From Planctomycetota bacterium (lineage in GTDB: Bacteria > Planctomycetota > UBA8108 > UBA1146), in contig CBFIET010000122.1 of NCBI GenBank assembly GCA_965661685.1, forward strand, positions 93,106-157,105: 64,000 nucleotides of DNA, in the 5' to 3' direction. The translations under genes and the position numbers were made by a program. Below the pieces are notes generated by a model that saw only the letters and a list, made by a program, of their open reading frames with translations, did no database searches and was not told where the DNA came from. Shown one piece after another: positions 1 to 64,000 of the stretch (position 1 is its first letter; every line of letters starts with the position of its first letter).

Positions 1-687
1 ATGGCCCTGGCAAGAAAACTCGGCAAGTATCCGATCCTGGTCAAGGATTCACCAGGTTTCCTGGTCAACCGTTTGCTCTTGCCGTACCTCGATGCGGCCT
101 CGAGATTATTGCTCGCCGGAGTCAGCGGCTCACACATCGACAAGGTCGCCAGAGCTCACGGACTTCCGATGGGCCCTTTTCGTTTGATGGACGAGGTGGG
201 ACTCGATATCGGGATCGAGGTTCAGGAAACGCTGCATGCTGCCTTCGGAGAGAGAGCGGCGTCCTCGCCGATGCTGGTGAAGATGGTCGAGAAGGGCTGG
301 CTTGGCAAGAAATCAGGAGTTGGCTTTTACCGCCATGGAGGTCGTGATTCCACCTGGAACGGTGACATCGCTCATATGATCCGTGTGCAGCACTCCACCA
401 GGAGCGAGGCCCAGATCATCTCATCCCTGATCGATCCGATGATCGACGAGGCGGCACGCTGCCTCGATGAAGAAGTGGTCGCCGATGCAGGACTTCTGGA
501 TCTTGCGATGGTGATGGGAACAGGATTTCCTCCTCATCTTGGAGGACCGCTGCGGGCTGCCGATGCAGAGGGGCTCGATGTCATCGAGAAGAGGCTCCGG
601 GCAGCCCATGAAGATGGATCGGCCCGGAGCCCCTGTGAAGGCCTCGTCGATCGAGCCCGACGAGGCGTTGGTTTTTACAGTAGTTGA
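1..687 (+). CDS. 3-hydroxyacyl-CoA dehydrogenase, C-terminal domain portion (5' end probably outside window)
   Basis: Translation KYPILVKDSPGFLVNRLLLPYL...MLVKMVEKGWLGKKSGVGFY matches the C-terminal dimerisation region of FadB/FadJ-type 3-hydroxyacyl-CoA dehydrogenases. ORF begins at nt 1. Confidence 0.7.
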   Translation: MALARKLGKYPILVKDSPGFLVNRLLLPYLDAASRLLLAGVSGSHIDKVARAHGLPMGPFRLMDEVGLDIGIEVQETLHAAFGERAASSPMLVKMVEKGWLGKKSGVGFYRHGGRDSTWNGDIAHMIRVQHSTRSEAQIISSLIDPMIDEAARCLDEEVVADAGLLDLAMVMGTGFPPHLGGPLRAADAEGLDVIEKRLRAAHEDGSARSPCEGLVDRARRGVGFYSS

Positions 688-3519
688 TTACAGTTCGCAG
701 GACCCACAGTTCGTGACCGGTGCGGCTCCGGCTCCACCTCCGAACAGGAAGATCAGCTGGTGAACCACATCGCCGAGGTTGAGGATCTGATCTCCGTTGA
801 CATCTGCCGTTCTATGGCACGGCAAATCTGCACTCATACCAAAGAGGTACAGCACCAGGCTGATCGGATCGGAAGTGTCTTCCAGCCCATCGGCATTGAC
901 ATCTCCCATGGCAAGCACACGGACCTCATTAGCCCGGGTCATCGTCGAAACGGTACCGCATACGCCGTATGCGTTGAGGGAGACCGAGTAGAAACCGGGA
1001 GTTTCGTACAGGTAGCTCACGTCGCCGTTGTTCTGAACCGTCTCACCATTACCGAAGTCCCACATCAGGTGATCTAGCGTACCGGTGGAAAGATTCGTGA
1101 AGTCAGCGCAGAAGGGAGCGACACCTGTCCAGTCCGGTAACTCAAATTGCGCTACCGGCGGTTCACAGATGATCACGTTGATCTGCGAGAAGGCTGTTCC
1201 GCATGGATTCACCACGGTGAGTCTCGCCGTGTAGGTTCCGGGCTGACCGTAGATGTGTACGGTATTCAGATCAGCAGATCCTGTTCCATCCCCGAAATCC
1301 CAGGAGATCGAACTGGCAGCGCTTCCTTCGATGATGCCACTGAAGCCGATGGGGTAGGGGATATCGGCGACGACGACGGTACTGTTGGCAGTGACCTGGG
1401 GCGCAACACACGGCGCATCATCGCCGTGAATCACCAGATTCGCTGCGTTGACCCAGCCCTGAGAACTCAACAGTGTGTCCTGGACTGTAATCACCCAGGT
1501 TCCCTGCATCGATTCTCCAAGGAAAGCGTCGAGGGATCCTTCCGGTTGCATCCGGATACCGGTACCGACCAGTGTCTCGTCGTAATTGATTCCCGATCTG
1601 TCGTAGATCATGTCGATCAGGCTTCCGGCATGGCCACCGAAGGACTCCAGGATACATACGGTTCCCGCTGGCGAGGTCAGCGTCACATGCACCTGATCGA
1701 GAGAGGGGTGTTCCATCGTCAGTGCCAGTTCAAGATCGGCGATGGCAATGTTCTCGAGTACCTCGATATTCAACTCCAACGGTGCTCCTGCGACATTCAT
1801 CTGCAGTGGCTCCAGCATGGTCAGGCTCCAGTTCTGAAGCACGCCATCGTCGGTACTGATCGAATCCACCACCTGTAACTGCCAGTTTCCCTGGCTGTTT
1901 TCGCCGTGGAAATCCGCCATCGTTCCTGGTCCTTGCGCCATCATCGACTGACCCGTTGGCAGATCAGTTGCCGAATAGGGGATACCGTAATTCGCGAATG
2001 TCGTGTGGATTTCGCCGCTACTTGTCGGGCCCTGGTCGATCAGTGTCACCTGCGTCCCGGACGGGCTACTCAGGCTCACCGAGATATCGGACAGGAAATC
2101 GTGGGTGAGGTCGATGGACGCGCCGGGGTTCAACACCGGCTGACTGGCGGTTGCGACGATGATATCCGTGGTTACCGCCGCATTGCTGATTGCCAGATTC
2201 TGAGACCCTTGAAGGAGGATCGGATCGACCACTCCCTGGTAATTCCTCTGTGTCATCTGATTGATGCGGATACACCAGTTGGAGATGGCACCATCATCAC
2301 CTGGGTACAGATCGGTGACGGTGAAGAGCCAGTTTCCGTTCAGTTCTTCTCCGTTGAAGTCACTCAGTGTTCCCGGGCCATCCGCCGTGAGTCCGGCACC
2401 GTCATCATCGAAGGTGATACCCCAGAGAGTTCCGTTGTACTGCGTTTCGTTGAGAAGGTTTACCGTGGTTCCCTCGGGACTGGTCAGTAGCACCCGTAAA
2501 TCCGCAGCAAAACTATGTTCCATCTCGAGATACAGATCTACATCACGAACGGTTCCGTGGGCATCGAGGCTCACCATCTCCATCAACAAGGCTGAGTCGC
2601 TGATGGGGCGGACGCCTCCAGGCGCACATACCTGATACTCGTGCTGGATGGAGGGATTCGGTTGAGGGCACGCAGGAATCGACTCCAGCTCGTAAATTGC
2701 ATTGAGAGAAGCATCGACGATGTACAGGGAAGGGATTCCGCTGGAACCGCTCGATGCATGGGCGATTCCATTCACGAAACCACCGATCGATGAGATGTCG
2801 GTTTCGTCGCGAATGACGCCGAGTTCATCCATGGTGCTGACAGCACTGACTCCAGTTCCACCAGGGATGTTGTGGGGAACCAAAAGCAGGTTGCAGTCGG
2901 AACGATATGCGATGCTATTTCCCGATCCACTTCCAGCAGGATGGCCGATGATTCCACCGAGGAAATCACCGGTCAGGGAATGCTCACTGTACTGATCATG
3001 TGTGACATCAACCGCCCAGATCGTTTGCTCCTCGGTGATGCAGATGTCGCCGATGATTCCGCCACCTGGAAGATCGATGTTTCCTGCGATCTGGGGATCG
3101 GAACCATCCTTCAGGCTTCTCCACAGGTTCGGGGATGCACCCTGCACCGCCCAGTAGATGTAGTCCCCGTAGATGTCGAGACCACTGGTGGAAACACTGC
3201 CCACTGGATTGTTGATTGTGGAGACGACTCCTGCAGCCAGGTTGTCGATGTTGTAGAGGTGTGTGGTTCCACTGAAGAGATCGCAGACGTACAGCTTTCT
3301 CTCCACCTCGTCGACGCAGATCCCCAGGGGATTACTACCGGAGTGGGACACGAACTGGATCGAGTCGCCGGGAGCCATCGGCCCGCTGGAGGAAGCAGTG
3401 GTAGGAAGTAGTGCGCCGCTGGTTTGGGATACGGTGCCTGGCTGCTGGTTCTGTCCATTTACAAACGTAGCGGACAGCAGGATCAGCAGGCACACGGATA
3501 CAAGATGAAACGACCTCAT
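688..3519 (-). CDS. secreted multidomain protein: signal peptide, YWTD/NHL-like beta-propeller region, 3x proprotein-convertase P-domain-like repeats, PKD-like domain, C-terminal type-I dockerin
   Basis: N-terminal MRSFHLVSVCLLILLSATFVNG signal. Three repeats of the type HSFAADLRVLLTSPEGTTVNL / THDFLSDISVSLSSPSGTQVTL / EHPSLDQVHVTLTSPAGTVCIL (P-domain-like). WDFGNGE...GFYSVSL (PKD-like). C-terminal DVNADGLEDTSDPISLVLYLF + DVNGDQILNLGDVVHQLIFLF, two Ca-binding dockerin segments. SD-like sequence upstream of the ATG at 3519. Confidence 0.7.
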   Translation of the reverse strand: MRSFHLVSVCLLILLSATFVNGQNQQPGTVSQTSGALLPTTASSSGPMAPGDSIQFVSHSGSNPLGICVDEVERKLYVCDLFSGTTHLYNIDNLAAGVVSTINNPVGSVSTSGLDIYGDYIYWAVQGASPNLWRSLKDGSDPQIAGNIDLPGGGIIGDICITEEQTIWAVDVTHDQYSEHSLTGDFLGGIIGHPAGSGSGNSIAYRSDCNLLLVPHNIPGGTGVSAVSTMDELGVIRDETDISSIGGFVNGIAHASSGSSGIPSLYIVDASLNAIYELESIPACPQPNPSIQHEYQVCAPGGVRPISDSALLMEMVSLDAHGTVRDVDLYLEMEHSFAADLRVLLTSPEGTTVNLLNETQYNGTLWGITFDDDGAGLTADGPGTLSDFNGEELNGNWLFTVTDLYPGDDGAISNWCIRINQMTQRNYQGVVDPILLQGSQNLAISNAAVTTDIIVATASQPVLNPGASIDLTHDFLSDISVSLSSPSGTQVTLIDQGPTSSGEIHTTFANYGIPYSATDLPTGQSMMAQGPGTMADFHGENSQGNWQLQVVDSISTDDGVLQNWSLTMLEPLQMNVAGAPLELNIEVLENIAIADLELALTMEHPSLDQVHVTLTSPAGTVCILESFGGHAGSLIDMIYDRSGINYDETLVGTGIRMQPEGSLDAFLGESMQGTWVITVQDTLLSSQGWVNAANLVIHGDDAPCVAPQVTANSTVVVADIPYPIGFSGIIEGSAASSISWDFGDGTGSADLNTVHIYGQPGTYTARLTVVNPCGTAFSQINVIICEPPVAQFELPDWTGVAPFCADFTNLSTGTLDHLMWDFGNGETVQNNGDVSYLYETPGFYSVSLNAYGVCGTVSTMTRANEVRVLAMGDVNADGLEDTSDPISLVLYLFGMSADLPCHRTADVNGDQILNLGDVVHQLIFLFGGGAGAAPVTNCGSCEL

Positions 3520-3703
3520 CGGGAGCCTCCGTCGAGATGAATTGAGTCTGGGTTCGATTCCGGGGCAGTGGGATGCAGGGGGACTGTCCCTCGGATCTAA
3601 CGTGTATATCTATTGTAAACCTTGTTAACTCCTCGTCTACCCCGGCTTCGGGTGCAGATTCCTCCGATCCAAGTTACCCTGCAGATGACTGGAGGATGTT
3701 CCG

Positions 3704-5149
3704 ATGTACCGCACCTTTATCGCCAGCACCTTGCTGCTTTTCGTCGTTTGTGGACCCTGTTCGGCAATTGATGCCGGAAAGGATGACCAGGCGAGGAGAG
3801 AAGAACTGGTCAAGAACCTGCAGATCCTCGACCCCAAGATCAGCATGCAGGCGTTTGACCGCATCGCGGTGGAGGGAGATCCTGAGTTCCTGCCGCTATT
3901 GCAACCGGTCCTCGAGGAGAAGGACCAAGCCACCCGCAGGATGGTCGTGTTGCTCGTGGTTCGAGGATTCGAGCAGTACTCCTACGACTTTTTCCAGGAA
4001 GTACTCAAGTCAGGAAATGAGCACGCTCGAGAAGCCGCAGTACATGGCCTGGGAATGATTCTCGATACAAGGGTTCCTGATCAACTGGTTCCTTTCCTGC
4101 TCGATCCCGTGCGTAAGATGCGAGTGGCTGCGCTTCGCGGTTTCTTCTCACAGGCGATGCCATCGGTCAGAGCCGCCATGAGTCGTGTGGTCGGTCAACC
4201 GATCGATGCTCCACCTCAGGCCACTTCCTGTCGCCAGGCAGCGCTGTCAGCGATCGTCACCGTCAGGAAATCACTCCCAGATGACCCCGATATCGTCAAC
4301 ATGTTCCTGAGGCTCTCCGATTCATCGATGGGGGATGTGTTTCGAGACCGTTGGATCAAGGAACAACCTGCTGCCAAACATCTAGAAAAGATCTTCAACG
4401 CCAATGGTCGCTGGATCGGGCGTCCCGCAGTTGCGGGGCATTACGATTACCAGCTCTCGATGGTGAATTTCGATGCCGATTCCTCCAAGGAGATCGTCAT
4501 TCATGCCACTCCATCTCAGATCGAATTACTGCGGTCGATGGGATACGACCTCGACCGCGTGATGCATCTCAGAACCGCAGCGGACCTGTTCTTCACGATT
4601 CCAGACCAGGTCAAGGCTGTCATCGCTCCCATCGAGGAGAACTCCCCGATCGAACTGGAGATCCAGATCTCCTCCTTTCCCATTCGCCATGCCGGTATCG
4701 GACTGCTCAACATCGCTTACTGGGAGGGACGTGTCGACAAGGCGAGCAAAGCGTTCCTGCGTTTCGACCAGGACAGTGGTCGCCTCCTTTCCGAATCGAT
4801 TCGGAATGATGCAGGACAGGAACTCTGGAAACTTGAAGTGGTCGATTGGATCGAGGATCAGCCCTTCCCGCGATCGGTCGCCATCAATTTTCCGGTGGCA
4901 CAGATCGGTGGGCGCAATGCACACCTGAAGGTCGATATCGAATTCCAGCACAGAAACGATTGCTGGTTGCTGAAAACGGCGCAGACGACCGAACAACTCC
5001 CCGACGGGAGCTCCGAGATCCGTGCCTACGGTGAAGTGTCTTGGCTCGCTTCCCCTGAATCCTCTGAAGATTCCACTTCTCCCGAAGGCGGGGAAGAGGA
5101 AGACTCTTCTTCAGGCCAGGGATCCGATGCAGGGAAGCCACGCGAATAG
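3704..5149 (+). CDS. secreted HEAT/PBS-lyase-like repeat protein with acidic Ser/Glu-rich C-terminal tail
   Basis: GGAGGA SD before ATG 3704. Signal-like N-terminus MYRTFIASTLLLFVVCGPCSA. Repeated helical D/E-rich LxxLL segments. No catalytic motif recognised. Confidence 0.5.
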   Translation: MYRTFIASTLLLFVVCGPCSAIDAGKDDQARREELVKNLQILDPKISMQAFDRIAVEGDPEFLPLLQPVLEEKDQATRRMVVLLVVRGFEQYSYDFFQEVLKSGNEHAREAAVHGLGMILDTRVPDQLVPFLLDPVRKMRVAALRGFFSQAMPSVRAAMSRVVGQPIDAPPQATSCRQAALSAIVTVRKSLPDDPDIVNMFLRLSDSSMGDVFRDRWIKEQPAAKHLEKIFNANGRWIGRPAVAGHYDYQLSMVNFDADSSKEIVIHATPSQIELLRSMGYDLDRVMHLRTAADLFFTIPDQVKAVIAPIEENSPIELEIQISSFPIRHAGIGLLNIAYWEGRVDKASKAFLRFDQDSGRLLSESIRNDAGQELWKLEVVDWIEDQPFPRSVAINFPVAQIGGRNAHLKVDIEFQHRNDCWLLKTAQTTEQLPDGSSEIRAYGEVSWLASPESSEDSTSPEGGEEEDSSSGQGSDAGKPRE

Positions 5150-6678
5150 AGTTCGCGGTTGCCCAGCAGCCGCTTGACGATGTCATCCCTGCTGGCATTC
5201 CGAGCCGCACCGATGGCGGCATCCTGCCAGCGCAATGCATCGGCGTGGCGACCACTCGCGGCCAGTAGCATCGCCTTGCTCTCCACCTCTTCCAGCGTCG
5301 TCTGATTCGCCAGCAGTTCTTCGATTTCCGCGAGAGACTGCTCGATCTCGCTGGCGGTCGGATTCTCTGATGTTGCGAGCAATCGGGCGTGCATCGACAC
5401 GAGACGCCGGTTCCGTCCGGTTGCAGAGAGTCCCTCGACACACACCCTCAGCGCCTCCTCGGTCAAATCCATTCGTATGAAGCACACCGCCTCCGCAAGC
5501 CACGCTGCACTCTGGCCGGGAAGTACGGTACGTACACGCCTCATCTCCTGAGCTGCGGTGTCGAACTTCTTGAGCCTCCTGAGGGCATTGGCTCGATTGA
5601 ATCGGGCATCGGTATTGGCAGGATATGCGAGAAGAGCGCGGTCATAGCACTCGATGGCTGCCTCGTCATCTCCACGAGCGGCATGAATCACACCGATGTC
5701 GAACCACGCGGTTGTCGAGGAGGAATCGAGGCGAAGTGCTTCCTGGTAACAAACGATCGCTTCGGGATATCGCTTCAGTTTAGCGAGGGCAGATCCCATG
5801 TTGAGATGTGCGGTAGATGCATCAGGAGCCGCTCTCACCGCCATCTCGAACTGCTCCAGCGCCTTGTCGTAATATCCTTCCTTGAAGAAAGTGGTACCAC
5901 GATTGAGAGGAATTCTCGCTCCGATGGGTCGAGATCGAACATCGGCAAGCCAGCGATCGGGCACCCTTGGAAACGCATCCCCTCGAGACTTCATCTGCCG
6001 TTCTGCTTCATCGGTTCTGCCAGTATCACGCAGCGCCAGTCCGTACGGATAGCGGACTCCAGTGGCTCCTGGAGACAACCTCAGCGCTTCCTCCAGGTAG
6101 ATCACCGCCTGTTGTGGGTCATCCGCCTGCAGTGCCAGGCGTCCGAGTCCGGCAAGGGCCTGGGCGCAGAGGGGATCGACATTCAACATCCTCTGGAAGT
6201 GGGCGATGGCTGCGGCGTCTTGCCCTTGCTGACGCTGCAATTCAGCCAGGGCAGCAAGTGTAGGCATGTGATCCGGCTTCTCCTCCAGCACCACTCGATA
6301 GAGGGAGATCGCCTCCTGCACGTTGCCAAGATCCGCTTCGATTCGTGCCAGCAGATATTTCCACCGGGTTTGCCGGGGATCTTCCTCGATGGCGATCCGG
6401 TAAAGAGAAGTTGCCATCAGCAGCAGGTCATATCCGTGGTAGGAGATGGCGACATCTCCGATCACATTTGAACGCTGCTCAGCTGTGGAGTCGCCAGGAA
6501 TCGAATCGAGACGGGAGTACTCTTCTCTCAGATGATCGGCAACATTCGCCTCGAGTCCCAGCAGTGGTGGAGGGGGGGGCCAGCGGGAAGGATCGCTGCA
6601 GCCGGCAATTACCACGCAACACAACATCCAGCCAGCCGTGATGACACTCCATGACCTGTAAGGTTGCCTCTTCACCAT
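5026..6678 (-). CDS. TPR-repeat lipoprotein
   Basis: N-terminus ...VVIAGCSDP (lipobox-like). Multiple 34-aa TPR-like units (AxxxYxxALxxxP pattern repeated). Start overlaps the stop of the upstream FG-GAP gene, indicating an operon. Acidic S/E tail. Confidence 0.65.
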   Translation of the reverse strand: MVKRQPYRSWSVITAGWMLCCVVIAGCSDPSRWPPPPPLLGLEANVADHLREEYSRLDSIPGDSTAEQRSNVIGDVAISYHGYDLLLMATSLYRIAIEEDPRQTRWKYLLARIEADLGNVQEAISLYRVVLEEKPDHMPTLAALAELQRQQGQDAAAIAHFQRMLNVDPLCAQALAGLGRLALQADDPQQAVIYLEEALRLSPGATGVRYPYGLALRDTGRTDEAERQMKSRGDAFPRVPDRWLADVRSRPIGARIPLNRGTTFFKEGYYDKALEQFEMAVRAAPDASTAHLNMGSALAKLKRYPEAIVCYQEALRLDSSSTTAWFDIGVIHAARGDDEAAIECYDRALLAYPANTDARFNRANALRRLKKFDTAAQEMRRVRTVLPGQSAAWLAEAVCFIRMDLTEEALRVCVEGLSATGRNRRLVSMHARLLATSENPTASEIEQSLAEIEELLANQTTLEEVESKAMLLAASGRHADALRWQDAAIGAARNASRDDIVKRLLGNRELYSRGFPASDPWPEEESSSSPPSGEVESSEDSGEASQDTSP

Positions 6679-8456
6679 CTCTCACCCTGCCCCTGGACGA
6701 TGACGTGGTATCGATCCACATCCAGGTTGGAAAAGGTCTCGATGGTTCCGTCGTTCCAGTGCACTTCCATCGAGCACTTCTGAACCACCTTGCCGAGGCC
6801 GACGACCACACGGGGATCGTTACTGCACAGGTAAGAGCCACCGCGCGAGGAGTTTCGATATCTGGGGGGATTCGATCCCTGACGGAGCACCAGCTGGATC
6901 CCACTGATCACATCACCCCGGGGAGATCGCAGATCTGCACCGATCCAGTGTCCTGCATCTCCCTGAAGATTCTGCAGCACCCGAATCTCTCCGCAGTTAT
7001 TGGTGACGACGATGTCCACGTCTCCATCGTCATCGATGTCTCCAAATGCAGCACCACGCCCTACCGCAGCTTCTTGCAAGATCGTTGCGCTGCGCGGATC
7101 GAGTTCGACAAATGTTTCGCCCTGTCGATTTACGAACACCTGGTCCGGTTGGTCGAGTGGATACGGATCGCCGGCAGCGACTAGCTCTTCCATCCGCTTG
7201 ACCGCTCCATTGGCGATGAAGAGGTCGAGCCAACCATCGTTATCCAGGTCGAACCAGGCGGTTCCGAAGCCGGTCCAGCGACGGCTCGCCACGGCGAGAC
7301 CGGCACGGGCAGTCTCATCGTTGAAGTTGCCCTTGCCATCGTTGCGATAGAGAGTATTGGTCTCGCCGGTGAGGTGGGTGAGAAAGATATCCTGGTCCCC
7401 ATCTCCGTCAAAATCTGCGAGATCAGCGCCCATCGAGGCCTCTGGCCTTCCATCTCGATTGAAAGCACACCCCGTGAGCAATCCGGCATCTTCGAATCGG
7501 AAGGGGGCAACTTGCTTCCAGAAACGGTTGGCCATCCCATCGTTGGCGACGTAAAAATCGAGTTCTCCATCCCCGTCGAGATCGCTACAAACCACCCCCA
7601 GGCCGGCACCTGGAGCGGCTCCAATTCCACTGCTCGATGTCACGTCCTCGAAGGTCCCATCTCCTCGATTGCGGTAAAGACGATCTGGCAGTGGGGGGTA
7701 GGAACTGGGACCGCAATATTCCACGGCACTGCTCTCGGCAAAACAGGGTTTGTGATTGGCAAGAGTGAAATCGATGTAGGAACAGACGTAGAGATCTTCA
7801 TCTCCATCCCGATCGACATCGACAAACAGGGCACTGGTCGTCCAGCGATCGTCGTCGATCCCGGCCGTCGTTGCGCCCTCATGAAAGCGCCCCTCGCCAT
7901 CATTGATCCACAACTGATCCGTTCCGAAACAGCTCAAGAAAAGATCGAGATCCCCATCTCCATCGATGTCTGCAACGGCGCATCCCATCCCGTATCCGTA
8001 TGCCTCGATGCCAGAGAGATCGGTGACATCTAGAAAACTGGGGACTCCATTCCGATCCTTGCCTCGATTTTCAAAGAGGCGCCCCCCCTGCGGCTGACCT
8101 GCGGGAGGAGGCAGGATGCGATCGGCGGGCCCTTTATCCGCGCCGAGCAGGTTTCCCTGGGGAACGAAAAGGTCGAGATCTCCGTCTCCATCCATGTCGA
8201 AGAGAGCAGATCCAGGACCCACCGTCTCGCAGAAGTAGAGTTCACCGGTCATGCCGTTGTCGTGCCGGAAATCGATTCCCCACTTCTCCGATACCTCGAC
8301 CAGTGCCTGCGGAAACTGCTGAGAGGTACAGCCAGCGAGAAGCAGGAAGTGCAGAGATACCGCCACCAGATAAAGTGGCAGGAATAGCCACAACCGGTGG
8401 GTTCGAAACGGGGTTACACCCCAGGAATCAGATCTGAAATCGCTGCCGGGCATTCC
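6672..8456 (-). CDS. FG-GAP repeat / ASPIC-UnbV (CRTAC1-like) protein; ORF extends to 8561 but the signal/lipobox at M36 suggests a start near 8456
   Basis: Repeated DxDGDGDLDLF / DLDGDGELDFYVAN Ca-binding FG-GAP motifs and a C-terminal UnbV/ASPIC-like region. Hydrophobic leader LWLFLPLYLVAVSLHFLLLAGC follows the internal Met. Confidence 0.7.
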   Translation of the reverse strand, partial: GMPGSDFRSDSWGVTPFRTHRLWLFLPLYLVAVSLHFLLLAGCTSQQFPQALVEVSEKWGIDFRHDNGMTGELYFCETVGPGSALFDMDGDGDLDLFVPQGNLLGADKGPADRILPPPAGQPQGGRLFENRGKDRNGVPSFLDVTDLSGIEAYGYGMGCAVADIDGDGDLDLFLSCFGTDQLWINDGEGRFHEGATTAGIDDDRWTTSALFVDVDRDGDEDLYVCSYIDFTLANHKPCFAESSAVEYCGPSSYPPLPDRLYRNRGDGTFEDVTSSSGIGAAPGAGLGVVCSDLDGDGELDFYVANDGMANRFWKQVAPFRFEDAGLLTGCAFNRDGRPEASMGADLADFDGDGDQDIFLTHLTGETNTLYRNDGKGNFNDETARAGLAVASRRWTGFGTAWFDLDNDGWLDLFIANGAVKRMEELVAAGDPYPLDQPDQVFVNRQGETFVELDPRSATILQEAAVGRGAAFGDIDDDGDVDIVVTNNCGEIRVLQNLQGDAGHWIGADLRSPRGDVISGIQLVLRQGSNPPRYRNSSRGGSYLCSNDPRVVVGLGKVVQKCSMEVHWNDGTIETFSNLDVDRYHVIVQGQGERW

Positions 8457-8563
8457 TTGCGTCCTGTCCTGGCTCTGCTGTTGCAGGCCGATTCCACTGG
8501 ATACTTTTCCAGTGTCAGCGAGAATGAGGAGAACACCTCTCCCTCGAGTTAGGATACACATTC

Positions 8564-9619
8564 ATGGTTACGGTGACAGCAAGACGAGCAGGAGTACGCC
8601 AGCAGACCGCAACGCTACTGGTACGAGCGCTTCTCACCCTATTGTTATGCATTCCGTCAGGGGAGGCACGATCAGATCAATTCCATCTGGAGGATGGTCG
8701 CGTCATCGAGGGTAGTATCGTGCGAGAAGTTGGCGACCTGGTCAGTATCCGCGACCTTGAAGGCAAGGTTGTCACCATCGATCGTGATCAGATCACCAAG
8801 ACGGTCAAGAAGGAAACCCCGCTCGATCAGTACCGAAATCGACTTTCGAATTTAGAGGATGACGACCTTGCAGGGCAGATCGAGATCGCCAACTGGTGTA
8901 CCTCGGTAAAGCTCAACAGCGAAGCACTGAAGCACTGGAAAGTGGTGATCCGGCTCGACCCGGATCACGACCAGGGGCGCAGAGTCCTCGGTTATGTATG
9001 GATCGGAGGGGACTGGTACATCTCCGGCTCGCAGGAGGCCAAGAAGAGGCAGGCTGATCTGGAGCTGGATCCTGCGACACCGCCCCACGAGATTCCCGAG
9101 GACTTGCGCCTTCCCGACTGGAACCGAGAAAAACCTGTCGATCTTCCTGACCTTCCGCCTCTACCCACACAAGGCGTAGATCGAGTCGTGGTCATCGCCG
9201 ATGAGAAGCTGGGGAAAAAGGCTCCGGAACGATCGGGTGCGCCTTACCACCTGGCCAGAATGGGTGGCAAGATCCAGTTCGTGCCAGGCACCGATGACGG
9301 CAAGGTTCCCGTCATCGTCAAGATCAAGATCCGCTGCTATTTCGTAAAGTTGCAGACCTTCTACGGAGCTCCCGTCGCCAACATCTTCCAGGGTGAAGCG
9401 ACGGCCAAGTTTTTCCAGCGCAACGACAAGGGTGAACTTGTGCTGCGCAAGACCACCTCGGTACGGATCCCATTTTCCTCCAGCGCACAACGCCCCAAGG
9501 ACAAAGCACTGCTCTACACCTACTACATGACCCTCGATTCCATCGCTGCCAGGGTCTCACGGTGGGGTTGGATGAAGCAGAGGGGTTCTCGATCGCTTCC
9601 CATCCCGGACACCCCATGA
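8564..9619 (+). CDS. hypothetical secreted protein
   Basis: ATG at 8564. N-terminal hydrophobic leader LLVRALLTLLLCIPSGEA. No recognisable catalytic motifs. Confidence 0.45.
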   Translation: MVTVTARRAGVRQQTATLLVRALLTLLLCIPSGEARSDQFHLEDGRVIEGSIVREVGDLVSIRDLEGKVVTIDRDQITKTVKKETPLDQYRNRLSNLEDDDLAGQIEIANWCTSVKLNSEALKHWKVVIRLDPDHDQGRRVLGYVWIGGDWYISGSQEAKKRQADLELDPATPPHEIPEDLRLPDWNREKPVDLPDLPPLPTQGVDRVVVIADEKLGKKAPERSGAPYHLARMGGKIQFVPGTDDGKVPVIVKIKIRCYFVKLQTFYGAPVANIFQGEATAKFFQRNDKGELVLRKTTSVRIPFSSSAQRPKDKALLYTYYMTLDSIAARVSRWGWMKQRGSRSLPIPDTP

Positions 9620-9948
9620 TTGATTCCGCCTCCACACCTCAACAACCGCAACTGCAACCTTTCCCCGAGCCGACCGCACGAGCCCGAAAAATCGTCACCT
9701 TGCAGATCCTTGGTAGCCTGCTGCGGGGGACCTTCCACATCATCTGCTTTCCACTGTTCCTGCTGCGCAGTCATTCGATCTCTCGCCAGATGGCCTCGAT
9801 CATCACCGCCGATGAATCCCAGGACAGCTCTGCCCCTGCACCTCCCAGCAGCTGAGAGAACCCTTTCCACCACTTCCAACAGTTGGTAGCCTTCGCCCTG
9901 TTCCACCTCCTGTACGGGGGTTGAGTTCCCCATGGGAGGACCACCAGG

Positions 9949-11142
9949 GTGAAATCGATCGCGCAACTGTTACCAGTATTGAAACGTGGAGAAACGGTCC
10001 TCCTGCGGGCCGATCTCAATGTTCCCCTCGACGCAGGGAGCGTCTCCGACAGCAACCGAATCGAGGCGGCTCTACCGACTCTTCGACTGTTGACGGAAGC
10101 TGGAGCCCGCGTGCTTCTGGTGACCCATCTCGGTCGCCCAGATGGTGCTGACCCATCTCTCTCCACCTTGGTCATTGCTGAGCAACTGCAACACCTCATC
10201 GACGCAGAAGTCACACACGTCCCCGAGATTCCACCTTCCGATGCGGCTCACTCTCACGTTGCAAGAACTTCGCCAGGTAGCGTCGTGATGCTGGAAAATC
10301 TTCGATTCGACCACCGTGAAGTCGCCAACGATCTCGACTTCGCCAGAGCACTGGCGGCGGGGGCGACCCATTACGTCAATGACGCCTTTGGCTGCTGCCA
10401 TCGGTCACACGCTTCCGTCGATGCCGTCACCACCTTGCTTCCCTCCTATGCCGGGTTGCTCGTGGAGAGGGAGGTCACGGTTCTGCGAAGATTACGTGAT
10501 CGTGCAGATCGACCCTTCTGGTTGATCGCAGGAGGCGCAAAGGTGAAGGACAAGATCGGGGTTCTCGCCCATCTCTCCCATCAACTCGATGGGGTCGTCT
10601 GTGGAGGTGGACTCGCCAATACCTTGCTGCAGGGGAGAGGCATCCCTGTCGGCGACAGTCGCACCGAACCGGCAGCGCTGGCCGAGGTGCAGAAACGCCT
10701 CGATGGAAGCACCGAAGTGGTCCTGCCTGTCGATTTCATCGCAGGTGATGATGCTCTGAATCCTTCCGACACGGCGATCGTCAAGGCGGGTGAAGATCCA
10801 CCTTCTGGATACACCTTCTTTGACATCGGCCCCGCCTCCATCGAACTGTTCAAGAAAGCTCTTGGTGGATCGAGCACGATCTTCTGGAACGGCCCTCCGG
10901 GTGTCTTCGAATCAACTCACTACGCCCAAGGTACTGCCGCCATCTGTGATTTCCTCGCCAACCATTCCGGCACGGTGGTGATCGGCGGAGGAGACAGTGC
11001 AGCGGCCGCTCGTCTTTTCGGCATCGCCGATGCAGTCGATCACGTTTCCACCGGAGGTGGTGCAGCCCTGCAGTTACTCGAGGGATCGACTCTACCTGGA
11101 ATCGTTGCTCTGGAACGATCCCCGGAAGATCTGGATCGGTGA
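9949..11142 (+). CDS. pgk: phosphoglycerate kinase (GTG start)
   Basis: VKSIAQLLPVLKRGETVLLRADLNVPLD..., full-length PGK fold (~397 aa). GGAGGA SD upstream of GTG. Confidence 0.9.
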   Translation: MKSIAQLLPVLKRGETVLLRADLNVPLDAGSVSDSNRIEAALPTLRLLTEAGARVLLVTHLGRPDGADPSLSTLVIAEQLQHLIDAEVTHVPEIPPSDAAHSHVARTSPGSVVMLENLRFDHREVANDLDFARALAAGATHYVNDAFGCCHRSHASVDAVTTLLPSYAGLLVEREVTVLRRLRDRADRPFWLIAGGAKVKDKIGVLAHLSHQLDGVVCGGGLANTLLQGRGIPVGDSRTEPAALAEVQKRLDGSTEVVLPVDFIAGDDALNPSDTAIVKAGEDPPSGYTFFDIGPASIELFKKALGGSSTIFWNGPPGVFESTHYAQGTAAICDFLANHSGTVVIGGGDSAAAARLFGIADAVDHVSTGGGAALQLLEGSTLPGIVALERSPEDLDR

Positions 11143-11891
11143 GCCAGCCCGATACACTGGCGGCGAGGAGAAGTTTTGGTCGCCAGATCCTCGGCCAATT
11201 ATCACGCCTGGTCCGCGACCGCTTCCGATCCGGACAGCCCGCCGACGTCGAGTCAGAAACCCATTTCCGCACTCAACTCTCCCGCACATTCCCGACCGAT
11301 CGAGTGGCAGGAGAGGAACTGGGCGTGGATGCAGAAGCGTACCAGAAGGGGTGGATCATCGACCCCCTCGATGGTTCCACCAATCACAGCAACGGAATCC
11401 CTCTGTTCGCCGTTTCCATCGCATACAACGAGGGAGGAAGGACCCGCTTCGGTTGGATCTCTGATCCGATGCGGGGCGAATGGTTCGAGGCTCGAGCTGG
11501 TTCAGGGATTCTCAGAGGTGGATCGGGACCGGGTCATTCTCCAGGATCCTCGGCCACGGTGGTGGCCCTCTCTCATCGCTGGAGAAGCCATCACGCGGAC
11601 TGGCGCGACCACTTTCCCGACCCCATCAAGGTCCGGGCACTGGGTTCCATCGCGCTGGAGATGGCATGGATCTGCAGCGGTCGTCTCGCAGCCGGAGCCT
11701 GGTACAGGACCCATCCGTGGGACGTGACCGCCGGTGAGTTGATGATTCGTGAATCCGGCGGTCTCGTGGTCGATGTGCCTGCCAGCGGCTGCGGGGACCG
11801 ATGGGCCCTCGCCAGATCAGGGCTCTTCCTCCGTCCAGCATTCCTCGCGAGTACCGACGGAGATGCTGCAAAGAGCGGCAATTCCCCTTAG
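11139..11891 (+). CDS. inositol monophosphatase family protein (SuhB-like), GTG start overlapping the pgk stop (GTGA)
   Basis: WIIDPLDGSTNHSNGIPLFAVSIAYNEGG and WDVTAGELMIRESGG motifs, characteristic of the IMPase/SuhB family. Confidence 0.8.
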   Translation: MSQPDTLAARRSFGRQILGQLSRLVRDRFRSGQPADVESETHFRTQLSRTFPTDRVAGEELGVDAEAYQKGWIIDPLDGSTNHSNGIPLFAVSIAYNEGGRTRFGWISDPMRGEWFEARAGSGILRGGSGPGHSPGSSATVVALSHRWRSHHADWRDHFPDPIKVRALGSIALEMAWICSGRLAAGAWYRTHPWDVTAGELMIRESGGLVVDVPASGCGDRWALARSGLFLRPAFLASTDGDAAKSGNSP

Positions 11892-11944
11892 AATCCTTCC
11901 TTCAGCCGATACAGATCCATCACCTGCCCAGTGAAGGGGCGTCG

Positions 11945-12439
11945 ATGCAAGAAGACCTCATCGAGGTAAAAATCGACAAACTGGTCGGAGTCTCCACTGA
12001 TGGAGCTGCCGTCTTCCTCAGATCTCCCGACAAGACCTTCGTCATCTTCATCGGGTCCGCCGAGGGCAACGCTCTCGCCCGGGCAATCCAGGGTGAGGAG
12101 TCTCCTCGGCCGATGACCCATGAACTGCTGCAGTCGATCCTGCTCGGTTTCGACATCACGGTGAAGAGGATGGTCATCTCCGACATCATCGAGGGAGCCT
12201 ACTGTGCTATCCTGATCCTGACCAACAATGTGTCCGATCCTGAATCGATGAAACACGAGGTTCGAATCGATTCGAGACCATCCGATGCATTTGTCCTCTC
12301 TGCTGCCCTCGGATTCCCCATCTACACCACGAGGGAAGTTCTTGATCAGGTGAGGGATGTGACCGAAATGGGAATCAGCGACCTGGAATTCCCTGAGTTC
12401 CCGCCGCTAGACGACCCCGAGGAAGGAGCTGATTCATGA
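11945..12439 (+). CDS. bifunctional nuclease domain (DUF151/BFN) protein
   Basis: MQEDLIEVKIDKLVGVSTDGAAVFLRSPDKTFVIFIGSAEGNALARAIQG...THELL pattern, typical of BFN-domain proteins. The ATG at 11945 is my choice among starts in the longer ORF 11801..12439. Confidence 0.65.
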   Translation: MQEDLIEVKIDKLVGVSTDGAAVFLRSPDKTFVIFIGSAEGNALARAIQGEESPRPMTHELLQSILLGFDITVKRMVISDIIEGAYCAILILTNNVSDPESMKHEVRIDSRPSDAFVLSAALGFPIYTTREVLDQVRDVTEMGISDLEFPEFPPLDDPEEGADS

Positions 12440-12909
12440 CGAGCAATGGATTTTGTTTCATCATCGCGCGTTTCACCATCCTTCTCATCATCGTCGGCGG
12501 CTGTGCCCACGTTCCTGAAGTCGATCGACACTTCAAACGACACCATGCACATGAAACCGTTCGCTACTTCCGCTACGCCATCGATGCTGGCCAGTACGAA
12601 GCCGCCTACAGGTGCCTTTCCGCCAGCAGTCAGACGCAGGTATCGCCGCTGGCATTCGAGGCGATGTTGCGCTTTGTCGATGTACCTGAACTCGGGGGGA
12701 TCGGACTGCGCTGCATGCTGGTCGATTCCACCGTCGACTCCCGAGCAGAGGTGGTCGAGGCAGGACAGCCGCAGAGATGGGTCACACTCGTATGGTCTTC
12801 CGAAGAGAGTTACATCGAGTACTCTCTCTTCCTCCAACCTAACGAGGATGACCAGTGGGAGATCGACCTGCTCGCCATCCGTGGAGTGGATCTGAGTGGG
12901 GGCCCCTGA
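12436..12909 (+). CDS. hypothetical lipoprotein
   Basis: ATGA overlap with the upstream gene. Leader ILLIIVGGCAHV (lipobox). No known domain recognised. Confidence 0.45.
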   Translation: MTSNGFCFIIARFTILLIIVGGCAHVPEVDRHFKRHHAHETVRYFRYAIDAGQYEAAYRCLSASSQTQVSPLAFEAMLRFVDVPELGGIGLRCMLVDSTVDSRAEVVEAGQPQRWVTLVWSSEESYIEYSLFLQPNEDDQWEIDLLAIRGVDLSGGP

Positions 12910-14042
12910 TGGAATCGATCTATCTCGATTTCAACGCCACTACTGCGCTGCATCCACAAATCGCTCACGACATGTCCCAGTGGATCAAGCAGGAACTACC
13001 CGCCAATCCGTCGAGTCTTCATCAACATGGACGTGAGGCTCGATGCCAGCTGGAGAACGCCCGCGATGAAGTTGCCGGCTACCTGCAGGTGGATGCTGCC
13101 GAGATCCACTTCACCAGTGGTGGAACCGAATCGAATAACCTCGCCTTGCTGGGAATCTCACCCGTCGACTCCCCGCTACTGGTCGGAGCAACCGAGCATC
13201 CATCGATCCTTGAACCGGCGAAAAAGCAGTGGAAAGCAGGGAGACCTGGCTCAGTACTGCCCGTCGATGGTCGCGGCAAGATTGTCGATTTCGAGGTGAT
13301 CCCCGGCGCTCTTTATTCGATCCAGTGGTACAACAACGAAACGGGCGTAGCCCAGGACCTTCAGGGGATTTCCGGCCACATCCACGACGGTGGCGGTTTC
13401 CTGCATATCGATGGCGCACAGGGTTTTTTCCGGGACTCGACGCCGATTCCATCCCTCGCCATCGACGCGGCCACCATCACAGGTCACAAGTCATTTGGTC
13501 CCGTCGGAGCAGGGGCACTGTGGGTTCGAAATGGTCTTCTCATCGACCCGGTGCTGGTCGGCGGCCCCCAGGAGAAGAAGATCCGCCCCGGCACCGAGAA
13601 TCTGCTGGCGATTCGCGGCCTGGGAGCACTGGCAACCCTCGCCAGCCAGCAACCGTTGTGGGATCACGCGCATCTCCGAGAGTGTCGAGCCCAGTTGATC
13701 GATTCGCTGCAGAAGATCGCTGATACCAGGATCATCGAACATACCGTCGACGACTGGCCTGGCTGCATCCACGTTTCATTTCTCGACATTCATGCCGAGA
13801 CGTTGCTGGTGAGACTGGATATGGAGGGGATCTCCGCCTCCAGTGGCTCCGCCTGTTCTTCAGGTGCCCGTGAACCGAGCCACGTCTTGAAGGCGATGAA
13901 CATCGATCAGCAGTGGATTCGCGGAGCGATTCGCCTGTCCCTCGGCCCTCAGATCGATCGCACCCACATCAAAACGGTAGCGGAAAAGCTGACCACCATC
14001 GTCAACGATCTACGCAACCGCGACCTCTCCGCCAGTTCCTGA
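12909..14042 (+). CDS. cysteine desulfurase (class V aminotransferase, IscS/NifS family)
   Basis: MESIYLDFNATTALHP..., ITGHKSFGPVGAGAL (PLP-lysine region) and SSGSACSS active-site cysteine loop. Start overlaps the upstream stop by 1 nt. Confidence 0.85.
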   Translation: MESIYLDFNATTALHPQIAHDMSQWIKQELPANPSSLHQHGREARCQLENARDEVAGYLQVDAAEIHFTSGGTESNNLALLGISPVDSPLLVGATEHPSILEPAKKQWKAGRPGSVLPVDGRGKIVDFEVIPGALYSIQWYNNETGVAQDLQGISGHIHDGGGFLHIDGAQGFFRDSTPIPSLAIDAATITGHKSFGPVGAGALWVRNGLLIDPVLVGGPQEKKIRPGTENLLAIRGLGALATLASQQPLWDHAHLRECRAQLIDSLQKIADTRIIEHTVDDWPGCIHVSFLDIHAETLLVRLDMEGISASSGSACSSGAREPSHVLKAMNIDQQWIRGAIRLSLGPQIDRTHIKTVAEKLTTIVNDLRNRDLSASS

Positions 14043-14049
14043 ATTAGAA

Positions 14050-14078
14050 ATCGGGATCCCGCCAGGCGGGATCCCGAT
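14050..14078. terminator. perfect 13-bp stem/3-nt loop hairpin between convergent genes (possible bidirectional terminator)
   Basis: ATCGGGATCCCGC-cag-GCGGGATCCCGAT immediately after the iscS-like stop and 33 nt after the end of the convergent actin gene. Flanking T-richness is weak on both strands. Confidence 0.4.
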
Positions 14079-14110
14079 AGAGAAGGGGGATGACTTGTTT
14101 CGGTGCAGAT

Positions 14111-15208
14111 CTACTTCCGCATCTGCTGCCAGTACTCTGACGGCATCTCCTGGGCGAGTTTCAGAGCTCCTTGCGCTCCGGCGTACACTGCGTCGTCGAC
14201 GATGGTCACGCGACCTCCGCCCAGTTCCTGCAGTCCTCTCTCCAGTGCTTCCTGAAGACCGAATACCTGCGAACCACCGCCACTGACGATGACCCTGTTG
14301 CGGATCTTGTGCTGGAACTCGGGATCGAAGGTGGCAACCAGCGACTGAATTCCGCCGGTGATCGAAGGGATCAACTCCTCGACTGCCTGACGAATCTGGT
14401 CGGTGATATCGATCTCGGTCGGCTTTCCAGCGACCGGGAAGGTCACCAGTGCCCGCTTGTCGCTATCCACCACGCTGCTGAAGCGCTCCTTGGCCTTCTT
14501 GACCATGTTGTGTGTGAACTGCACGGCGGGGTGAGCCTCCTGGATCAACTTCATCAGCTGGCGATCGACGTAGTTTCCTGCCCGGAACAGGGTCACCTGG
14601 TCCTCGGCGTCGGGCAGGCTGCCCGCCATCCGGCACAGGTCGATGGTTCCCGCTCCGATGTCGATGACGATGGCGTTCTCCAGGGCGTCGAGGGCATAGG
14701 CAACCGCAAACGGCTCCGACACCACCATGACTCCCTCGATACCCGCCTCACGTGCCAGATCGACGATCGCTTGCTTGTTCTCTCTGGTCGCTTCTGCCGG
14801 GGCTCCGATGACGGCACACACCGCCTGATCGGGACGGGGGTTACACGACTGACGAAGGGCACTGAGAAGCGTGACTCCCGCCTTCCTCGACAGTTCCTTG
14901 GCGGAACCGTCCATCTCGGTGTAGGCGAGGTTGCCGTCCTTGAGAGGGAAACAACAGTTCAACGCCAGTCGATTCTCGTGAACCGAATCTCCTACCAGCG
15001 TGGCCGCGCCCAGTACCTTTGCGGAGACACTGTCCTTGGGCCAGCCGACCAGGCTCGCCATCACGTCTCTCGATCCATTGGATCCGGCGATGGCACTGCG
15101 ACTGGTTCCCAGGTCGATTCCCACGTGCAGGATACTGTTCTTCACATCGATCCGTGGCGTGGCTACGTCTCTGGTGTTCTTTGCTTTCAAGTTGTTTTCC
15201 GGGGTCAT
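14111..15208 (-). CDS. MamK-family actin-like ATPase (orphan, no magnetosome context)
   Basis: Colinear similarity to MamK over the whole length: VGIDLGTSRS (phosphate-1), VGWPKD, CAVIGAP, VVSEPFAVAY, IDIGAGTIDLC (phosphate-2), QVTLFRAGNYVD, IVSGGGS (adenosine), GALKLAQEMPSEYWQQM C-terminus. SD AGGAAGAAGAAGG upstream. Confidence 0.8.
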   Translation of the reverse strand: MTPENNLKAKNTRDVATPRIDVKNSILHVGIDLGTSRSAIAGSNGSRDVMASLVGWPKDSVSAKVLGAATLVGDSVHENRLALNCCFPLKDGNLAYTEMDGSAKELSRKAGVTLLSALRQSCNPRPDQAVCAVIGAPAEATRENKQAIVDLAREAGIEGVMVVSEPFAVAYALDALENAIVIDIGAGTIDLCRMAGSLPDAEDQVTLFRAGNYVDRQLMKLIQEAHPAVQFTHNMVKKAKERFSSVVDSDKRALVTFPVAGKPTEIDITDQIRQAVEELIPSITGGIQSLVATFDPEFQHKIRNRVIVSGGGSQVFGLQEALERGLQELGGGRVTIVDDAVYAGAQGALKLAQEMPSEYWQQMRK

Positions 15209-15210
15209 GA

Positions 15211-15903
15211 CTACCTACCTTCTTCTTCCTGCGAATCTGCAGACAGAGCACGAAGTGCTACGTTTGCCTGAAACAGTTGGTCCAGGAGTTCTGATTTCTT
15301 CGAATCAAATGGGGATTGCACCTCCAGAGCATCGATCCGTGGATCTCCACTGCTGGTGAGTGCGTTGTCGGTGGCCTGCAAGGCCAGGGTCAGTTCTTCT
15401 ATTCTCATCTCGAGCCTTTCGACCTGGTTTCTCTGGGAATCTCTTACCGTGGCAAGTTCTGATCGCCAATCCCGGGCGATCAGCTTGGAGAGTTGCACCA
15501 GTAGTGCTTTTTCCCGCTGGCCCAGTGCCGATTTCTGACCGCCTGCTGGGGCGGCTTCCTCCACCTGACGCTGTTTCGGACCAGGAACCTGAATTCTTGG
15601 TTTCGCGTCGACCGTTGCTTGCCCTGCTCCAGGCTCGACACTTCCTGGTGCTGCTGCCTTGAGATCCTCTCCCAGGCAGGCGTGAGCCCGCTGCAGCAGT
15701 CTCTGCCTCGCTTCAGCGGAGATCTCCACATCACCGAGGGTCTCGAGCAGAGCACGAGCCACCGCCTTGCGAGCGGCCTCCTGGAACTGACTCTGAGAGA
15801 CGACTCGCATCTTGCGAATCCCCTTCTCCTGGAGCTGTTCGAGGTGCTGAACGGAACTGTGGGGGAGCGACAGGGGTCCCTCGCTGGGATCGGCTTGCTG
15901 CAT
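15211..15903 (-). CDS. coiled-coil protein, upstream partner of the MamK-like gene (start chosen at ATG 15903 with GGAAAGGA SD; ORF extends to 15987)
   Basis: Heptad-rich translation (LEQLQEKGIRK..., ERLEMRIEELTLALQATDNAL). Its stop TAG lies 2 nt before the MamK-like ATG. No known domain recognised. Confidence 0.55.
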   Translation of the reverse strand: MQQADPSEGPLSLPHSSVQHLEQLQEKGIRKMRVVSQSQFQEAARKAVARALLETLGDVEISAEARQRLLQRAHACLGEDLKAAAPGSVEPGAGQATVDAKPRIQVPGPKQRQVEEAAPAGGQKSALGQREKALLVQLSKLIARDWRSELATVRDSQRNQVERLEMRIEELTLALQATDNALTSSGDPRIDALEVQSPFDSKKSELLDQLFQANVALRALSADSQEEEGR

Positions 15904-16316
15904 GTCGTTCCTTTCCTGGGGTGAAGGGTCTGTTTCCATGGCACTGCAGAGATAGGAGGCAAACGGCGTGCCCGGTCTCCGCACCACTTGAACAGCGCTC
16001 TGGAGGGGGCCCTGAAGAAGATGGAGCGGCGATTCCGTGCCAAAGCGGGACCCACTGTCGAGATCATTGACAATCTCGAGTCGTGCAGATCGATACTATT
16101 GGGGGGTGCCGAAAAGTGGCCTCAGGTGCTACAATATCTATGTCTGACCGTATTTCCGCCCGGAATTGCAGTCGGTATTGAGGAAGAAGAGCCCTGCTTT
16201 TACGCAATACGTCCCCCGTAGAGGCCTATAATGCGTTTCGGCCGTGCGCCTTGCTTTTGCCCCGAGCAACTTCTTCTTCCCGTCCGAAACCTCGAGCATC
16301 GACAGGAGAAATTGCC

Positions 16317-17627
16317 ATGACATTACGCCTCCCCCTGCTGGTCGGCTGGATCACCATCCTCGCCCTCGTCACTTCGACGAGCGTGGCACAGGATTACAAC
16401 TTTCACTTCGACACCACCGCCAGCGGACCTACCGGCTCCGTAATCACCACCCGGGCGCTGATCGACAATCCCGGGGGTCCCCTCGCTGGCTGGTCGATCG
16501 GGATCTGCCACGATGACAACATGGATTTCCTCGAGATCGCCGACGGCAATGCCCCGATGACTGCCAACGCTGGCGGTCCTGCTGACTTCGTCCAGACCAA
16601 TCACTACCCGGGATTCGGAGCCAATCAGGGTGTCGTGGTCAACTTCGTCGGAACAAACGAACTTCCCATCGCCACTGATCATGAAGCCATCACGATGCAG
16701 ACGATGCTGCTTGGACCTGACGACACCACCTCGTCGATGTCCTTCTGCAATGCCGTATTCCCCGGAGAAACGAGCGAATTTGAAAACCTCGCAGTGGCTC
16801 CAGGGGGTATCGCCATCGTTCCCACCATGATGGATGGAATCGTCGAGATCGGCGGATTGCTCCCCTTCGAGTTGAGCGCGGTTCCTTCCGCTCCTTCCGT
16901 CGAGCAGGGCAACTCCATCGACGTCCAGATCATGCTCAATGCACCGGCAGAGAACTACGGTTTCTCGCTGGGATTCGCCCATTCGGGGGCGTCCCTCACC
17001 CTCGTCGGTGCGGATATCGGTAGCGCACTCGCGGTTCTCAACGGTGGCTCCGGTCCGGAATACCTGACCCTGGACCTTGACCCCGAAGGAGCCAACGGCC
17101 TGATCGTCGCCTGCCTCTACTCCGTCTCCTCGCTGCTCGCGCTTCCCGCCGGAAACGGACAGGAACTGGTGGTGGCCCACTACGATGCGCCATCTACCGC
17201 CCCTCTGGGAATCACCGGGCTCAACTTCAGCGAGGACCTGGTGCCACAGTCACCTTCTCCGCCGACCGCGATCGTCATCTCTCTGGGCCAGACCTCCGGC
17301 CCGGTAGTGACCTCGGGAACCAGCATCGAGATCCTCGAAGGAGTGGTTGGAGTTCAGTTCCAGCGTGGCGACTTCGATGGAAGCGGATCCCTCAACCTGG
17401 GTGATCCCGTCAACCTGCTCGGCTACATGTTCAACGGTGGGGCAGCCCCCCTGTGCGAGAAAATCGGCGACATCGACGACAGCGGCAGCATCGTGCTGGG
17501 AGATCCGGTACAGCTGTTGACCTACATGTTCTCCGGTGGTTCTGCTCCGGCAGAACCGTTCGATCAGTGCGGAATCGACCCGACTGAAGACGATCTGACC
17601 TGTGAGGAGTTTGACGCCTGCCCCTGA
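16317..17627 (+). CDS. secreted protein with two cohesin-like modules and a C-terminal type-I dockerin
   Basis: ATG 16317 (MTLRLPLLVGWITILALVTSTSVAQ signal). Segments GWSIGICHDDNMDFLEIADG and NSIDVQIMLNAPAENYGFSLGFAHSGASLTLVGADIG resemble cohesin beta-sandwich signatures. C-terminal DFDGSGSLNLGDPVNLLGYMF + DIDDSGSIVLGDPVQLLTYMF dockerin repeats. Confidence 0.6.
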   Translation: MTLRLPLLVGWITILALVTSTSVAQDYNFHFDTTASGPTGSVITTRALIDNPGGPLAGWSIGICHDDNMDFLEIADGNAPMTANAGGPADFVQTNHYPGFGANQGVVVNFVGTNELPIATDHEAITMQTMLLGPDDTTSSMSFCNAVFPGETSEFENLAVAPGGIAIVPTMMDGIVEIGGLLPFELSAVPSAPSVEQGNSIDVQIMLNAPAENYGFSLGFAHSGASLTLVGADIGSALAVLNGGSGPEYLTLDLDPEGANGLIVACLYSVSSLLALPAGNGQELVVAHYDAPSTAPLGITGLNFSEDLVPQSPSPPTAIVISLGQTSGPVVTSGTSIEILEGVVGVQFQRGDFDGSGSLNLGDPVNLLGYMFNGGAAPLCEKIGDIDDSGSIVLGDPVQLLTYMFSGGSAPAEPFDQCGIDPTEDDLTCEEFDACP

Positions 17628-17668
17628 TCCTCATCGATCGAGGAACGGCAACAGGTTACTTCCCGACA

Positions 17669-18187
17669 ATGCGGCTCACTTCCTTCCCATGGCATCATCC
17701 ACTAAGATGCCGGAAGGAGGTCGAGGCCGTGGTCGAAACCGGTGCCATCGCGATTCGTTATCCACTTGAGAAATCCGCCCCCTCTCATCATGCAGAACCG
17801 CATCATGCAGAACCGCATCATGCAGAACCGCATCATCGAGAGCGGCATCCTTCAGATCCAGCGCCCCAATCACTGCTTGCCGATTCTCCATCTGCACAGA
17901 TTCCGCCGCTGGCAGGGGCGACCGTGACAGACTCCACCTCCGGCCTCAACAGTGGCGAAGCAAGCGACGATCCGGGTGTCATCGTGCTGCGCTGGTCGGT
18001 ACAGCCGGGAGAATCGATCGAGGCCGATCAGGAGTTACTGGTGCTAGCAGTGGGCAGCGAGGTCCAGGTGATCCGAGCGCCGGTTCCAGGTGTCCTCCTC
18101 AATCACTGGACGGAGGAGGGGGATCGACTCGGCCGGGGAGAAACCCTTGGATGGATCCGCCCCAGCTCCTCCGAGGCTGCGACGTAG
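17669..18187 (+). CDS. hypothetical protein with HHAEP tandem repeat and lysine-less biotin/lipoyl-like hybrid-barrel domain
   Basis: HHAEPHHAEPHHAEPHH repeat. C-terminal VIVLRWSVQPGESIEADQELLVLAVGSEVQVIRAPVPGVL resembles a biotinyl/lipoyl-attachment fold but lacks the modifiable Lys. Confidence 0.5.
   Translation: MRLTSFPWHHPLRCRKEVEAVVETGAIAIRYPLEKSAPSHHAEPHHAEPHHAEPHHRERHPSDPAPQSLLADSPSAQIPPLAGATVTDSTSGLNSGEASDDPGVIVLRWSVQPGESIEADQELLVLAVGSEVQVIRAPVPGVLLNHWTEEGDRLGRGETLGWIRPSSSEAAT
17786..17839 (+). repeat. perfect 15-nt tandem repeat (catcatgcagaaccg x3, plus a degenerate 4th unit) inside the CDS
   Basis: Directly visible at 17786-17830. Encodes HHAEP x3. Confidence 0.9.
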
Positions 18188-18597
18188 TTTCAACGACGCC
18201 TTCCGGTTACTTTCTTACCGCCTACTCGAGGCGCCACAGCGCAGTGGCCAGATTTATCCCGCATTCATAAGCCTATTTATGTAAATGGCTTAGGATCCAA
18301 GTTTCGGCCCCCCCTCATCGAACTGGACAGTTTCCAGCCACAACCCGTCGGCAAGCGACTTCTTGCCGGCTCAACCTCGACCCCTAAAGCCCTTCCAGGA
18401 AACCACTTAGACCTTTTAGGCGAATCCCTCATCGATTGGCACGGAGAGTGCTTTGTGTCAGTGGGCTCTTTGGGACAGGGGAGCTAGAGAGATCGCTTCT
18501 TCGGAAGTCCTCTCACGCAAGGTCATCGGGGCTGCAATAGCCTGATGAATCTCCCCGGGGCAGTCTAACTGCCCTCCTTGCTTCATTTCTTTCCGAG

Positions 18598-18634
18598 GAG
18601 GCGCCATTTCCCCGATGGCGCCTCTTTTTTTATT
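18598..18634 (+). terminator. rho-independent terminator (10-bp GC stem GAGGCGCCAT/ATGGCGCCTC, 7-nt loop, then TTTTTTTATT)
   Basis: Canonical hairpin plus U-tract on the + strand. Lies 410 nt downstream of the nearest + strand CDS stop (18187) and just outside the rodA 3' end. Confidence 0.7.
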
Positions 18635-18653
18635 CCATCTCCACCGGCACCAC

Positions 18654-19865
18654 TCAGGTGCGACCCACCTTGGCCCGGATCGGCCGATGGGTCACCTCGG
18701 AAGTTCCGCGCAGCAGTCCATCCGGATGGATCACCTCGACCGGATGGCGCGCGATGGAAACGACGATCCCCAGCGCCGCCAGCGACACGACGATGGAGGT
18801 TCCTCCATAGGAAACGAAGGGGAGGGGAAGACCCGTCACCGGCAGCAGGCCCACCGTCATCGACAGGTTGATGGCGGCCTGAAACCCGATCTGACTCGCC
18901 AGGCCTACTGCGACCAACCGCCCGAACGGATCTCGACAGTTCCATGCAACTCCCAGCATCGTCCACACCAGGACCAGGTATCCGATCACCACGGAAAGGG
19001 TTCCGATCAGTCCCAGTTCTTCGCCGATGACGGAGAAGATGAAATCGTTGTGGTCCTCCGGGACGTAGCCCAGATCATGGTGGCTTCCCATGTGCAGCCC
19101 CTTGCCGGTGGGGCCTCCGCTACCGATGGCGATGATCGATTGCGCCACCTGATAGCCTCCTTCCGATTCGCCGGAAACTTCACCGTACCCGACATAGGAG
19201 AGGATTCGATCCTTCTGATAGTCTCTCAATAGTGGCCAGCTGGCCGGGCCACCAATCACCGCCGCCAACACGATCAGTAGCAAAAACCTCCGCATCGAGA
19301 TCCCCGCAACCCACAGCATCATCACCGTGGTGGGGATCAGGATCAGCGCGGTGCCCAGGTCTGGCTGGGCTGCGATCAGCAGGAAAGGAATCGTGGCGAA
19401 TCCCACCCAGCGAACGATTTGCAGCCAACGGTCTACACCTTCACCGGGTCGAATCAGGTGAGCGAGGAACAGAACCGTGGATATCTTCGCAAGTTCCGAA
19501 GGTTGCAATCCGATTCCACCGAAGCGTATCCAGCGAACCACACCCGCTCCGGTGGCCCACTTCCAGAGCAGCAACAGCACCAGAAGTGCCACCGATGCAG
19601 CAAAGAAAACCTGTGCAACCTGACGGAATCGGCGTGGATGGACGAGGGAAATCGCCATCATGGCGACAACTCCCACGATGATCTTCTTGAGGTGGCTTGA
19701 TGCGTAGGGACCCGGGAATCCTGTCTCCGGTCCGTCCGCAGCACTGTGCACGAAGATGGTTCCCACCATCAGCAGCCAGACTCCTGCAAGAACCAGCAAG
19801 ATGGCGGGGCCAGCCCAACCATTCTTCCAGCCAGCGATCCAGTGCGTCAGATGAAGCGACGTCAT
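18654..19865 (-). CDS. rodA: rod shape-determining protein RodA (SEDS family); start at ATG 19865 overlapping the mrdA stop (ATGA), not the 574-aa ORF start
   Basis: MTSLHLTHWIAGW... with multiple TM segments. Conserved SEDS C-terminal region ...GGPTGKGLHMGSHHDLGYVPEDHNDFIFSVIGEELG. Confidence 0.85.
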   Translation of the reverse strand: MTSLHLTHWIAGWKNGWAGPAILLVLAGVWLLMVGTIFVHSAADGPETGFPGPYASSHLKKIIVGVVAMMAISLVHPRRFRQVAQVFFAASVALLVLLLLWKWATGAGVVRWIRFGGIGLQPSELAKISTVLFLAHLIRPGEGVDRWLQIVRWVGFATIPFLLIAAQPDLGTALILIPTTVMMLWVAGISMRRFLLLIVLAAVIGGPASWPLLRDYQKDRILSYVGYGEVSGESEGGYQVAQSIIAIGSGGPTGKGLHMGSHHDLGYVPEDHNDFIFSVIGEELGLIGTLSVVIGYLVLVWTMLGVAWNCRDPFGRLVAVGLASQIGFQAAINLSMTVGLLPVTGLPLPFVSYGGTSIVVSLAALGIVVSIARHPVEVIHPDGLLRGTSEVTHRPIRAKVGRT

Positions 19866-22015
19866 CGTCGTAACTCCATCCCTCGGTGCTCCTCGAGCCA
19901 GTCGAGTATTGAAGCGAGCAGTGGCGCACAGGCTTCCCCGCCATGCTGGGGCACATCCTGCAAGGAGATGGCAAAGGCAAACTTCGGCTCCACTACCGGG
20001 GTGAATCCGATCAACCATGCATGGTAACTGGGATCGGAGGAGATCTGAGCAGATCCTGATTTCACTGCCACGTCGAACCCCGAAAGACCGTAAGAAGATC
20101 GGGATGCGGTTCCTCCACGATCCCGTACCGCAGACACCATCCCATCGATCACACTTTCGAAATGACGCAACTCGATGGCTGGTTCCGCGGGTTCGCCGTC
20201 GATCGTTGCCACGACCTTGACCCCGGGAGAACTGCCACGACAGGCGATGCTCAACGCCACCCTCGCCATCTGCAGTGGCGTCACGGTGAAGCCGCGACCG
20301 ATGGCGGTGCCCACCGGGTTGGCCCGGGGTTTCAGGCCGATCGCCTCGGAGGCGATCCCGCTCCTGCTCGATCGCCACAGGCCCAGCGATTCGCCGGTAG
20401 CGATCATCTTGTCGATTCCCAGCCTCTGACCCATCTTGTAGAAATAAACGTTACAAGAGCGGGCCAGAGCCTCCGACAGATTGACGGAAAGGCCAGCGGG
20501 ATGATTGGTGCAGCGGCTCCGATCGGGCCGTCCAGGATCGAGCACACCGTTACAGACGATCTCGTCGTCAGCGGTGACCAATCCCTCCTGTAGAGCAGCG
20601 AGCCCGACCACCGTTTTGAAGGTTGAGCCGGGATCGACCGGCCACGAACTGACTCGATCATGAAACCAACCATCTCGAGATAGACTACGAGATCTGTACA
20701 GTTCACGGTCCTTGTAGACTTCCATCCCTTGCTGGGGGAGGGAGGCCCAGCCGAAAGCAGCGCCCGTATTGACGTCGAGCATCACGATGGCACCAGTTCG
20801 TACTCCCTGCGCTTGCATCTGATCGATACAAAAGCGGCTCAGTTGCGAGTCGATGGTGAGCTGGGTGTCCGATCCCTTGATGGCGTCTGCCACATCAAGA
20901 GCGGATCCAATCGATCGCCTGCGTTGATCGAGGATGCGAACCTCGGCGCCGGGAACTCCCCTGAGATCTTCCTCGAGAACCGACTCCAGCCCCGACCTTC
21001 CGACACGATCAGCGCTGTGATGAGAATACCTTCGAACCGCCTCGAAGACCCTCAGGTCGCGGAGAACCAGCCGGTCGATGATGGGTTCCTGCCGTGATTT
21101 CCAGGCGTCGACGATTTCCTCGCTGGGTAAGCCGGTATGTCCCAGCAATTGACCGAGAAAGGGGTCCAGTGGATGTACCCGGTCGTGGACTTCTTCCAGG
21201 TGAATACCAGGCCACTTTTCCGGTTCAGTACTGATGGCTACGACCAGAGAAGGGGGAACATCTTCGTGGAGGGGATGGCGCTGACGCCTGAAGACCCACT
21301 CTCGTTCCTGCAATTCCACAGCCGGATCCTGAACTCGGTCGTATGCCAGCTCGACCTTGCTCCACAGTTTCCCGGTCTCCAGTTCCAACACCTTTTCCAT
21401 CTTCCTGATACCGATCTCCCCGGCGAACAGGCCATCCGGATCGATGAAAATCGTGTAACTCTGACCAGCCTTGCTGGAGCGGATTCCCGGAAAGTCCTCG
21501 GGGCGTTTGGCGATGGCTCGGGCCACCGCTCTACCACACTTCGGATCGACACGGGTCAACCAGGGGTGCTCCTGATGATCGATATCGGTGGCGAACCTTG
21601 CCCTGATCTGCTCACGAGCTCCCTGAAGGGAGCTCCACAGGATCTCTTCATTCCAGGGGTAGCTGTCGTCAGAACTTCGCAGGATCTTGGTCAACCGCCG
21701 GGCGACCCACCGTACAGGTTCCAGTTCCGAAAGGAGAAAGGTGGCCCTCACAGCCGGTTCATCCCTGGCCAGAATGACTCCCCGAGCATCGACGATCTGT
21801 CCCCGAGGCGCGGGAGTGTAACGAATTGATCTGTGGATGCTGGATGCTCGTAAGGCATGGTCACGCCAGTCCATCCCCTGCAATTGCACAAGTCGAGCTG
21901 CGATACCCACAGACATCAGTAGGAACAGCACAGCGATGGGGATGATCCGGTTCCGCTGCATCAGATCCCCCCGTGGGATTTCGGAGTGCAGCGATTCACA
22001 GTGGATACCTCGCAC
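19862..22015 (-). CDS. mrdA: penicillin-binding protein 2 (elongation transpeptidase); alternative start at Met19 (~21961)
   Basis: N-terminal TM MQRNRIIPIAVLFLLMSVGIAARLVQLQ. Transpeptidase motifs STFK (GSTFKTVVG), SCN (ARSCNVYFY), KSG (VAVKSGSAQ). Confidence 0.85.
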   Translation of the reverse strand: MRGIHCESLHSEIPRGDLMQRNRIIPIAVLFLLMSVGIAARLVQLQGMDWRDHALRASSIHRSIRYTPAPRGQIVDARGVILARDEPAVRATFLLSELEPVRWVARRLTKILRSSDDSYPWNEEILWSSLQGAREQIRARFATDIDHQEHPWLTRVDPKCGRAVARAIAKRPEDFPGIRSSKAGQSYTIFIDPDGLFAGEIGIRKMEKVLELETGKLWSKVELAYDRVQDPAVELQEREWVFRRQRHPLHEDVPPSLVVAISTEPEKWPGIHLEEVHDRVHPLDPFLGQLLGHTGLPSEEIVDAWKSRQEPIIDRLVLRDLRVFEAVRRYSHHSADRVGRSGLESVLEEDLRGVPGAEVRILDQRRRSIGSALDVADAIKGSDTQLTIDSQLSRFCIDQMQAQGVRTGAIVMLDVNTGAAFGWASLPQQGMEVYKDRELYRSRSLSRDGWFHDRVSSWPVDPGSTFKTVVGLAALQEGLVTADDEIVCNGVLDPGRPDRSRCTNHPAGLSVNLSEALARSCNVYFYKMGQRLGIDKMIATGESLGLWRSSRSGIASEAIGLKPRANPVGTAIGRGFTVTPLQMARVALSIACRGSSPGVKVVATIDGEPAEPAIELRHFESVIDGMVSAVRDRGGTASRSSYGLSGFDVAVKSGSAQISSDPSYHAWLIGFTPVVEPKFAFAISLQDVPQHGGEACAPLLASILDWLEEHRGMELRR

Positions 22016-22475
22016 TCTTCAGGAACGGCCTCACGATATCGAGTACTGGCAACAGGATCGCTGTCACCACCGCACTCAAAAGCAACGCCGGAAACATCAT
22101 TTGAAAGGTGGGAAAGACGCCGGAAAGCATCGATTCCTGCACGCTGACGCCGATCAGCAGTGACGGCAAGATGATCTGAATACGACGATAAGGATGATGG
22201 GGATCGAACACGGTCTTGAGGAACCGAACGGTGAGTACCGTGCACAGCAATGGAACCACGGCATCGACGGGAGTTGTGATTCCGCCAAGACACCTGTGGG
22301 CAGCGACCACCACAATCATCAGCAAGAGACGTGGCCAGCGATCTACCAGTGCCATCCAGCACACGAAGATCAGCAGCGGATCGGCCATCCCGAGGGCTGG
22401 TTGCAACAATGGGCGAAACGCCACCCCCGTGAAGGTTGCCAGGATCATGATGAGGAACAACCATGAGAACCTCAC
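21996..22475 (-). CDS. mreD: rod shape-determining protein MreD (polytopic membrane protein)
   Basis: 159-aa protein, hydrophobic throughout. Positioned between mreC and mrdA with overlaps at both ends. Confidence 0.55.
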   Translation of the reverse strand: MRFSWLFLIMILATFTGVAFRPLLQPALGMADPLLIFVCWMALVDRWPRLLLMIVVVAAHRCLGGITTPVDAVVPLLCTVLTVRFLKTVFDPHHPYRRIQIILPSLLIGVSVQESMLSGVFPTFQMMFPALLLSAVVTAILLPVLDIVRPFLKSARYPL

Positions 22476-23182
22476 TGCGATCCACCTCTCGTCAGCGGCA
22501 CCAGTACCAGGACTTCCTGTACCTGTTTCAAACCCTGGCTGAGGAGGATCTTCGATTCTCGGTGGGGGATCCTGACCTCGCCAACGACACCGATCACCAG
22601 CCCCTCGGGAAAGACCGTGCCGCCACCATGGGTACGAATTACATCGCCGACGGAGAGGTCGATGTACTCCATGCGCAGGCGAGGATGCCCATGTCCTGGC
22701 CCAGGTCCACCTGCGAAGATCCCGGCACCGCCCTCCTCATCGAGGAAGGGAACCACGAAAGCAGGATCATCCGCCAGTTGAACCCTCGACCACCCCTGCT
22801 CGGAACGGACCACCTTTCCGATCACTCCGGAAGCTCCGATGATTCCCATACCCGGAGCGATCTCGACCTCTGATCCTCGATCAATACGGGCGGATGATCT
22901 CCTCGGATGAGGATCGAAGTGGGGGGTCAATCGTGCAGGGACCAGTTGATACAGCGTCCCTGCGAAGTCCGATGCGAGGTAGCGATCGATCAGATCCTGG
23001 CGCTCGATGAGTGCATCTTGTGAATCGCTGATCAGTTGCGTTCTCTGGAGAGCTTGTTCCAGAAGCTGGATGCGAACACGATCGGAGCCGGATGAGGACA
23101 CGAGGGGCTGAAGCCCGTAGCCGATCAGGGCCAGGACCAACCAGCAACCGATCGCCCAGTAAGCGCGTTCGATGCGCTTCAA
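22472..23182 (-). CDS. mreC: rod shape-determining protein MreC
   Basis: N-terminal TM followed by a coiled-coil (LLEQALQRTQLISDSQDALIERQDLIDRY), then C-terminal beta domains GDVIRTHGGGTVFPEGLVIGVV typical of MreC. Confidence 0.8.
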   Translation of the reverse strand: MKRIERAYWAIGCWLVLALIGYGLQPLVSSSGSDRVRIQLLEQALQRTQLISDSQDALIERQDLIDRYLASDFAGTLYQLVPARLTPHFDPHPRRSSARIDRGSEVEIAPGMGIIGASGVIGKVVRSEQGWSRVQLADDPAFVVPFLDEEGGAGIFAGGPGPGHGHPRLRMEYIDLSVGDVIRTHGGGTVFPEGLVIGVVGEVRIPHRESKILLSQGLKQVQEVLVLVPLTRGGSQ

Positions 23183-23214
23183 GTGACTCCCGTTCGGACC
23201 TGTCTATACGGTTC

Positions 23215-24252
23215 CTAGTAATCGTCGTCGACGGAGTCGAGGACGGAGGAATACTGATCCAGTTTCTCGAGGAATATGGCGGTTCCACGGGCCACGCAGG
23301 TGAGTGGGTCGTCTGCCACCCGCACCGGCAATCCGGTCACCTTCCGGATCGTCTCATCGAGACCGCGCAGTAACACGCCGCCACCACAGAGGACGATTCC
23401 ACGCTCCACCAGATCGGCACACAGTTCGGGGTCAGTCGTTTCAAGTGTCGACTTGATCCCTTCGATGATCTTGTCGACGGGGGGCTGCAGTGCCTCCCGG
23501 ATCTCTTCACTGGTGATTCGTGCACTGCGAGGAAGATTGCCGATGAGATCGCGCCCCTTCACCTCCATCTCGAGTTCCTCTTCGAGTGGGTAGGCGGACC
23601 CGATCCCGATCTTGATCTGCTCCGCAGTCAGCGGTCCAACCAGGATGTTATAGGTGTCCTTCATGTACTTGACGATCGCTTCGTCCATGTCATCTCCGGC
23701 GACGCGCAACGACACGCTGGTCACCACATCTGCCAGGGACAGTACTGCGATTTCTGTGGTTCCACCGCCGACATCCACGACCATGCTTGCGATCGGCTCT
23801 TCGATGGGCAATCCAGCACCGAGACCGGCAGCTCGCGGCTCTTCCACGAGGTAAACCTTGCGAGCACCGGCACGCTCCGCAGAGTTGTAGACGGCACGCT
23901 TCTCCACTGCTGTGATCCCGCTGGGAACAGCGATCACAACACGTGGGCTGAAAAATCTGGATCGGTTTTGCACCCTCGTGATGAAGTACTTGAGCATCGC
24001 CTCGGTGATCTCGAAATCGGCGATGACTCCATCCCGGAGGGGACGGACCGCTTCGATGGAGGTGGGGGTTCTGCCCATCATCTCCTTGGCGACACTGCCG
24101 ACAGCTCTTCCATCGAGAAGTACCTGGTTGGTACCTGCTTTGACCGCCACCACCGATGGCTCGCTGATGACGATTCCTCGCCCACCAACACAAACGAGGG
24201 TGTTGGCAGTTCCAAGATCGATACCAAGATCAGTAGAAAACTTCCCCACCAA
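23215..24252 (-). CDS. mreB: rod shape-determining actin MreB (start likely TTG 24252 or GTG 24249; the ORF to 24423 has no plausible upstream Met)
   Basis: LVGKFSTDLGIDLGTANTLVCVGGRGIVISEPSVVAV... Full-length MreB with all actin-fold motifs. Confidence 0.9.
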   Translation of the reverse strand: MVGKFSTDLGIDLGTANTLVCVGGRGIVISEPSVVAVKAGTNQVLLDGRAVGSVAKEMMGRTPTSIEAVRPLRDGVIADFEITEAMLKYFITRVQNRSRFFSPRVVIAVPSGITAVEKRAVYNSAERAGARKVYLVEEPRAAGLGAGLPIEEPIASMVVDVGGGTTEIAVLSLADVVTSVSLRVAGDDMDEAIVKYMKDTYNILVGPLTAEQIKIGIGSAYPLEEELEMEVKGRDLIGNLPRSARITSEEIREALQPPVDKIIEGIKSTLETTDPELCADLVERGIVLCGGGVLLRGLDETIRKVTGLPVRVADDPLTCVARGTAIFLEKLDQYSSVLDSVDDDY

Positions 24253-24566
24253 GGCCTGTGTGAAATTCTGTGCGATACGGAAAACCAAGATATGATCTCC
24301 TCGTCCGATCCCTGCCGGCACCGTGGTGCTGGCATCGAGATCAGTTTCCCCTTGAGGACTCCTGTCCTCTTTCCCACTTCGAACTCCCGCAAATTCCGGC
24401 AGGCACTCGCACCTGCTTGCCATGATATTGCATCACGGACGGGATTCCCTCACTGCTGCGCCCTGTATCATAAGCAGGAAAATGGCCGGAGGCGAGGGAC
24501 TAACACCGATCCTTGTCGCAGGAAGGAATGCGCTCGACCGCCGATCTCCGATGCGGACAGGCGCAA

Positions 24567-24606
24567 AAAAAGGCCTGCTTTCCCGGGGGAAAGCAGGCCT
24601 TCATCG
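24567..24606 (-). terminator. rho-independent terminator on minus strand (AGGCCTGCTTTCCC stem, GGG loop, then 7 T on minus strand)
   Basis: Plus-strand text gcgcaaaaaaaggcctgctttcccgggggaaagcaggcct. Sits between the small membrane ORF and the mreB 5' region. Confidence 0.5.
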
Positions 24607-24625
24607 ACGGGTCGAGGTTCAGGGA

Positions 24626-24865
24626 CTAGCCCTCGTCAGCCTCCACGTCGCCGAACACCTTATCTGCTTCACGGTTGACCGACTTCAACTGGACGCTTTC
24701 CCAGGAACTGGCACTGGTGGTGGGGGTTTTCCCCGGCAGGGTCAATTCCTTCAGTTTCATCGACAACAGAGTCGAGGCAGCAATCAGACAGACCACCGAG
24801 ATGGCCAGAAGACTGGTTGCCATCGGGCTCGAATCCTTGCGCTCAACAATAGGTTGATCGTACAT
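24626..24865 (-). CDS. possible small single-pass membrane protein (79 aa)
   Basis: MYDQPIVERKDSSPMATSLLAISVVCLIAASTLLSM... Lies in a gap between a real gene and its own intrinsic terminator. No homology recognised. Confidence 0.35.
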   Translation of the reverse strand: MYDQPIVERKDSSPMATSLLAISVVCLIAASTLLSMKLKELTLPGKTPTTSASSWESVQLKSVNREADKVFGDVEADEG

Positions 24866-24876
24866 ACTGACTCCCC

Positions 24877-25728
24877 CTAGCTGGACAGACGGGTCGAGGC
24901 CTTGTGTCCCTCACGAATGCCAGCGCCCTCCTGGAAGAGGATGGTGCAACCGGACATGTCGTCGAGGACCTTCGTGACCTGAACCTTGCCAATGAAGCGA
25001 CTTCCGTCGTAGATGGTGAACTCGTAGCCCACCTCAACATCGTCATCTCTACCCACAGACAGAACCACGACACCTTCCTGGACTCCCACGACCATTCCGT
25101 CGATGGGAGGGGCGGTGGTGACTCCGATATCGGGCAAGCGCACCCCGGAATCGACGATTCTGCCGATGAGGAGCTCCTGATCATCGAAGTCCGACTTGAG
25201 TGCAGTCAGCTCCTTGTTGAGAGCTTCATTCTGCTGCGACAGCGTTTCCTTGTCGAGGATGGCGCGATTCCTGAGCCGTTCGGCATCTTTCTTCGCATCT
25301 CCTGCCGAGGCGATTTCGCTGTTGAGGCGGGAGACTTCGTCTTCGAGGCGAGCGATATTGGAATCCTTGTCCTGGATATGCTCATCCTTCTGGGCAAGAC
25401 GGGTCTCATTGGCCTCGATCTTGGCCTCGAGACTGGCGACATCCTTGCGCAGATCTCCGTTGGTATTTTGCAGGTCGTTGACCTTGGTACCGAGTTGCTC
25501 GTTCTCGCGAACGATGGACTCGTTGGTCTTTGTCGTCTGATCGATCCGACCCTGCAGCGTTGCCTTCATCTCACTCGCCCGTTCCACCGACTCTTTTTCA
25601 CTACTGAGTGCCTTTTCTGCAGCACCTTTCCAGTCCTTCTGGGCCTGGAAAAGAGTTGCACTGACACCGAGGAAAAAGAGCGCAAGGACGAGATTGAGCA
25701 CCACGAAAAACTTGGCGAGCCCACTCAT
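24877..25728 (-). CDS. membrane-anchored coiled-coil protein with C-terminal beta-rich domain
   Basis: N-terminal TM FFVVLNLVLALFFLGVSATLF. ~150 aa of heptad coiled coil. C-terminal GMVVGVQEGVVVLSVGRDDDVEVGYEFTIYDG domain. No known family recognised. Confidence 0.55.
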   Translation of the reverse strand: MSGLAKFFVVLNLVLALFFLGVSATLFQAQKDWKGAAEKALSSEKESVERASEMKATLQGRIDQTTKTNESIVRENEQLGTKVNDLQNTNGDLRKDVASLEAKIEANETRLAQKDEHIQDKDSNIARLEDEVSRLNSEIASAGDAKKDAERLRNRAILDKETLSQQNEALNKELTALKSDFDDQELLIGRIVDSGVRLPDIGVTTAPPIDGMVVGVQEGVVVLSVGRDDDVEVGYEFTIYDGSRFIGKVQVTKVLDDMSGCTILFQEGAGIREGHKASTRLSS

Positions 25729-26242
25729 CTCCAGTTCCTTCCGTTCGGGTTCATCGTGATCGGCATGAAACAGTTCCGTGCCGAGCAGGACTTTGGCGGG
25801 GTCACCGCCACCCGTATTTTCATCTCCTCAACCGCAACACCCGTCTCCCCGGGGTGCTCAGTGATCACCAGATCACCATCACGATCGATTCGAGTATTCC
25901 TTTGAATCATGTGATTCCGGCGGTACGCCACCGGAGTTCATGTAAGCATGACCAGGTATAAAAAGCACACCTGACTGCACTCTCTCGCGAATCGTAGCCT
26001 CTTCCAGACGCATGTCACCTTGCCGATGGGGTAGATCGGATTCCGCTCCAGCGACCGCTTCCGGTGAGGTCTCAAGGGAGGAATGATATCTGGCCCCCTG
26101 GAAGGGGTCAAGTTCCCCTGCATCGTCGATCGGAGGTAGTTTCTGGCAAAGAATCTATCGCTGGTATCTCCCCTTGCAGTCCCCCTGGGCAGCCTTCCCG
26201 GCCGGTTCGGTGGCGATTTCATCCCGCCTCCCGTAGCATTTC

Positions 26243-26881
26243 GTGTCAGGAGGCCCCTTGTTCACCGGAATCGTAGAACGCCGTGCTGCCATCCAGGAGA
26301 TCGCTCCCGGCCCAGGAGGGGTCCGGCTTGTCATTTCAGGCCAGGCGGACCGTTGCAGCGACGGCGATCCTGGGCCATGGGCGGATCTACAGGTGGGGGA
26401 GAGTATCAGCGTCGACGGCTGCTGCCTGACGCTGATCTCGGGAGCCGAAGATCTCCATTTTGATGTCGTCGAGGAAACGCTTCGTCGCACCTCCCTGGGA
26501 CGGCGCGAGGTGGGCTCACTGGTCAATCTCGAGCGTGCACTGCGGGTCGGCGACCGCCTCGGAGGTCATTACGTCACCGGACATATCGACAGCCAGGGAC
26601 GAATTTCCTCGATCCAGGATGATGGCGAAGTGCTGTGGCACATCGAACATCCCCTCGCCGATTCGTTTCGCACCGTCGAAAAGGGGTCCGTTACCGTCGA
26701 CGGAGTCAGCTTGACGGTGGCTTCCAGCAGTCCCGGTGGTTTCTCCGTGGCACTGATTCCCCACACCCTGGAGGTCACCTCCCTCGGAGTTCGCTGCGAA
26801 GGGGACTCACTCAACCTCGAGATGGATCACTTCGGTCGCTGGGTCTTCGAGTTACTCAACGATCGCCAGGGAGGAGCCTGA
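26243..26881 (+). CDS. ribE: riboflavin synthase alpha subunit
   Basis: LFTGIVERRAAIQEI...GESISVDGCCLT and a second lumazine-binding repeat GHYVTGHIDSQG...SVTVDGVSLTV. Confidence 0.85.
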   Translation: MSGGPLFTGIVERRAAIQEIAPGPGGVRLVISGQADRCSDGDPGPWADLQVGESISVDGCCLTLISGAEDLHFDVVEETLRRTSLGRREVGSLVNLERALRVGDRLGGHYVTGHIDSQGRISSIQDDGEVLWHIEHPLADSFRTVEKGSVTVDGVSLTVASSSPGGFSVALIPHTLEVTSLGVRCEGDSLNLEMDHFGRWVFELLNDRQGGA

Positions 26882-28338
26882 TGAGCGAAGGTCGACCACG
26901 GGTCCGCATCGCACCCAGTCCCACCGGAGATCCCCATGTGGGCACCGCCTACGTGGCGCTCTTCAACCGTACGCACGCCCGCCACAACGGCGGCCAGTTC
27001 CTGCTACGGATCGATGACACCGACCGAACCCGCTACCAGGAGTCCAGCGAGGAGCAGATCTTTGCCGCCCTTCGGTGGCTCGGGCTCGACTGGGACGAGG
27101 GACCCGATGTGGGTGGCCCCTGCACTCCCTACCGCCAGAGTGAACGTAACGACATCTATCGCCGCTACACCGACAAGTTGCTGCAATCGAATGCTGCCTA
27201 TCGGTGCTTCTGTAGCGCCGAGCGGATGGCACAGGTCCGCGAGGGGCAGAAGCAGCGCAAAGAACGACTCGGATACGATGGCCACTGCCGGGGACTCTCT
27301 CATCAGGATTCTCAAGGTCGAGCAGATGCCGGCGAGTCCCACGTGATTCGTCTTCGGGTTCCCGACCAGGGAGAGACCTGTTTCGTCGATGAAATTCGCG
27401 GCGAGATTCGTGTCGACAACTGCGAGATCGACGATCAGGTGCTGATCAAGACGGATGGATTTCCCACCTACCATCTCGCCAATGTCGTCGATGACATCGA
27501 ATTCAAGATCACCGAGGTTGTGCGTGCGGAAGAGTGGCTCGTGTCGACACCAAAACACGTTCTGATCTACCAGGCTCTGGAGGAATCGCTGCCTCGATTC
27601 TTCCACGTCCCACTGTTGAGAAACTCGGACCAGTCGAAGATCTCCAAGAGGAAGAATCCTGTCAGTCTCGACTGGTTCCGTCAGCAAGGATACCTGAAGG
27701 AAGCTCTTCTCAATTTCCTTGCCCTGATGGGCTGGTCTCCACCCGACGAGGAAGAGGTCTTTGACCTGCAGCAATTCGAGAAGGAGTTCCGCCTCGATGA
27801 TATCTCGACCGGAGCCCCGGTATTCGACATGGTCAAACTCGACTGGCTCAACGGTGTTCACATACGCAATCTCGGCCTCGACCAGTTGCTGGAGAGGATC
27901 GAGGAGGAGGGTTTCTTGCCTGCCGGAGCTTCCGTGGAAGAGGCGCGAAAGATCCTACCGCTGGTGACCGAGCGGATGGTTCTGCTCTCCGAGTTTGCGG
28001 ATCGTACCGACTGGTTTTTTCAGTCGCCACTTCCGCCAACAGGTGAACAACTGGTCCCCAAGAAGAGTAGCGCTGAGATCTCCCGCAAGGCGTTACAGGG
28101 GGCTGCGAGGGTTCTACTGGACACTCCCGGAGAGGACACCGAATCGATCTCGACCGCTCTCGATGCACTGCTTGAAGATCTCGACATCAAGAAACCGATG
28201 CTGTTCATGCCACTGCGCTTTGCGTTGACCTCTCGCAAGGACTCACCAGACCTGATCGAGGTGATTGCGGTGCTCGGCAAGGAAGCGGTACAGGCGCGGC
28301 TACAGCGCTCGATACAGATCCTGGAAACGACAACTTGA
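26881..28338 (+). CDS. gltX: glutamyl-tRNA synthetase (start ATG 26881 overlapping ribE stop by 1 nt; the 567-aa ORF start is an upstream extension)
   Basis: RVRIAPSPTGDPHVGTAY (HIGH-type motif) and KISKRKNPVS (KMSKS-type motif). Confidence 0.9.
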   Translation: MSEGRPRVRIAPSPTGDPHVGTAYVALFNRTHARHNGGQFLLRIDDTDRTRYQESSEEQIFAALRWLGLDWDEGPDVGGPCTPYRQSERNDIYRRYTDKLLQSNAAYRCFCSAERMAQVREGQKQRKERLGYDGHCRGLSHQDSQGRADAGESHVIRLRVPDQGETCFVDEIRGEIRVDNCEIDDQVLIKTDGFPTYHLANVVDDIEFKITEVVRAEEWLVSTPKHVLIYQALEESLPRFFHVPLLRNSDQSKISKRKNPVSLDWFRQQGYLKEALLNFLALMGWSPPDEEEVFDLQQFEKEFRLDDISTGAPVFDMVKLDWLNGVHIRNLGLDQLLERIEEEGFLPAGASVEEARKILPLVTERMVLLSEFADRTDWFFQSPLPPTGEQLVPKKSSAEISRKALQGAARVLLDTPGEDTESISTALDALLEDLDIKKPMLFMPLRFALTSRKDSPDLIEVIAVLGKEAVQARLQRSIQILETTT

Positions 28339-29144
28339 ACCCGCAGCGACGGGTAGACCTGCATCTCCATACCAGATGCAGTGATGGGGGACTGTCTCCG
28401 GAGCAACTGGTCGCCAGCGCCGATGGAGTCCTGTCGTGTATCTCCATCTGCGACCACGACACCCTTGCCGCCTATCAGCAGTTACAGATCCCGCCAACAC
28501 TTCAGCTTCTTCCCGGTGTCGAGATGAGTTGCCAGCTCGAACAACACGACGTCCATCTCCTTGCTTACTTTCCTGACGGCCTCAATACGTCGATACACCA
28601 GTGGGTGCAGACACTGGAGGACGATCGCCGCCAGCGGGTGATGGGCGGAGTCGAACGACTGCGAGAATCTGGAATTCCATTACGCATCAAGTGTCTCGAA
28701 GAGGAACTCGCTGGAGCGGTCCCGTGTCGATCTCACGTGGCTCGCGCCCTGGTTCGCCAGGGGCTGGCGCCAAGCACGCGCCCTCTGTACAAGCGCTGGC
28801 TATCGGGAGACCGCTTCGATCGCCCCTGCCTCGATTACCGGCAGGCACTGGAAGTGGTTCACTCCTTCGGCGGGCTGGTCTTCTGGGCGCACCCGGCGCC
28901 GGTCCACATCAAGCAGGTGGGGCGGGCGATCGTCGCAGCGGGACTCGATGGTGTCGAAACGCTTTCGCGTAACGCATCGCCTGCGGCACGAAAATCAGTT
29001 CGGGAGTTCCAGCAAGAACACCAGCTCGGCTGTAGTGGTGGATCCGATCTTCACTTCGAGACTCCCAAGCGAAGGGTCGGCAGTTATGGCGTTGATGAGG
29101 ATCGAATCGACCCTCGCCTGCTACGGTTAGCGTGTCGATCCTGA
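28335..29144 (+). CDS. PHP-domain metal-dependent phosphoesterase
   Basis: VDLHLHTRCSDGGLSPEQLV...ISICDHDT...WAHPAP, His/Asp metal-binding pattern of the PHP family. ATGA overlap with gltX. Confidence 0.7.
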   Translation: MNPQRRVDLHLHTRCSDGGLSPEQLVASADGVLSCISICDHDTLAAYQQLQIPPTLQLLPGVEMSCQLEQHDVHLLAYFPDGLNTSIHQWVQTLEDDRRQRVMGGVERLRESGIPLRIKCLEEELAGAVPCRSHVARALVRQGLAPSTRPLYKRWLSGDRFDRPCLDYRQALEVVHSFGGLVFWAHPAPVHIKQVGRAIVAAGLDGVETLSRNASPAARKSVREFQQEHQLGCSGGSDLHFETPKRRVGSYGVDEDRIDPRLLRLACRS

Positions 29145-29165
29145 CAACAAATGAGCAGTGCCCGA

Positions 29166-30524
29166 TCAACCGCCAAGCGACAGCAAGAACTCTTGATTGT
29201 CCTCAAAGGATCCCACTCGCTGACTGAGCAGTTCCATCCCCTCGATGGGATTGACGCTGGTCAGGACCCTGCGCAATTTCCAGATCTGGTCGATCTCATC
29301 CGGAGAGTAGAGTTTCTCTTCCTTGCGTGTCCCCGAAAGTGTCACATCGATGGCAGGGAACACACGCTGGTCTGCTAGTTTTCTCGACAGCACCAGTTCC
29401 ATGTTTCCGGTTCCCTTGAACTCCTCGAAGATCACCTCGTCCATGCGACTGCCGGTCTCGATCAAGGCGGTCGCGATGATGGTGAGACTGCCGCCTCCCT
29501 CAACATTCCGCGCCGATCCGAAGATCGCCTTCGGCTTTTCCAGGGTCTTGGCATCGACGCCACCGGAGAGGGTCCGGCCACTGTGCGCGGTCTCCAGGTT
29601 GTAGGCGCGCCCCAATCGGGTCAGCGAGTCGAGTAGCAGCACCACGTCACACTTCGCCTCGAGCAGTCGATGGCAACGCTGCAATGCCATCTCGGAGACA
29701 CGGACGTGACTCTTGGAGGTCTCATCACTGGAGGAGGCGTACACCTCCGCCTTCACCGAGCGCTTCCAGTCAGTAACCTCTTCCGGACGCTCATCGACGA
29801 GCAGTGCCAGCACCATCGAATCGGGGTGAACCTCGGTGATCGCATGGGCCATCTGCTGCAGAAGAACCGTTTTTCCGGTACGAGGCGGGGCCACGATCAA
29901 CGCTCTCTGTCCCTTACCGACGGGAGAGATGAGGTCGACCAGTCGCATCGATATATTGCCGGTTCCTCCGAGCATGAATCGCTCGGTGGGATCGATGCTG
30001 GTCATCTCCTTGTAGAAGGTACGACGCTTCACCTCGTCCGGCGCATCTCCGTCGACCGATTCGATTCTCGCCAGGCTCGGCCCCCGGCCCTTGGGAGCAC
30101 GGCCGCCGACCTTGCCGACGATGTAATGCCCCGTCTGTAACCGGTATTTCTGGATCAGGTTCTTGCCGACGTGAATGTCGTCTTGCTGGATCCGGAACGA
30201 CTTGTCCGTCGCACGGATGAAACCGAAGCCCTGATTGCCCACCTCGAGGATCCCGCGAATCGTCGCTCCCTCAGCCAGCTGAGGACCACTTGCGGATGGA
30301 CCACCACGAGGGTCCAGGTGGTTCATCGAGCGGGAATCGTCGCGACGCCCGCGGCGCTGGCCGCCAGGCTTACGATTCGACCCGCGTCCTGATCCACTTC
30401 TGGATCGGCCGCTTCGACTACTTCTTCGGCGTCGGCTCGAGCCTCCACCGCTGGAAGAGTTTTCCTGATTCACGTGCACTCCTTGTGATGTGCCTCGACC
30501 AGATCCGGGTGGGGGAGATCCCAT
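29166..30524 (-). CDS. rho: transcription termination factor Rho with RG/S-rich low-complexity N-terminal extension
   Basis: CSD-like RNA-binding region [14 protein letters not shown], Walker A/B motifs, and a C-terminal region ending ...[20 protein letters not shown]. Confidence 0.9.
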
Positions 30525-30864
30525 CCACGGCGGTCGTGGTTTTGATACTCAGATCCTCAACAACGGATCGCATCCGTCGTGGCGTGATGCCCTCGAGCAA
30601 ATCGAATCCGTTTCTCGGTACTCCCTGCACTCCTGCTGGAGAATCGAAGCACCCGCAAAAACGGACACCTATTGACCTGACCTCATGGAAGATCAACGGG
30701 TAGAAATCGAGGGAAAGAGTCCGGAGTAGAACCAGTAACCTGGAATCAAGAGGAGAAAGCAGCCAAGAAGACCGGATTGTGGAATTCTGTGGGAGATCTC
30801 AACGAGACGAGGACTTGTGCCCTCCGAACGATTCAGATGATACCCTCCCTGCACTTCGGTTCCA

Positions 30865-32295
30865 GTGCTTGTCGACCACCTTTTGGAGGCGAACTTGACG
30901 ACATTACCTCGAGGCTGGCTACTGGTGATCGACGGTGCCGGTAGTTGGCGCTCAATCGAGGCAATACTGACCGATCACGCCAATCTGGCCGGAATCGAAT
31001 TGCGACTGGACCTGTTTGACGAAGGAGTTGGGCTACCCGATCTTCCTGACAATTTATCGGTCCTCGTGACCGATCGTGGAAATCTCGCCGATCCGGCACG
31101 AATCAGCCGACGCGATCAGATCTGTCGCCAGCTGAAGGGAATCCTCGACATCGATCGGACCACCGATGCCCCTGCACCCAGCGACCTCGACTGGATCTAC
31201 AGTAGCCACCGCGACGCCAGTACCGTCGATTCACCGCAGCAGCAGATCGAACAAGCGCGCCAGCTCGGTGCCGTCGCAGCCAAGATCGTATTCCCGGAAG
31301 GGGACTTGCCGGCGCGGCGCAGAGCACAGGCTGTCGCCGACCACGGGGGTGACTTCCCGGTGGTCAGTTTCTGCGCAGGAGACCAGTCCCGGATAGACCG
31401 GCTGCTGGTCGTCGATCGCCAGCAATTGTGGGGTTACGCCACCGCCACCGATCTTCTGCGTTCAACGGGAGTCCCCGAGATCAGCCGTATCCGTGCCGAT
31501 GACCGTTTCCAGCCAGCCTCCAGCCAACGACCACTTCTCGCCATCATCGGATCCGATGTCGGAGACAGCCTGTCACCGGGCTGGCACAATCGCTGTCTCC
31601 AGCAACAGGGCCACGAAACACGCCTCGTCTCCTTCAGTTGCAACGATCCGCAACCATTCCTGCAACTCGATGATTCGATCCAGTTCGACGGGATGGCTGT
31701 GACCGCCCCGCACAAGACGTGGGCCCGCAGCGTCGCACAGCCCCTCGACGACCTGGCCCGCAGCCAGCCCTCCTGGAATACCCTGATCCGCACCGAAACG
31801 GACAACTGGGTCGGAGCCAGTACCGATGCCATCGCCCTGAAACAGTTGCTACCGCCAGCCCAGGGATCCCACATCGGCGCCCTCATCGTCGGCGCAGGAG
31901 GTGCCGGCCAGGTCGCCCGCCAGGTTCTCGTGGAGCTGGGCTACGAGGTACAGATGTGGGGTCGCCAGCAGCAGGAATCCACCGATATCGAGGTGATCGA
32001 GTCGGCCCATCTGCTGATCAATGCGACCGGCGCTGCTCGTCACTCCCTGGCGGAAGTACCGTGGCCCCTCCAACGATTCCAGGGTGGGGTGCTGATGGAG
32101 ATGGGATACAAACCGCCGACCACTGCGTTTCTGTCGCAGCTGTCGACGGAGTCGATGCACGTCATCGATGGGATCCAGTTCTTCACCGAACAGGCACGCC
32201 ACCAGGCGCGGCTGTTGTACGGAGTCGAGGTGGATCAGGATGCGGCTTACCAGCTGACGCTGGAGACGAGTCAGCAACCTCATTTCAACGGCTGA
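30865..32295 (+). CDS. aroDE: bifunctional type-I 3-dehydroquinate dehydratase / shikimate dehydrogenase (AroD-AroE fusion)
   Basis: N-terminal half contains the GIELRLDLF motif (type-I DHQase ELRVD signature). C-terminal half contains GSDVGDSLSPGWHN (AroE substrate-binding motif) and Rossmann GAGGAGQ. Confidence 0.7.
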   Translation: MLVDHLLEANLTTLPRGWLLVIDGAGSWRSIEAILTDHANLAGIELRLDLFDEGVGLPDLPDNLSVLVTDRGNLADPARISRRDQICRQLKGILDIDRTTDAPAPSDLDWIYSSHRDASTVDSPQQQIEQARQLGAVAAKIVFPEGDLPARRRAQAVADHGGDFPVVSFCAGDQSRIDRLLVVDRQQLWGYATATDLLRSTGVPEISRIRADDRFQPASSQRPLLAIIGSDVGDSLSPGWHNRCLQQQGHETRLVSFSCNDPQPFLQLDDSIQFDGMAVTAPHKTWARSVAQPLDDLARSQPSWNTLIRTETDNWVGASTDAIALKQLLPPAQGSHIGALIVGAGGAGQVARQVLVELGYEVQMWGRQQQESTDIEVIESAHLLINATGAARHSLAEVPWPLQRFQGGVLMEMGYKPPTTAFLSQLSTESMHVIDGIQFFTEQARHQARLLYGVEVDQDAAYQLTLETSQQPHFNG

Positions 32296-32522
32296 TCACA
32301 CATCGTGACGGTTCAGGAGACAGGGGCACACCCACGCTTGAGTCCGATAAGGTACATTATGAGAGATGGGGGGTTTGCTGAAATCGTCACCTGGTAGCGG
32401 CTTGAGCAGATCACAGAAGTCCCGGGAACGACTGCCAGGAGCAAACTCCCTCAACGATGTAGCGCTTGACGCCAACTGGCTGGCACATCGTTCTGATTCG
32501 TTCCGTCGTTAGCGCAAGTTTC

Positions 32523-34301
32523 CTAGCCTCGGCTGCCAGCGCCTGTCGCTTCTGCACGGCCCCCGAAGGATCCACGGCGATTGCCACGATCCGATCCTGG
32601 CCGTCTCGAATGATCGGGCTTTGAGTTGCCCCGACTGCGTCGAATATTGAGATTCGGATCGCGTCCATCGGGACGCCGTGCCGCCTTCTCGAAACCTTCA
32701 GAGGCTGCCTTCGAGATCTCGAAGGTACTGAAAACGGGTCCCAGGCGAATCGCACCCACCTCGGAACTGCTGACATTCCCTCTTCGGCACAGATGCGACA
32801 GGATTCGACTGGCGTTCGCTCCCTTGGAGGTTCCCCAGTTGATTTCAAAACGGTGGTAGGAACCGAACGCTGCTTTCTTTCGAGGTTTCGAATTGCGTGG
32901 ATTGTGCGATCCTCGGGATTCTCGCGAATACCCTGATCCCTCCGGGACTTCCGCGATGGAATAACCCTGGAGTGCCGGTTTGGGCTCGGCCATCTGCAAC
33001 AGCGCCGCAACGATCTCCTGTGGATCTCGCTTCTCGGGTTGTTCCAGCAAGAACTTCGCGTAGGAGGATTGTTTCTTGGAAACCAGCGAGGGGTCGGAAA
33101 GGATGGCGTGCAGATCACGACGGAAGGTCTTGGTATAACGCTTCTCGATCTGGGCAGGGCTCGGAACCGGCTGCCACTGCGCCTCGACACCTGCCGCTGA
33201 AAAGATGCGTCGTACGCGGCCCTGGGAATTCACCGGCACCATCAGTACGCTTCGCCCCTTGCGACCCGCTCGTCCGGTACGCCCACTCCGGTGCGTGTAA
33301 TTTTCAACATCAGCCGGTACGTCTGCGTGAATCACCGTGTCGATTTCAGGGACATCGATCCCTCGAGCTGCGACATCCGTGGCGATCAGGATATCCTGAT
33401 CGCCATTCTTGAAGGCATTCAGGGTGCGTGTTCGCTGCGCCTGATTGAGTTCGCCACTGAACGGCGCAGCAGCGATTCCATTGGCGGACAGTATTTCGGC
33501 GAGCTCGGTGGCATCCACACGACGGCGGACAAACACCAGCACACGCTCGCCGCGTGCATGCAGCAGGACATTGATGATCGCCGAATTCATGTCACGGCGA
33601 CGAATGCGATGAGCGACATGCTGAATATCAGCATTGGCCACGCCGAGGCGCGTTCCCTCGACATGGAGAGGATTCTCCTGAAAGCGATCGGCCAGTCGCT
33701 TGACCAGCGCCGGAAAGGTCGCAGAAACAAGATGGCTACAACGATCAGCGGGTAAGAACTCGAGGATCGCCTCCAGCTCATCCCGGAAGCCCATGTCGAG
33801 CATCTGGTCTGCTTCATCCAAAACGACCTGACGAAAAGATGAGCAGTTGAGTCTGCGTGATTTCATGTGATCCAGCAATCGACCGGGTGTTCCCACCAGG
33901 ACTGCCGGTGACTTGCTGAGAGCGCGGCTCTCACGGCCGATATCCGATCCGCCCGTAACCACTTCAACAGCAACGCCCTTGATCCTGGCGAAGAGCCAGC
34001 GTAGTTCACCCGCAACCTGTACAGCCAGTTCACGAGTCGGTGTGATCAACAGGACGCGAGGTCCTTCGGCTCCGCGCAGGACCGTTGAATCATCGTCAGC
34101 AGGGATCAGATCACTGGCCAGGCGAAGCCCGAGGGCCAGCGTTTTACCCGATCCGGTCTGTGAGGAGATACGGAGGTTTCGTCCCGCTCCCTCTGAGGAG
34201 AGGACCGCCTCCTGTACCGAGGTCAGTTTTTCGAAACCACGTGCGACGATGGCCTCACGCAGCGGAGCCGGTACACCGGCAAAAGGGTCTGTGGTTGACA
34301 T
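32523..34301 (-). CDS. deaD: DEAD-box ATP-dependent RNA helicase (DeaD/CsdA-like) with DbpA-type C-terminal domain and RG-rich tail
   Basis: Q-motif, GSGKT, DEADQMLDMGF, SAT and HRSGRTGRAGRKG motifs all present. C-terminal RG-rich tail. Confidence 0.9.
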   Translation of the reverse strand: MSTTDPFAGVPAPLREAIVARGFEKLTSVQEAVLSSEGAGRNLRISSQTGSGKTLALGLRLASDLIPADDDSTVLRGAEGPRVLLITPTRELAVQVAGELRWLFARIKGVAVEVVTGGSDIGRESRALSKSPAVLVGTPGRLLDHMKSRRLNCSSFRQVVLDEADQMLDMGFRDELEAILEFLPADRCSHLVSATFPALVKRLADRFQENPLHVEGTRLGVANADIQHVAHRIRRRDMNSAIINVLLHARGERVLVFVRRRVDATELAEILSANGIAAAPFSGELNQAQRTRTLNAFKNGDQDILIATDVAARGIDVPEIDTVIHADVPADVENYTHRSGRTGRAGRKGRSVLMVPVNSQGRVRRIFSAAGVEAQWQPVPSPAQIEKRYTKTFRRDLHAILSDPSLVSKKQSSYAKFLLEQPEKRDPQEIVAALLQMAEPKPALQGYSIAEVPEGSGYSRESRGSHNPRNSKPRKKAAFGSYHRFEINWGTSKGANASRILSHLCRRGNVSSSEVGAIRLGPVFSTFEISKAASEGFEKAARRPDGRDPNLNIRRSRGNSKPDHSRRPGSDRGNRRGSFGGRAEATGAGSRG

Positions 34302-34512
34302 TTTTGTCTCTCAAAATCCGGGGATTCGTAGGTCTTGCCACCGGACTCCAAGTGAGCAACGAGGCAGGCTGAGGCCGTTGTCGGCACCCAGTTTCAGTAA
34401 TCATAATAGACTTTAGCGTTTTCGAACTGAATTGTCCCAATTGAGCACAAAAAGGCCGAAATTGTGCATCTCGGTCGCTTTCGTGGTCCTGCTTGATCGC
34501 CTCCGATTGGCC
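34302..34512 (-). promoter_or_regulatory. long AT-rich 5' leader/promoter region of deaD
   Basis: ~210 nt non-coding, locally AT-rich in a GC-rich genome, upstream of the deaD start on the minus strand. Confidence 0.3.
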
Positions 34513-35592
34513 TCAGTCGGCAGTCGGCGGCGACGGCTCCGCATCTCCCCTGCGTTGCTGGAGCAATTCGTCGAACGATTCGCCATGAGGACAGGCGACT
34601 CGGTGCCTTTCTCCCACCTGCACCATGTGCGGTAGAGAGTCGGCGCAGCTTTCCTGAGCGATGGGACAGCGGGTGCGAAATCCACAACCGGACGGCTTCG
34701 CCATCGGCGAAGGCACATCGCCCTCCAGCATCAGGCGACCGGCACGGGAACGATCAGGATCAGGTCTTGGAACCGCACTGAGTAGCGCCCTCGTGTAGGG
34801 ATGTTTCGGATCGCGGAAGATCTCCCGGGTTCTTCCCAGTTCCACCAGGTTTCCGAGGTACATCACGGCAACCCGATCGGAGACGTGCTCGACCACCGAA
34901 ATATCATGGGCGATGAAGATCACCGTGAGGCCAAGATCTCGCTGTAGTTCCCGCATCAGATTGATCACCTGGGCCTGGATCGAAACATCCAGAGCACTGA
35001 CCGGTTCATCGGCGATGATGACGCGCGGATTGGTGGCGAGGGCCCTGGCGATACCGATGCGCTGGCGCTGACCACCGGAGAACTCGTGGGGATACCTCTC
35101 CGCCTGTTCCCGGCGCAATCCGACCCGCTCCATCAACTCCTCGACACGGAGGCGACGCTGCTCCCGGGTCATCGATGGATGATGCACACGCAACGGTTCG
35201 TCGACGATCTCCTCGACGGAAAGACGCGGATTGAGGGACGAATACGGATCCTGATAGACCATCTGGATCTCGCTTCGGTAAGGCCGGTATTGCCTGCGGG
35301 ACAGGGATGTCAGATCGACTGCGGGCCCCTGTTCCGGCTGGAACTGGATCGATCCGGATGTCACCGGAACCAGCCCCATCACCGCCTTCCCCAGGGTGCT
35401 TTTTCCACAACCCGATTCCCCGACCACTCCGAGAGTTTCGCCCTGCTCGACACGCAGGGAGATTCCATCGACCGCCTTCACGTCGGCGATATGCCGCGAC
35501 AGGATGCCCCCGTGAACCGGGAACCACACCTTCAGGTCGACCAGTTCAACCACTGGCGATCCCGCTCTGGAGGGATTGGCTTCCGTGCTCAA
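34513..35592 (-). CDS. oligopeptide/dipeptide ABC transporter ATP-binding protein (OppF/DppF-like); start TTG 35592 overlapping the upstream stop (TTGA) behind a GGAGG SD
   Basis: Walker [13 protein letters not shown] signature LSGGQRQR, Walker B IIADEP, and an Opp-type C-terminal extension. Confidence 0.85.
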   Translation of the reverse strand: MSTEANPSRAGSPVVELVDLKVWFPVHGGILSRHIADVKAVDGISLRVEQGETLGVVGESGCGKSTLGKAVMGLVPVTSGSIQFQPEQGPAVDLTSLSRRQYRPYRSEIQMVYQDPYSSLNPRLSVEEIVDEPLRVHHPSMTREQRRLRVEELMERVGLRREQAERYPHEFSGGQRQRIGIARALATNPRVIIADEPVSALDVSIQAQVINLMRELQRDLGLTVIFIAHDISVVEHVSDRVAVMYLGNLVELGRTREIFRDPKHPYTRALLSAVPRPDPDRSRAGRLMLEGDVPSPMAKPSGCGFRTRCPIAQESCADSLPHMVQVGERHRVACPHGESFDELLQQRRGDAEPSPPTAD

Positions 35593-36623
35593 CGTTCCCC
35601 TCCCTTCTCCTCGACCAGGTGACAGCGGACCTGATGTCCCCCACCCACATCCTTCAGCGTCGGTTGCTCGCTGCGGCATCGATCCTCGACCAGCGGACAG
35701 CGTGTACAGAATCGACATCCCTTCGGCCAGTCGAAGATATTTGGAACCATGCCGGGAATCGTCTCCAGCTCTTCCTGATCCCCGTCCAGCTCGGGACGCG
35801 GCAAGCTCTTCAACAATCCCTGCGTGTAGGGGTGTTGCGGGTTCTTGAACAGTTCGCTGACCCCGGCGACCTCCTGGATCTTGCCACCGTACATGACGAC
35901 GACCCGATCACACGTTTCCGCCACCACCGCCAGGTCGTGGGTGATGAGGAGGATCGAAGCACCCTGTTGTTGCGCTTTCATCTCCAGCATCAGATCGAGG
36001 ATCTGTGCCTGGATCGTCACGTCCAGCGCCGTGGTCGGTTCGTCTGCGATGAGCAGCGCCGGTTCCATCGACAGCGCCATGGCGATCATGACGCGCTGCC
36101 TCATGCCGCCAGAAAACTGATGCGGGTACGCGTTCAGTCTCGCCTCTGCATCGGAGATGCCGACCTTTTCCAGCATCTCCACCGCACGTCGGGTCGCCTC
36201 TTCCTTGGACACTCCGGCGTGCCGGATGATGCCCTCACGCATCTGGAAACCGATGGTGAAAACGGGATTGAGAGCAGTCATCGGCTCCTGGAAGATCATG
36301 GCGATCTCCTTGCCGCGAATCTCTCGCATCTCGTCGTAGGAGAGAGCCAGCAGGTCCTTGCCACGGAAGGTGGCGGTGCCGTTGTCGATGCGGCCCGGCG
36401 GATCGGGAACCAGTTTCATCAGGCTCAAGGATGTCACAGATTTACCGCATCCCGATTCACCCACCAGTCCCAGCACTTCGCCGGCGAGGACATCGAAACT
36501 GACGCCGTCAACGGCGACCGCCTTCTGTCCCTCCACCTCGAAGGAGGTCTGCAGATCTCTCACCTCGAGGAGCACCTCGGGACCTTCACCGGATTGTGGT
36601 TCTTGTTGCTGCATCGAACTCAT
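35589..36623 (-). CDS. oligopeptide/dipeptide ABC transporter ATP-binding protein (OppD/DppD-like); start at internal ATG overlapping the permease stop (ATGA)
   Basis: [32 protein letters not shown], and a C-terminal oligopeptide-ABC extension with a Cys cluster. Confidence 0.85.
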
Positions 36624-38335
36624 CTCAACCTCGAGAAGACCTTGGGGTCGAAGGCTTCGCGAACCGCCTCCCCGATCAACACCACCAGGAACAGGGTCAC
36701 CGCCAGCGCGATCACCGGGAACAGAACCAGATGGGGATAGATGAGGATGAACTGGAATCCCTGATTGAGCAGTCTGCCCCACGATGGATCGGTCGGCGGC
36801 AATCCGAAGCCAAGGAAATCGAGGGACACAAGGGCACTGATGTAGCTGACGAAGGAGAAGGGAGCTCGAGAGATCACGGGAATCATCGAGTTGGGCAGGA
36901 TGTGCCTGATCATCACCTTGAAATCACTGACACCGGTGCCGATCGCTGCCTGCACGTAATCGCGAGCCTTCTCCCGGTAAAACTCGCCTCGAATCTGGTA
37001 GGTGATCGCCATCCAGGAGCGCAGTACAACCAGGAAGATGACCAGCATCCAGAAGCTAGGATCGACGATGCTGGCGATGATCATGATCAGAAACAGGAAC
37101 GGTACCGATCCCCAGATCTCGATAAACCTTTGCAACAGGATGTCGGTCCATCCGCCGTAGTACCCCATCGCTGCACCGGCGAGGATGCCGAGGATGTAGC
37201 CGACTACCAGTACCATGATGGCAAAGCCGACGCTGACTCGGAAACCGTACAGGAGCAAGGGAAGCACATCGATGCCGGAATCACTGGTACCCAGCGGAGC
37301 TTCCCACGGATCGAGGAAACGGGTCACCAGCAGAGCCCCCCCAGGAAAGAGGCGGCCTTCCCTTCGGGCCAGTTCCTCAGCGGTGGCACTCTTCTCTTCC
37401 GATGCCACCGAGTTGATCAACACGATGCCCAGAACATCGGAGATCTTCTCTTCTCCGCCGCCCTCGACGACGTAGTACTTCTGTCCCTTGACGAGGGGGT
37501 AGCCAGTCACCTCTTCGATGACATAGTTGGCTCGACCCGATCCATCTTGCTCACTCCGCTTGACCAGGTTCGCTTCCGAATACGACGGACTGAGACCGGG
37601 GATCGGCAGCGATGGTCCGTGCGGAGCGGTCCCTGGCAGGTCGAGTCGATTCTTGCGAGGACCATGGCGGTATAGGGGCCACACGACACTGGCTCGACCA
37701 TCGAGGAAGACCTGCTGGATGCTGCCCAGATTGTCGATCTGTGACTGCAACCGAATTCGGTCCTGTCTGGCCGCAGCGAGATCCTCGACGAGCCACTCGT
37801 CTGGCTCCTCGCCATCCTCCTGCAGTTGCTCGATCTCCTGGAGAGTTTCTGCGATCTCCTGATCGAGCCCATCCAGGTCAGTTCTCCTCGACTCGACGAG
37901 AGGTCCGAACGCCTCCAGCGGCTGATCGACGATCTTTCCGAACTCCTTGTAGTCGAGAGGTCCATCACCGGGGATGCCAAAATCTCCCGATCGATCGAAG
38001 GTGGAGAAGGGCCCGTCCTGAAAGAACCACCAGGTATTGGCAAGATCTCGCACCGCCGGGAACGAAGTCTTCTCATCGTAACTGATCATGATGGGCTTAT
38101 CGTTGACCAGGACTTCCAGGAACAGCGATGTGGTGAAGAGGCTCGTGATGATGACGAACGAGACATAGCCGCGTCGGATCGAACGGAAACGTCGCAGCCT
38201 CTTGGCGGCCAGCGGACTGGTACGGAGGCGGATACCAACCAGTCGAAGCAGCGCCCGAAAAAGCCACGGAATCCCCTTCTGGGTCGCCAGTACCCCGCAG
38301 ATCAACACGAGTAGTGTGAGGATGAAAGTCATCAT
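36620..38335 (-). CDS. ABC transporter permease (OppC/YejE-like) with ~280-aa periplasmic N-terminal extension
   Basis: BPD_transp_1 core ...LGILAGAAMGYYGGWTDILLQRFIEIWGSVPFLFL... N-terminal TM followed by a large extracytoplasmic domain. Confidence 0.8.
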   Translation of the reverse strand: MMTFILTLLVLICGVLATQKGIPWLFRALLRLVGIRLRTSPLAAKRLRRFRSIRRGYVSFVIITSLFTTSLFLEVLVNDKPIMISYDEKTSFPAVRDLANTWWFFQDGPFSTFDRSGDFGIPGDGPLDYKEFGKIVDQPLEAFGPLVESRRTDLDGLDQEIAETLQEIEQLQEDGEEPDEWLVEDLAAARQDRIRLQSQIDNLGSIQQVFLDGRASVVWPLYRHGPRKNRLDLPGTAPHGPSLPIPGLSPSYSEANLVKRSEQDGSGRANYVIEEVTGYPLVKGQKYYVVEGGGEEKISDVLGIVLINSVASEEKSATAEELARREGRLFPGGALLVTRFLDPWEAPLGTSDSGIDVLPLLLYGFRVSVGFAIMVLVVGYILGILAGAAMGYYGGWTDILLQRFIEIWGSVPFLFLIMIIASIVDPSFWMLVIFLVVLRSWMAITYQIRGEFYREKARDYVQAAIGTGVSDFKVMIRHILPNSMIPVISRAPFSFVSYISALVSLDFLGFGLPPTDPSWGRLLNQGFQFILIYPHLVLFPVIALAVTLFLVVLIGEAVREAFDPKVFSRLR

Positions 38336-38343
38336 GGCATCCC

Positions 38344-39882
38344 CTACTTGAACCGGATCCGTGGATCGATGAGGGCCCAGATGAAGTCACTGAGGATGTT
38401 CCCGGTGAGCCGAATCAAGACGCCAAACACCAGGGTGGCGAGGATGATCGGATAGTCGCGCCGGATGATCGATTCGTATCCGAGCAATCCCATGCCGGGG
38501 ATGTCGCAGATTTTCTCGATCAAGAAGGAACCAGCGAAGAGCAGTCCAAGAAAGTGGCCGATACCCGCAGTGATGGGGATGAGCGAGTTGCGAAGTGCAT
38601 GGATGTAGATCACCCGACCCTCGGTGAGTCCCTTGGCAAAAGCTGTCCTGACGTAATCAGCCCCGAAATTCTCCAGCAGCGAGTTCTTCATCAGGACCGT
38701 CATGCTGGCAAAGGATCCGACCAGGTATCCGAACATCGGCACCAGTGTGTGGTGAATCTGGTCGACGATGCAGCGCCAGTATTGACCTTGCTGCCACCAT
38801 TCATCCCAACCCTCCGAGCGGAATCCACCGAGGGGAACCAGATCCCAGTAAGACCCTCCCCCCATCAGGACCAGCAGTAGCAAGCAGGCGACGAATCCTG
38901 GAGTGGCATAACCGAGAAATACCAGCACGCTGGTGGCGGTATCAAATGTTCCCCTGTGGCGGATCGCCTTGGAAATCCCCAGTGGAATACACACGAGCCA
39001 GGTGGCGATGTAACCGATCAGTCCGAAGTAGATGGAGATGGGGAAGCGTCCGATGATCACCGTCAGGGCGTCCTCGTTGTAAGCGAAGGATTTCCCGAAA
39101 TCTCCCTGGATGATTCCGCTGAACTGCACCGCGACGTGATAGTAGGATCCATTACTGTTCGCGACGATATCCTTGGCGGCGAGATGATCCTGTAGCGCCT
39201 GGAAGGAGGCCTTCTGGGTCTGGAACAGTCCCCAAACCTGCCCGGCGGCCCCGCCCTCCTTGATTTCCTCATCGGTGCATGCCCGCACGTAACGGGAGCC
39301 GGAGAGGGACCACCCAACTTCACCGATCAGTGACTCGAGTTGCGGACGACTCGACAACCCTTGTGCCAGTAACTGATTCGCCTCCTCGAAGAGGGTGGCA
39401 TGCTGCCGACGGTCATCGGCATCGATCTCGACGAGCAGGGTATCTCCACTGCTCTGAAAGTTATCCGCAAGCAGTTGATCCCTGAACAGGTCGTCGCTAT
39501 CACGGAATACGTTCCACAACTGCTGGGTCCGTTGCCAGAAAGTTGGATCTTCTCGGCGATAGTCGAGAGAAACTGGATCTCGGGTTTTCTTGGGGTACAC
39601 CCCCAGCCACTGGAGGTAGGCGATGGGGATCGGCTGATCGAGATTGTAGTAGACCTTCAGCTCTTCCCGCGCCTTCTCGTCGAGACCCTCACTCTCTCCG
39701 CCGACACCCCCTCCACCACCGCCCGCCTCACCGGCGGCAGCAGCGCGCATCTGGTTCTCCAGCTGTTCGATGGGGCCACCCGGAGTCAATCGGAGGATGG
39801 CATACACCATGAAGGTGATGACGAGAAAGGTCACCGGGACCAGCATCAATCGCCGGGCGAAGTAGGTGGACATTCCACTCAT
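38344..39882 (-). CDS. ABC transporter permease (OppB/YejB-like) with large periplasmic insertion after TM1
   Basis: MLVPVTFLVITFMVYAILRLTPGGPIEQ (OppB N-terminal signature). C-terminal ...DFIWALIDPRIRFK. Confidence 0.8.
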   Translation of the reverse strand: MSGMSTYFARRLMLVPVTFLVITFMVYAILRLTPGGPIEQLENQMRAAAAGEAGGGGGGVGGESEGLDEKAREELKVYYNLDQPIPIAYLQWLGVYPKKTRDPVSLDYRREDPTFWQRTQQLWNVFRDSDDLFRDQLLADNFQSSGDTLLVEIDADDRRQHATLFEEANQLLAQGLSSRPQLESLIGEVGWSLSGSRYVRACTDEEIKEGGAAGQVWGLFQTQKASFQALQDHLAAKDIVANSNGSYYHVAVQFSGIIQGDFGKSFAYNEDALTVIIGRFPISIYFGLIGYIATWLVCIPLGISKAIRHRGTFDTATSVLVFLGYATPGFVACLLLLVLMGGGSYWDLVPLGGFRSEGWDEWWQQGQYWRCIVDQIHHTLVPMFGYLVGSFASMTVLMKNSLLENFGADYVRTAFAKGLTEGRVIYIHALRNSLIPITAGIGHFLGLLFAGSFLIEKICDIPGMGLLGYESIIRRDYPIILATLVFGVLIRLTGNILSDFIWALIDPRIRFK

Positions 39883-39925
39883 CGGCCAGGCCTTTCCCAG
39901 GCCAGCGGGTAGATCGGCAAGGGAC

Positions 39926-41788
39926 TTACTCCTTGGATTCCTTGTTGGATTCCATCCGCGCCTTCAAGCCCCACGGGTCGACCACTTGGGGACCCACCGG
40001 CAGCGTCGTACCCTCTTTCTTCGCCCTGGCGAGACGCTCCTTCAAGGCAGGAGTGGTCCACCAGTGAGACCAGATCGCATTTGCATCCCCGGTCCTGGAG
40101 AGCACCTTTTCCGGTTGCCCGAAGTGGTTCCAGGAAAGAATCCTCTCAAAAGGTCCGTACCAGGTCAGAGCCACCGGGTGCTCCTTGAAGATGAGGGAAT
40201 CAATTTTCTGCATGATCTCGGTCTGCTCATCGATGTCAAAGGTGCGATCGTACTCCTCCATCAACTGGTCCACCTCTTCGATGGCGATGCCGCTGATGTT
40301 GTTATTGTAGGGCTCATTGGCCAGATCGCTGTGCCACGAGGTGATCGGATTGGGAAAGAGGATCCCTCTCCACGCCTGCATGTGGAGGGTGAACTGCCGC
40401 TCACTCACCTTCTTCTGCAGGGCGTTGTAGTCGACCAACTTCAAGTCCATCTGGATGCCGATTTTACGCAACCCCTCGGCGATCACTTGATGAATCCGTG
40501 TCGAAGATGCAGTCCCATATTCGATGGTGAACTTGAGTTCCTTGCCCGTTTCGTCGTGAACACGAATTCCGTCTTCATTGCGCTTGGTGTATCCGGCTCG
40601 CTCGAGGAAACGCTCGGCTCTGCGTGGATTGTAACGGACCTTGCGGTTGTTGGGATTGCCCCAGCGACCTCCGGGGTAGTAACTATCGATGTACTCGTAC
40701 TGGTTGAAAAAGAGTTTATCGAAGAGAGTCTTACGGTCGACTCCATAACAAAAGGCTAACCGAACATTTTTGTCGTCAAAGGGCCACTGTCTCATGTTGA
40801 GCATGTAGCCGGAGTAGGATTGGGCTTGCTCGTTGTAGATCTTCTGCTTGCGCATCCAACCGTCTCGCACCGCATCGAAGCCTGTCTCCTCCGCCCATCG
40901 CTGAGCCCTGTACACCCTGTAGTAGTCGAGTTCCCCCGCCTTGAACTTCTCGAAGGCGAGTTCGCGATCCCTCACGACGACCAACTGGATCTCATCAAAA
41001 TTGTAGAGTCCCTGTGCAGATCGAGTCTTCCATCCCCACCAATCGGGATTGCGATAGAGAGTCACCGAGGTTTCCCTGTTCTTGAGGCTCTCCTCGCGGA
41101 GCACGTAGGGGCCGGAGCCAGGAATCATCTTCCAGTTGTACTCATCGAGATAGACATCGCCGGGAATCCTGATCTTGTCGGCGGGATAGATGGCAAGGCT
41201 CTGGGATAAGTACAGGAATAGACGCCAGTTCAATTTCTTCGTCTTGACCGAGATGGTTCTCTCATCGTGCACCACGGGAAGTTCGTACATGTCAGTAAAG
41301 AGCTTGGTGGAGGCTGGATCCTTGATGTCCGGATCGATGATGTGCTGGAAGGAAGCCAGCACGTCATCTGCAGTCACCTTGGACCCATCGGAGAAACGGG
41401 CGCGGTCATCGAGGCGGAACCAGAAGACCTGGTGGTCCTCTTTCTTGTCGATGATCCAGTGAGAGGCGAGTCCAGGCAGCCACCGCATCGTCTCGGGGTG
41501 AAAACCGAGTAGCCGATGATGAGTGAGTGCGTAGATGTCAGCGATGGTGGTCAGATTCGCATTGGGACCGTCCATCCGGATCGTCGGAAGCGGATTGGGG
41601 ATATTGGTCCGCAGTTTTCCGCCCTTTTTCGCGCCAGGACTGCCGAGTAGTTCGAAGTTGGTGTTGGTGGTCCACACCTTGCCGTCGATCTCCACCTCTT
41701 CGTAATCCGCCAGGAGCAGAACGGGAAATGAGAGATTCATCACGGCAAGAAGGGCTAGGAACAAGTACATGGTCTGGCGATGCATCAT
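39926..41788 (-). CDS. ABC transporter substrate-binding protein, family 5 (OppA/YejA-like); start at the MMHRQTMYLF Met with signal peptide
   Basis: Signal LFLALLAVMNLSFPVLLLA. SBP_bac_5-type length and motifs. Confidence 0.8.
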   Translation of the reverse strand: MMHRQTMYLFLALLAVMNLSFPVLLLADYEEVEIDGKVWTTNTNFELLGSPGAKKGGKLRTNIPNPLPTIRMDGPNANLTTIADIYALTHHRLLGFHPETMRWLPGLASHWIIDKKEDHQVFWFRLDDRARFSDGSKVTADDVLASFQHIIDPDIKDPASTKLFTDMYELPVVHDERTISVKTKKLNWRLFLYLSQSLAIYPADKIRIPGDVYLDEYNWKMIPGSGPYVLREESLKNRETSVTLYRNPDWWGWKTRSAQGLYNFDEIQLVVVRDRELAFEKFKAGELDYYRVYRAQRWAEETGFDAVRDGWMRKQKIYNEQAQSYSGYMLNMRQWPFDDKNVRLAFCYGVDRKTLFDKLFFNQYEYIDSYYPGGRWGNPNNRKVRYNPRRAERFLERAGYTKRNEDGIRVHDETGKELKFTIEYGTASSTRIHQVIAEGLRKIGIQMDLKLVDYNALQKKVSERQFTLHMQAWRGILFPNPITSWHSDLANEPYNNNISGIAIEEVDQLMEEYDRTFDIDEQTEIMQKIDSLIFKEHPVALTWYGPFERILSWNHFGQPEKVLSRTGDANAIWSHWWTTPALKERLARAKKEGTTLPVGPQVVDPWGLKARMESNKESKE

Positions 41789-41922
41789 CGAATCTCCCAA
41801 CAAGCAGGTTCTTCCACGAGAAGGCCCGGGCGTGCTACGACCGGCCGCCGGAATGCAGGAATAAACAGGACGTGACACGGGGCCGATCTATTCAACCAGC
41901 CTTACGATCCAATCGCTGGCGG

Positions 41923-42156
41923 TCATTCGGAGGTGGCTTCTTCTGCACCTTCCGTGGCCGTTTCGTCCTTCTCCTTCTTCGCCTTGGCCCGCTTCTTCAC
42001 CTTCAGAACGCGCGTTTTCGGCAAGCCGAGAGGAGCATCCTCTCCCTCGACGAAGCGACCTTGCTCCTCCAGCTGGAGAATTCTTTCGTAACGGGTCAGC
42101 ACATTTCGGGTTCCCCCGAGGCCGTCTCCGGTTTTCAGGGTCCTGTGAATCGACAT
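41923..42156 (-). CDS. small basic conserved-looking hypothetical protein (77 aa)
   Basis: MSIHRTLKTGDGLGGTRNVLTRYERILQLEE... with a K/E-rich tail. Lies in the intergenic region upstream of the minus-strand transporter operon. Confidence 0.35.
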   Translation of the reverse strand: MSIHRTLKTGDGLGGTRNVLTRYERILQLEEQGRFVEGEDAPLGLPKTRVLKVKKRAKAKKEKDETATEGAEEATSE

Positions 42157-42369
42157 CTTCTTCTGCTTCCCACCGGCCTCGAGACCGGCATCGATACTCA
42201 GCCAGCAACGGAACCGTGCAACGACGAAAAGGGGTCGTCTCGGTCCCTGTTGCGATCTTTCTTCCCTGAACCGTGATGCATCGGCTGGCGATGCCCCTCC
42301 GACTTCAGGAAGAAGTCAGGATACCGACCTCATGCTCCAACGGCAAGTAAAGCTGGACATCCAGGGGGG

Positions 42370-44148
42370 TTGCCGGACACCCCGGTGCAGCCCATGATTC
42401 CCCCCGGGAAGTGGGGATTGATGGGTTGGCGGGGAATCGCCTTATTGCTGGTTTCGGCCCTTCTGGCTGCGATGTTGCTGCTGGGGAGGGAATCCCCCCT
42501 ACCGGGTAGGGCAGATCTGGTCATCGGCAATGGCACCGATCCCGGCACCTTGCATCCGCATCGGGCGACGGGAATCGCCGAGGGGCGCATCATCCGGGCG
42601 ATCCATGAGGGGCTGGTGCTGCTCGACCCCGCCACCTTGCAAGCGCAGCCAGGGTGCGCACAGCGATGGGAAATTCTCGACGGAGGTACCCACTACCGCT
42701 TCCACCTGCAGCCGGGGCTGCGTTGGTCTGACGGCACTCCACTCGATGCCGGCGATTTCCTGCGCTCGTGGCTGCAACTGATCGATCCGCTCCAGGGAGC
42801 CCCCTACGGCGACCTGCTCGAGGCGGTGGTCGGCGCACGGCGCTGGAGAGATGGAAGCGGATCGGCATCCGAGGTCGCCATCCGCAGCGATGAGCCGCTG
42901 CTCCTCGACATTCACTTCGAAAATCCGGTCCCCTGGTTCCTGTACCTCTGCGCCCAGACACCGTTGCAGCCGGTGCACCCCGAAGCAAAGGGACGTGCAG
43001 GACCCGGTGTCGCCACCAACGGTCCGTGGATCGTCGAAAGCTGGCGACTGCGAGATCGAATCCGACTGGTCAGCAACCCGCACTACCGGGGTCCGGCTCG
43101 TCCGCAGCTGGAGACCATCGACTTCCTGGCAGTGGAATCGGGCAACACCCAGCTCAACATCTTTGCCTCCGGAATGTCGGACTGGACTGTGAGAGTTCCC
43201 GCTCCTGCCATCCCGGTGTTGCGCACCGACCCCCGATGGAAACCGTTGTGGCGCGCCGATCCGTACCTGGCCATCGCCTTCTACCGCCTCAATCTGAAAC
43301 GTCCCCCCCTCGATGACCCGGCCATCCGGCGAGCACTGTCCTTATCCATCGATCGACGGCAACTGTGCCAGGATGTCCTCGGCGGCGACCCGGAGCCGGC
43401 TCATGGATTCGTGCCGTGGCCCGCACCCGCCATCGAACTGCAAAGACGGAAGTTACGAGATCGTGGCATCGATGTGGCGATCAGCGCTCCGCTGCCGGGA
43501 TACCGGGGGATGGCACTGACCACCAGCGAAGCAGGATCGTCGACGGTCGCCGAGGCTTCGACCATAGACCCTTCGCAGTGGCGGCAGAGTGGTTTCGATC
43601 CGCAGCAGGCGCGACGCATCCTCCAGCAAGCGGGGTGGCAGGTGCCTGGATCGCCGGGGGGGCGGCCGATTCCCCCCGTCGAATTGCTCCACTCGACGGG
43701 AGGTACCAACAACATCGTCGCCGAGTGGCTCCAGCAATCGTGGCACAAGGAGCTGGGACTGGAGACACGTGTACGGTCGATGGAATGGCGCAGTTTTCTC
43801 GATGTACAACGCGCCGTCGACTACGACCTTTCGCGCAGCAGTTGGATCGCCGACTACCCCGATCCCGCCACCTTCCTGACCCTCTTCACCAGCAACTCTC
43901 CCAACAGTCGCACCGACTGGAGTGACCCGGATTACGATCGATATGTCGCCGAGGCGCTGGCACAAACGGACAGCAGCAAGCGAGAAGAGGCGTGGCAACA
44001 GGCGGAACGGATCCTGCTGGAACGGGGTCCCGTCTTGCCGCTGTGGTCGATGACTTCCGGCAACCTGGTCTCCAGCGAGATCACCGGCTTCTTTCCCAAC
44101 CCCCTCGACCAGCACGACCTTCGAGGCATCGGCAGGAGCTCCCCGTGA
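42370..44148 (+). CDS. ABC transporter substrate-binding protein, family 5
   Basis: N-terminal TM/signal WRGIALLLVSALLAAMLLLG. SBP_bac_5 architecture. Confidence 0.8.
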   Translation: MPDTPVQPMIPPGKWGLMGWRGIALLLVSALLAAMLLLGRESPLPGRADLVIGNGTDPGTLHPHRATGIAEGRIIRAIHEGLVLLDPATLQAQPGCAQRWEILDGGTHYRFHLQPGLRWSDGTPLDAGDFLRSWLQLIDPLQGAPYGDLLEAVVGARRWRDGSGSASEVAIRSDEPLLLDIHFENPVPWFLYLCAQTPLQPVHPEAKGRAGPGVATNGPWIVESWRLRDRIRLVSNPHYRGPARPQLETIDFLAVESGNTQLNIFASGMSDWTVRVPAPAIPVLRTDPRWKPLWRADPYLAIAFYRLNLKRPPLDDPAIRRALSLSIDRRQLCQDVLGGDPEPAHGFVPWPAPAIELQRRKLRDRGIDVAISAPLPGYRGMALTTSEAGSSTVAEASTIDPSQWRQSGFDPQQARRILQQAGWQVPGSPGGRPIPPVELLHSTGGTNNIVAEWLQQSWHKELGLETRVRSMEWRSFLDVQRAVDYDLSRSSWIADYPDPATFLTLFTSNSPNSRTDWSDPDYDRYVAEALAQTDSSKREEAWQQAERILLERGPVLPLWSMTSGNLVSSEITGFFPNPLDQHDLRGIGRSSP

Positions 44149-45068
44149 GTTCCTTCCTCATCCGACGACTGGTCGCCGCATCCATCACCATCTGGGCGGT
44201 GTTCACAATCTCCTTCATCATCGTGCGCGCTGCACCGGGAGGACCCTTCGACGATGAGCGCGATCCGCCTCCCGACATCAAGCAGGCGATCGAAGCTCGA
44301 TACCATCTCGACGATCCGCTGTGGAAGCAGTACCTGCGACAGATGGGCGGCTGGTTACTCCTCGACCCCGGTCCGTCCCTCCGGCAACCGGACCACGACG
44401 TCGGCAGCATCCTGGCAGCGGGCCTGCCGATCTCCTTGCTGCTGGGGGGATTGTCGCTGCTGCTGGGAACCTGCGCAGGAATCTGCCTGGGAGTCCTTGC
44501 TGCATCTCGAAGTGGCGGCTGGATCGACCATCTGGTTGTGCTGATCGCCTCCATCGGCATCTCGCTGCCGCTGTATGTCATCGCCGGCATCGCGGTTCTC
44601 GGCATCTCCTTCCAGCTCGGCTGGCTGCCCCCTGCCGGCTGGCAATCGACCTCGTCACTGATCCTTCCGGTGCTGTGCCTGTCGCTGGCCCCCGCCGCAC
44701 AGGCTGCCCGCATGGTTCGCACATCCATCCTCGAGATGATCGGTGAGGACTTCGCCCGGACCGCCCGAGCCAAGGGCAGTTCCCCCACCGCCATTCTCTT
44801 CCGCCACTGCCTTCGCCCTGCGTTGATCCCGTTGATCTCCACCCTCGGCCCCACCGCAGCAGCACTGCTCACCGGTTCGCTGGTGATCGAACAGATCTTT
44901 GCGATTCCCGGGGTCGGTATGCATTTCGTGCAGGGCGCACTCAATCGAGACTACCCGCTGGTGCTCGGCGCGGTGCTCCTCTACACGGTGCTCCTGCAAC
45001 TGATGACACTGCTGACGGACCTGTTGCTGGTAGCTCTCGATCCGCGGCTGCGGGAAGAGTCGCCATGA
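44145..45068 (+). CDS. ABC permease (OppB/DppB-like), GTG start overlapping the SBP stop (GTGA)
   Basis: VSSFLIRRLVAASITIWAVFTISFIIVRAAPGGPFDDE... There is no ATG between the GTG and the first TM segment. Confidence 0.8.
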   Translation: MSSFLIRRLVAASITIWAVFTISFIIVRAAPGGPFDDERDPPPDIKQAIEARYHLDDPLWKQYLRQMGGWLLLDPGPSLRQPDHDVGSILAAGLPISLLLGGLSLLLGTCAGICLGVLAASRSGGWIDHLVVLIASIGISLPLYVIAGIAVLGISFQLGWLPPAGWQSTSSLILPVLCLSLAPAAQAARMVRTSILEMIGEDFARTARAKGSSPTAILFRHCLRPALIPLISTLGPTAAALLTGSLVIEQIFAIPGVGMHFVQGALNRDYPLVLGAVLLYTVLLQLMTLLTDLLLVALDPRLREESP

Positions 45069-45922
45069 AGAAACGACTCGCCGATCGATCTCCCCTCTCC
45101 GTCATCGCCTGTCTGTGGTTATTGATGGTTCTCATCGTCGCCGTCACCACTCCCTGGTTACCGCTGCAATCACCGGAAAGCGCAGAACCCTCGATGGCGT
45201 GGGCCGCTCCCGATGGAACCCACCCACTGGGCACCGATGCACTGGGCAGAGATCTCTTCAGTCGCATCCTGTGGGGGTCGAGGGTGTCGCTTGCGTGCGC
45301 CCTGGCAGGTGCCGTCGCAGCACTGCTACTGGGTGTCAGCTGGGGTCTGGTAGCGGGAGGTGGATCGACGCGACGAGACAACTGGATGATGAGAATCGTC
45401 GACCTGCTCGATTCGGTGCCAGTGGTCTTCCTCGTCATCCTGGTGGCCAGCATCGCCCGGGGAAGCCGCTGGGAGAGTGCCGGGGGAGGGATCGCCCTCT
45501 TCTTCCTGATCCTCGGCGTCGTCTACTGGACTCCGATGGCGAGAGTCGTCCGGGGAGAAACCCGCTCCCTCGCCCGTCGCGAATGGGCGCAAGCTGCGGT
45601 GGCTCTGGGCACTCCCCCGACACGGGTGCTGTGGAGACATCTGCTCCCCAATCTGATCCCGACCATCCTGGTGACGGTAACCCTGATCATCCCGCGGGTA
45701 CTCCTCTTCGAGGCGTTCCTCTCCTTCCTCGGTCTGGGAGTGCAAGCGCCAGCGGTCTCGTGGGGAACCCTGGCCCGGGATGCGTTCGAGGTGCTGAATC
45801 CGGTCAAGACCGCCTGGTGGTTGGTGGCATTCCCCTCGGCAGTACTGGCATTGACGCTGCTGGCCCTCAACATCGTCGGCGACGCCCTGCGTGGCCGACT
45901 CGACCCGAAACAGCGCCGCTGA
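45065..45922 (+). CDS. ABC permease (OppC/DppC-like)
   Basis: ATGA overlap with the upstream permease. BPD_transp_1 core. Confidence 0.8.
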   Translation: MKKRLADRSPLSVIACLWLLMVLIVAVTTPWLPLQSPESAEPSMAWAAPDGTHPLGTDALGRDLFSRILWGSRVSLACALAGAVAALLLGVSWGLVAGGGSTRRDNWMMRIVDLLDSVPVVFLVILVASIARGSRWESAGGGIALFFLILGVVYWTPMARVVRGETRSLARREWAQAAVALGTPPTRVLWRHLLPNLIPTILVTVTLIIPRVLLFEAFLSFLGLGVQAPAVSWGTLARDAFEVLNPVKTAWWLVAFPSAVLALTLLALNIVGDALRGRLDPKQRR

Positions 45923-45931
45923 CCCGGGTAA

Positions 45932-46855
45932 CTAGTCCTTCATCTTTGGATCGAAGGCGTCCCGCAGACCATCGCCGAGCAGGTTGAAGCCGAGCACGGT
46001 GATCATGATGGCGAGCCCGGGAAAGACTCCCATCCACGGCTTCTCGACCCAGTACTCCTTGGAGTCCACCAGCATCCTGCCCCACGACGGGGATGGAGGA
46101 GGCAAACCGATTCCAAGGAAGGAGAGGCCCGCCTCGGCCAGGATATTTCCGGCGATCATCAGCGTCGAGACCACCACCACCGGCCCGAGACAGTTGGGCA
46201 ATACATGACCTACCAGGATTCGCGTGTCACTCTGCCCCAGTGCTCGAGCTCCCAGCACGAACTCACTTCCACGCAGGGAAATCACCTGCGCTCGAACGAT
46301 GCGGGCGACACCGGGCCAGCCAACAAGTCCGAGAGCCGCAAAGATCTTGTACTCGTCAGGTTTCTCGAAGACCGCCAGGATCCCGATCGTCAGCAGCAGG
46401 CTCGGGAAGGCGAAGAAGGTATCGGTCAGGCGCGAGATCACCGTGTCGACGGTTCCTCCGCGAAAACCAGCCAGACTTCCCAGGACCAGACCGATGAGCA
46501 GAGCCACCATCGTACCGATCAGTCCCACACGAAGGGAGATCCCTGCTCCGTAGACGATGCGAGTCCAGATGTCTCGTCCCTGTTCATCGGTACCGAGCGG
46601 GTGCCCTTCGATGCCTGGAGGCTGCTGGTACTCGTCGGCGGATCTGAATTGCTGATCGTAGGAATAAGGAGCAGTTCCATCTGCATTCGATGGAACCAAC
46701 CAGGAGGGAAACAGTGCCAGCACCACCACGATGGCGACGACCACCGCTCCGAGCATCGCCAGGCGATTGCTATACAATCGCTTGAGCGCCATGCGGGTAG
46801 GAGAGTTGCTCGATCTAGCGTCTGTCATCGCGAACCCTCGGATCGAACCATGCAT
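45932..46855 (-). CDS. ABC permease (OppC/DppC-like); true start may be an internal Met (~46828)
   Basis: ...LIGLVLGSLAGFRGGTVDTVISRLTDTFFAFPSLLL... Confidence 0.8.
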   Translation of the reverse strand: MHGSIRGFAMTDARSSNSPTRMALKRLYSNRLAMLGAVVVAIVVVLALFPSWLVPSNADGTAPYSYDQQFRSADEYQQPPGIEGHPLGTDEQGRDIWTRIVYGAGISLRVGLIGTMVALLIGLVLGSLAGFRGGTVDTVISRLTDTFFAFPSLLLTIGILAVFEKPDEYKIFAALGLVGWPGVARIVRAQVISLRGSEFVLGARALGQSDTRILVGHVLPNCLGPVVVVSTLMIAGNILAEAGLSFLGIGLPPPSPSWGRMLVDSKEYWVEKPWMGVFPGLAIMITVLGFNLLGDGLRDAFDPKMKD

Positions 46856-47762
46856 AGGAGAGGTCGACCAGCAGGTTGACCCCGATGAAGACGAAGGACA
46901 TCAGCAGGATGCCGCCCGTGATCAGCTCACGATCGCGTGTCTTGATCGCCTCCACCACTTCTCGCCCCAGTCCTGGTAACGCAAAGACGGTCTCGGTCAA
47001 GACCGCTCCCACCAGCAGATAACCGAACGAATTGCCCACCACGGTAACGATGGGAATCGCGGCATTTTTCAGCGAATGCTTGAGGATCACGACCCGTTCG
47101 CTGAGTCCCTTCGATCGAGCGGTGCGGATGTAATCCTGGGTGAGGACATCGAGCATGGCGGAACGGCTGAGGCGTGCAATCGTTGCCGATGAGAGGAACC
47201 CCAGCGCCGCCGCCGGCATCGCCAGCGAACGCAGTACCGATGTGATACTGCTGTCATCGAATCCGGTCCTGGGAAGCCCCAGCACCGGAGCTACGTAGAT
47301 GATCATCAGGATGCCGAGCCAGAAAACCGGCATCGAGACCCCGAAGATGGCGATGATCATCGACACGTAATCGAAGATGGTCCGGCTGCGTACCGCCGAC
47401 AGGATTCCTGCGCCGATGCCGATGAACAACGCAACGACGATGGAAAGGAATGCCAGCCGCAAGGTGACGAGAAACGCCTCGCCGAGGATCTCGTTGACCC
47501 TTTTCCCCGATTTGACATCGGAGACTCCCAGGTCGAAATCGATGAAGAGATTTCCCAGGTATCGGAAGTACTGTTCCGGCAAGGGATCGTTGTAGCCACG
47601 CTCGGTATTGTACGCCTCGACCGCTGCAGGATCGGCGCGCTGCCCGAGGCGGATGCGGCCCGGATTCCCCGGAATCGCTGCGTTGAGAATGAAGACGATC
47701 ATCGTCACCAGCAAGATGACGGGAATCGCCTCCAGTAGTCGTCGGATCGTGTATGAGAGCAA
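46815..47762 (-). CDS. ABC permease (OppB/DppB-like)
   Basis: MLSYTIRRLLEAIPVILLVTMIVFILNAAIPGNPG... Confidence 0.8.
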   Translation of the reverse strand: MLSYTIRRLLEAIPVILLVTMIVFILNAAIPGNPGRIRLGQRADPAAVEAYNTERGYNDPLPEQYFRYLGNLFIDFDLGVSDVKSGKRVNEILGEAFLVTLRLAFLSIVVALFIGIGAGILSAVRSRTIFDYVSMIIAIFGVSMPVFWLGILMIIYVAPVLGLPRTGFDDSSITSVLRSLAMPAAALGFLSSATIARLSRSAMLDVLTQDYIRTARSKGLSERVVILKHSLKNAAIPIVTVVGNSFGYLLVGAVLTETVFALPGLGREVVEAIKTRDRELITGGILLMSFVFIGVNLLVDLSYAWFDPRVRDDRR

Positions 47763-47771
47763 GGGTCCCCG

Positions 47772-49460
47772 TTATTGATCGCTACTGGTGTCGAGTTCAA
47801 CCAGATGCCAGCGTACATGATTGCCCTGAACATCGTCGCACATTCCGGTGGCATTGAAGTTCTTGACGTACGGTTTCAACAACACCGTCTCACGACCGAA
47901 GAGCAGCACCAGCCAGGGACTGTCTGCCAGGATTCGTTGCTCAGCCTCCTGCAGCAGGGCGATCCGCGTATCCATGTCGGTCACCAGGTTTGACTGATCG
48001 AGCAACTGGTCCACCTTTTCATCGCCGTAGAAGGAGACATTTCCATTGGGTCCCTTGTTCCTGGAATGGAAGAGGAAGGTGAGGAAATTCTCCGGATCGG
48101 GGTAATCCGCCACCCAGCCGAGGCGGAAGAAGGGAGGTTCCCCCGAATCGGTCGCCTCGATGAACGCACCCCAGTCGAGCATTTTCAAGTCGATGGGGAT
48201 GCCGACCGCTTTCAGATCCTGCTGCACCGCCTGAGCGATCTTGGCATTGTCGCCCTGGGTGTTGAACCACAGGTCGACCGGCTTCAGCCCTTCACCGCCA
48301 GGGTATCCCGCCTCCGCCAGCAGCGCTTTGGCCCCATCGGGGTCGTGACTGTATGCGGGTCGAGACGCATCGTGACCACGGATTCCCGGCGGCAGGATTC
48401 CGTTGGCGGGGTAGAAACGCCCCTCCAGCAGAACATCTCCCAGGAACGTACGGTCCACTGCCAGGTTCACCGCTTCGCGCAATTTCCGGGCAGAGTCGGA
48501 GTCCCCCGCATAGGGGGATCCTTCCTTTTCCAGGTTGAATCCGTAGTACTGCACCGCCAGCGATGGCCAGCTCTTGACCTCGTTGGCGCGGTTCGACTTG
48601 CTCCACTTCGGGTAGATCCCCTGGGTGACTGCCAGTACATCGAAGTTGCCCGCCTTGTACTCTTCAAGCTGGGCAAGAGGCTCCGGAATGACACGGTAGT
48701 GGATTCCTGACAGCTTTGGAGCCCCCTCGAAGTAGTCCGGATTGGCCTGTAGCTGCAGCGACACACCCTCCTTCCACTCTTCCAGGATGAAAGGACCTGT
48801 GCCGATCGGTGATCTTGAAAAGCGATCTCCCACCTCTTCGACGACAGCGCGTGGCACCACTGCGGTGTTGACCATGGCGAGATTGTAGATGAAGGGTGCA
48901 TGAGCTTGATTGAGGGTGATCCGTAACTGCCGCTCCCCCAGCACCTCGATACCGGAAATTTCGGGAGAGACCTGCGGATTGCTACGAGAATCCTTGATCG
49001 CATTTTTGGCTCCGACGATCGGCTCGATCAGATTGGATCGCTTCGAACGGACCGATGCGAGCCTCTGCAAACTGTACTTGAAATCTGCAGCGGTAACGGC
49101 GGTTCCGTTACTGAAACGAATCCCTTCACGGATGGTGAAATCGTAGCGGGTGCCATCTTCGGAGATTGTCGGCATCGACTCGGCGAGACACGGTTCCAGT
49201 TCCAGTTGAGGATCGTAGTCGAGCAGGGTATTGAAGATCTTGGAGGCAACTCCATCCGAGGTGGTGTCGGAGACCAGGATCGGATCGAGATCAGGCGGGT
49301 TCGTCATCAGGGGAACCCGAAAAATACCGTCCGGACTCGGCGCAGAAACGCTGACGATCTCGGTTGAGTTGCTGGCACCGGTACATCCGGCAATGAGACA
49401 GATGGCCACTACCAGCAGGGAACCGTTGGCAACTCGAATCCAGTCGGTAATCTTGGACAT
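47772..49460 (-). CDS. ABC substrate-binding lipoprotein, family 5; start ATG 49460 behind an AGGAG SD (the ORF's upstream extension to 49586 is not used)
   Basis: MSKITDWIRVANGSLLVVAICLIAGCTGAS lipobox. SBP_bac_5 architecture. Confidence 0.8.
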   Translation of the reverse strand: MSKITDWIRVANGSLLVVAICLIAGCTGASNSTEIVSVSAPSPDGIFRVPLMTNPPDLDPILVSDTTSDGVASKIFNTLLDYDPQLELEPCLAESMPTISEDGTRYDFTIREGIRFSNGTAVTAADFKYSLQRLASVRSKRSNLIEPIVGAKNAIKDSRSNPQVSPEISGIEVLGERQLRITLNQAHAPFIYNLAMVNTAVVPRAVVEEVGDRFSRSPIGTGPFILEEWKEGVSLQLQANPDYFEGAPKLSGIHYRVIPEPLAQLEEYKAGNFDVLAVTQGIYPKWSKSNRANEVKSWPSLAVQYYGFNLEKEGSPYAGDSDSARKLREAVNLAVDRTFLGDVLLEGRFYPANGILPPGIRGHDASRPAYSHDPDGAKALLAEAGYPGGEGLKPVDLWFNTQGDNAKIAQAVQQDLKAVGIPIDLKMLDWGAFIEATDSGEPPFFRLGWVADYPDPENFLTFLFHSRNKGPNGNVSFYGDEKVDQLLDQSNLVTDMDTRIALLQEAEQRILADSPWLVLLFGRETVLLKPYVKNFNATGMCDDVQGNHVRWHLVELDTSSDQ

Positions 49461-49949
49461 GGGAAGACACTCCTCTTTCCTTCGATGACACTCTTCAGGG
49501 ATGGTCACCTTACAGTAAACGATTGCCGTTTTCAGTTGGAGATCGGCCGGGAATCCAGAATCATCGAGAGCCCCATCTCGTCGCACGGAAGTTCCAGAAA
49601 CAGCCCCCCTGGTACTTCCACGAGCCTATTATTCAGCGCATCCGCTTCCTCGGATCAGCGCCAAGAAACAGCCATTCACCGGAAATCTGGCCGCTGCTCC
49701 ATGAGGGGATCGACCCGATTGATCGCCACCACCGATCTACTGACCGCCAGCCGACGCCTTCATCTCCTTTGATTACACCGCTCATCGCCGCTGGTATTCC
49801 TGCCGGCAGCCGGTCCCCTGTCAGCAACCCCGGATGGCGCATTGCCGTGCTACTTCGCACAAGGTAACTTATCCGCTCCCTTGACTTTGGAAACCGATCG
49901 ATCGAATCGATCACCCCACGACAGTCTCGAATTCCCGGAAGAGGAAACC

Positions 49950-51875
49950 ATGAGATCGACCGCTCCCTGGTACAACTCTCGTCCCCTCGCCCTGCTCCTG
50001 TCGAGTTTCATCCTGATTGCAGGCTGCACCTCGGGTGGCGACGATGGCACGGGAGGCGCGAGCAACGTTTCCAAGCCGCCGGTGGTGACCCGCACCACCG
50101 TCTCCAGCAACACGCGCCCCGTGGAACCTGAAATAGACCTGACGATTCCGACGGGAGAGCCGAACCCTCCCTTCGTCGGAACCCTCACTTCGGATGCCCA
50201 GATCGAGAATCGCACCGGCACCTACGGCGGACGATTTGTCTACGCCATCCTCGGAGAGGTGGAGACCTTCAATCCGGTGGAGCCCAAGGGGGCCACCGAC
50301 CAGGAGATCCGCTCGCTCGCCTTCTCGTCGCTGGTTGGCTACAGCAATGGCAACTGGGAAACGGGACCGGAACTGGCAAAATCGTGGGAAGTCTCTTCCG
50401 ACAACCTCACCTGGACCTTTTTCCTCCGGGAAGGAATCGAGTGGAGCGACGGCACTCCTCTCACCGTCGAGGATGCACTCTTCAGTTTCCAGGCAGTCTT
50501 TCACGACAAGATCGCAACCAGCATCAAGGACGGCTTCAAGCATCCAAAAACAGGAGCACTGCCACAGGTCAGTATCGACCCCGAGCGCAACGCTGTGATC
50601 TTCAACCTGTCCAGGGTCGATTCGCAATTCCTCACCCATGTCGGCAACGTGAAGATCATTCCCAGACACAAGTGGAAGGACCATCTTCAGGCCGACAATC
50701 CGACTCTCCTGCAGCAGATGACTTCCGACGCCCCTCCGGAGGATCTTGTCGGTTCCGGCCCCTTCGTCCTCGTCGAGTACGTTCCTGCCGAGAAGATCGT
50801 GTACAGGCGCAATCCTCGCTACTGGAAGAAGGATGTTCGCGATCAGCGGCTCCCCTATCTCGATGAACTGGTGATCGTGCTGGTCAAGGACCTGAATCTC
50901 CAGTGGCAGAAGTTCGAGGCGGGAGAACTCGATATCTTCATGGACCTCCCTGCCGACCATTACAAGGAAGCGCTGGCGATGGAGAAATCCGGAAGCGCAG
51001 ATCTGATCCGCCTGGGAGTCAGTCTCAACAGCAACTGGGTATGCTTCAATCTGCATCCGGGGAGTGATCCCGAGACGAAGATTCCCTACGTTTCGCCCGA
51101 GAAATCGTACTGGTTCAATCAGCTCGAATTCCGCAAGGCAGTCAATCACGCCATCGACAGGGAAGGGATCCAGCGCACCGCTTTCCAGGGGCGCGCGACC
51201 CCCATCTGGTCTAGCATCACCCCTGGCAACCGCAGTTGGTACCACAAGGGAGTCCCCACCTATCCATACTCGGTCGAAAAATCGCTGGAAATCCTCGATG
51301 GTCTCGGTTGGAAGGACAGTGACGGGGATGGAGTCAGGGAAGACGACAAGGGTCGCCCCATCGTCTTCAACCTGAACACCAACGTCGAGAACAACATCCG
51401 CCAGCAGCTGGGCAACATGATCGCACAGGACCTGAAAAAGGTAGGCATCCAGGTCAACTTCAAGCCGATCATCTTCAACGATCTGGTGACCAGCCTGCGC
51501 GATAGCCACCGCTGGGACATGATCCTGCTCGGCTGGGGCTCGGGCGTCCCGCCCGACCCGGCAAACGGCAAGAACATCACCCTGTCCAGTGGACGCTTGC
51601 ACGCCTGGTACCCACAGCAGCCGGAGCCGGCCACTCCCTGGGAAGCGCGGATCGACGACCTGATGACGATGATGGATGAAGAACTCGATGACACCGTACG
51701 CAAGAAGTACTACGACGAGGTACAGGAATTGTTTTGTACCAACATCCCGATGCTGTACCTGATCGCTGCGAACAGCTACGCCACCGTCAAGAAGAACCGC
51801 ATCGGCAACCTTTGGCCAAGTGTATTGAGACCACAGTTGACGTGGAACATCGAGACGCTGTGGATCCGGCCTTGA
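49950..51875 (+). CDS. ABC substrate-binding lipoprotein, family 5; start ATG 49950 behind a GAGGAA SD
   Basis: MRSTAPWYNSRPLALLLSSFILIAGCTSGG lipobox. SBP_bac_5 architecture. Confidence 0.8.
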   Translation: MRSTAPWYNSRPLALLLSSFILIAGCTSGGDDGTGGASNVSKPPVVTRTTVSSNTRPVEPEIDLTIPTGEPNPPFVGTLTSDAQIENRTGTYGGRFVYAILGEVETFNPVEPKGATDQEIRSLAFSSLVGYSNGNWETGPELAKSWEVSSDNLTWTFFLREGIEWSDGTPLTVEDALFSFQAVFHDKIATSIKDGFKHPKTGALPQVSIDPERNAVIFNLSRVDSQFLTHVGNVKIIPRHKWKDHLQADNPTLLQQMTSDAPPEDLVGSGPFVLVEYVPAEKIVYRRNPRYWKKDVRDQRLPYLDELVIVLVKDLNLQWQKFEAGELDIFMDLPADHYKEALAMEKSGSADLIRLGVSLNSNWVCFNLHPGSDPETKIPYVSPEKSYWFNQLEFRKAVNHAIDREGIQRTAFQGRATPIWSSITPGNRSWYHKGVPTYPYSVEKSLEILDGLGWKDSDGDGVREDDKGRPIVFNLNTNVENNIRQQLGNMIAQDLKKVGIQVNFKPIIFNDLVTSLRDSHRWDMILLGWGSGVPPDPANGKNITLSSGRLHAWYPQQPEPATPWEARIDDLMTMMDEELDDTVRKKYYDEVQELFCTNIPMLYLIAANSYATVKKNRIGNLWPSVLRPQLTWNIETLWIRP

Positions 51876-51894
51876 TGGTGCTGAAGGAGTCCCG

Positions 51895-53067
51895 TTGCTG
51901 ACATTCACCATCCGGAGAATGCTCTCGATACCGCCACTGATCCTGGTGGTCTCGATGCTGACCTTCTTGCTGCTCAAAACAGCACCGGGGGATTTCTACA
52001 GCCAGATGGAAGCGGACCACACCCGCTCCCTCACCGAGGTCCTTCGTCAGAAGGAGTCCGCTGGAATCCTGGTACGACTCTCCTCGGTCGAGATGGAACA
52101 GCTCGGTGAGTTCCGCGACGATGGAGCCACCTGGCGATTCCACAACGACGGAGGCGAGACGCCGAACATCATCAAGGATGAGCAGGTGGTCGCCGAACGG
52201 AGCGCTTCGGAATTACAGAACTTCCAGATCGGCGTCACCAAGTACCAGCGTGATGACGAAGGCGTGGTCTACCGCAAGGTCGGCCCGGTGGAAGGTTTCT
52301 TTTCCTGGTTCTTCAACGCCCTCACCGGTGATTTCGGACGCTCCTACAAGTACAACCGTGAGGTCTTCGGGATCATCCAGGAACGCCTCGTCAACACACT
52401 GACCCTGTCCCTTGCTGCGCTGATCATCGCCTACGGTCTGGGCATCCCTCTCGGCGTCTTTGCCGCCGTCAAACCGAACTCCAAACTCGACCACAGCGCC
52501 GGGGTGATCGCCTTCATCGGCCTGTCAGTCCCGACCGTCTTCTCTGCGCTACTGGCCGTGATGTTTGCATCCTATACAGGTCTCTTCCCCATCGGCGAGA
52601 TGCGATCGCTCGACTACAACCAGTTGAGTCCCTGGGGCAAGTTCCTGGAACGCATCCACCACCTGATCCTCCCCTCCCTGGTACTGGGAACTTCTGCCAT
52701 GGCCGGTTACATGCGCCAGGCCCGCGGAAACATGATCGAGGCTCTGGGGCAGGATTACGTGCGCACCGCCAGGGCCAAGGGAGCGTCCCACTTCGACGTG
52801 CTCTTCAAGCACGCGTTCCGCAATGCCGTAAATCCCCTGGTCACCCTCTTCGGCTACTCCCTTGCCAGTCTTCTCAGTGGCAGCCTGCTGGTCGAGATGG
52901 TCTTCAACTGGCCCGGACTGGGGAGGCTGATCTTCGATGCCATCAGCGCCAAGGATGAACCGCTGGTGCTGGCGAGCGTGCTGATCTCCACCTTGCTACT
53001 CGTCTTTGGAAACCTGGTCGCAGACCTCCTGCTCGCCATCGTCGATCCGAGAGTGAGGCTCACCTGA
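51895..53067 (+). CDS. ABC permease (OppB-like) with periplasmic insertion
   Basis: MLTFTIRRMLSIPPLILVVSMLTFLLLKTAPGDFYSQ... C-terminal ...NLVADLLLAIVDPRVRLT. Confidence 0.8.
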   Translation: MLTFTIRRMLSIPPLILVVSMLTFLLLKTAPGDFYSQMEADHTRSLTEVLRQKESAGILVRLSSVEMEQLGEFRDDGATWRFHNDGGETPNIIKDEQVVAERSASELQNFQIGVTKYQRDDEGVVYRKVGPVEGFFSWFFNALTGDFGRSYKYNREVFGIIQERLVNTLTLSLAALIIAYGLGIPLGVFAAVKPNSKLDHSAGVIAFIGLSVPTVFSALLAVMFASYTGLFPIGEMRSLDYNQLSPWGKFLERIHHLILPSLVLGTSAMAGYMRQARGNMIEALGQDYVRTARAKGASHFDVLFKHAFRNAVNPLVTLFGYSLASLLSGSLLVEMVFNWPGLGRLIFDAISAKDEPLVLASVLISTLLLVFGNLVADLLLAIVDPRVRLT

Positions 53068-54368
53068 TGGCTAACGAGCAAGACGTAAAGGGCCTGCCAC
53101 CGCCGAGAGGACCGTGGACGATGCTGTGGCATCGCCTGCGCAAGAATCGCATCGCCATGATCGGTGCAGCGATTCTCGTCATCCTCTACACCCTCAGTTC
53201 CCTCGGTGGATTCATCTCTCCTTACGGAAAGAACGACACCAACAAGTACACCGTCAAGTACGGACCGATGTTGCTGGGCGGATACAGCATCCAGAAAGTC
53301 GAGGAGCTGGTCACCGAAGATGAAAACCTGGAAGAGGTCATCCTCAGCAGGTACGAACGAACCTGGGATTGGTTCAGGGGTGGAGTTCACTTCCACGACT
53401 CGGATGGAAACTTCAGCCTTCGACCTCATGTCCATCCTCTGGTCGAGTACAAATCGTGGGATCAGTACGGAGAATACGAGTACCTGCTCGCCGAGGACCG
53501 TAGTCGTTCGATTCCCGTCAGTTTCTTCGTCACCTCCGAAACTCCTCACGAACTGTTCAGCCTCTGTGGCTTTCTACCGGTGGAGGGGTCCACCCATCTG
53601 ATGGGCCTGGCACTGGAAGACATCCCCCAGGAACCCGACACCCATGCCGGCCTGTTCCTGCTCGGCACCGACATCCTGGGCAGAGATCTGTGGACTCGAA
53701 TCCTCTACGGCGGCCAGGTGTCGCTGTCGGTGGGCCTGATCGGAATCCTCATCAGCATCTCCATCGGCCTCGTCATCGGTGGGGTCGCCGGTTACTTCGG
53801 TGGACAGATCGACTTCTGGCTGATGCGACTGGTGGAACTGTTGCTGGCGATCCCCGGTCTGTATCTGATCCTGACGCTGCGCTACGCCATCCCCGACGAA
53901 CTGAGCCCGCGCCAGACCTACATGATGATCGTGGCGATTCTCGCCATCGTCGGCTGGGCCAGTACCGGCAGGATGATCCGCGGCATGGTGCTGAGTCTTC
54001 GAGAGAGTGAGTACGCCCTGGCAGCGAAGGCACTGGGAGGATCGTCGGCGAGGGTCATCCTCCGACACCTGCTTCCCAACACCGCCTCCATCGTCATCGT
54101 CACCGCCACCCTCTACATTCCCTACTACATCCTCGGCGAGGTGGCTCTCTCCTTCCTTGGATTCGGCATCACCGAGCCCGATTCTTCGTGGGGATTGCTG
54201 CTGAAGGATTGCCAGAACACCGAAGTGCTCAAGTTCAATCCATGGCTGATCACTCCCGGATTCTTCATCTTCATGGCGGTTCTCGCCTACAACTTCCTCG
54301 GAGATGGATTACGAGATGCAGCGGATCCAAGGGCGTTCCTCGGAGTCTCCAAGAAGGAGGGGTCCTGA
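53067..54368 (+). CDS. ABC permease (OppC-like) with N-terminal periplasmic extension
   Basis: 1-nt overlap (TGATG) with the upstream gene. TM1, a ~150-aa extracytoplasmic domain, then the BPD_transp_1 core. Confidence 0.8.
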   Translation: MANEQDVKGLPPPRGPWTMLWHRLRKNRIAMIGAAILVILYTLSSLGGFISPYGKNDTNKYTVKYGPMLLGGYSIQKVEELVTEDENLEEVILSRYERTWDWFRGGVHFHDSDGNFSLRPHVHPLVEYKSWDQYGEYEYLLAEDRSRSIPVSFFVTSETPHELFSLCGFLPVEGSTHLMGLALEDIPQEPDTHAGLFLLGTDILGRDLWTRILYGGQVSLSVGLIGILISISIGLVIGGVAGYFGGQIDFWLMRLVELLLAIPGLYLILTLRYAIPDELSPRQTYMMIVAILAIVGWASTGRMIRGMVLSLRESEYALAAKALGGSSARVILRHLLPNTASIVIVTATLYIPYYILGEVALSFLGFGITEPDSSWGLLLKDCQNTEVLKFNPWLITPGFFIFMAVLAYNFLGDGLRDAADPRAFLGVSKKEGS

Positions 54369-55804
54369 TCCAAGGTCCCCTGCTCCTGACCCTGATCAGC
54401 AGTTTCCTCTTCACTGCGGTAGAAGACCCGTCCCCTCCATCGATCCTTCTCATCGTCGTCGATGATCTCGGCTGGAAGGATCTGGCGGTGACGGGAAGTA
54501 CCTTCTACGAGACTCCCGCCATCGATGCCCTGGCAGCTTCCGGAGTCCGTTTCGATAGAGCCTACGCTGCATGCCCCGTCTGCAGCCCGACCCGTGTCAG
54601 CTTGCAAACCGGCATCCATCCGGCACGCCTCGCCACCACCGACTACTTCGGTGCTCCGGGACCGGCGAGGTGGAAACGAGCGACGACCCACCGCCCTGCA
54701 CCGTATCTCGACCGCCTACCCCTCGAACAACAAACCATCGCAGAACTGCTCGAGCCACACCGATATTCGACCTTCTTCGCCGGCAAGTGGCACCTGGGTC
54801 CGGAAGGATTCTGGCCCGAGGATCAGGGATACCAGCTCAACCGTGGCGGCTGGACACGGGGAGGTCCCTACGGAGGCAAGAAATACTTCTCCCCCTACGG
54901 AAACCCGAGACTGAAGGATGGACCGGAAGGGGAGCATCTCCCCGATCGACTCGCCAGCGAGACGATTCGCTTCATCGAAGAGCATCGTGATCGCCCCTTC
55001 CTTGCCGTTCTCAGCTTCTACTCGGTGCACACCCCACTCATCGCCCGCGACGACCTGACTCGCAAGTACCGCGAAAAGAAGAAGCAGATGGGACTGGAAG
55101 CCAGCTGGGGACGTGAAGGTTCTCGCAAGGTCAGAGAGGTTCAGGAGCACGCGGTGTATGCAGGGATGGTCGAAGCGATGGATTCCGCTGTGGGCCGCGT
55201 TCTCGACGCCCTGCAAAGGCTCGAACTCGATGACAACACCATCGTCATGCTGACCTCCGACAACGGCGGCCTCAGCACCTCCGAAGGACATCCCACCAGC
55301 AACTTGCCACTGCGAGGGGGCAAGGGTTGGATCTACGAGGGAGGGATCCGGGTACCGCTGATGGTGAGGGGTCCTGGGGTCCAGGGAACTGGCCGCCTCA
55401 TCGATCGCCCGGTCCAGAGTACCGACCTTGTCCCGACATTGCTGAACCTTGCAGGGATCCCCGCACCGGCCGACTGGAAGCCCGATGGGCACTCCTTTCA
55501 CCGTTCGCTGGCGGGACTCGAAGAAGAGAATCAACCACCACTCTTCTGGCACTACCCCCACTATGGAAACCAGGGCGGATCCCCCGCCTCGGCAGTGATG
55601 GATGGAGACTGGAAACTGGTCGAACTGCTCGAAACGAAACGGCTCGAACTCTACAACCTCGGTAGCGACCCCGAAGAATCGACGATCCTCAACTCACGCC
55701 ACCCCGAACAGGTGCAACGGCTGAAGAAGTTACTCGATGAGTGGCGAGCCGATGTTGGGGCGAGATGGCCCACACCCACCCCAGAAGAGGGGAAACAGGA
55801 CTAG
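54365..55804 (+). CDS. Cys-type sulfatase (formylglycine-dependent; arylsulfatase family). Start codon unresolved (no ATG/GTG/TTG after the upstream stop)
   Basis: ILLIVVDDLGWKD... and CPVCSPTRVSLQTG (C-x-P-x-R FGly motif). Reading frame is continuous with 54188 and overlaps the permease 3' end. Confidence 0.75.
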   Translation: MIQGPLLLTLISSFLFTAVEDPSPPSILLIVVDDLGWKDLAVTGSTFYETPAIDALAASGVRFDRAYAACPVCSPTRVSLQTGIHPARLATTDYFGAPGPARWKRATTHRPAPYLDRLPLEQQTIAELLEPHRYSTFFAGKWHLGPEGFWPEDQGYQLNRGGWTRGGPYGGKKYFSPYGNPRLKDGPEGEHLPDRLASETIRFIEEHRDRPFLAVLSFYSVHTPLIARDDLTRKYREKKKQMGLEASWGREGSRKVREVQEHAVYAGMVEAMDSAVGRVLDALQRLELDDNTIVMLTSDNGGLSTSEGHPTSNLPLRGGKGWIYEGGIRVPLMVRGPGVQGTGRLIDRPVQSTDLVPTLLNLAGIPAPADWKPDGHSFHRSLAGLEEENQPPLFWHYPHYGNQGGSPASAVMDGDWKLVELLETKRLELYNLGSDPEESTILNSRHPEQVQRLKKLLDEWRADVGARWPTPTPEEGKQD

Positions 55805-57762
55805 CGGCAATCGCCGATGGAATCGAGAGCTTGTGGATTGGCGATGCTGGTCAGATCCCCCAGCTCGGATTCTCCCAGATGGCGGGCTCGAATCAGTCTC
55901 CTGACGATCTTTGCGCTGCGGGTTTTCGGCAGATCATCGACGAAGTACACCGCCCTCGGCCGATCGACCTTGCCCAGCGATGCAACCACCTGATCGGAGA
56001 GTTGCGAACGCAGATCTTCCGTCTCGACCGTTGCCGTGTGAAGGACGACGAAACAGACCAGTTCCGTCCCCTTGAGATCATCGGGAACCCCGATCGCTGC
56101 CGCTTCACTCACCGCCGGGTGATCGATCAGTGCCGACTCGATCTCACCGGGCCCGACTCTTCTTCCTGCGATGTTGAGGGTGTCATCCGCCCGTCCGAAC
56201 AGGAACCATTCGCCTGCATCATCGACCAGTGCCCAGTCCCCGTGGTTCCAGATCCCCGGGAATCGCGACCAGTACGTATCCAGGTACTTCTCATCCGCCT
56301 GCCATAACGAGCGTGTCATCGAAGGCGCGGGATTCTTGCACACCAGGTATCCCACCTCTCCCTCCAGCGAATTGCCGTCCTCATCGAAGACATCGATATC
56401 CATGCCGAGTCCAGGCGATTGAAGGGAAGTCTCGCCGATGGGCAGGACCGGCAGCGGTGCCAGGAAGCAACCGACGATGTCGGTTCCGCCGGAGATGTTG
56501 ATGATGGGTAATCGTGATCCTCCGACCTTGTCGAAGTACCACCGGTAACTTTCAGGATCCCACGGTTCCCCGGTGGAGCCGAGGATTCGCAGGGAGTCCA
56601 TCGGGTGGGCAGCGGCGGGTGCGTCACCGGAACGCATCAGCAAGCGGATGGCGGTGGGACTGATTCCGAGGTGGGTCACGCCATAGCGCTCCACCACCTG
56701 CCACACCCGATCGGCTCCGGGGTAATCGGGTGCGCCCTCGAATACCACGAAGGGAACCCGATTCATCCAGCAACCGATGATCTCCCACGGCCCCATCATC
56801 CAACCGATGTCGGAGAACCACCAGAACAGGTCGCTGCCTCGCTGCACATCGAAGTTGTAACGGACTTCCTTGCCCATCTGGGCCATACATCCGGCATGGG
56901 TATGGATCGTACCCTTTGGTTTCCCCGTGGTGCCGCTGGTGTAGATCATCAACGCCGGATCCATCGCCCCCATCATCTCCGTCGTCGCATCACCGGACAG
57001 TCCTTCCAGTGAATCCTGCCACCACAGGTCGCGCCCCTGTCTCATCGGTGCGCCTCCATCGCCACGGCGAAGCACCACCTGATGACGGAATGAGGGCAGC
57101 CCCTCCACGGCAAGATCCGCCTGCTCCTTCAATTCAAAATGCTGGCCCCGGCGCATTCCGACATCGGCGGTGAAGAGAACCCTTGCTCCTGAATCTTCAA
57201 GACGCTCACGCACCGACGGTGCGGCATACCCGCTGAAGATGGGAATGAAGACCGCTCCCACCTTCATCGTCGCCAGCATCGCGAACACCACCTCGCCAAC
57301 CATCGGCATCAGGCACGCCACCCGGTCACCACGATTGACGCCCAGATTGACCAGCAACTGGGCCAGTTTATCGACCTCGTCCGCAGCTTCCTGAAAGGTC
57401 CAGCGCCGTGATTCCCCATCTTCCTGCTCCGCAACCAGCGCCACTTCATCGGGAGATTCAGCAGCGGGAATGTCGAGGCAGTTGAGGGCGATGCTGGTCT
57501 CCCCACCGACGAACCAGTCGCACCACTGGGGACCTTGCGATCGATCCAGTACCTGTTGATAGCGACGCGACCACACCACCCCGAGGTCATCGATGACGGC
57601 GGGCCAGAACTGTTCGGGTTCATCCTGACTCCAGCGAATGAATCGCCTCACCGACCTGGAGACATCATCCAGATCGATGGGCTGCCCCACTCGTTGCATC
57701 AGTTTTGCCACGTTGGTGTCGAGGATCTTGTCGCGGTCCGGTTTCCACAAGGCCGAGGTCAT
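55801..57762 (-). CDS. acetoacetyl-CoA synthetase (acetoacetate-CoA ligase, AMP-forming)
   Basis: N-terminus MTSALWKPDRDKILDTNVAKLM...FWPAVIDDLGVVWS typical of AACS. AMP-binding motifs YTSGTTGKPKG and IAGRRVGPGEIE. Length 653 aa. Confidence 0.8.
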   Translation of the reverse strand: MTSALWKPDRDKILDTNVAKLMQRVGQPIDLDDVSRSVRRFIRWSQDEPEQFWPAVIDDLGVVWSRRYQQVLDRSQGPQWCDWFVGGETSIALNCLDIPAAESPDEVALVAEQEDGESRRWTFQEAADEVDKLAQLLVNLGVNRGDRVACLMPMVGEVVFAMLATMKVGAVFIPIFSGYAAPSVRERLEDSGARVLFTADVGMRRGQHFELKEQADLAVEGLPSFRHQVVLRRGDGGAPMRQGRDLWWQDSLEGLSGDATTEMMGAMDPALMIYTSGTTGKPKGTIHTHAGCMAQMGKEVRYNFDVQRGSDLFWWFSDIGWMMGPWEIIGCWMNRVPFVVFEGAPDYPGADRVWQVVERYGVTHLGISPTAIRLLMRSGDAPAAAHPMDSLRILGSTGEPWDPESYRWYFDKVGGSRLPIINISGGTDIVGCFLAPLPVLPIGETSLQSPGLGMDIDVFDEDGNSLEGEVGYLVCKNPAPSMTRSLWQADEKYLDTYWSRFPGIWNHGDWALVDDAGEWFLFGRADDTLNIAGRRVGPGEIESALIDHPAVSEAAAIGVPDDLKGTELVCFVVLHTATVETEDLRSQLSDQVVASLGKVDRPRAVYFVDDLPKTRSAKIVRRLIRARHLGESELGDLTSIANPQALDSIGDCR

Positions 57763-58649
57763 CCATGGCTCCTCTCGGCTCGCTCGAGGAGGTGGGCCCG
57801 ATACAGTTCCTGTAGCCGACCGGTGATCGAACCCTCGTCTAGGCTGCTCAGTTCTCGACCGTCGATCGACTGCACAGCACAGACCCCTCGTACCGAAGCG
57901 GTGACGAATGCTTCCCGGGCGCCGAGCAGATGGGAGAGGGGGAAGGATCCCTCGACCACCTCGATGGCGGAGGATTCCAGCAGATCGATCACCGATCTCC
58001 TGGTGATCCCTGCCAGAACTCGATCCTCGCCGCAGGTAAACACGGTGGAATCCTCCACCCAGAACAGATTGGCCGCAGTCGCCTCGGTGACGACTCCGTC
58101 TCCATCGAGCAACACCGCCTCGTCACATCCGCTGCGCAGCGCCTCATCCCTGGCGATGATCGAGGGCAAGTAGTTGCCGCACTTGACCCGGGGATCGAGA
58201 ACCTGCGGGGACGGCTTCTGTTGCCTCGCCACCATCAGAGAGAGCGGCTCGGAGGTGGAGTCCTCATCAATTTCCGTTGCCATGATGACGAGTCGCGGCT
58301 GACAGCCCCCCGGTGCATGGCTACCGCCGATCCGATCTCCCCTAGACACGGTGATCCGCACGACCACATCACACCCCGGAGAAAACTTCTCCTGCAGACG
58401 ACAGATCTGTCGCCGCACATCGTCATCATCGAGGGTGTAGTCGAATTGCATCCGTCGCAGTGACTCCTCGAGTCTCTTCAGATGGTCTGGCAGAAACAGG
58501 GCGTTTCCACCGTGAGTGCGAAGGGTCTCGAATACCGAATCTCCGTAGAGGAATCCTCGATCGAGAACACTCACCGTCGCAAGTCTGGTGTCGACCACCT
58601 CGCCGCCGATGGATGTCCAGGAGCGCGGCCTGGAGATGGCTTCCTTCAC
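57759..58649 (-). CDS. class-IV (fold type IV) aminotransferase (BCAT / D-amino-acid aminotransferase / ADC-lyase family); GTG start 58649 overlapping the upstream stop (GTGA)
   Basis: VSVLDRGFLYGDSVFETLR, catalytic-Lys region KCGNYLPSI, and LAGITRRSV motifs. Confidence 0.75.
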   Translation of the reverse strand: MKEAISRPRSWTSIGGEVVDTRLATVSVLDRGFLYGDSVFETLRTHGGNALFLPDHLKRLEESLRRMQFDYTLDDDDVRRQICRLQEKFSPGCDVVVRITVSRGDRIGGSHAPGGCQPRLVIMATEIDEDSTSEPLSLMVARQQKPSPQVLDPRVKCGNYLPSIIARDEALRSGCDEAVLLDGDGVVTEATAANLFWVEDSTVFTCGEDRVLAGITRRSVIDLLESSAIEVVEGSFPLSHLLGAREAFVTASVRGVCAVQSIDGRELSSLDEGSITGRLQELYRAHLLERAERSHG

Positions 58650-59680
58650 GGAGACGGTTCTTCCAGTAATCCGCCACTGTTCCCTGACAGTTGAAGTTCC
58701 ACCGCTTGCTCTGACAGGGCTGGAAACAGCAGCGCAGAGGATTCTCCGCACGCTCCTGGAAAGATGACCCTGCCCCCGGCACTGCTGATGCGCGCAGGAG
58801 TGGCGGGACAGGCGATCTGGTACACCGCACGCGCCTTCAACGCTTCGCAACCATCGAGCAGTGGGATCCAGTGCTTCCAATCTTCGCGAAACGATGTGAA
58901 TTGATCCCAGTTCACTGCCGGATTGGAAGCCTCATCGGCTGCGCAATCTTCGTACAGTCTCAGTTCATGAAAACCATCACCCCGATCGAAAAGAATCGCA
59001 CGATCTTCGTGCCACTGGATGATGGGAGGTAACTCCTCATCCAGTTGAAGGGTGAAGATGGATACGGTCTCCCGCTGAAAAGGATGTCGAACGCCAAGTT
59101 TTTCGAGCCAGTGGAGGGAGGAAACCCCTGTACACAGGTAAACCTTTTCGGCGACCCCCTCGCGAATTCCGGCACTGAAGTGGACCGAATCGGGCTTCTC
59201 CACCAGGGTCGACAGCGCTGATCCGGGAAAGAAGAGACCTCCCGCCTTGCGAATCCTCCACATCAGAGCGGAAGCGACCGTCACCGAGTCGACGGTGGAG
59301 GCAGATCCATCGATGGAGCAAACGGGACCGCTAGCACTGAGATTGGACCAGCGGCGCATCGCATCGGCGCCATCGAGGGTCTCCAGCGAGTTCTTCTGGG
59401 CCCGAGGCAACAGCGCGCCACAACGTCGCAGCTGCGGATCCACCTCGATCCAGTCGGACCAACCCTCGTAGAGTTCCCGCGCCCGATCGACCAGGGCAGA
59501 CCAGCTCCCCTCTCGTGGCGGCAGTAACGGGGCCCTCTCACCAGTAGGACCCGCCTGAGGAGAATCCAGAGAATCGAGGAGGATCACCGATCCCTGCTCT
59601 CTGCGGAGCAGATGATCAACCACCGCCAGACCGGTGGAACCAGCCCCCACCACCAGATGTTCGCAATGTAGCGGTTTCAA
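58646..59680 (-). CDS. FAD-dependent oxidoreductase (DAO family; glycine/D-amino-acid oxidase-like)
   Basis: N-terminal dinucleotide-binding HLVVGAGSTGLAVVDHL. Overall DAO-like length and organisation. Confidence 0.7.
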   Translation of the reverse strand: MKPLHCEHLVVGAGSTGLAVVDHLLRREQGSVILLDSLDSPQAGPTGERAPLLPPREGSWSALVDRARELYEGWSDWIEVDPQLRRCGALLPRAQKNSLETLDGADAMRRWSNLSASGPVCSIDGSASTVDSVTVASALMWRIRKAGGLFFPGSALSTLVEKPDSVHFSAGIREGVAEKVYLCTGVSSLHWLEKLGVRHPFQRETVSIFTLQLDEELPPIIQWHEDRAILFDRGDGFHELRLYEDCAADEASNPAVNWDQFTSFREDWKHWIPLLDGCEALKARAVYQIACPATPARISSAGGRVIFPGACGESSALLFPALSEQAVELQLSGNSGGLLEEPSP

Positions 59681-59837
59681 CGGCTATTCCTTCCGCACCC
59701 TCTTCCGATACGGAGACTATCACCTCCCAGGAGGTCTCTCCACCTTGACCGTCTTGACCCGAGGACACTTCTTCACAAGTATGGAGGCAACTCCGGAGTT
59801 GCCGGAGCACCCGTCCGATGTCTCAGTGGAGAGGAAC

Positions 59838-60245
59838 ATGCCGATGCTTCGAGGCTGCCATCCCCGTCGCCGCACCATCTGGGTGCTGCTTCCATTGCTC
59901 CTGATCACCCTCTCTGCCTGTCAATCGACCGGCTACAAGGTGACCAGCACCGGACCGTGGGCTGGCCTCTCGTCGGAGGAACCGACTGTCCGCATCACCA
60001 CGATCCATGCGATTCAAAGATCAGTAGATCGCAACAATGTGCCGCTCCTCTTCCCGCTCCTCAATGACAGCGATCGCTGGGTCCGCTTCAACGCTCGGGC
60101 AACGATCCTGTACCTGGCAGGAGAACGGCGAAATACTGCACCCAAGTACGACTACCTGTCCCCGCCCAGGGAGCGCAGATACGCCGTATCGGAACATGAG
60201 GCGTGGTGGCGAGAACTATCGAGACCTGTGCCTCCCACCTCCTGA
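59838..60245 (+). CDS. hypothetical lipoprotein; start ATG 59838 behind a GGAGAGGAA SD (the ORF's upstream extension to 59634 is not used)
   Basis: MPMLRGCHPRRRTIWVLLPLLLITLSACQS lipobox. No known domain recognised. Confidence 0.45.
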   Translation: MPMLRGCHPRRRTIWVLLPLLLITLSACQSTGYKVTSTGPWAGLSSEEPTVRITTIHAIQRSVDRNNVPLLFPLLNDSDRWVRFNARATILYLAGERRNTAPKYDYLSPPRERRYAVSEHEAWWRELSRPVPPTS

Positions 60246-60358
60246 AAATTTGATGCTCCAGAGAATTCAGTGAAGTTCCTTCCAGATCCAGCCGATGGGA
60301 AGTGATGAGGAATCTCCCGTGACGACGGTCACTGGAATTTCCCATCGAATAGTGCCCC

Positions 60359-61516
60359 ATGGATTGGGAGAGCAGGATGAATCAAGAAGTCAGCCCCACA
60401 ACCCAGTGGATGATCCGATTCCTGGTGACCACCTGCGTGGTCACCATTCTCGTGGTCATCCCTGCCCTTCTCAGCCCCTTCCCCACCAGTTCTCAACAGC
60501 AGACCATCTCCATCGCACTGGCTCACGCCGGCTCCCTTCGTAACGGCAGCCCCATCTCTTTTCGGGGAATCCGTGTCGGCAAGATCACGTCGGTAGAACT
60601 GTCCATCGCCTCCGAGAACAACATCGCCAGAGCACAGGATTCCAGCGACGAAGCGGTGGTTCTCGCCACCGGAACGATACAGCGTGAGGTACTGGCGTTG
60701 GTCACCGAGGACAGCACCGTCACCGTCCAGTCGAGTCCACACCCGGGCATCGATATCTTGCCAGGCACTGGCAACCCACTGATCGCTGGCACCACCCTGA
60801 GTTGCTCTGCATCTCCATTTGGGGACCCCCAGGATGAGTACATTGCGGCGATCCGCTCGCTGAGGATCGCCACCGATTCGATCGCCTCGCTGGCCGATCT
60901 TCTCGGCAGCGAGGGAGGATTGAAGGACACGCTCCGCACCATGGGAGATGCTGGCCACAGTGTCAGGGATACCGCCGAGGAACTTCGCATCCTCGTTCGC
61001 GACGGTCGCAGCCCGCTGCTGTCGTCGTTACAGCAAGCGGAAGAGATCCTCTATGAACTTCGTGCCCACACCCAGACGATCCCCGAAGTCTCCGAATCGA
61101 TCGTCCGCTTCGGTCGTAAGGGCGAGAGCGTCCTCTCCGGCATCGACAAGATCGTTCACGAGAACCGTGGTTCACTGAGAGCATCACTGGAGAACTTCGA
61201 GTCCACCACGGAAGATCTCCACGGACTCGCGGCAGACCTGCGGAGACGCCCATGGCGCATCCTCAAATCTCCTGGAGATCGGGAGAGCGCCTTCATCGCC
61301 CTGCACGAGAGTGCCAATCGCTACGCAGAGGGAGCACTCGAGGTGAGGAGAGCCACCGAACAGGTGCGGGATTTACTGGAGCGCAGGGGTGAAGACCGTG
61401 AGGTCATCCAGTTCCTCGGCACCGCACTTCAGGACCTCCGAGATCGCCTTGACCAGCAGCAGCAGCTGGAAGAAGGGCTTCATCAGAGAACCCAGGATCT
61501 GGCCAAGCCGCGCTAA
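60359..61516 (+). CDS. MCE/MlaD-family protein with long C-terminal coiled coil
   Basis: N-terminal TM. MCE core ISIALAHAGSLRNGSPISFRGIRVGKITSVEL. Helical C-terminal half. Alternative start at MNQEV (60377). Confidence 0.65.
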   Translation: MDWESRMNQEVSPTTQWMIRFLVTTCVVTILVVIPALLSPFPTSSQQQTISIALAHAGSLRNGSPISFRGIRVGKITSVELSIASENNIARAQDSSDEAVVLATGTIQREVLALVTEDSTVTVQSSPHPGIDILPGTGNPLIAGTTLSCSASPFGDPQDEYIAAIRSLRIATDSIASLADLLGSEGGLKDTLRTMGDAGHSVRDTAEELRILVRDGRSPLLSSLQQAEEILYELRAHTQTIPEVSESIVRFGRKGESVLSGIDKIVHENRGSLRASLENFESTTEDLHGLAADLRRRPWRILKSPGDRESAFIALHESANRYAEGALEVRRATEQVRDLLERRGEDREVIQFLGTALQDLRDRLDQQQQLEEGLHQRTQDLAKPR

Positions 61517-64000
61517 CGAGGTCGATTCTTGTTCGACTCCTTGCGCCTCTTGAGAAGTTCCGCCAGCACCTTGCCAGTGTGACTCTTCTTCGACCGTGCC
61601 ACCTTCTTCGGAGTCCCCTGTACCACCACCTTCCCTCCTCCATCGCCACCTTCAGGTCCCAGATCGATGATGTGATCGGCGGAAGCGATGAGGTCGAGGT
61701 CATGTTCGATGACCACCACCGTGTCTCCTCGGTCGACGAGGCGGTGAAGCATCTGAACCAGCAATCGAACATCTCCGAAGTGCAAACCGGTCGTCGGTTC
61801 ATCGAGGATGTAAATCCGCGTGCCCCTCGACCTCCTGCCCAGCTCAGCAGCAAGCTTGACGCGCTGCGCTTCTCCCCCCGACAGGGTGGTCGCAGATTGC
61901 CCAAGTGCCAGGTATCCGAGGCCAACATCGTCGAGAGCTTGAAGCATCGTCGAGATCGCCGGAATGTCCTCGAAGATCACTCGCGCCTGGCTCACATCCA
62001 TCTCCAGAACGTCCGAGATACTGGCACCCTTCCAGCGCGCCTCGAGGGTTTCCTTCTCGTAGCGACGACCTTTACACACCTCGCACTGGACCCATACATC
62101 GCTGAGGAAGTGCATCTCGATGCAGATCCCCCCCTTCCCCTCGCACGTTTCGCAGCGTCCACCGGTCACGTTGAAGGAGAACCTACCTGGACCCCAGCCA
62201 CGCATCCTGGCCAGGGCAGTTCGGGCAAAGAGGGAGCGAATCGGCGCCATCACGCCGGTGTAAGTCGCAGCGTTGGAGGATGGAGTACGACCGAGCGGTT
62301 GTTGATCGATGACTCCGAGGCCATCGAAGGCCTCGACCCCGTCGATTCGATCGTGCTCGGCGCTGGCGGGTCGCGCTCCTGCCAGCTGGGTTGCCAGTTC
62401 CCTCGACAGGATATCCATCACCAGCGTCGACTTCCCGGAGCCACTGACACCGGTGACACAGGTCAACGCACCGGTCGGAATCGTCACATCGATATTGCGC
62501 AAATTGTGAGCCCTGGCTCCGACGATGGTGAGTTCACCCCCATCTCCACTTCTCGTCTCTCCCACCTCCGACACCTGTTCCACCCCGGACAGGAAACGGC
62601 CAGTAGTTGAATTCTCATCGGCGATGATCTGCGCCGGAGTTCCCTGTGAAATCACCTCTCCACCGAGAACTCCTGCCGCCGGACCGAGATCGATGACGTG
62701 ATCACTGCGTCGAATGGTCCGATCATCGTGCTCGACCACCACCAGGGTGTTGCCCTGATCTCGAAGATCCTCGAGGGACTCGAGGAGCCTGTCCACGTCC
62801 CGCGGATGCAAACCGATGGTCGGTTCATCGAGGACGTAGAGGACCCCGACCAGTTGATTGCCGATCTGAGTGGCAAGGCGAATCCGTTGCGACTCTCCTC
62901 CTGAAAGGGTCTCGGTAGCTCGATCGAGGGCCAGGTATCCGAGACCAACCTTTTGAAGAAACAGTAGTCGGCTCGCCACCTCGATCTGGATCTGATCAGC
63001 GATCTCCTTGCGAACTCCCTGCAACTGCAGTTGCTGGAAAAACTCGAGGGCCTGGTCGACGGTTCTGGAGCACAGATCGGAGATGTTCTCCCCGCCGATA
63101 CGTACCTCCAGCAGTTCTTTCTTGAGACGACCGCCATGACACGACGGGCAGGTGAGGATGGCGAGGTGATCTTCGATGGCCTGGCGCCATCGGGGGGAAT
63201 TGGCGCGCTGGTGCCAGATCGACACCCTTTCCACCAGCCCTTCCCATGCCGAACCGGTGACCCTTCGCAGTCGTCCACTTCCCCTGCGCGTCCTGAAGGT
63301 CACCGGGTAGGAGATATCGCCGGTACCATCGAGGATCAACTTCCAACCATCCTCGCCGAGGGAATCGACAGGATGGTCCGGGTCAAAACCGTGGAAGCGC
63401 AGTGCCGCATCGATGACCTTGCGGACCCTTCCACTCTTGCGTCCGATCCACGAACCGAGGCGATGCCCCATGGCGCCACCGAAGAGGGGCAACTGTGGAT
63501 CGGTGATCAGCAATCGCGGATCGACCTGCTTCAATACCCCCAGTCCGGAGCAACTGTTACAGGCTCCTGAATGGTGATTGAAGGAGAAGAGGCGAGGAGT
63601 CAACTCCTCCGAAAGCATCATGTGACCATCCGGGCAAGATAGTCGTCTGGTGAACTGCTGGACCACGATTCCATCGGCGTCGGCGACCAGTAGCCTGTCT
63701 CCCCCGCGCCGGTAGGACTCCTCGACACTCTCGGAAACCCGGGCCCTTCCCGATTTCGCCGGGCGAAGGCGATCGATGACCACCTCCACCGTCGACTCAT
63801 CTTCGATGACCTGGCCCTCGATGTCATCGATGCGAACCACCGATCCATCGAGACGCACCCGTGCATATCCCTCACGGACCAGGTCATCGATCTGTGGATA
63901 GGGTCGTGCCAGCGGAGCCAATAACAGGGTCGGATCCTCACCACGCTGTTCGATGATGCTTCGACTCGCTGCAGCTGGAGTATGAGATTCCAGTGACGCC
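61513..64000 (-). CDS. uvrA: excinuclease ABC subunit A (UvrA); the ORF-track Met at 63921 is a TTG, and the frame stays open to the window edge (N-terminus outside the window)
   Basis: Two ABC ATPase modules (GVSGSGKSTLV, LSGGEAQRV, YILDEPTTGLH). Zn-finger Cys pairs. C-terminal ...VVQGTPKKVARS. Confidence 0.9.
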   Translation of the reverse strand, partial: ASLESHTPAAASRSIIEQRGEDPTLLLAPLARPYPQIDDLVREGYARVRLDGSVVRIDDIEGQVIEDESTVEVVIDRLRPAKSGRARVSESVEESYRRGGDRLLVADADGIVVQQFTRRLSCPDGHMMLSEELTPRLFSFNHHSGACNSCSGLGVLKQVDPRLLITDPQLPLFGGAMGHRLGSWIGRKSGRVRKVIDAALRFHGFDPDHPVDSLGEDGWKLILDGTGDISYPVTFRTRRGSGRLRRVTGSAWEGLVERVSIWHQRANSPRWRQAIEDHLAILTCPSCHGGRLKKELLEVRIGGENISDLCSRTVDQALEFFQQLQLQGVRKEIADQIQIEVASRLLFLQKVGLGYLALDRATETLSGGESQRIRLATQIGNQLVGVLYVLDEPTIGLHPRDVDRLLESLEDLRDQGNTLVVVEHDDRTIRRSDHVIDLGPAAGVLGGEVISQGTPAQIIADENSTTGRFLSGVEQVSEVGETRSGDGGELTIVGARAHNLRNIDVTIPTGALTCVTGVSGSGKSTLVMDILSRELATQLAGARPASAEHDRIDGVEAFDGLGVIDQQPLGRTPSSNAATYTGVMAPIRSLFARTALARMRGWGPGRFSFNVTGGRCETCEGKGGICIEMHFLSDVWVQCEVCKGRRYEKETLEARWKGASISDVLEMDVSQARVIFEDIPAISTMLQALDDVGLGYLALGQSATTLSGGEAQRVKLAAELGRRSRGTRIYILDEPTTGLHFGDVRLLVQMLHRLVDRGDTVVVIEHDLDLIASADHIIDLGPEGGDGGGKVVVQGTPKKVARSKKSHTGKVLAELLKRRKESNKNRPR

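Follow-up and report, generated by a model that had tools for sequence, protein, structure and literature searches.

A compact three-gene unit encoding an orphan flavoprotein, a PabC-like class-IV enzyme and a short-chain acyl-CoA synthetase in uncultured marine Planctomycetota

Results

Three overlapping genes on the minus strand

The window analyzed here, i.e., the whole stretch of 64,000 nucleotides, carries on its minus strand three co-oriented open reading frames (ORFs; 59680-58646, 58649-57759, and 57762-55801) coupled via GTGA and ATGA overlaps, exactly as an earlier note on this DNA had described them. The superfamilies proposed there are borne out by Pfam, with a DAO flavoprotein (PF01266, 52.8 bits against a cut-off of 27.9), a class-IV PLP enzyme (Aminotran_4, 178.5 bits), and an AMP-forming ligase composed of ACAS_N, AMP-binding, and AMP-binding_C domains. 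The locus comprises the following features:

58646-59680, minus strand: gene 1 (TTG start), coding for a 344-aa FAD flavoprotein that is an orphan within the DAO superfamily and has the dinucleotide-binding motif GAGSTG at its N-terminus
58646-58649, minus strand: GTGA start/stop overlap of genes 1 and 2 (GTG start over TGA stop)
57759-58649, minus strand: gene 2 (GTG start), coding for a 296-aa PLP enzyme of fold type IV whose signature resembles that of aminodeoxychorismate (ADC) lyase (PabC)
57759-57762, minus strand: ATGA start/stop overlap of genes 2 and 3, with AGGAG upstream at 57773-57769
55801-57762, minus strand: gene 3 (ATG start), coding for a 653-aa short-chain acyl-CoA synthetase of the AMP-forming type, ACS-like in its scaffold and AACS-like in its pocket
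55801-55804, no strand: CTAG, in which the stops of the ligase gene and of a convergent sulfatase gene (54188-55804, plus strand) overlap; the 3' boundary of the unit
59681-59840, no strand: divergent intergenic region of 160 nt, the presumed site of the promoter(s)
59841-60245, plus strand: small HEAT-repeat lipoprotein gene (134 aa), a conserved divergent neighbor

Shine-Dalgarno-like sequences lie 5' of all three starts, i.e., the purine run GGAAGGAA at 59694-59687 for gene 1, GGAAGAA at 58664-58658 for the class-IV gene, and the AGGAG listed above, with a 6-nt spacer, for the ligase gene. While the mechanical ORF of the class-IV gene reaches 58880, its GTG start at 58649 is backed by an alignment of orthologue N-termini. 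No match to the sigma-70 consensus was found in the 160-nt divergent region. The lipoprotein encoded beyond it matches HEAT_2 below the cut-off (E 2e-5), and its orthologues of 137-168 aa hold the same position in relatives.

This arrangement suggests that the three genes are co-transcribed and translationally coupled. The earlier note had gone further and taken the tight coupling to indicate a dedicated route. However, such coupling carries little weight in this case, as overlaps of this kind also join unrelated genes elsewhere in the window, namely the genes for phosphoglycerate kinase and an inositol-monophosphatase-family protein (4 bp, 11139-11142) as well as those for Glu/Gln-tRNA synthetase and an unknown protein (4 bp, 28335-28338).

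The trio is conserved in one Planctomycetota lineage

In line with the co-conservation that the earlier note had asked about, the trio is kept together in related genomes, its junctions ranging from -4 to +4 nt in one uncultured, marine lineage of Planctomycetota represented by 11 metagenome contigs and the genomes of ca. 25 species. The first junction stays within these limits at every locus with a contiguous trio. The second was measured at 25 loci, of which 21 have a -4 overlap and four a junction of -1 or +3. Across these loci, the class-IV protein (30-52% identity) evolves much faster than the ligase (68-81%); the oxidase shows 41-61% identity, but only 30-33% in the L008-type clade, where a contiguous trio is likewise present (L107). 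One sub-lineage has the oxidase gene set apart from the lyase-ligase pair by three unrelated genes (3 kb), and all oxidase-family members with enough flank lie no more than 3 kb upstream of such a pair. The flanking HEAT, MlaD, UvrA-like, and Opp genes are syntenic in relatives, too.

Where the ligase is at most 63% identical to that of the window, neither a class-IV nor a DAO gene was found within 10 kb. The closest outgroup orthologue of the class-IV gene (P0156, locus L091) sits in the same HEAT/Mla neighborhood next to a homologue of the HEAT lipoprotein gene and overlaps an unrelated lipoprotein gene, with no oxidase or ligase gene found in the 5 kb fetched on each side. The HEAT lipoprotein gene points to the ancestral location of the class-IV gene, which would have occupied this part of the chromosome for a long time.

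The flavoprotein is an orphan branch of its superfamily

Only 24 relatives of gene 1 were found at E≤1e-30 among 1.84 billion representatives, and of its 23 homologue clusters all named ones are Planctomycetota. A sequence search of the PDB gave no match, whereas the AF2 model (pLDDT 83.6) finds its best PDB folds in monomeric sarcosine oxidase (MSOX), NikD, and the glycine oxidase ThiO at 15-18% identity. Gene 1 therefore represents an orphan branch of the DAO superfamily with an MSOX/ThiO/NikD-like fold. Its product is probably a cytoplasmic FAD flavoprotein and most likely acts on a small amine or amino acid by oxidizing a C-N bond.

The class-IV enzyme resembles PabC

For the class-IV protein (AF2 model, pLDDT 90.4) we compared the positions that distinguish BCAT, D-ATA, (R)-ATA, and ADC lyase in a published motif table (PMC8048526) as well as PabC residues described elsewhere (PMC3174152). 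Y35, F40-E41-T42, and R44 correspond to positions 31, 36-38, and 40, and V-V-R98 to positions 95-97; K156, Y160 (Lys+4), E189, and R59 are present as well. Four of the five ADC-lyase positions match, with F36, T38, and R97 forming the PabC pattern, while the motifs of BCAT, D-ATA, and (R)-ATA do not. The [FY]ET signature recurs in 91 of the 120 nearest homologues. Two homologues (P0178 and P0211, 36-38% identity) are encoded directly downstream of a chorismate-binding PabB gene, and a third (P0161), named ADC lyase by NCBI, lies ca. 1 kb from an archaeal dihydroneopterin-aldolase gene. The slower-evolving and likewise ligase-coupled protein of the L008 clade scores 196 bits against a PabB-adjacent PabC versus ca. 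153 against the window protein.

Other observations fit PabC less well. Every NCBIfam ADC-lyase cut-off is missed, the subfamily model for BCAT scores marginally above that for ADC lyase (173 versus 164.5 bits), there is no RGY107 motif, and some orthologues have a phenylalanine instead of the Lys+4 tyrosine. In a neighbor-joining tree the clade groups with PabCs in only 67 of 200 bootstraps, and no pabB or fol genes were found in the window. Taken together, these sequence features make the enzyme a probable PabC, most likely the organism's own 4-amino-4-deoxychorismate lyase, which would release p-aminobenzoate and pyruvate for folate synthesis. The earlier note had named a clear PabC identity of its proposed aminotransferase as fatal to its reading; our data come close to this, with a fitting ADC-lyase pattern and an identity that is probable only.

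The ligase combines an ACS-like scaffold with an AACS-like pocket

The ligase carries the motifs GWMMGPW, STGEP, INISGGTDIVG, and W-N-HGDW in place of GWVTGH, SVGEP, DTWWQTETGG, and Y-F-SGD of acetyl-CoA synthetase (ACS). The tryptophan wall of ACS is thus replaced by glycine, as is typical of enzymes that activate acetoacetate, i.e., acetoacetyl-CoA synthetases (AACS; PMC9426453, PMC11584562), and because of this replacement the ligase cannot be a dedicated acetate enzyme. No curated cut-off for ACS, AACS, or PrpE is passed. The earlier label of acetoacetyl-CoA synthetase holds for the glycine at the tryptophan wall and for the core, which is nearest to 4WD1, but not overall, since ACS models score higher. 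The pocket motifs are identical in all members of this widespread, uncharacterized family, be they part of a trio or solitary, bacterial or archaeal; in other phyla the gene stands alone among unrelated housekeeping genes. We suggest that the enzyme is a short-chain acyl-CoA synthetase of a general type, whose most likely substrate is acetoacetate or a comparable C3-C5 oxo- or hydroxy-acid.

Discussion

Operon packing or a dedicated pathway

The three genes form a genuine operon; their enzymes are of ordinary kinds, and a link between them in one pathway is unproven. We favor, at a probability of roughly 0.45, a self-contained and vertically inherited unit that is probably co-transcribed and translationally coupled and does not serve leucine or branched-chain catabolism. 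Its grouping would most likely reflect compact-genome packing and conserved synteny rather than a dedicated pathway, because the ligase family is solitary elsewhere with the same pocket and the class-IV gene is a long-standing resident of its spot.

Tightness and persistence across substantial divergence are nevertheless what a functional module would be expected to look like. A single catabolic module, i.e., the idea of the earlier note minus leucine and BCAT, is the strongest competitor, though we consider it rather unlikely. Here, an amino compound imported, e.g., via the neighboring Opp/Dpp-type ABC importers would be oxidized or oxidatively cleaved by the flavoprotein and passed to the class-IV enzyme, a PabC-derived transaminase or lyase that acts on a carboxylated amine, and the resulting 3-oxo or other short acid would be converted to its CoA thioester by the AACS-like ligase. 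Such a module would explain why tight junctions are conserved although identity of the class-IV protein drops to 30% and why the oxidase family is found only beside the lyase-ligase pair. It also agrees with the acetoacetate-type glycine pocket (PMC9426453) and with the occurrence of T38 in the non-ADCL class-IV transaminases CpuTA1 and MgiTA1, which share residues of ADCL and (R)-ATA (PMC5131300). In the window as well as in relatives, permease and binding-protein genes of the Opp/Dpp type are convergent with the ligase gene, but they are on the opposite strand, and adjacency is weakly informative because the whole region is syntenic. Further points against a module are that the ligase pocket is the same in stand-alone family members, that the class-IV orthologue in L091 occurs without the other two genes, that the oxidase is split from the pair in one sub-lineage, and that no candidate substrate can be named.

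Salvage of D-amino acids is far less probable. An oxidase or dehydrogenase and a transaminase would act on D-Ala or D-Glu from imported peptidoglycan peptides, followed by ligation of the downstream acid, as the DAO-superfamily fold, the class-IV family, the nearby peptide-type importers, and 147.6 bits to the NCBIfam D-amino-acid transaminase subfamily model might suggest. However, none of the D-ATA motifs (Y36, V38, K40; Y-x-Q at 97; R-x-H at 107) is present (PMC8048526), no NCBIfam cut-off for DadA, DAAO, or Dat is reached, and the 2-oxo acids derived from D-Ala and D-Glu are not substrates of acyl-CoA synthetases.

The original leucine-to-ketone-body proposal, with a BCAT as first step, an acetoacetyl-CoA synthetase as last, and the oxidase feeding in D- or N-substituted substrates, is hardly tenable, since the AACS-like pocket, the top BCAT subfamily score, and the best full-length PDB matches of the class-IV protein (archaeal BCATs, 118 bits) are opposed by T38 and V95-V-R97 in place of the BCAT-defining G38 and Y-x-R (no orthologue has G38, only T or, in L008, S, and none has Tyr at 95), by widely missed BCAT cut-offs (173 versus 363; 160.8 versus 245.6), by evolution much faster than that of the ligase, unlike IlvE, and by a scan of window ORFs (most of those of at least 200 aa) that found no isovaleryl-CoA dehydrogenase, HMG-CoA lyase, carboxylase, thiolase, liu/ivd, mcc, or liuC gene.

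Comparison with known systems

Gene 1 shares with MSOX, NikD, and ThiO, all DAO/GR2 flavoproteins, the two-domain fold (Foldseek E 4e-20, TM 0.73-0.77) and the N-terminal GxGxxG motif. Beyond the low identity it differs in being shorter, in reaching no NCBIfam family, in its confinement to one lineage, and in an invariant C-terminal GGLLE and several invariant Trp and Arg residues that are specific to its family.

Compared with the PabC structures of E. coli (1ET0/1I2K), P. aeruginosa (2Y4R), L. pneumophila (3LUL), and T. thermophilus (2ZGI), the class-IV protein differs by the missing RGY at 107-109 and by Phe at Lys+4 in several orthologues, and its gene is not beside pabB but between those of the oxidase and the ligase. 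Its highest full-length sequence scores are to IlvE (E. coli 1I1K; archaeal BCATs 5MQZ and 5CM0), with which it shares Y31, F36, E37, R40, R97, the catalytic Lys, and the K-x-x-N-Y motif; it departs from IlvE by its fast evolution and by T for G38, V for Y95, and T-S-S-x-x-G for G-T-A-A-E.

The ligase shares its domain composition and best global similarity with ACS (Chloroflexota AcsA 8RPK, S. enterica Acs 1PG4; 454 bits, and 583 bits to NF001208), yet stays below the cut-offs of the ACS models (583 versus 657; 576 versus 725) and differs in its pocket (V310/T311 to M/M, V386 to T, W414 to G). Compared with the AACS references (S. lividans SlAacs 4WD1, C. neoformans Kbc1, and human AACS), it has the glycine at the tryptophan-wall site and the SGGTD and W-x-HGDW motifs, and its GWMM motif presumably echoes the GWMMWN of AACS. 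Its middle region is ACS-like, the AACS models remain below cut-off (TIGR01217, 378 versus 521 bits; NF002937, 447 versus 639), and over its full length it reaches only 295 bits to 4WD1 versus 454 to an ACS, while its core (residues 393-545) scores best against this acetoacetate-CoA ligase (124 bits versus 96 for ACS).

Organisation and packing of the three-gene operon

On the best-supported reading, the three overlapping genes form a real operon of three ordinary kinds of enzyme, whose cohesion in a compact genome would be owed mostly to vertical inheritance. The trio would consist of a probable 4-amino-4-deoxychorismate (ADC) lyase (PabC), a general short-chain acyl-CoA synthetase that lacks a tryptophan wall in its acyl pocket, and an orphan flavoprotein; the substrates proposed for all three are predictions. 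The trio and its boundaries are laid out as follows:

59680..58646, minus strand: gene for a DAO-family protein, 344 aa, TTG start
58649..57759, minus strand: gene for a class-IV PLP enzyme, 296 aa, GTG start
57762..55801, minus strand: gene for an AMP-forming ligase, 653 aa
59841-60245, divergent: gene for a HEAT-repeat lipoprotein, 134 aa, the upstream bound after a 160-nt gap
55801-55804, convergent: palindromic CTAG in which the stop codons of a sulfatase gene (plus) and the ligase gene (minus) overlap, the downstream bound

On the coding strand, 58649-58646 read GTGA and 57762-57759 read ATGA, so that at both junctions the start codon shares bases with the stop codon before it. These overlaps are as the earlier note had described them, and Pfam likewise assigns the proteins to the three superfamilies that it had expected. 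The GTG start of the class-IV gene is backed by the aligned N-termini of orthologues, and upstream of each of the three starts is a Shine-Dalgarno-like purine-rich run, most clearly the AGGAG at 6 nt before the ligase ATG. The promoter and terminator scan stayed within noise: no sigma-70 promoter came up in a consensus scan, and the frequency of terminator-like sites did not exceed that in shuffled sequence.

Overlaps of this kind recur elsewhere in the same 64-kb window. The genes for phosphoglycerate kinase and an inositol-monophosphatase-family protein share a 4-bp start/stop overlap (11139-11142), as do those for a Glu/Gln-tRNA synthetase and an unknown 269-aa ORF (28335-28338). Two convergent pairs have 4-bp stop-stop overlaps, namely the sulfatase and ligase genes and, at 61513-61516, the genes for MlaD (plus) and a UvrA-like protein (minus). 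Genes in this genome are tightly packed whether they are functionally related or not, and the coupling of the trio is not very special because apparently unrelated genes in the window overlap likewise.

Conservation of the trio and its neighbourhood

With the ligase as anchor, co-conservation was followed in 80 species genomes (the 80 loci returned by a scan with one genome per species). In all of these loci that have an upstream flank and a ligase at least 65% identical to that of the window, the gene directly upstream is a class-IV gene (L029, with a ligase of 67%, has no upstream flank); where the ligase is at least 68% identical, the class-IV gene is in turn directly preceded by the oxidase gene. 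The junctions of the trio range from -4 to +4 nt at identities down to 30-52% for the class-IV enzyme and 41-61% for the oxidase. In a clade with ligases of 65-67% identity (L008, L028, L030, and L104-L106), three unrelated genes for HDOD/HD, YjbQ, and MgsA-type AAA proteins, 3 kb on mixed strands, stand between the oxidase gene and the lyase-ligase pair (L008:2021-7004); on a metagenome contig of the same clade (L107:963-3860) the trio is contiguous with intergenic gaps of ca. 75-150 nt. Ligase loci of at most 63% identity, from other Planctomycetota and Polyangiales, have neither partner within 10 kb. The three genes are co-conserved in related genomes, without which, by the earlier note's own account, its proposal would have fallen.

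The trio is confined to one lineage, in which its flanks are syntenic too (HEAT lipoprotein, MlaD, giant UvrA-like gene, and convergent Opp permease genes). The closest outgroup class-IV gene, P0156 (L091:3408-5915), adjoins a HEAT-lipoprotein homologue and an Mla operon in a neighbourhood of the same type as the window's, with an MlaD/MlaE/ABC + STAS/anti-sigma cluster. The gene that overlaps the start of P0156 by 1 nt encodes an unrelated 318-aa predicted lipoprotein with no Pfam match, and the 5 kb fetched on each side contain no oxidase or ligase gene. This arrangement suggests that, of the genes at this spot, the class-IV gene was the ancestral resident and that its neighbours changed around it.

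Several loci deserve separate mention. The UvrA-like gene (61513-63921), a conserved neighbour that runs off the window end, encodes in relatives a giant ABC protein of ca. 1,908-1,914 aa with duplicated UvrA_inter and UvrA_DNA-bind domains (L002:485-6211). On a 238-kb metagenome contig (L001:9067-11914), gene calling makes the class-IV gene a 421-aa Aminotran_4+ACAS_N fusion and splits the ligase over two frames, which points to frameshifts, be they assembly errors or signs of a decaying copy. Three contigs labelled “Bacillota bacterium” or “Proteobacteria bacterium” (L015, L029, and L032, the first with the full trio) carry ligases that share 78%, 67%, and 62% identity with that of the window, and these taxonomy labels of metagenome-assembled genomes are probably wrong.

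A small family of flavoproteins

The first protein of the trio belongs to the DAO superfamily (PF01266; 52.8 bits against a threshold of 27.9), with an N-terminal GAGSTG motif (GxGxxG), a two-domain GR2 fold, and an invariant GGLLE at the C-terminus that is specific to its family. It stays below the NCBIfam cut-offs for ThiO, SoxB/MSOX, DadA, and LhgO, the last being the only match at all (17.5 against 299 bits), and has no sequence match in the PDB. With a pLDDT of 83.6, its AlphaFold model matches the folds of monomeric sarcosine oxidase, NikD, ThiO glycine oxidase, dimethylglycine dehydrogenase, and proline dehydrogenase at identities of 11-19%, and Foldseek returned a generic amine-oxidase fold with no clue to the substrate. 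The protein would best be described as an orphan amine-oxidising flavoprotein.

The family is very small. A word-indexed search found only 23 homologue clusters, of which every source-named one is from Planctomycetota. When 1.84 billion representatives were searched exhaustively with a profile, 24 relatives reached E<=1e-30 and 33 reached E<=1e-10; farther out, only generic DAO-superfamily matches appear near E 1e-9. Confined as it is to the company of the lyase-ligase pair, this branch is a defined target for studies of carbon and nitrogen use in the hosts of the trio, which are abundant, uncultured marine Planctomycetota.

A ligase family between acetyl-CoA and acetoacetyl-CoA synthetases

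Among NCBIfam models, the ligase scores best with those for acetate-CoA ligase (583 and 576 bits); those for acetoacetate-CoA ligase (447 and 378 bits) and propionate-CoA ligase rank lower, and it reaches no curated cut-off. This holds both for acetyl-CoA synthetase (ACS; TIGR02188, 576.3 against 724.95; NF001208, 583.1 against 657) and for acetoacetyl-CoA synthetase (AACS; TIGR01217, 377.8 against 520.9; NF002937, 447.3 against 639); five other members of the family are likewise below the AACS cut-offs. Its best full-length match in the PDB is 8RPK, a Chloroflexota AcsA (PMC11255334), with 454 bits, compared to 295 bits for the acetoacetate-CoA ligase of S. lividans (4WD1). By region, ACS is best over residues 255-392 (125 against 69 bits), and 4WD1 exceeds the best ACS over residues 393-545 with the acyl pocket and motifs A5-A8 (124 against 96 bits).

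A tryptophan wall closes the acyl pocket of ACS and separates it from acetoacetyl-CoA and medium-/long-chain synthetases (PMC11584562), and glycine at this position is a feature of AACS (PMC9426453). The ACS motif DTWWQTETGG aligns with INISGGTDIVG in the ligase; INISGGTD thus stands opposite DTWWQTE, and the wall (Trp414 in Se Acs) becomes Gly. The ligase further has Thr at ACS V386, as in 4WD1, and Met/Met at V310/T311. The naming of this protein as an acetoacetyl-CoA synthetase in the earlier note therefore has a real basis in the pocket; at the level of family scores the name does not hold. Acetoacetate would be the leading candidate substrate.

INISGGTD is kept in all 120 nearest homologues (61-95% identity), whose source-named members are all Planctomycetota bar one labelled Myxococcales. 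The wider set of GWMMGPW, STGEP, SGGT[DE], and W-x-HGDW is found at 42-52% identity in Melainabacteria, Thermoplasmatota, Asgard archaea, Bathyarchaeota, Chloroflexota, Eremiobacterota, and a Salirhabdus of the Bacillota (L036-L090, e.g., L078:10001-11932, L051:10001-11944, and L037:10001-11929), and genuine ACS sequences with WWQTE come in only once identity has fallen to 39% or less. The same picture of scores just below the ACS thresholds was obtained with five diverse members; one Thermoplasmatales protein passes an ACS “subfamily” model. Because the family falls just under the curated thresholds for both ACS and AACS, its members go unnamed or misnamed, with “AMP-binding protein” or “acetyl-CoA synthetase” as their source names.

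In other phyla, the ligase gene stands alone amid unrelated housekeeping genes, with FtsY, NusB, RsmD, and sensor kinases as recurring neighbours and no metabolic theme. The pocket residues are the same in trio-linked and stand-alone ligases, and nothing in these sequences suggests specialisation for the operon partners. In one Myxococcales-labelled genome (L009:5547-11571, a single case), a stand-alone ligase has genes for AdoMet decarboxylase and spermidine synthase upstream and for malic enzyme and a 361-aa FAD_binding_2/DAO protein downstream; this flavoprotein has no similarity to the window's oxidase at E<=1e-5. The family may possibly be an unrecognised second type of CoA ligase for acetoacetate, or for other oxo- or hydroxy-acids, in bacteria and archaea. 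We regard this widespread, uncharacterised family intermediate between ACS and AACS as the most useful by-product of the analysis, and one characterised member would correct many annotations.

Surrounding genes and the case for a shared pathway

Pfam scans covered 55 ORFs of the window, i.e., most of those with at least 200 aa. At 36.6-54.4 kb (36620-54368), four ABC importer sets of the Opp/Dpp type follow one another back to back, each with an SBP_bac_5 binding protein and two permeases, near an ATPase gene:

41878..36620, minus strand: Opp/Dpp-type importer set
42370..45922, plus strand: Opp/Dpp-type importer set
49586..45932, minus strand: Opp/Dpp-type importer set
49842..54368, plus strand: Opp/Dpp-type importer set
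35718..34513: gene for an oligo_HPY Opp-type ATPase

In relatives, too, the ligase gene faces convergent genes for Opp permeases. Other genes encode a sulfatase, the cell-shape proteins MreB, MreC, PBP2, and RodA, as well as Rho, PGK, a tRNA synthetase, a DEAD helicase, and a class-V aminotransferase; one with a shikimate-dehydrogenase domain (30865-32295) is too distant to mean anything for the trio. Among the 55 ORFs we found no isovaleryl-CoA dehydrogenase, methylcrotonyl-CoA carboxylase or other carboxylase, HMG-CoA lyase, thiolase, CoA-transferase, pabA/B, or fol genes, and the liu/ivd genes of leucine catabolism are absent from this set just as the earlier note had said.

A dedicated pathway that links all three enzymes is unlikely in our view, though it has two points in its favour, since the trio has kept its tight junctions through deep divergence and members of the oxidase family occur nowhere but with the lyase-ligase pair; on the other side stand the general packing of this genome and a ligase pocket that is the same with and without the partners. 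Rather doubtful is also a bolder proposal, namely an undescribed route of marine Planctomycetota, run by the orphan flavoprotein, a PLP enzyme derived from PabC, and the AACS-like ligase, from an imported amino compound through a 3-oxo or short acid to a CoA thioester. In such a route, the adjacent Opp/Dpp-type importers would possibly serve for uptake. Scenarios around beta-alanine/CoA, polyamines, and 3-hydroxybutyrate were dropped, as nothing beyond speculation spoke for them.

Identity of the class-IV enzyme

The class-IV protein was compared with the motif table of Hohne (given in PMC8048526), whose numbering is that of E. coli BCAT (IlvE). In that numbering, the window protein and its orthologues have Y/F at position 31, F at 36, T at 38 (in 13 of 14 aligned orthologues, with S in that of L008), and R at 40, followed by V-V-R at 95-97 and G-G-S at 107-109; position 95 varies between V, L, I, R, and G among orthologues and is Tyr in none. 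The corresponding residues of the window protein itself include F40-E41-T42-L-R44, R59, R98, K156, and Y160 (Lys+4).

(R)-selective amine transaminases, which have no R/K at positions 40 and 97 and carry [HR]31 and Y36 (PMC8048526), are excluded by R44 (40), R98 (97), Y31, and F36. D-amino-acid aminotransferases require Y36, V38, K40, Y-x-Q (97), and R-x-H (107) (PMC8048526), where the protein has F, T, R, V-V-R, and G-G-S; salvage of D-amino acids by the operon is accordingly very improbable, even with an amine-oxidase fold next door. Branched-chain aminotransferases require G38 (F36-x-G38-x-R40) and Y95-x-R97 (PMC8048526), where the protein has T42 and V-V-R98, and it also stays below the BCAT cut-offs (TIGR01122, 160.8 against 245.55; NF006185, 173 against 363). 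The branched-chain aminotransferase of the earlier note, if meant as a canonical one, is almost certainly wrong, and the route from leucine to ketone bodies that it had proposed from the three overlapping genes is exceedingly improbable given these residues and the lack of liu/ivd, thiolase, and HMG-CoA lyase genes in the scanned ORFs. This result is mainly a corrective one, as an operon that combines a BCAT with a ketone-body enzyme would have hinted at a new route of amino-acid salvage.

ADC lyases carry [FY]31, F36, T38, and K/R97, and also RGY107 (PMC8048526). The window protein has Y35, F40, and T42, which are kept among orthologues and equivalent to Y22, F27, and T29 of P. aeruginosa PabC (PMC3174152), as well as R98 and K156, which are invariant (alignments A2 and A4). 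The specificity residues, by which the earlier note had hoped to separate Dat, IlvE, and PabC, disagree with the first two and fit the tabulated PabC pattern except at RGY107. Family scores for the protein and 18 relatives do not discriminate, because BCAT, ADC lyase, and D-amino-acid aminotransferase models score them similarly and all below cut-off (for ADC lyase, NF005800, 164.5 against 308; TIGR03461, 129.1 against 176.85).

Among the 120 nearest database neighbours, 91 have [FY]ET and only 13 [FW]EG. Two homologues from Acidobacteria (P0178 and P0211; 36-38% identity) lie directly downstream of a chorismate-binding PabB gene, and P0161, an ADC lyase by its NCBI name, is ca. 1 kb from an archaeal dihydroneopterin-aldolase gene; the contexts of P0156 and P0158 are uninformative. 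The slower-evolving class-IV protein of the L008 clade, joined to its ligase by the same 4-bp overlap, scores 196 bits against a PabB-adjacent PabC, above the ca. 153 bits against the window protein. A neighbour-joining tree grouped the trio clade and P0156 with E. coli PabC and the pabB-adjacent PabCs, a placement that we treat as weak because its bootstrap is only 67/200. Adjacency to pabB is confined to outgroup homologues, and tblastn found no PabB match in the window or any fetched locus of this lineage. On balance, ADC lyase is the probable identity of the class-IV protein (roughly 55-60%).

O'Rourke et al. (PMC3174152) name as mechanistic residues of PabC the Thr, Lys/Arg, and catalytic Lys together with a Tyr of the active site that is placed either at RGY (position I, 107-109) or at the catalytic Lys+4 (position II), and the P. 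aeruginosa enzyme has the arrangement F27-E28-T29 and Arg46 (PMC3174152). The window protein, which lacks RGY107-109, has a Tyr at Lys+4 (Y160), whereas the four orthologues P0149, P0152, P0153, and that of L008 depart from the PabC residue set with Phe at this position.
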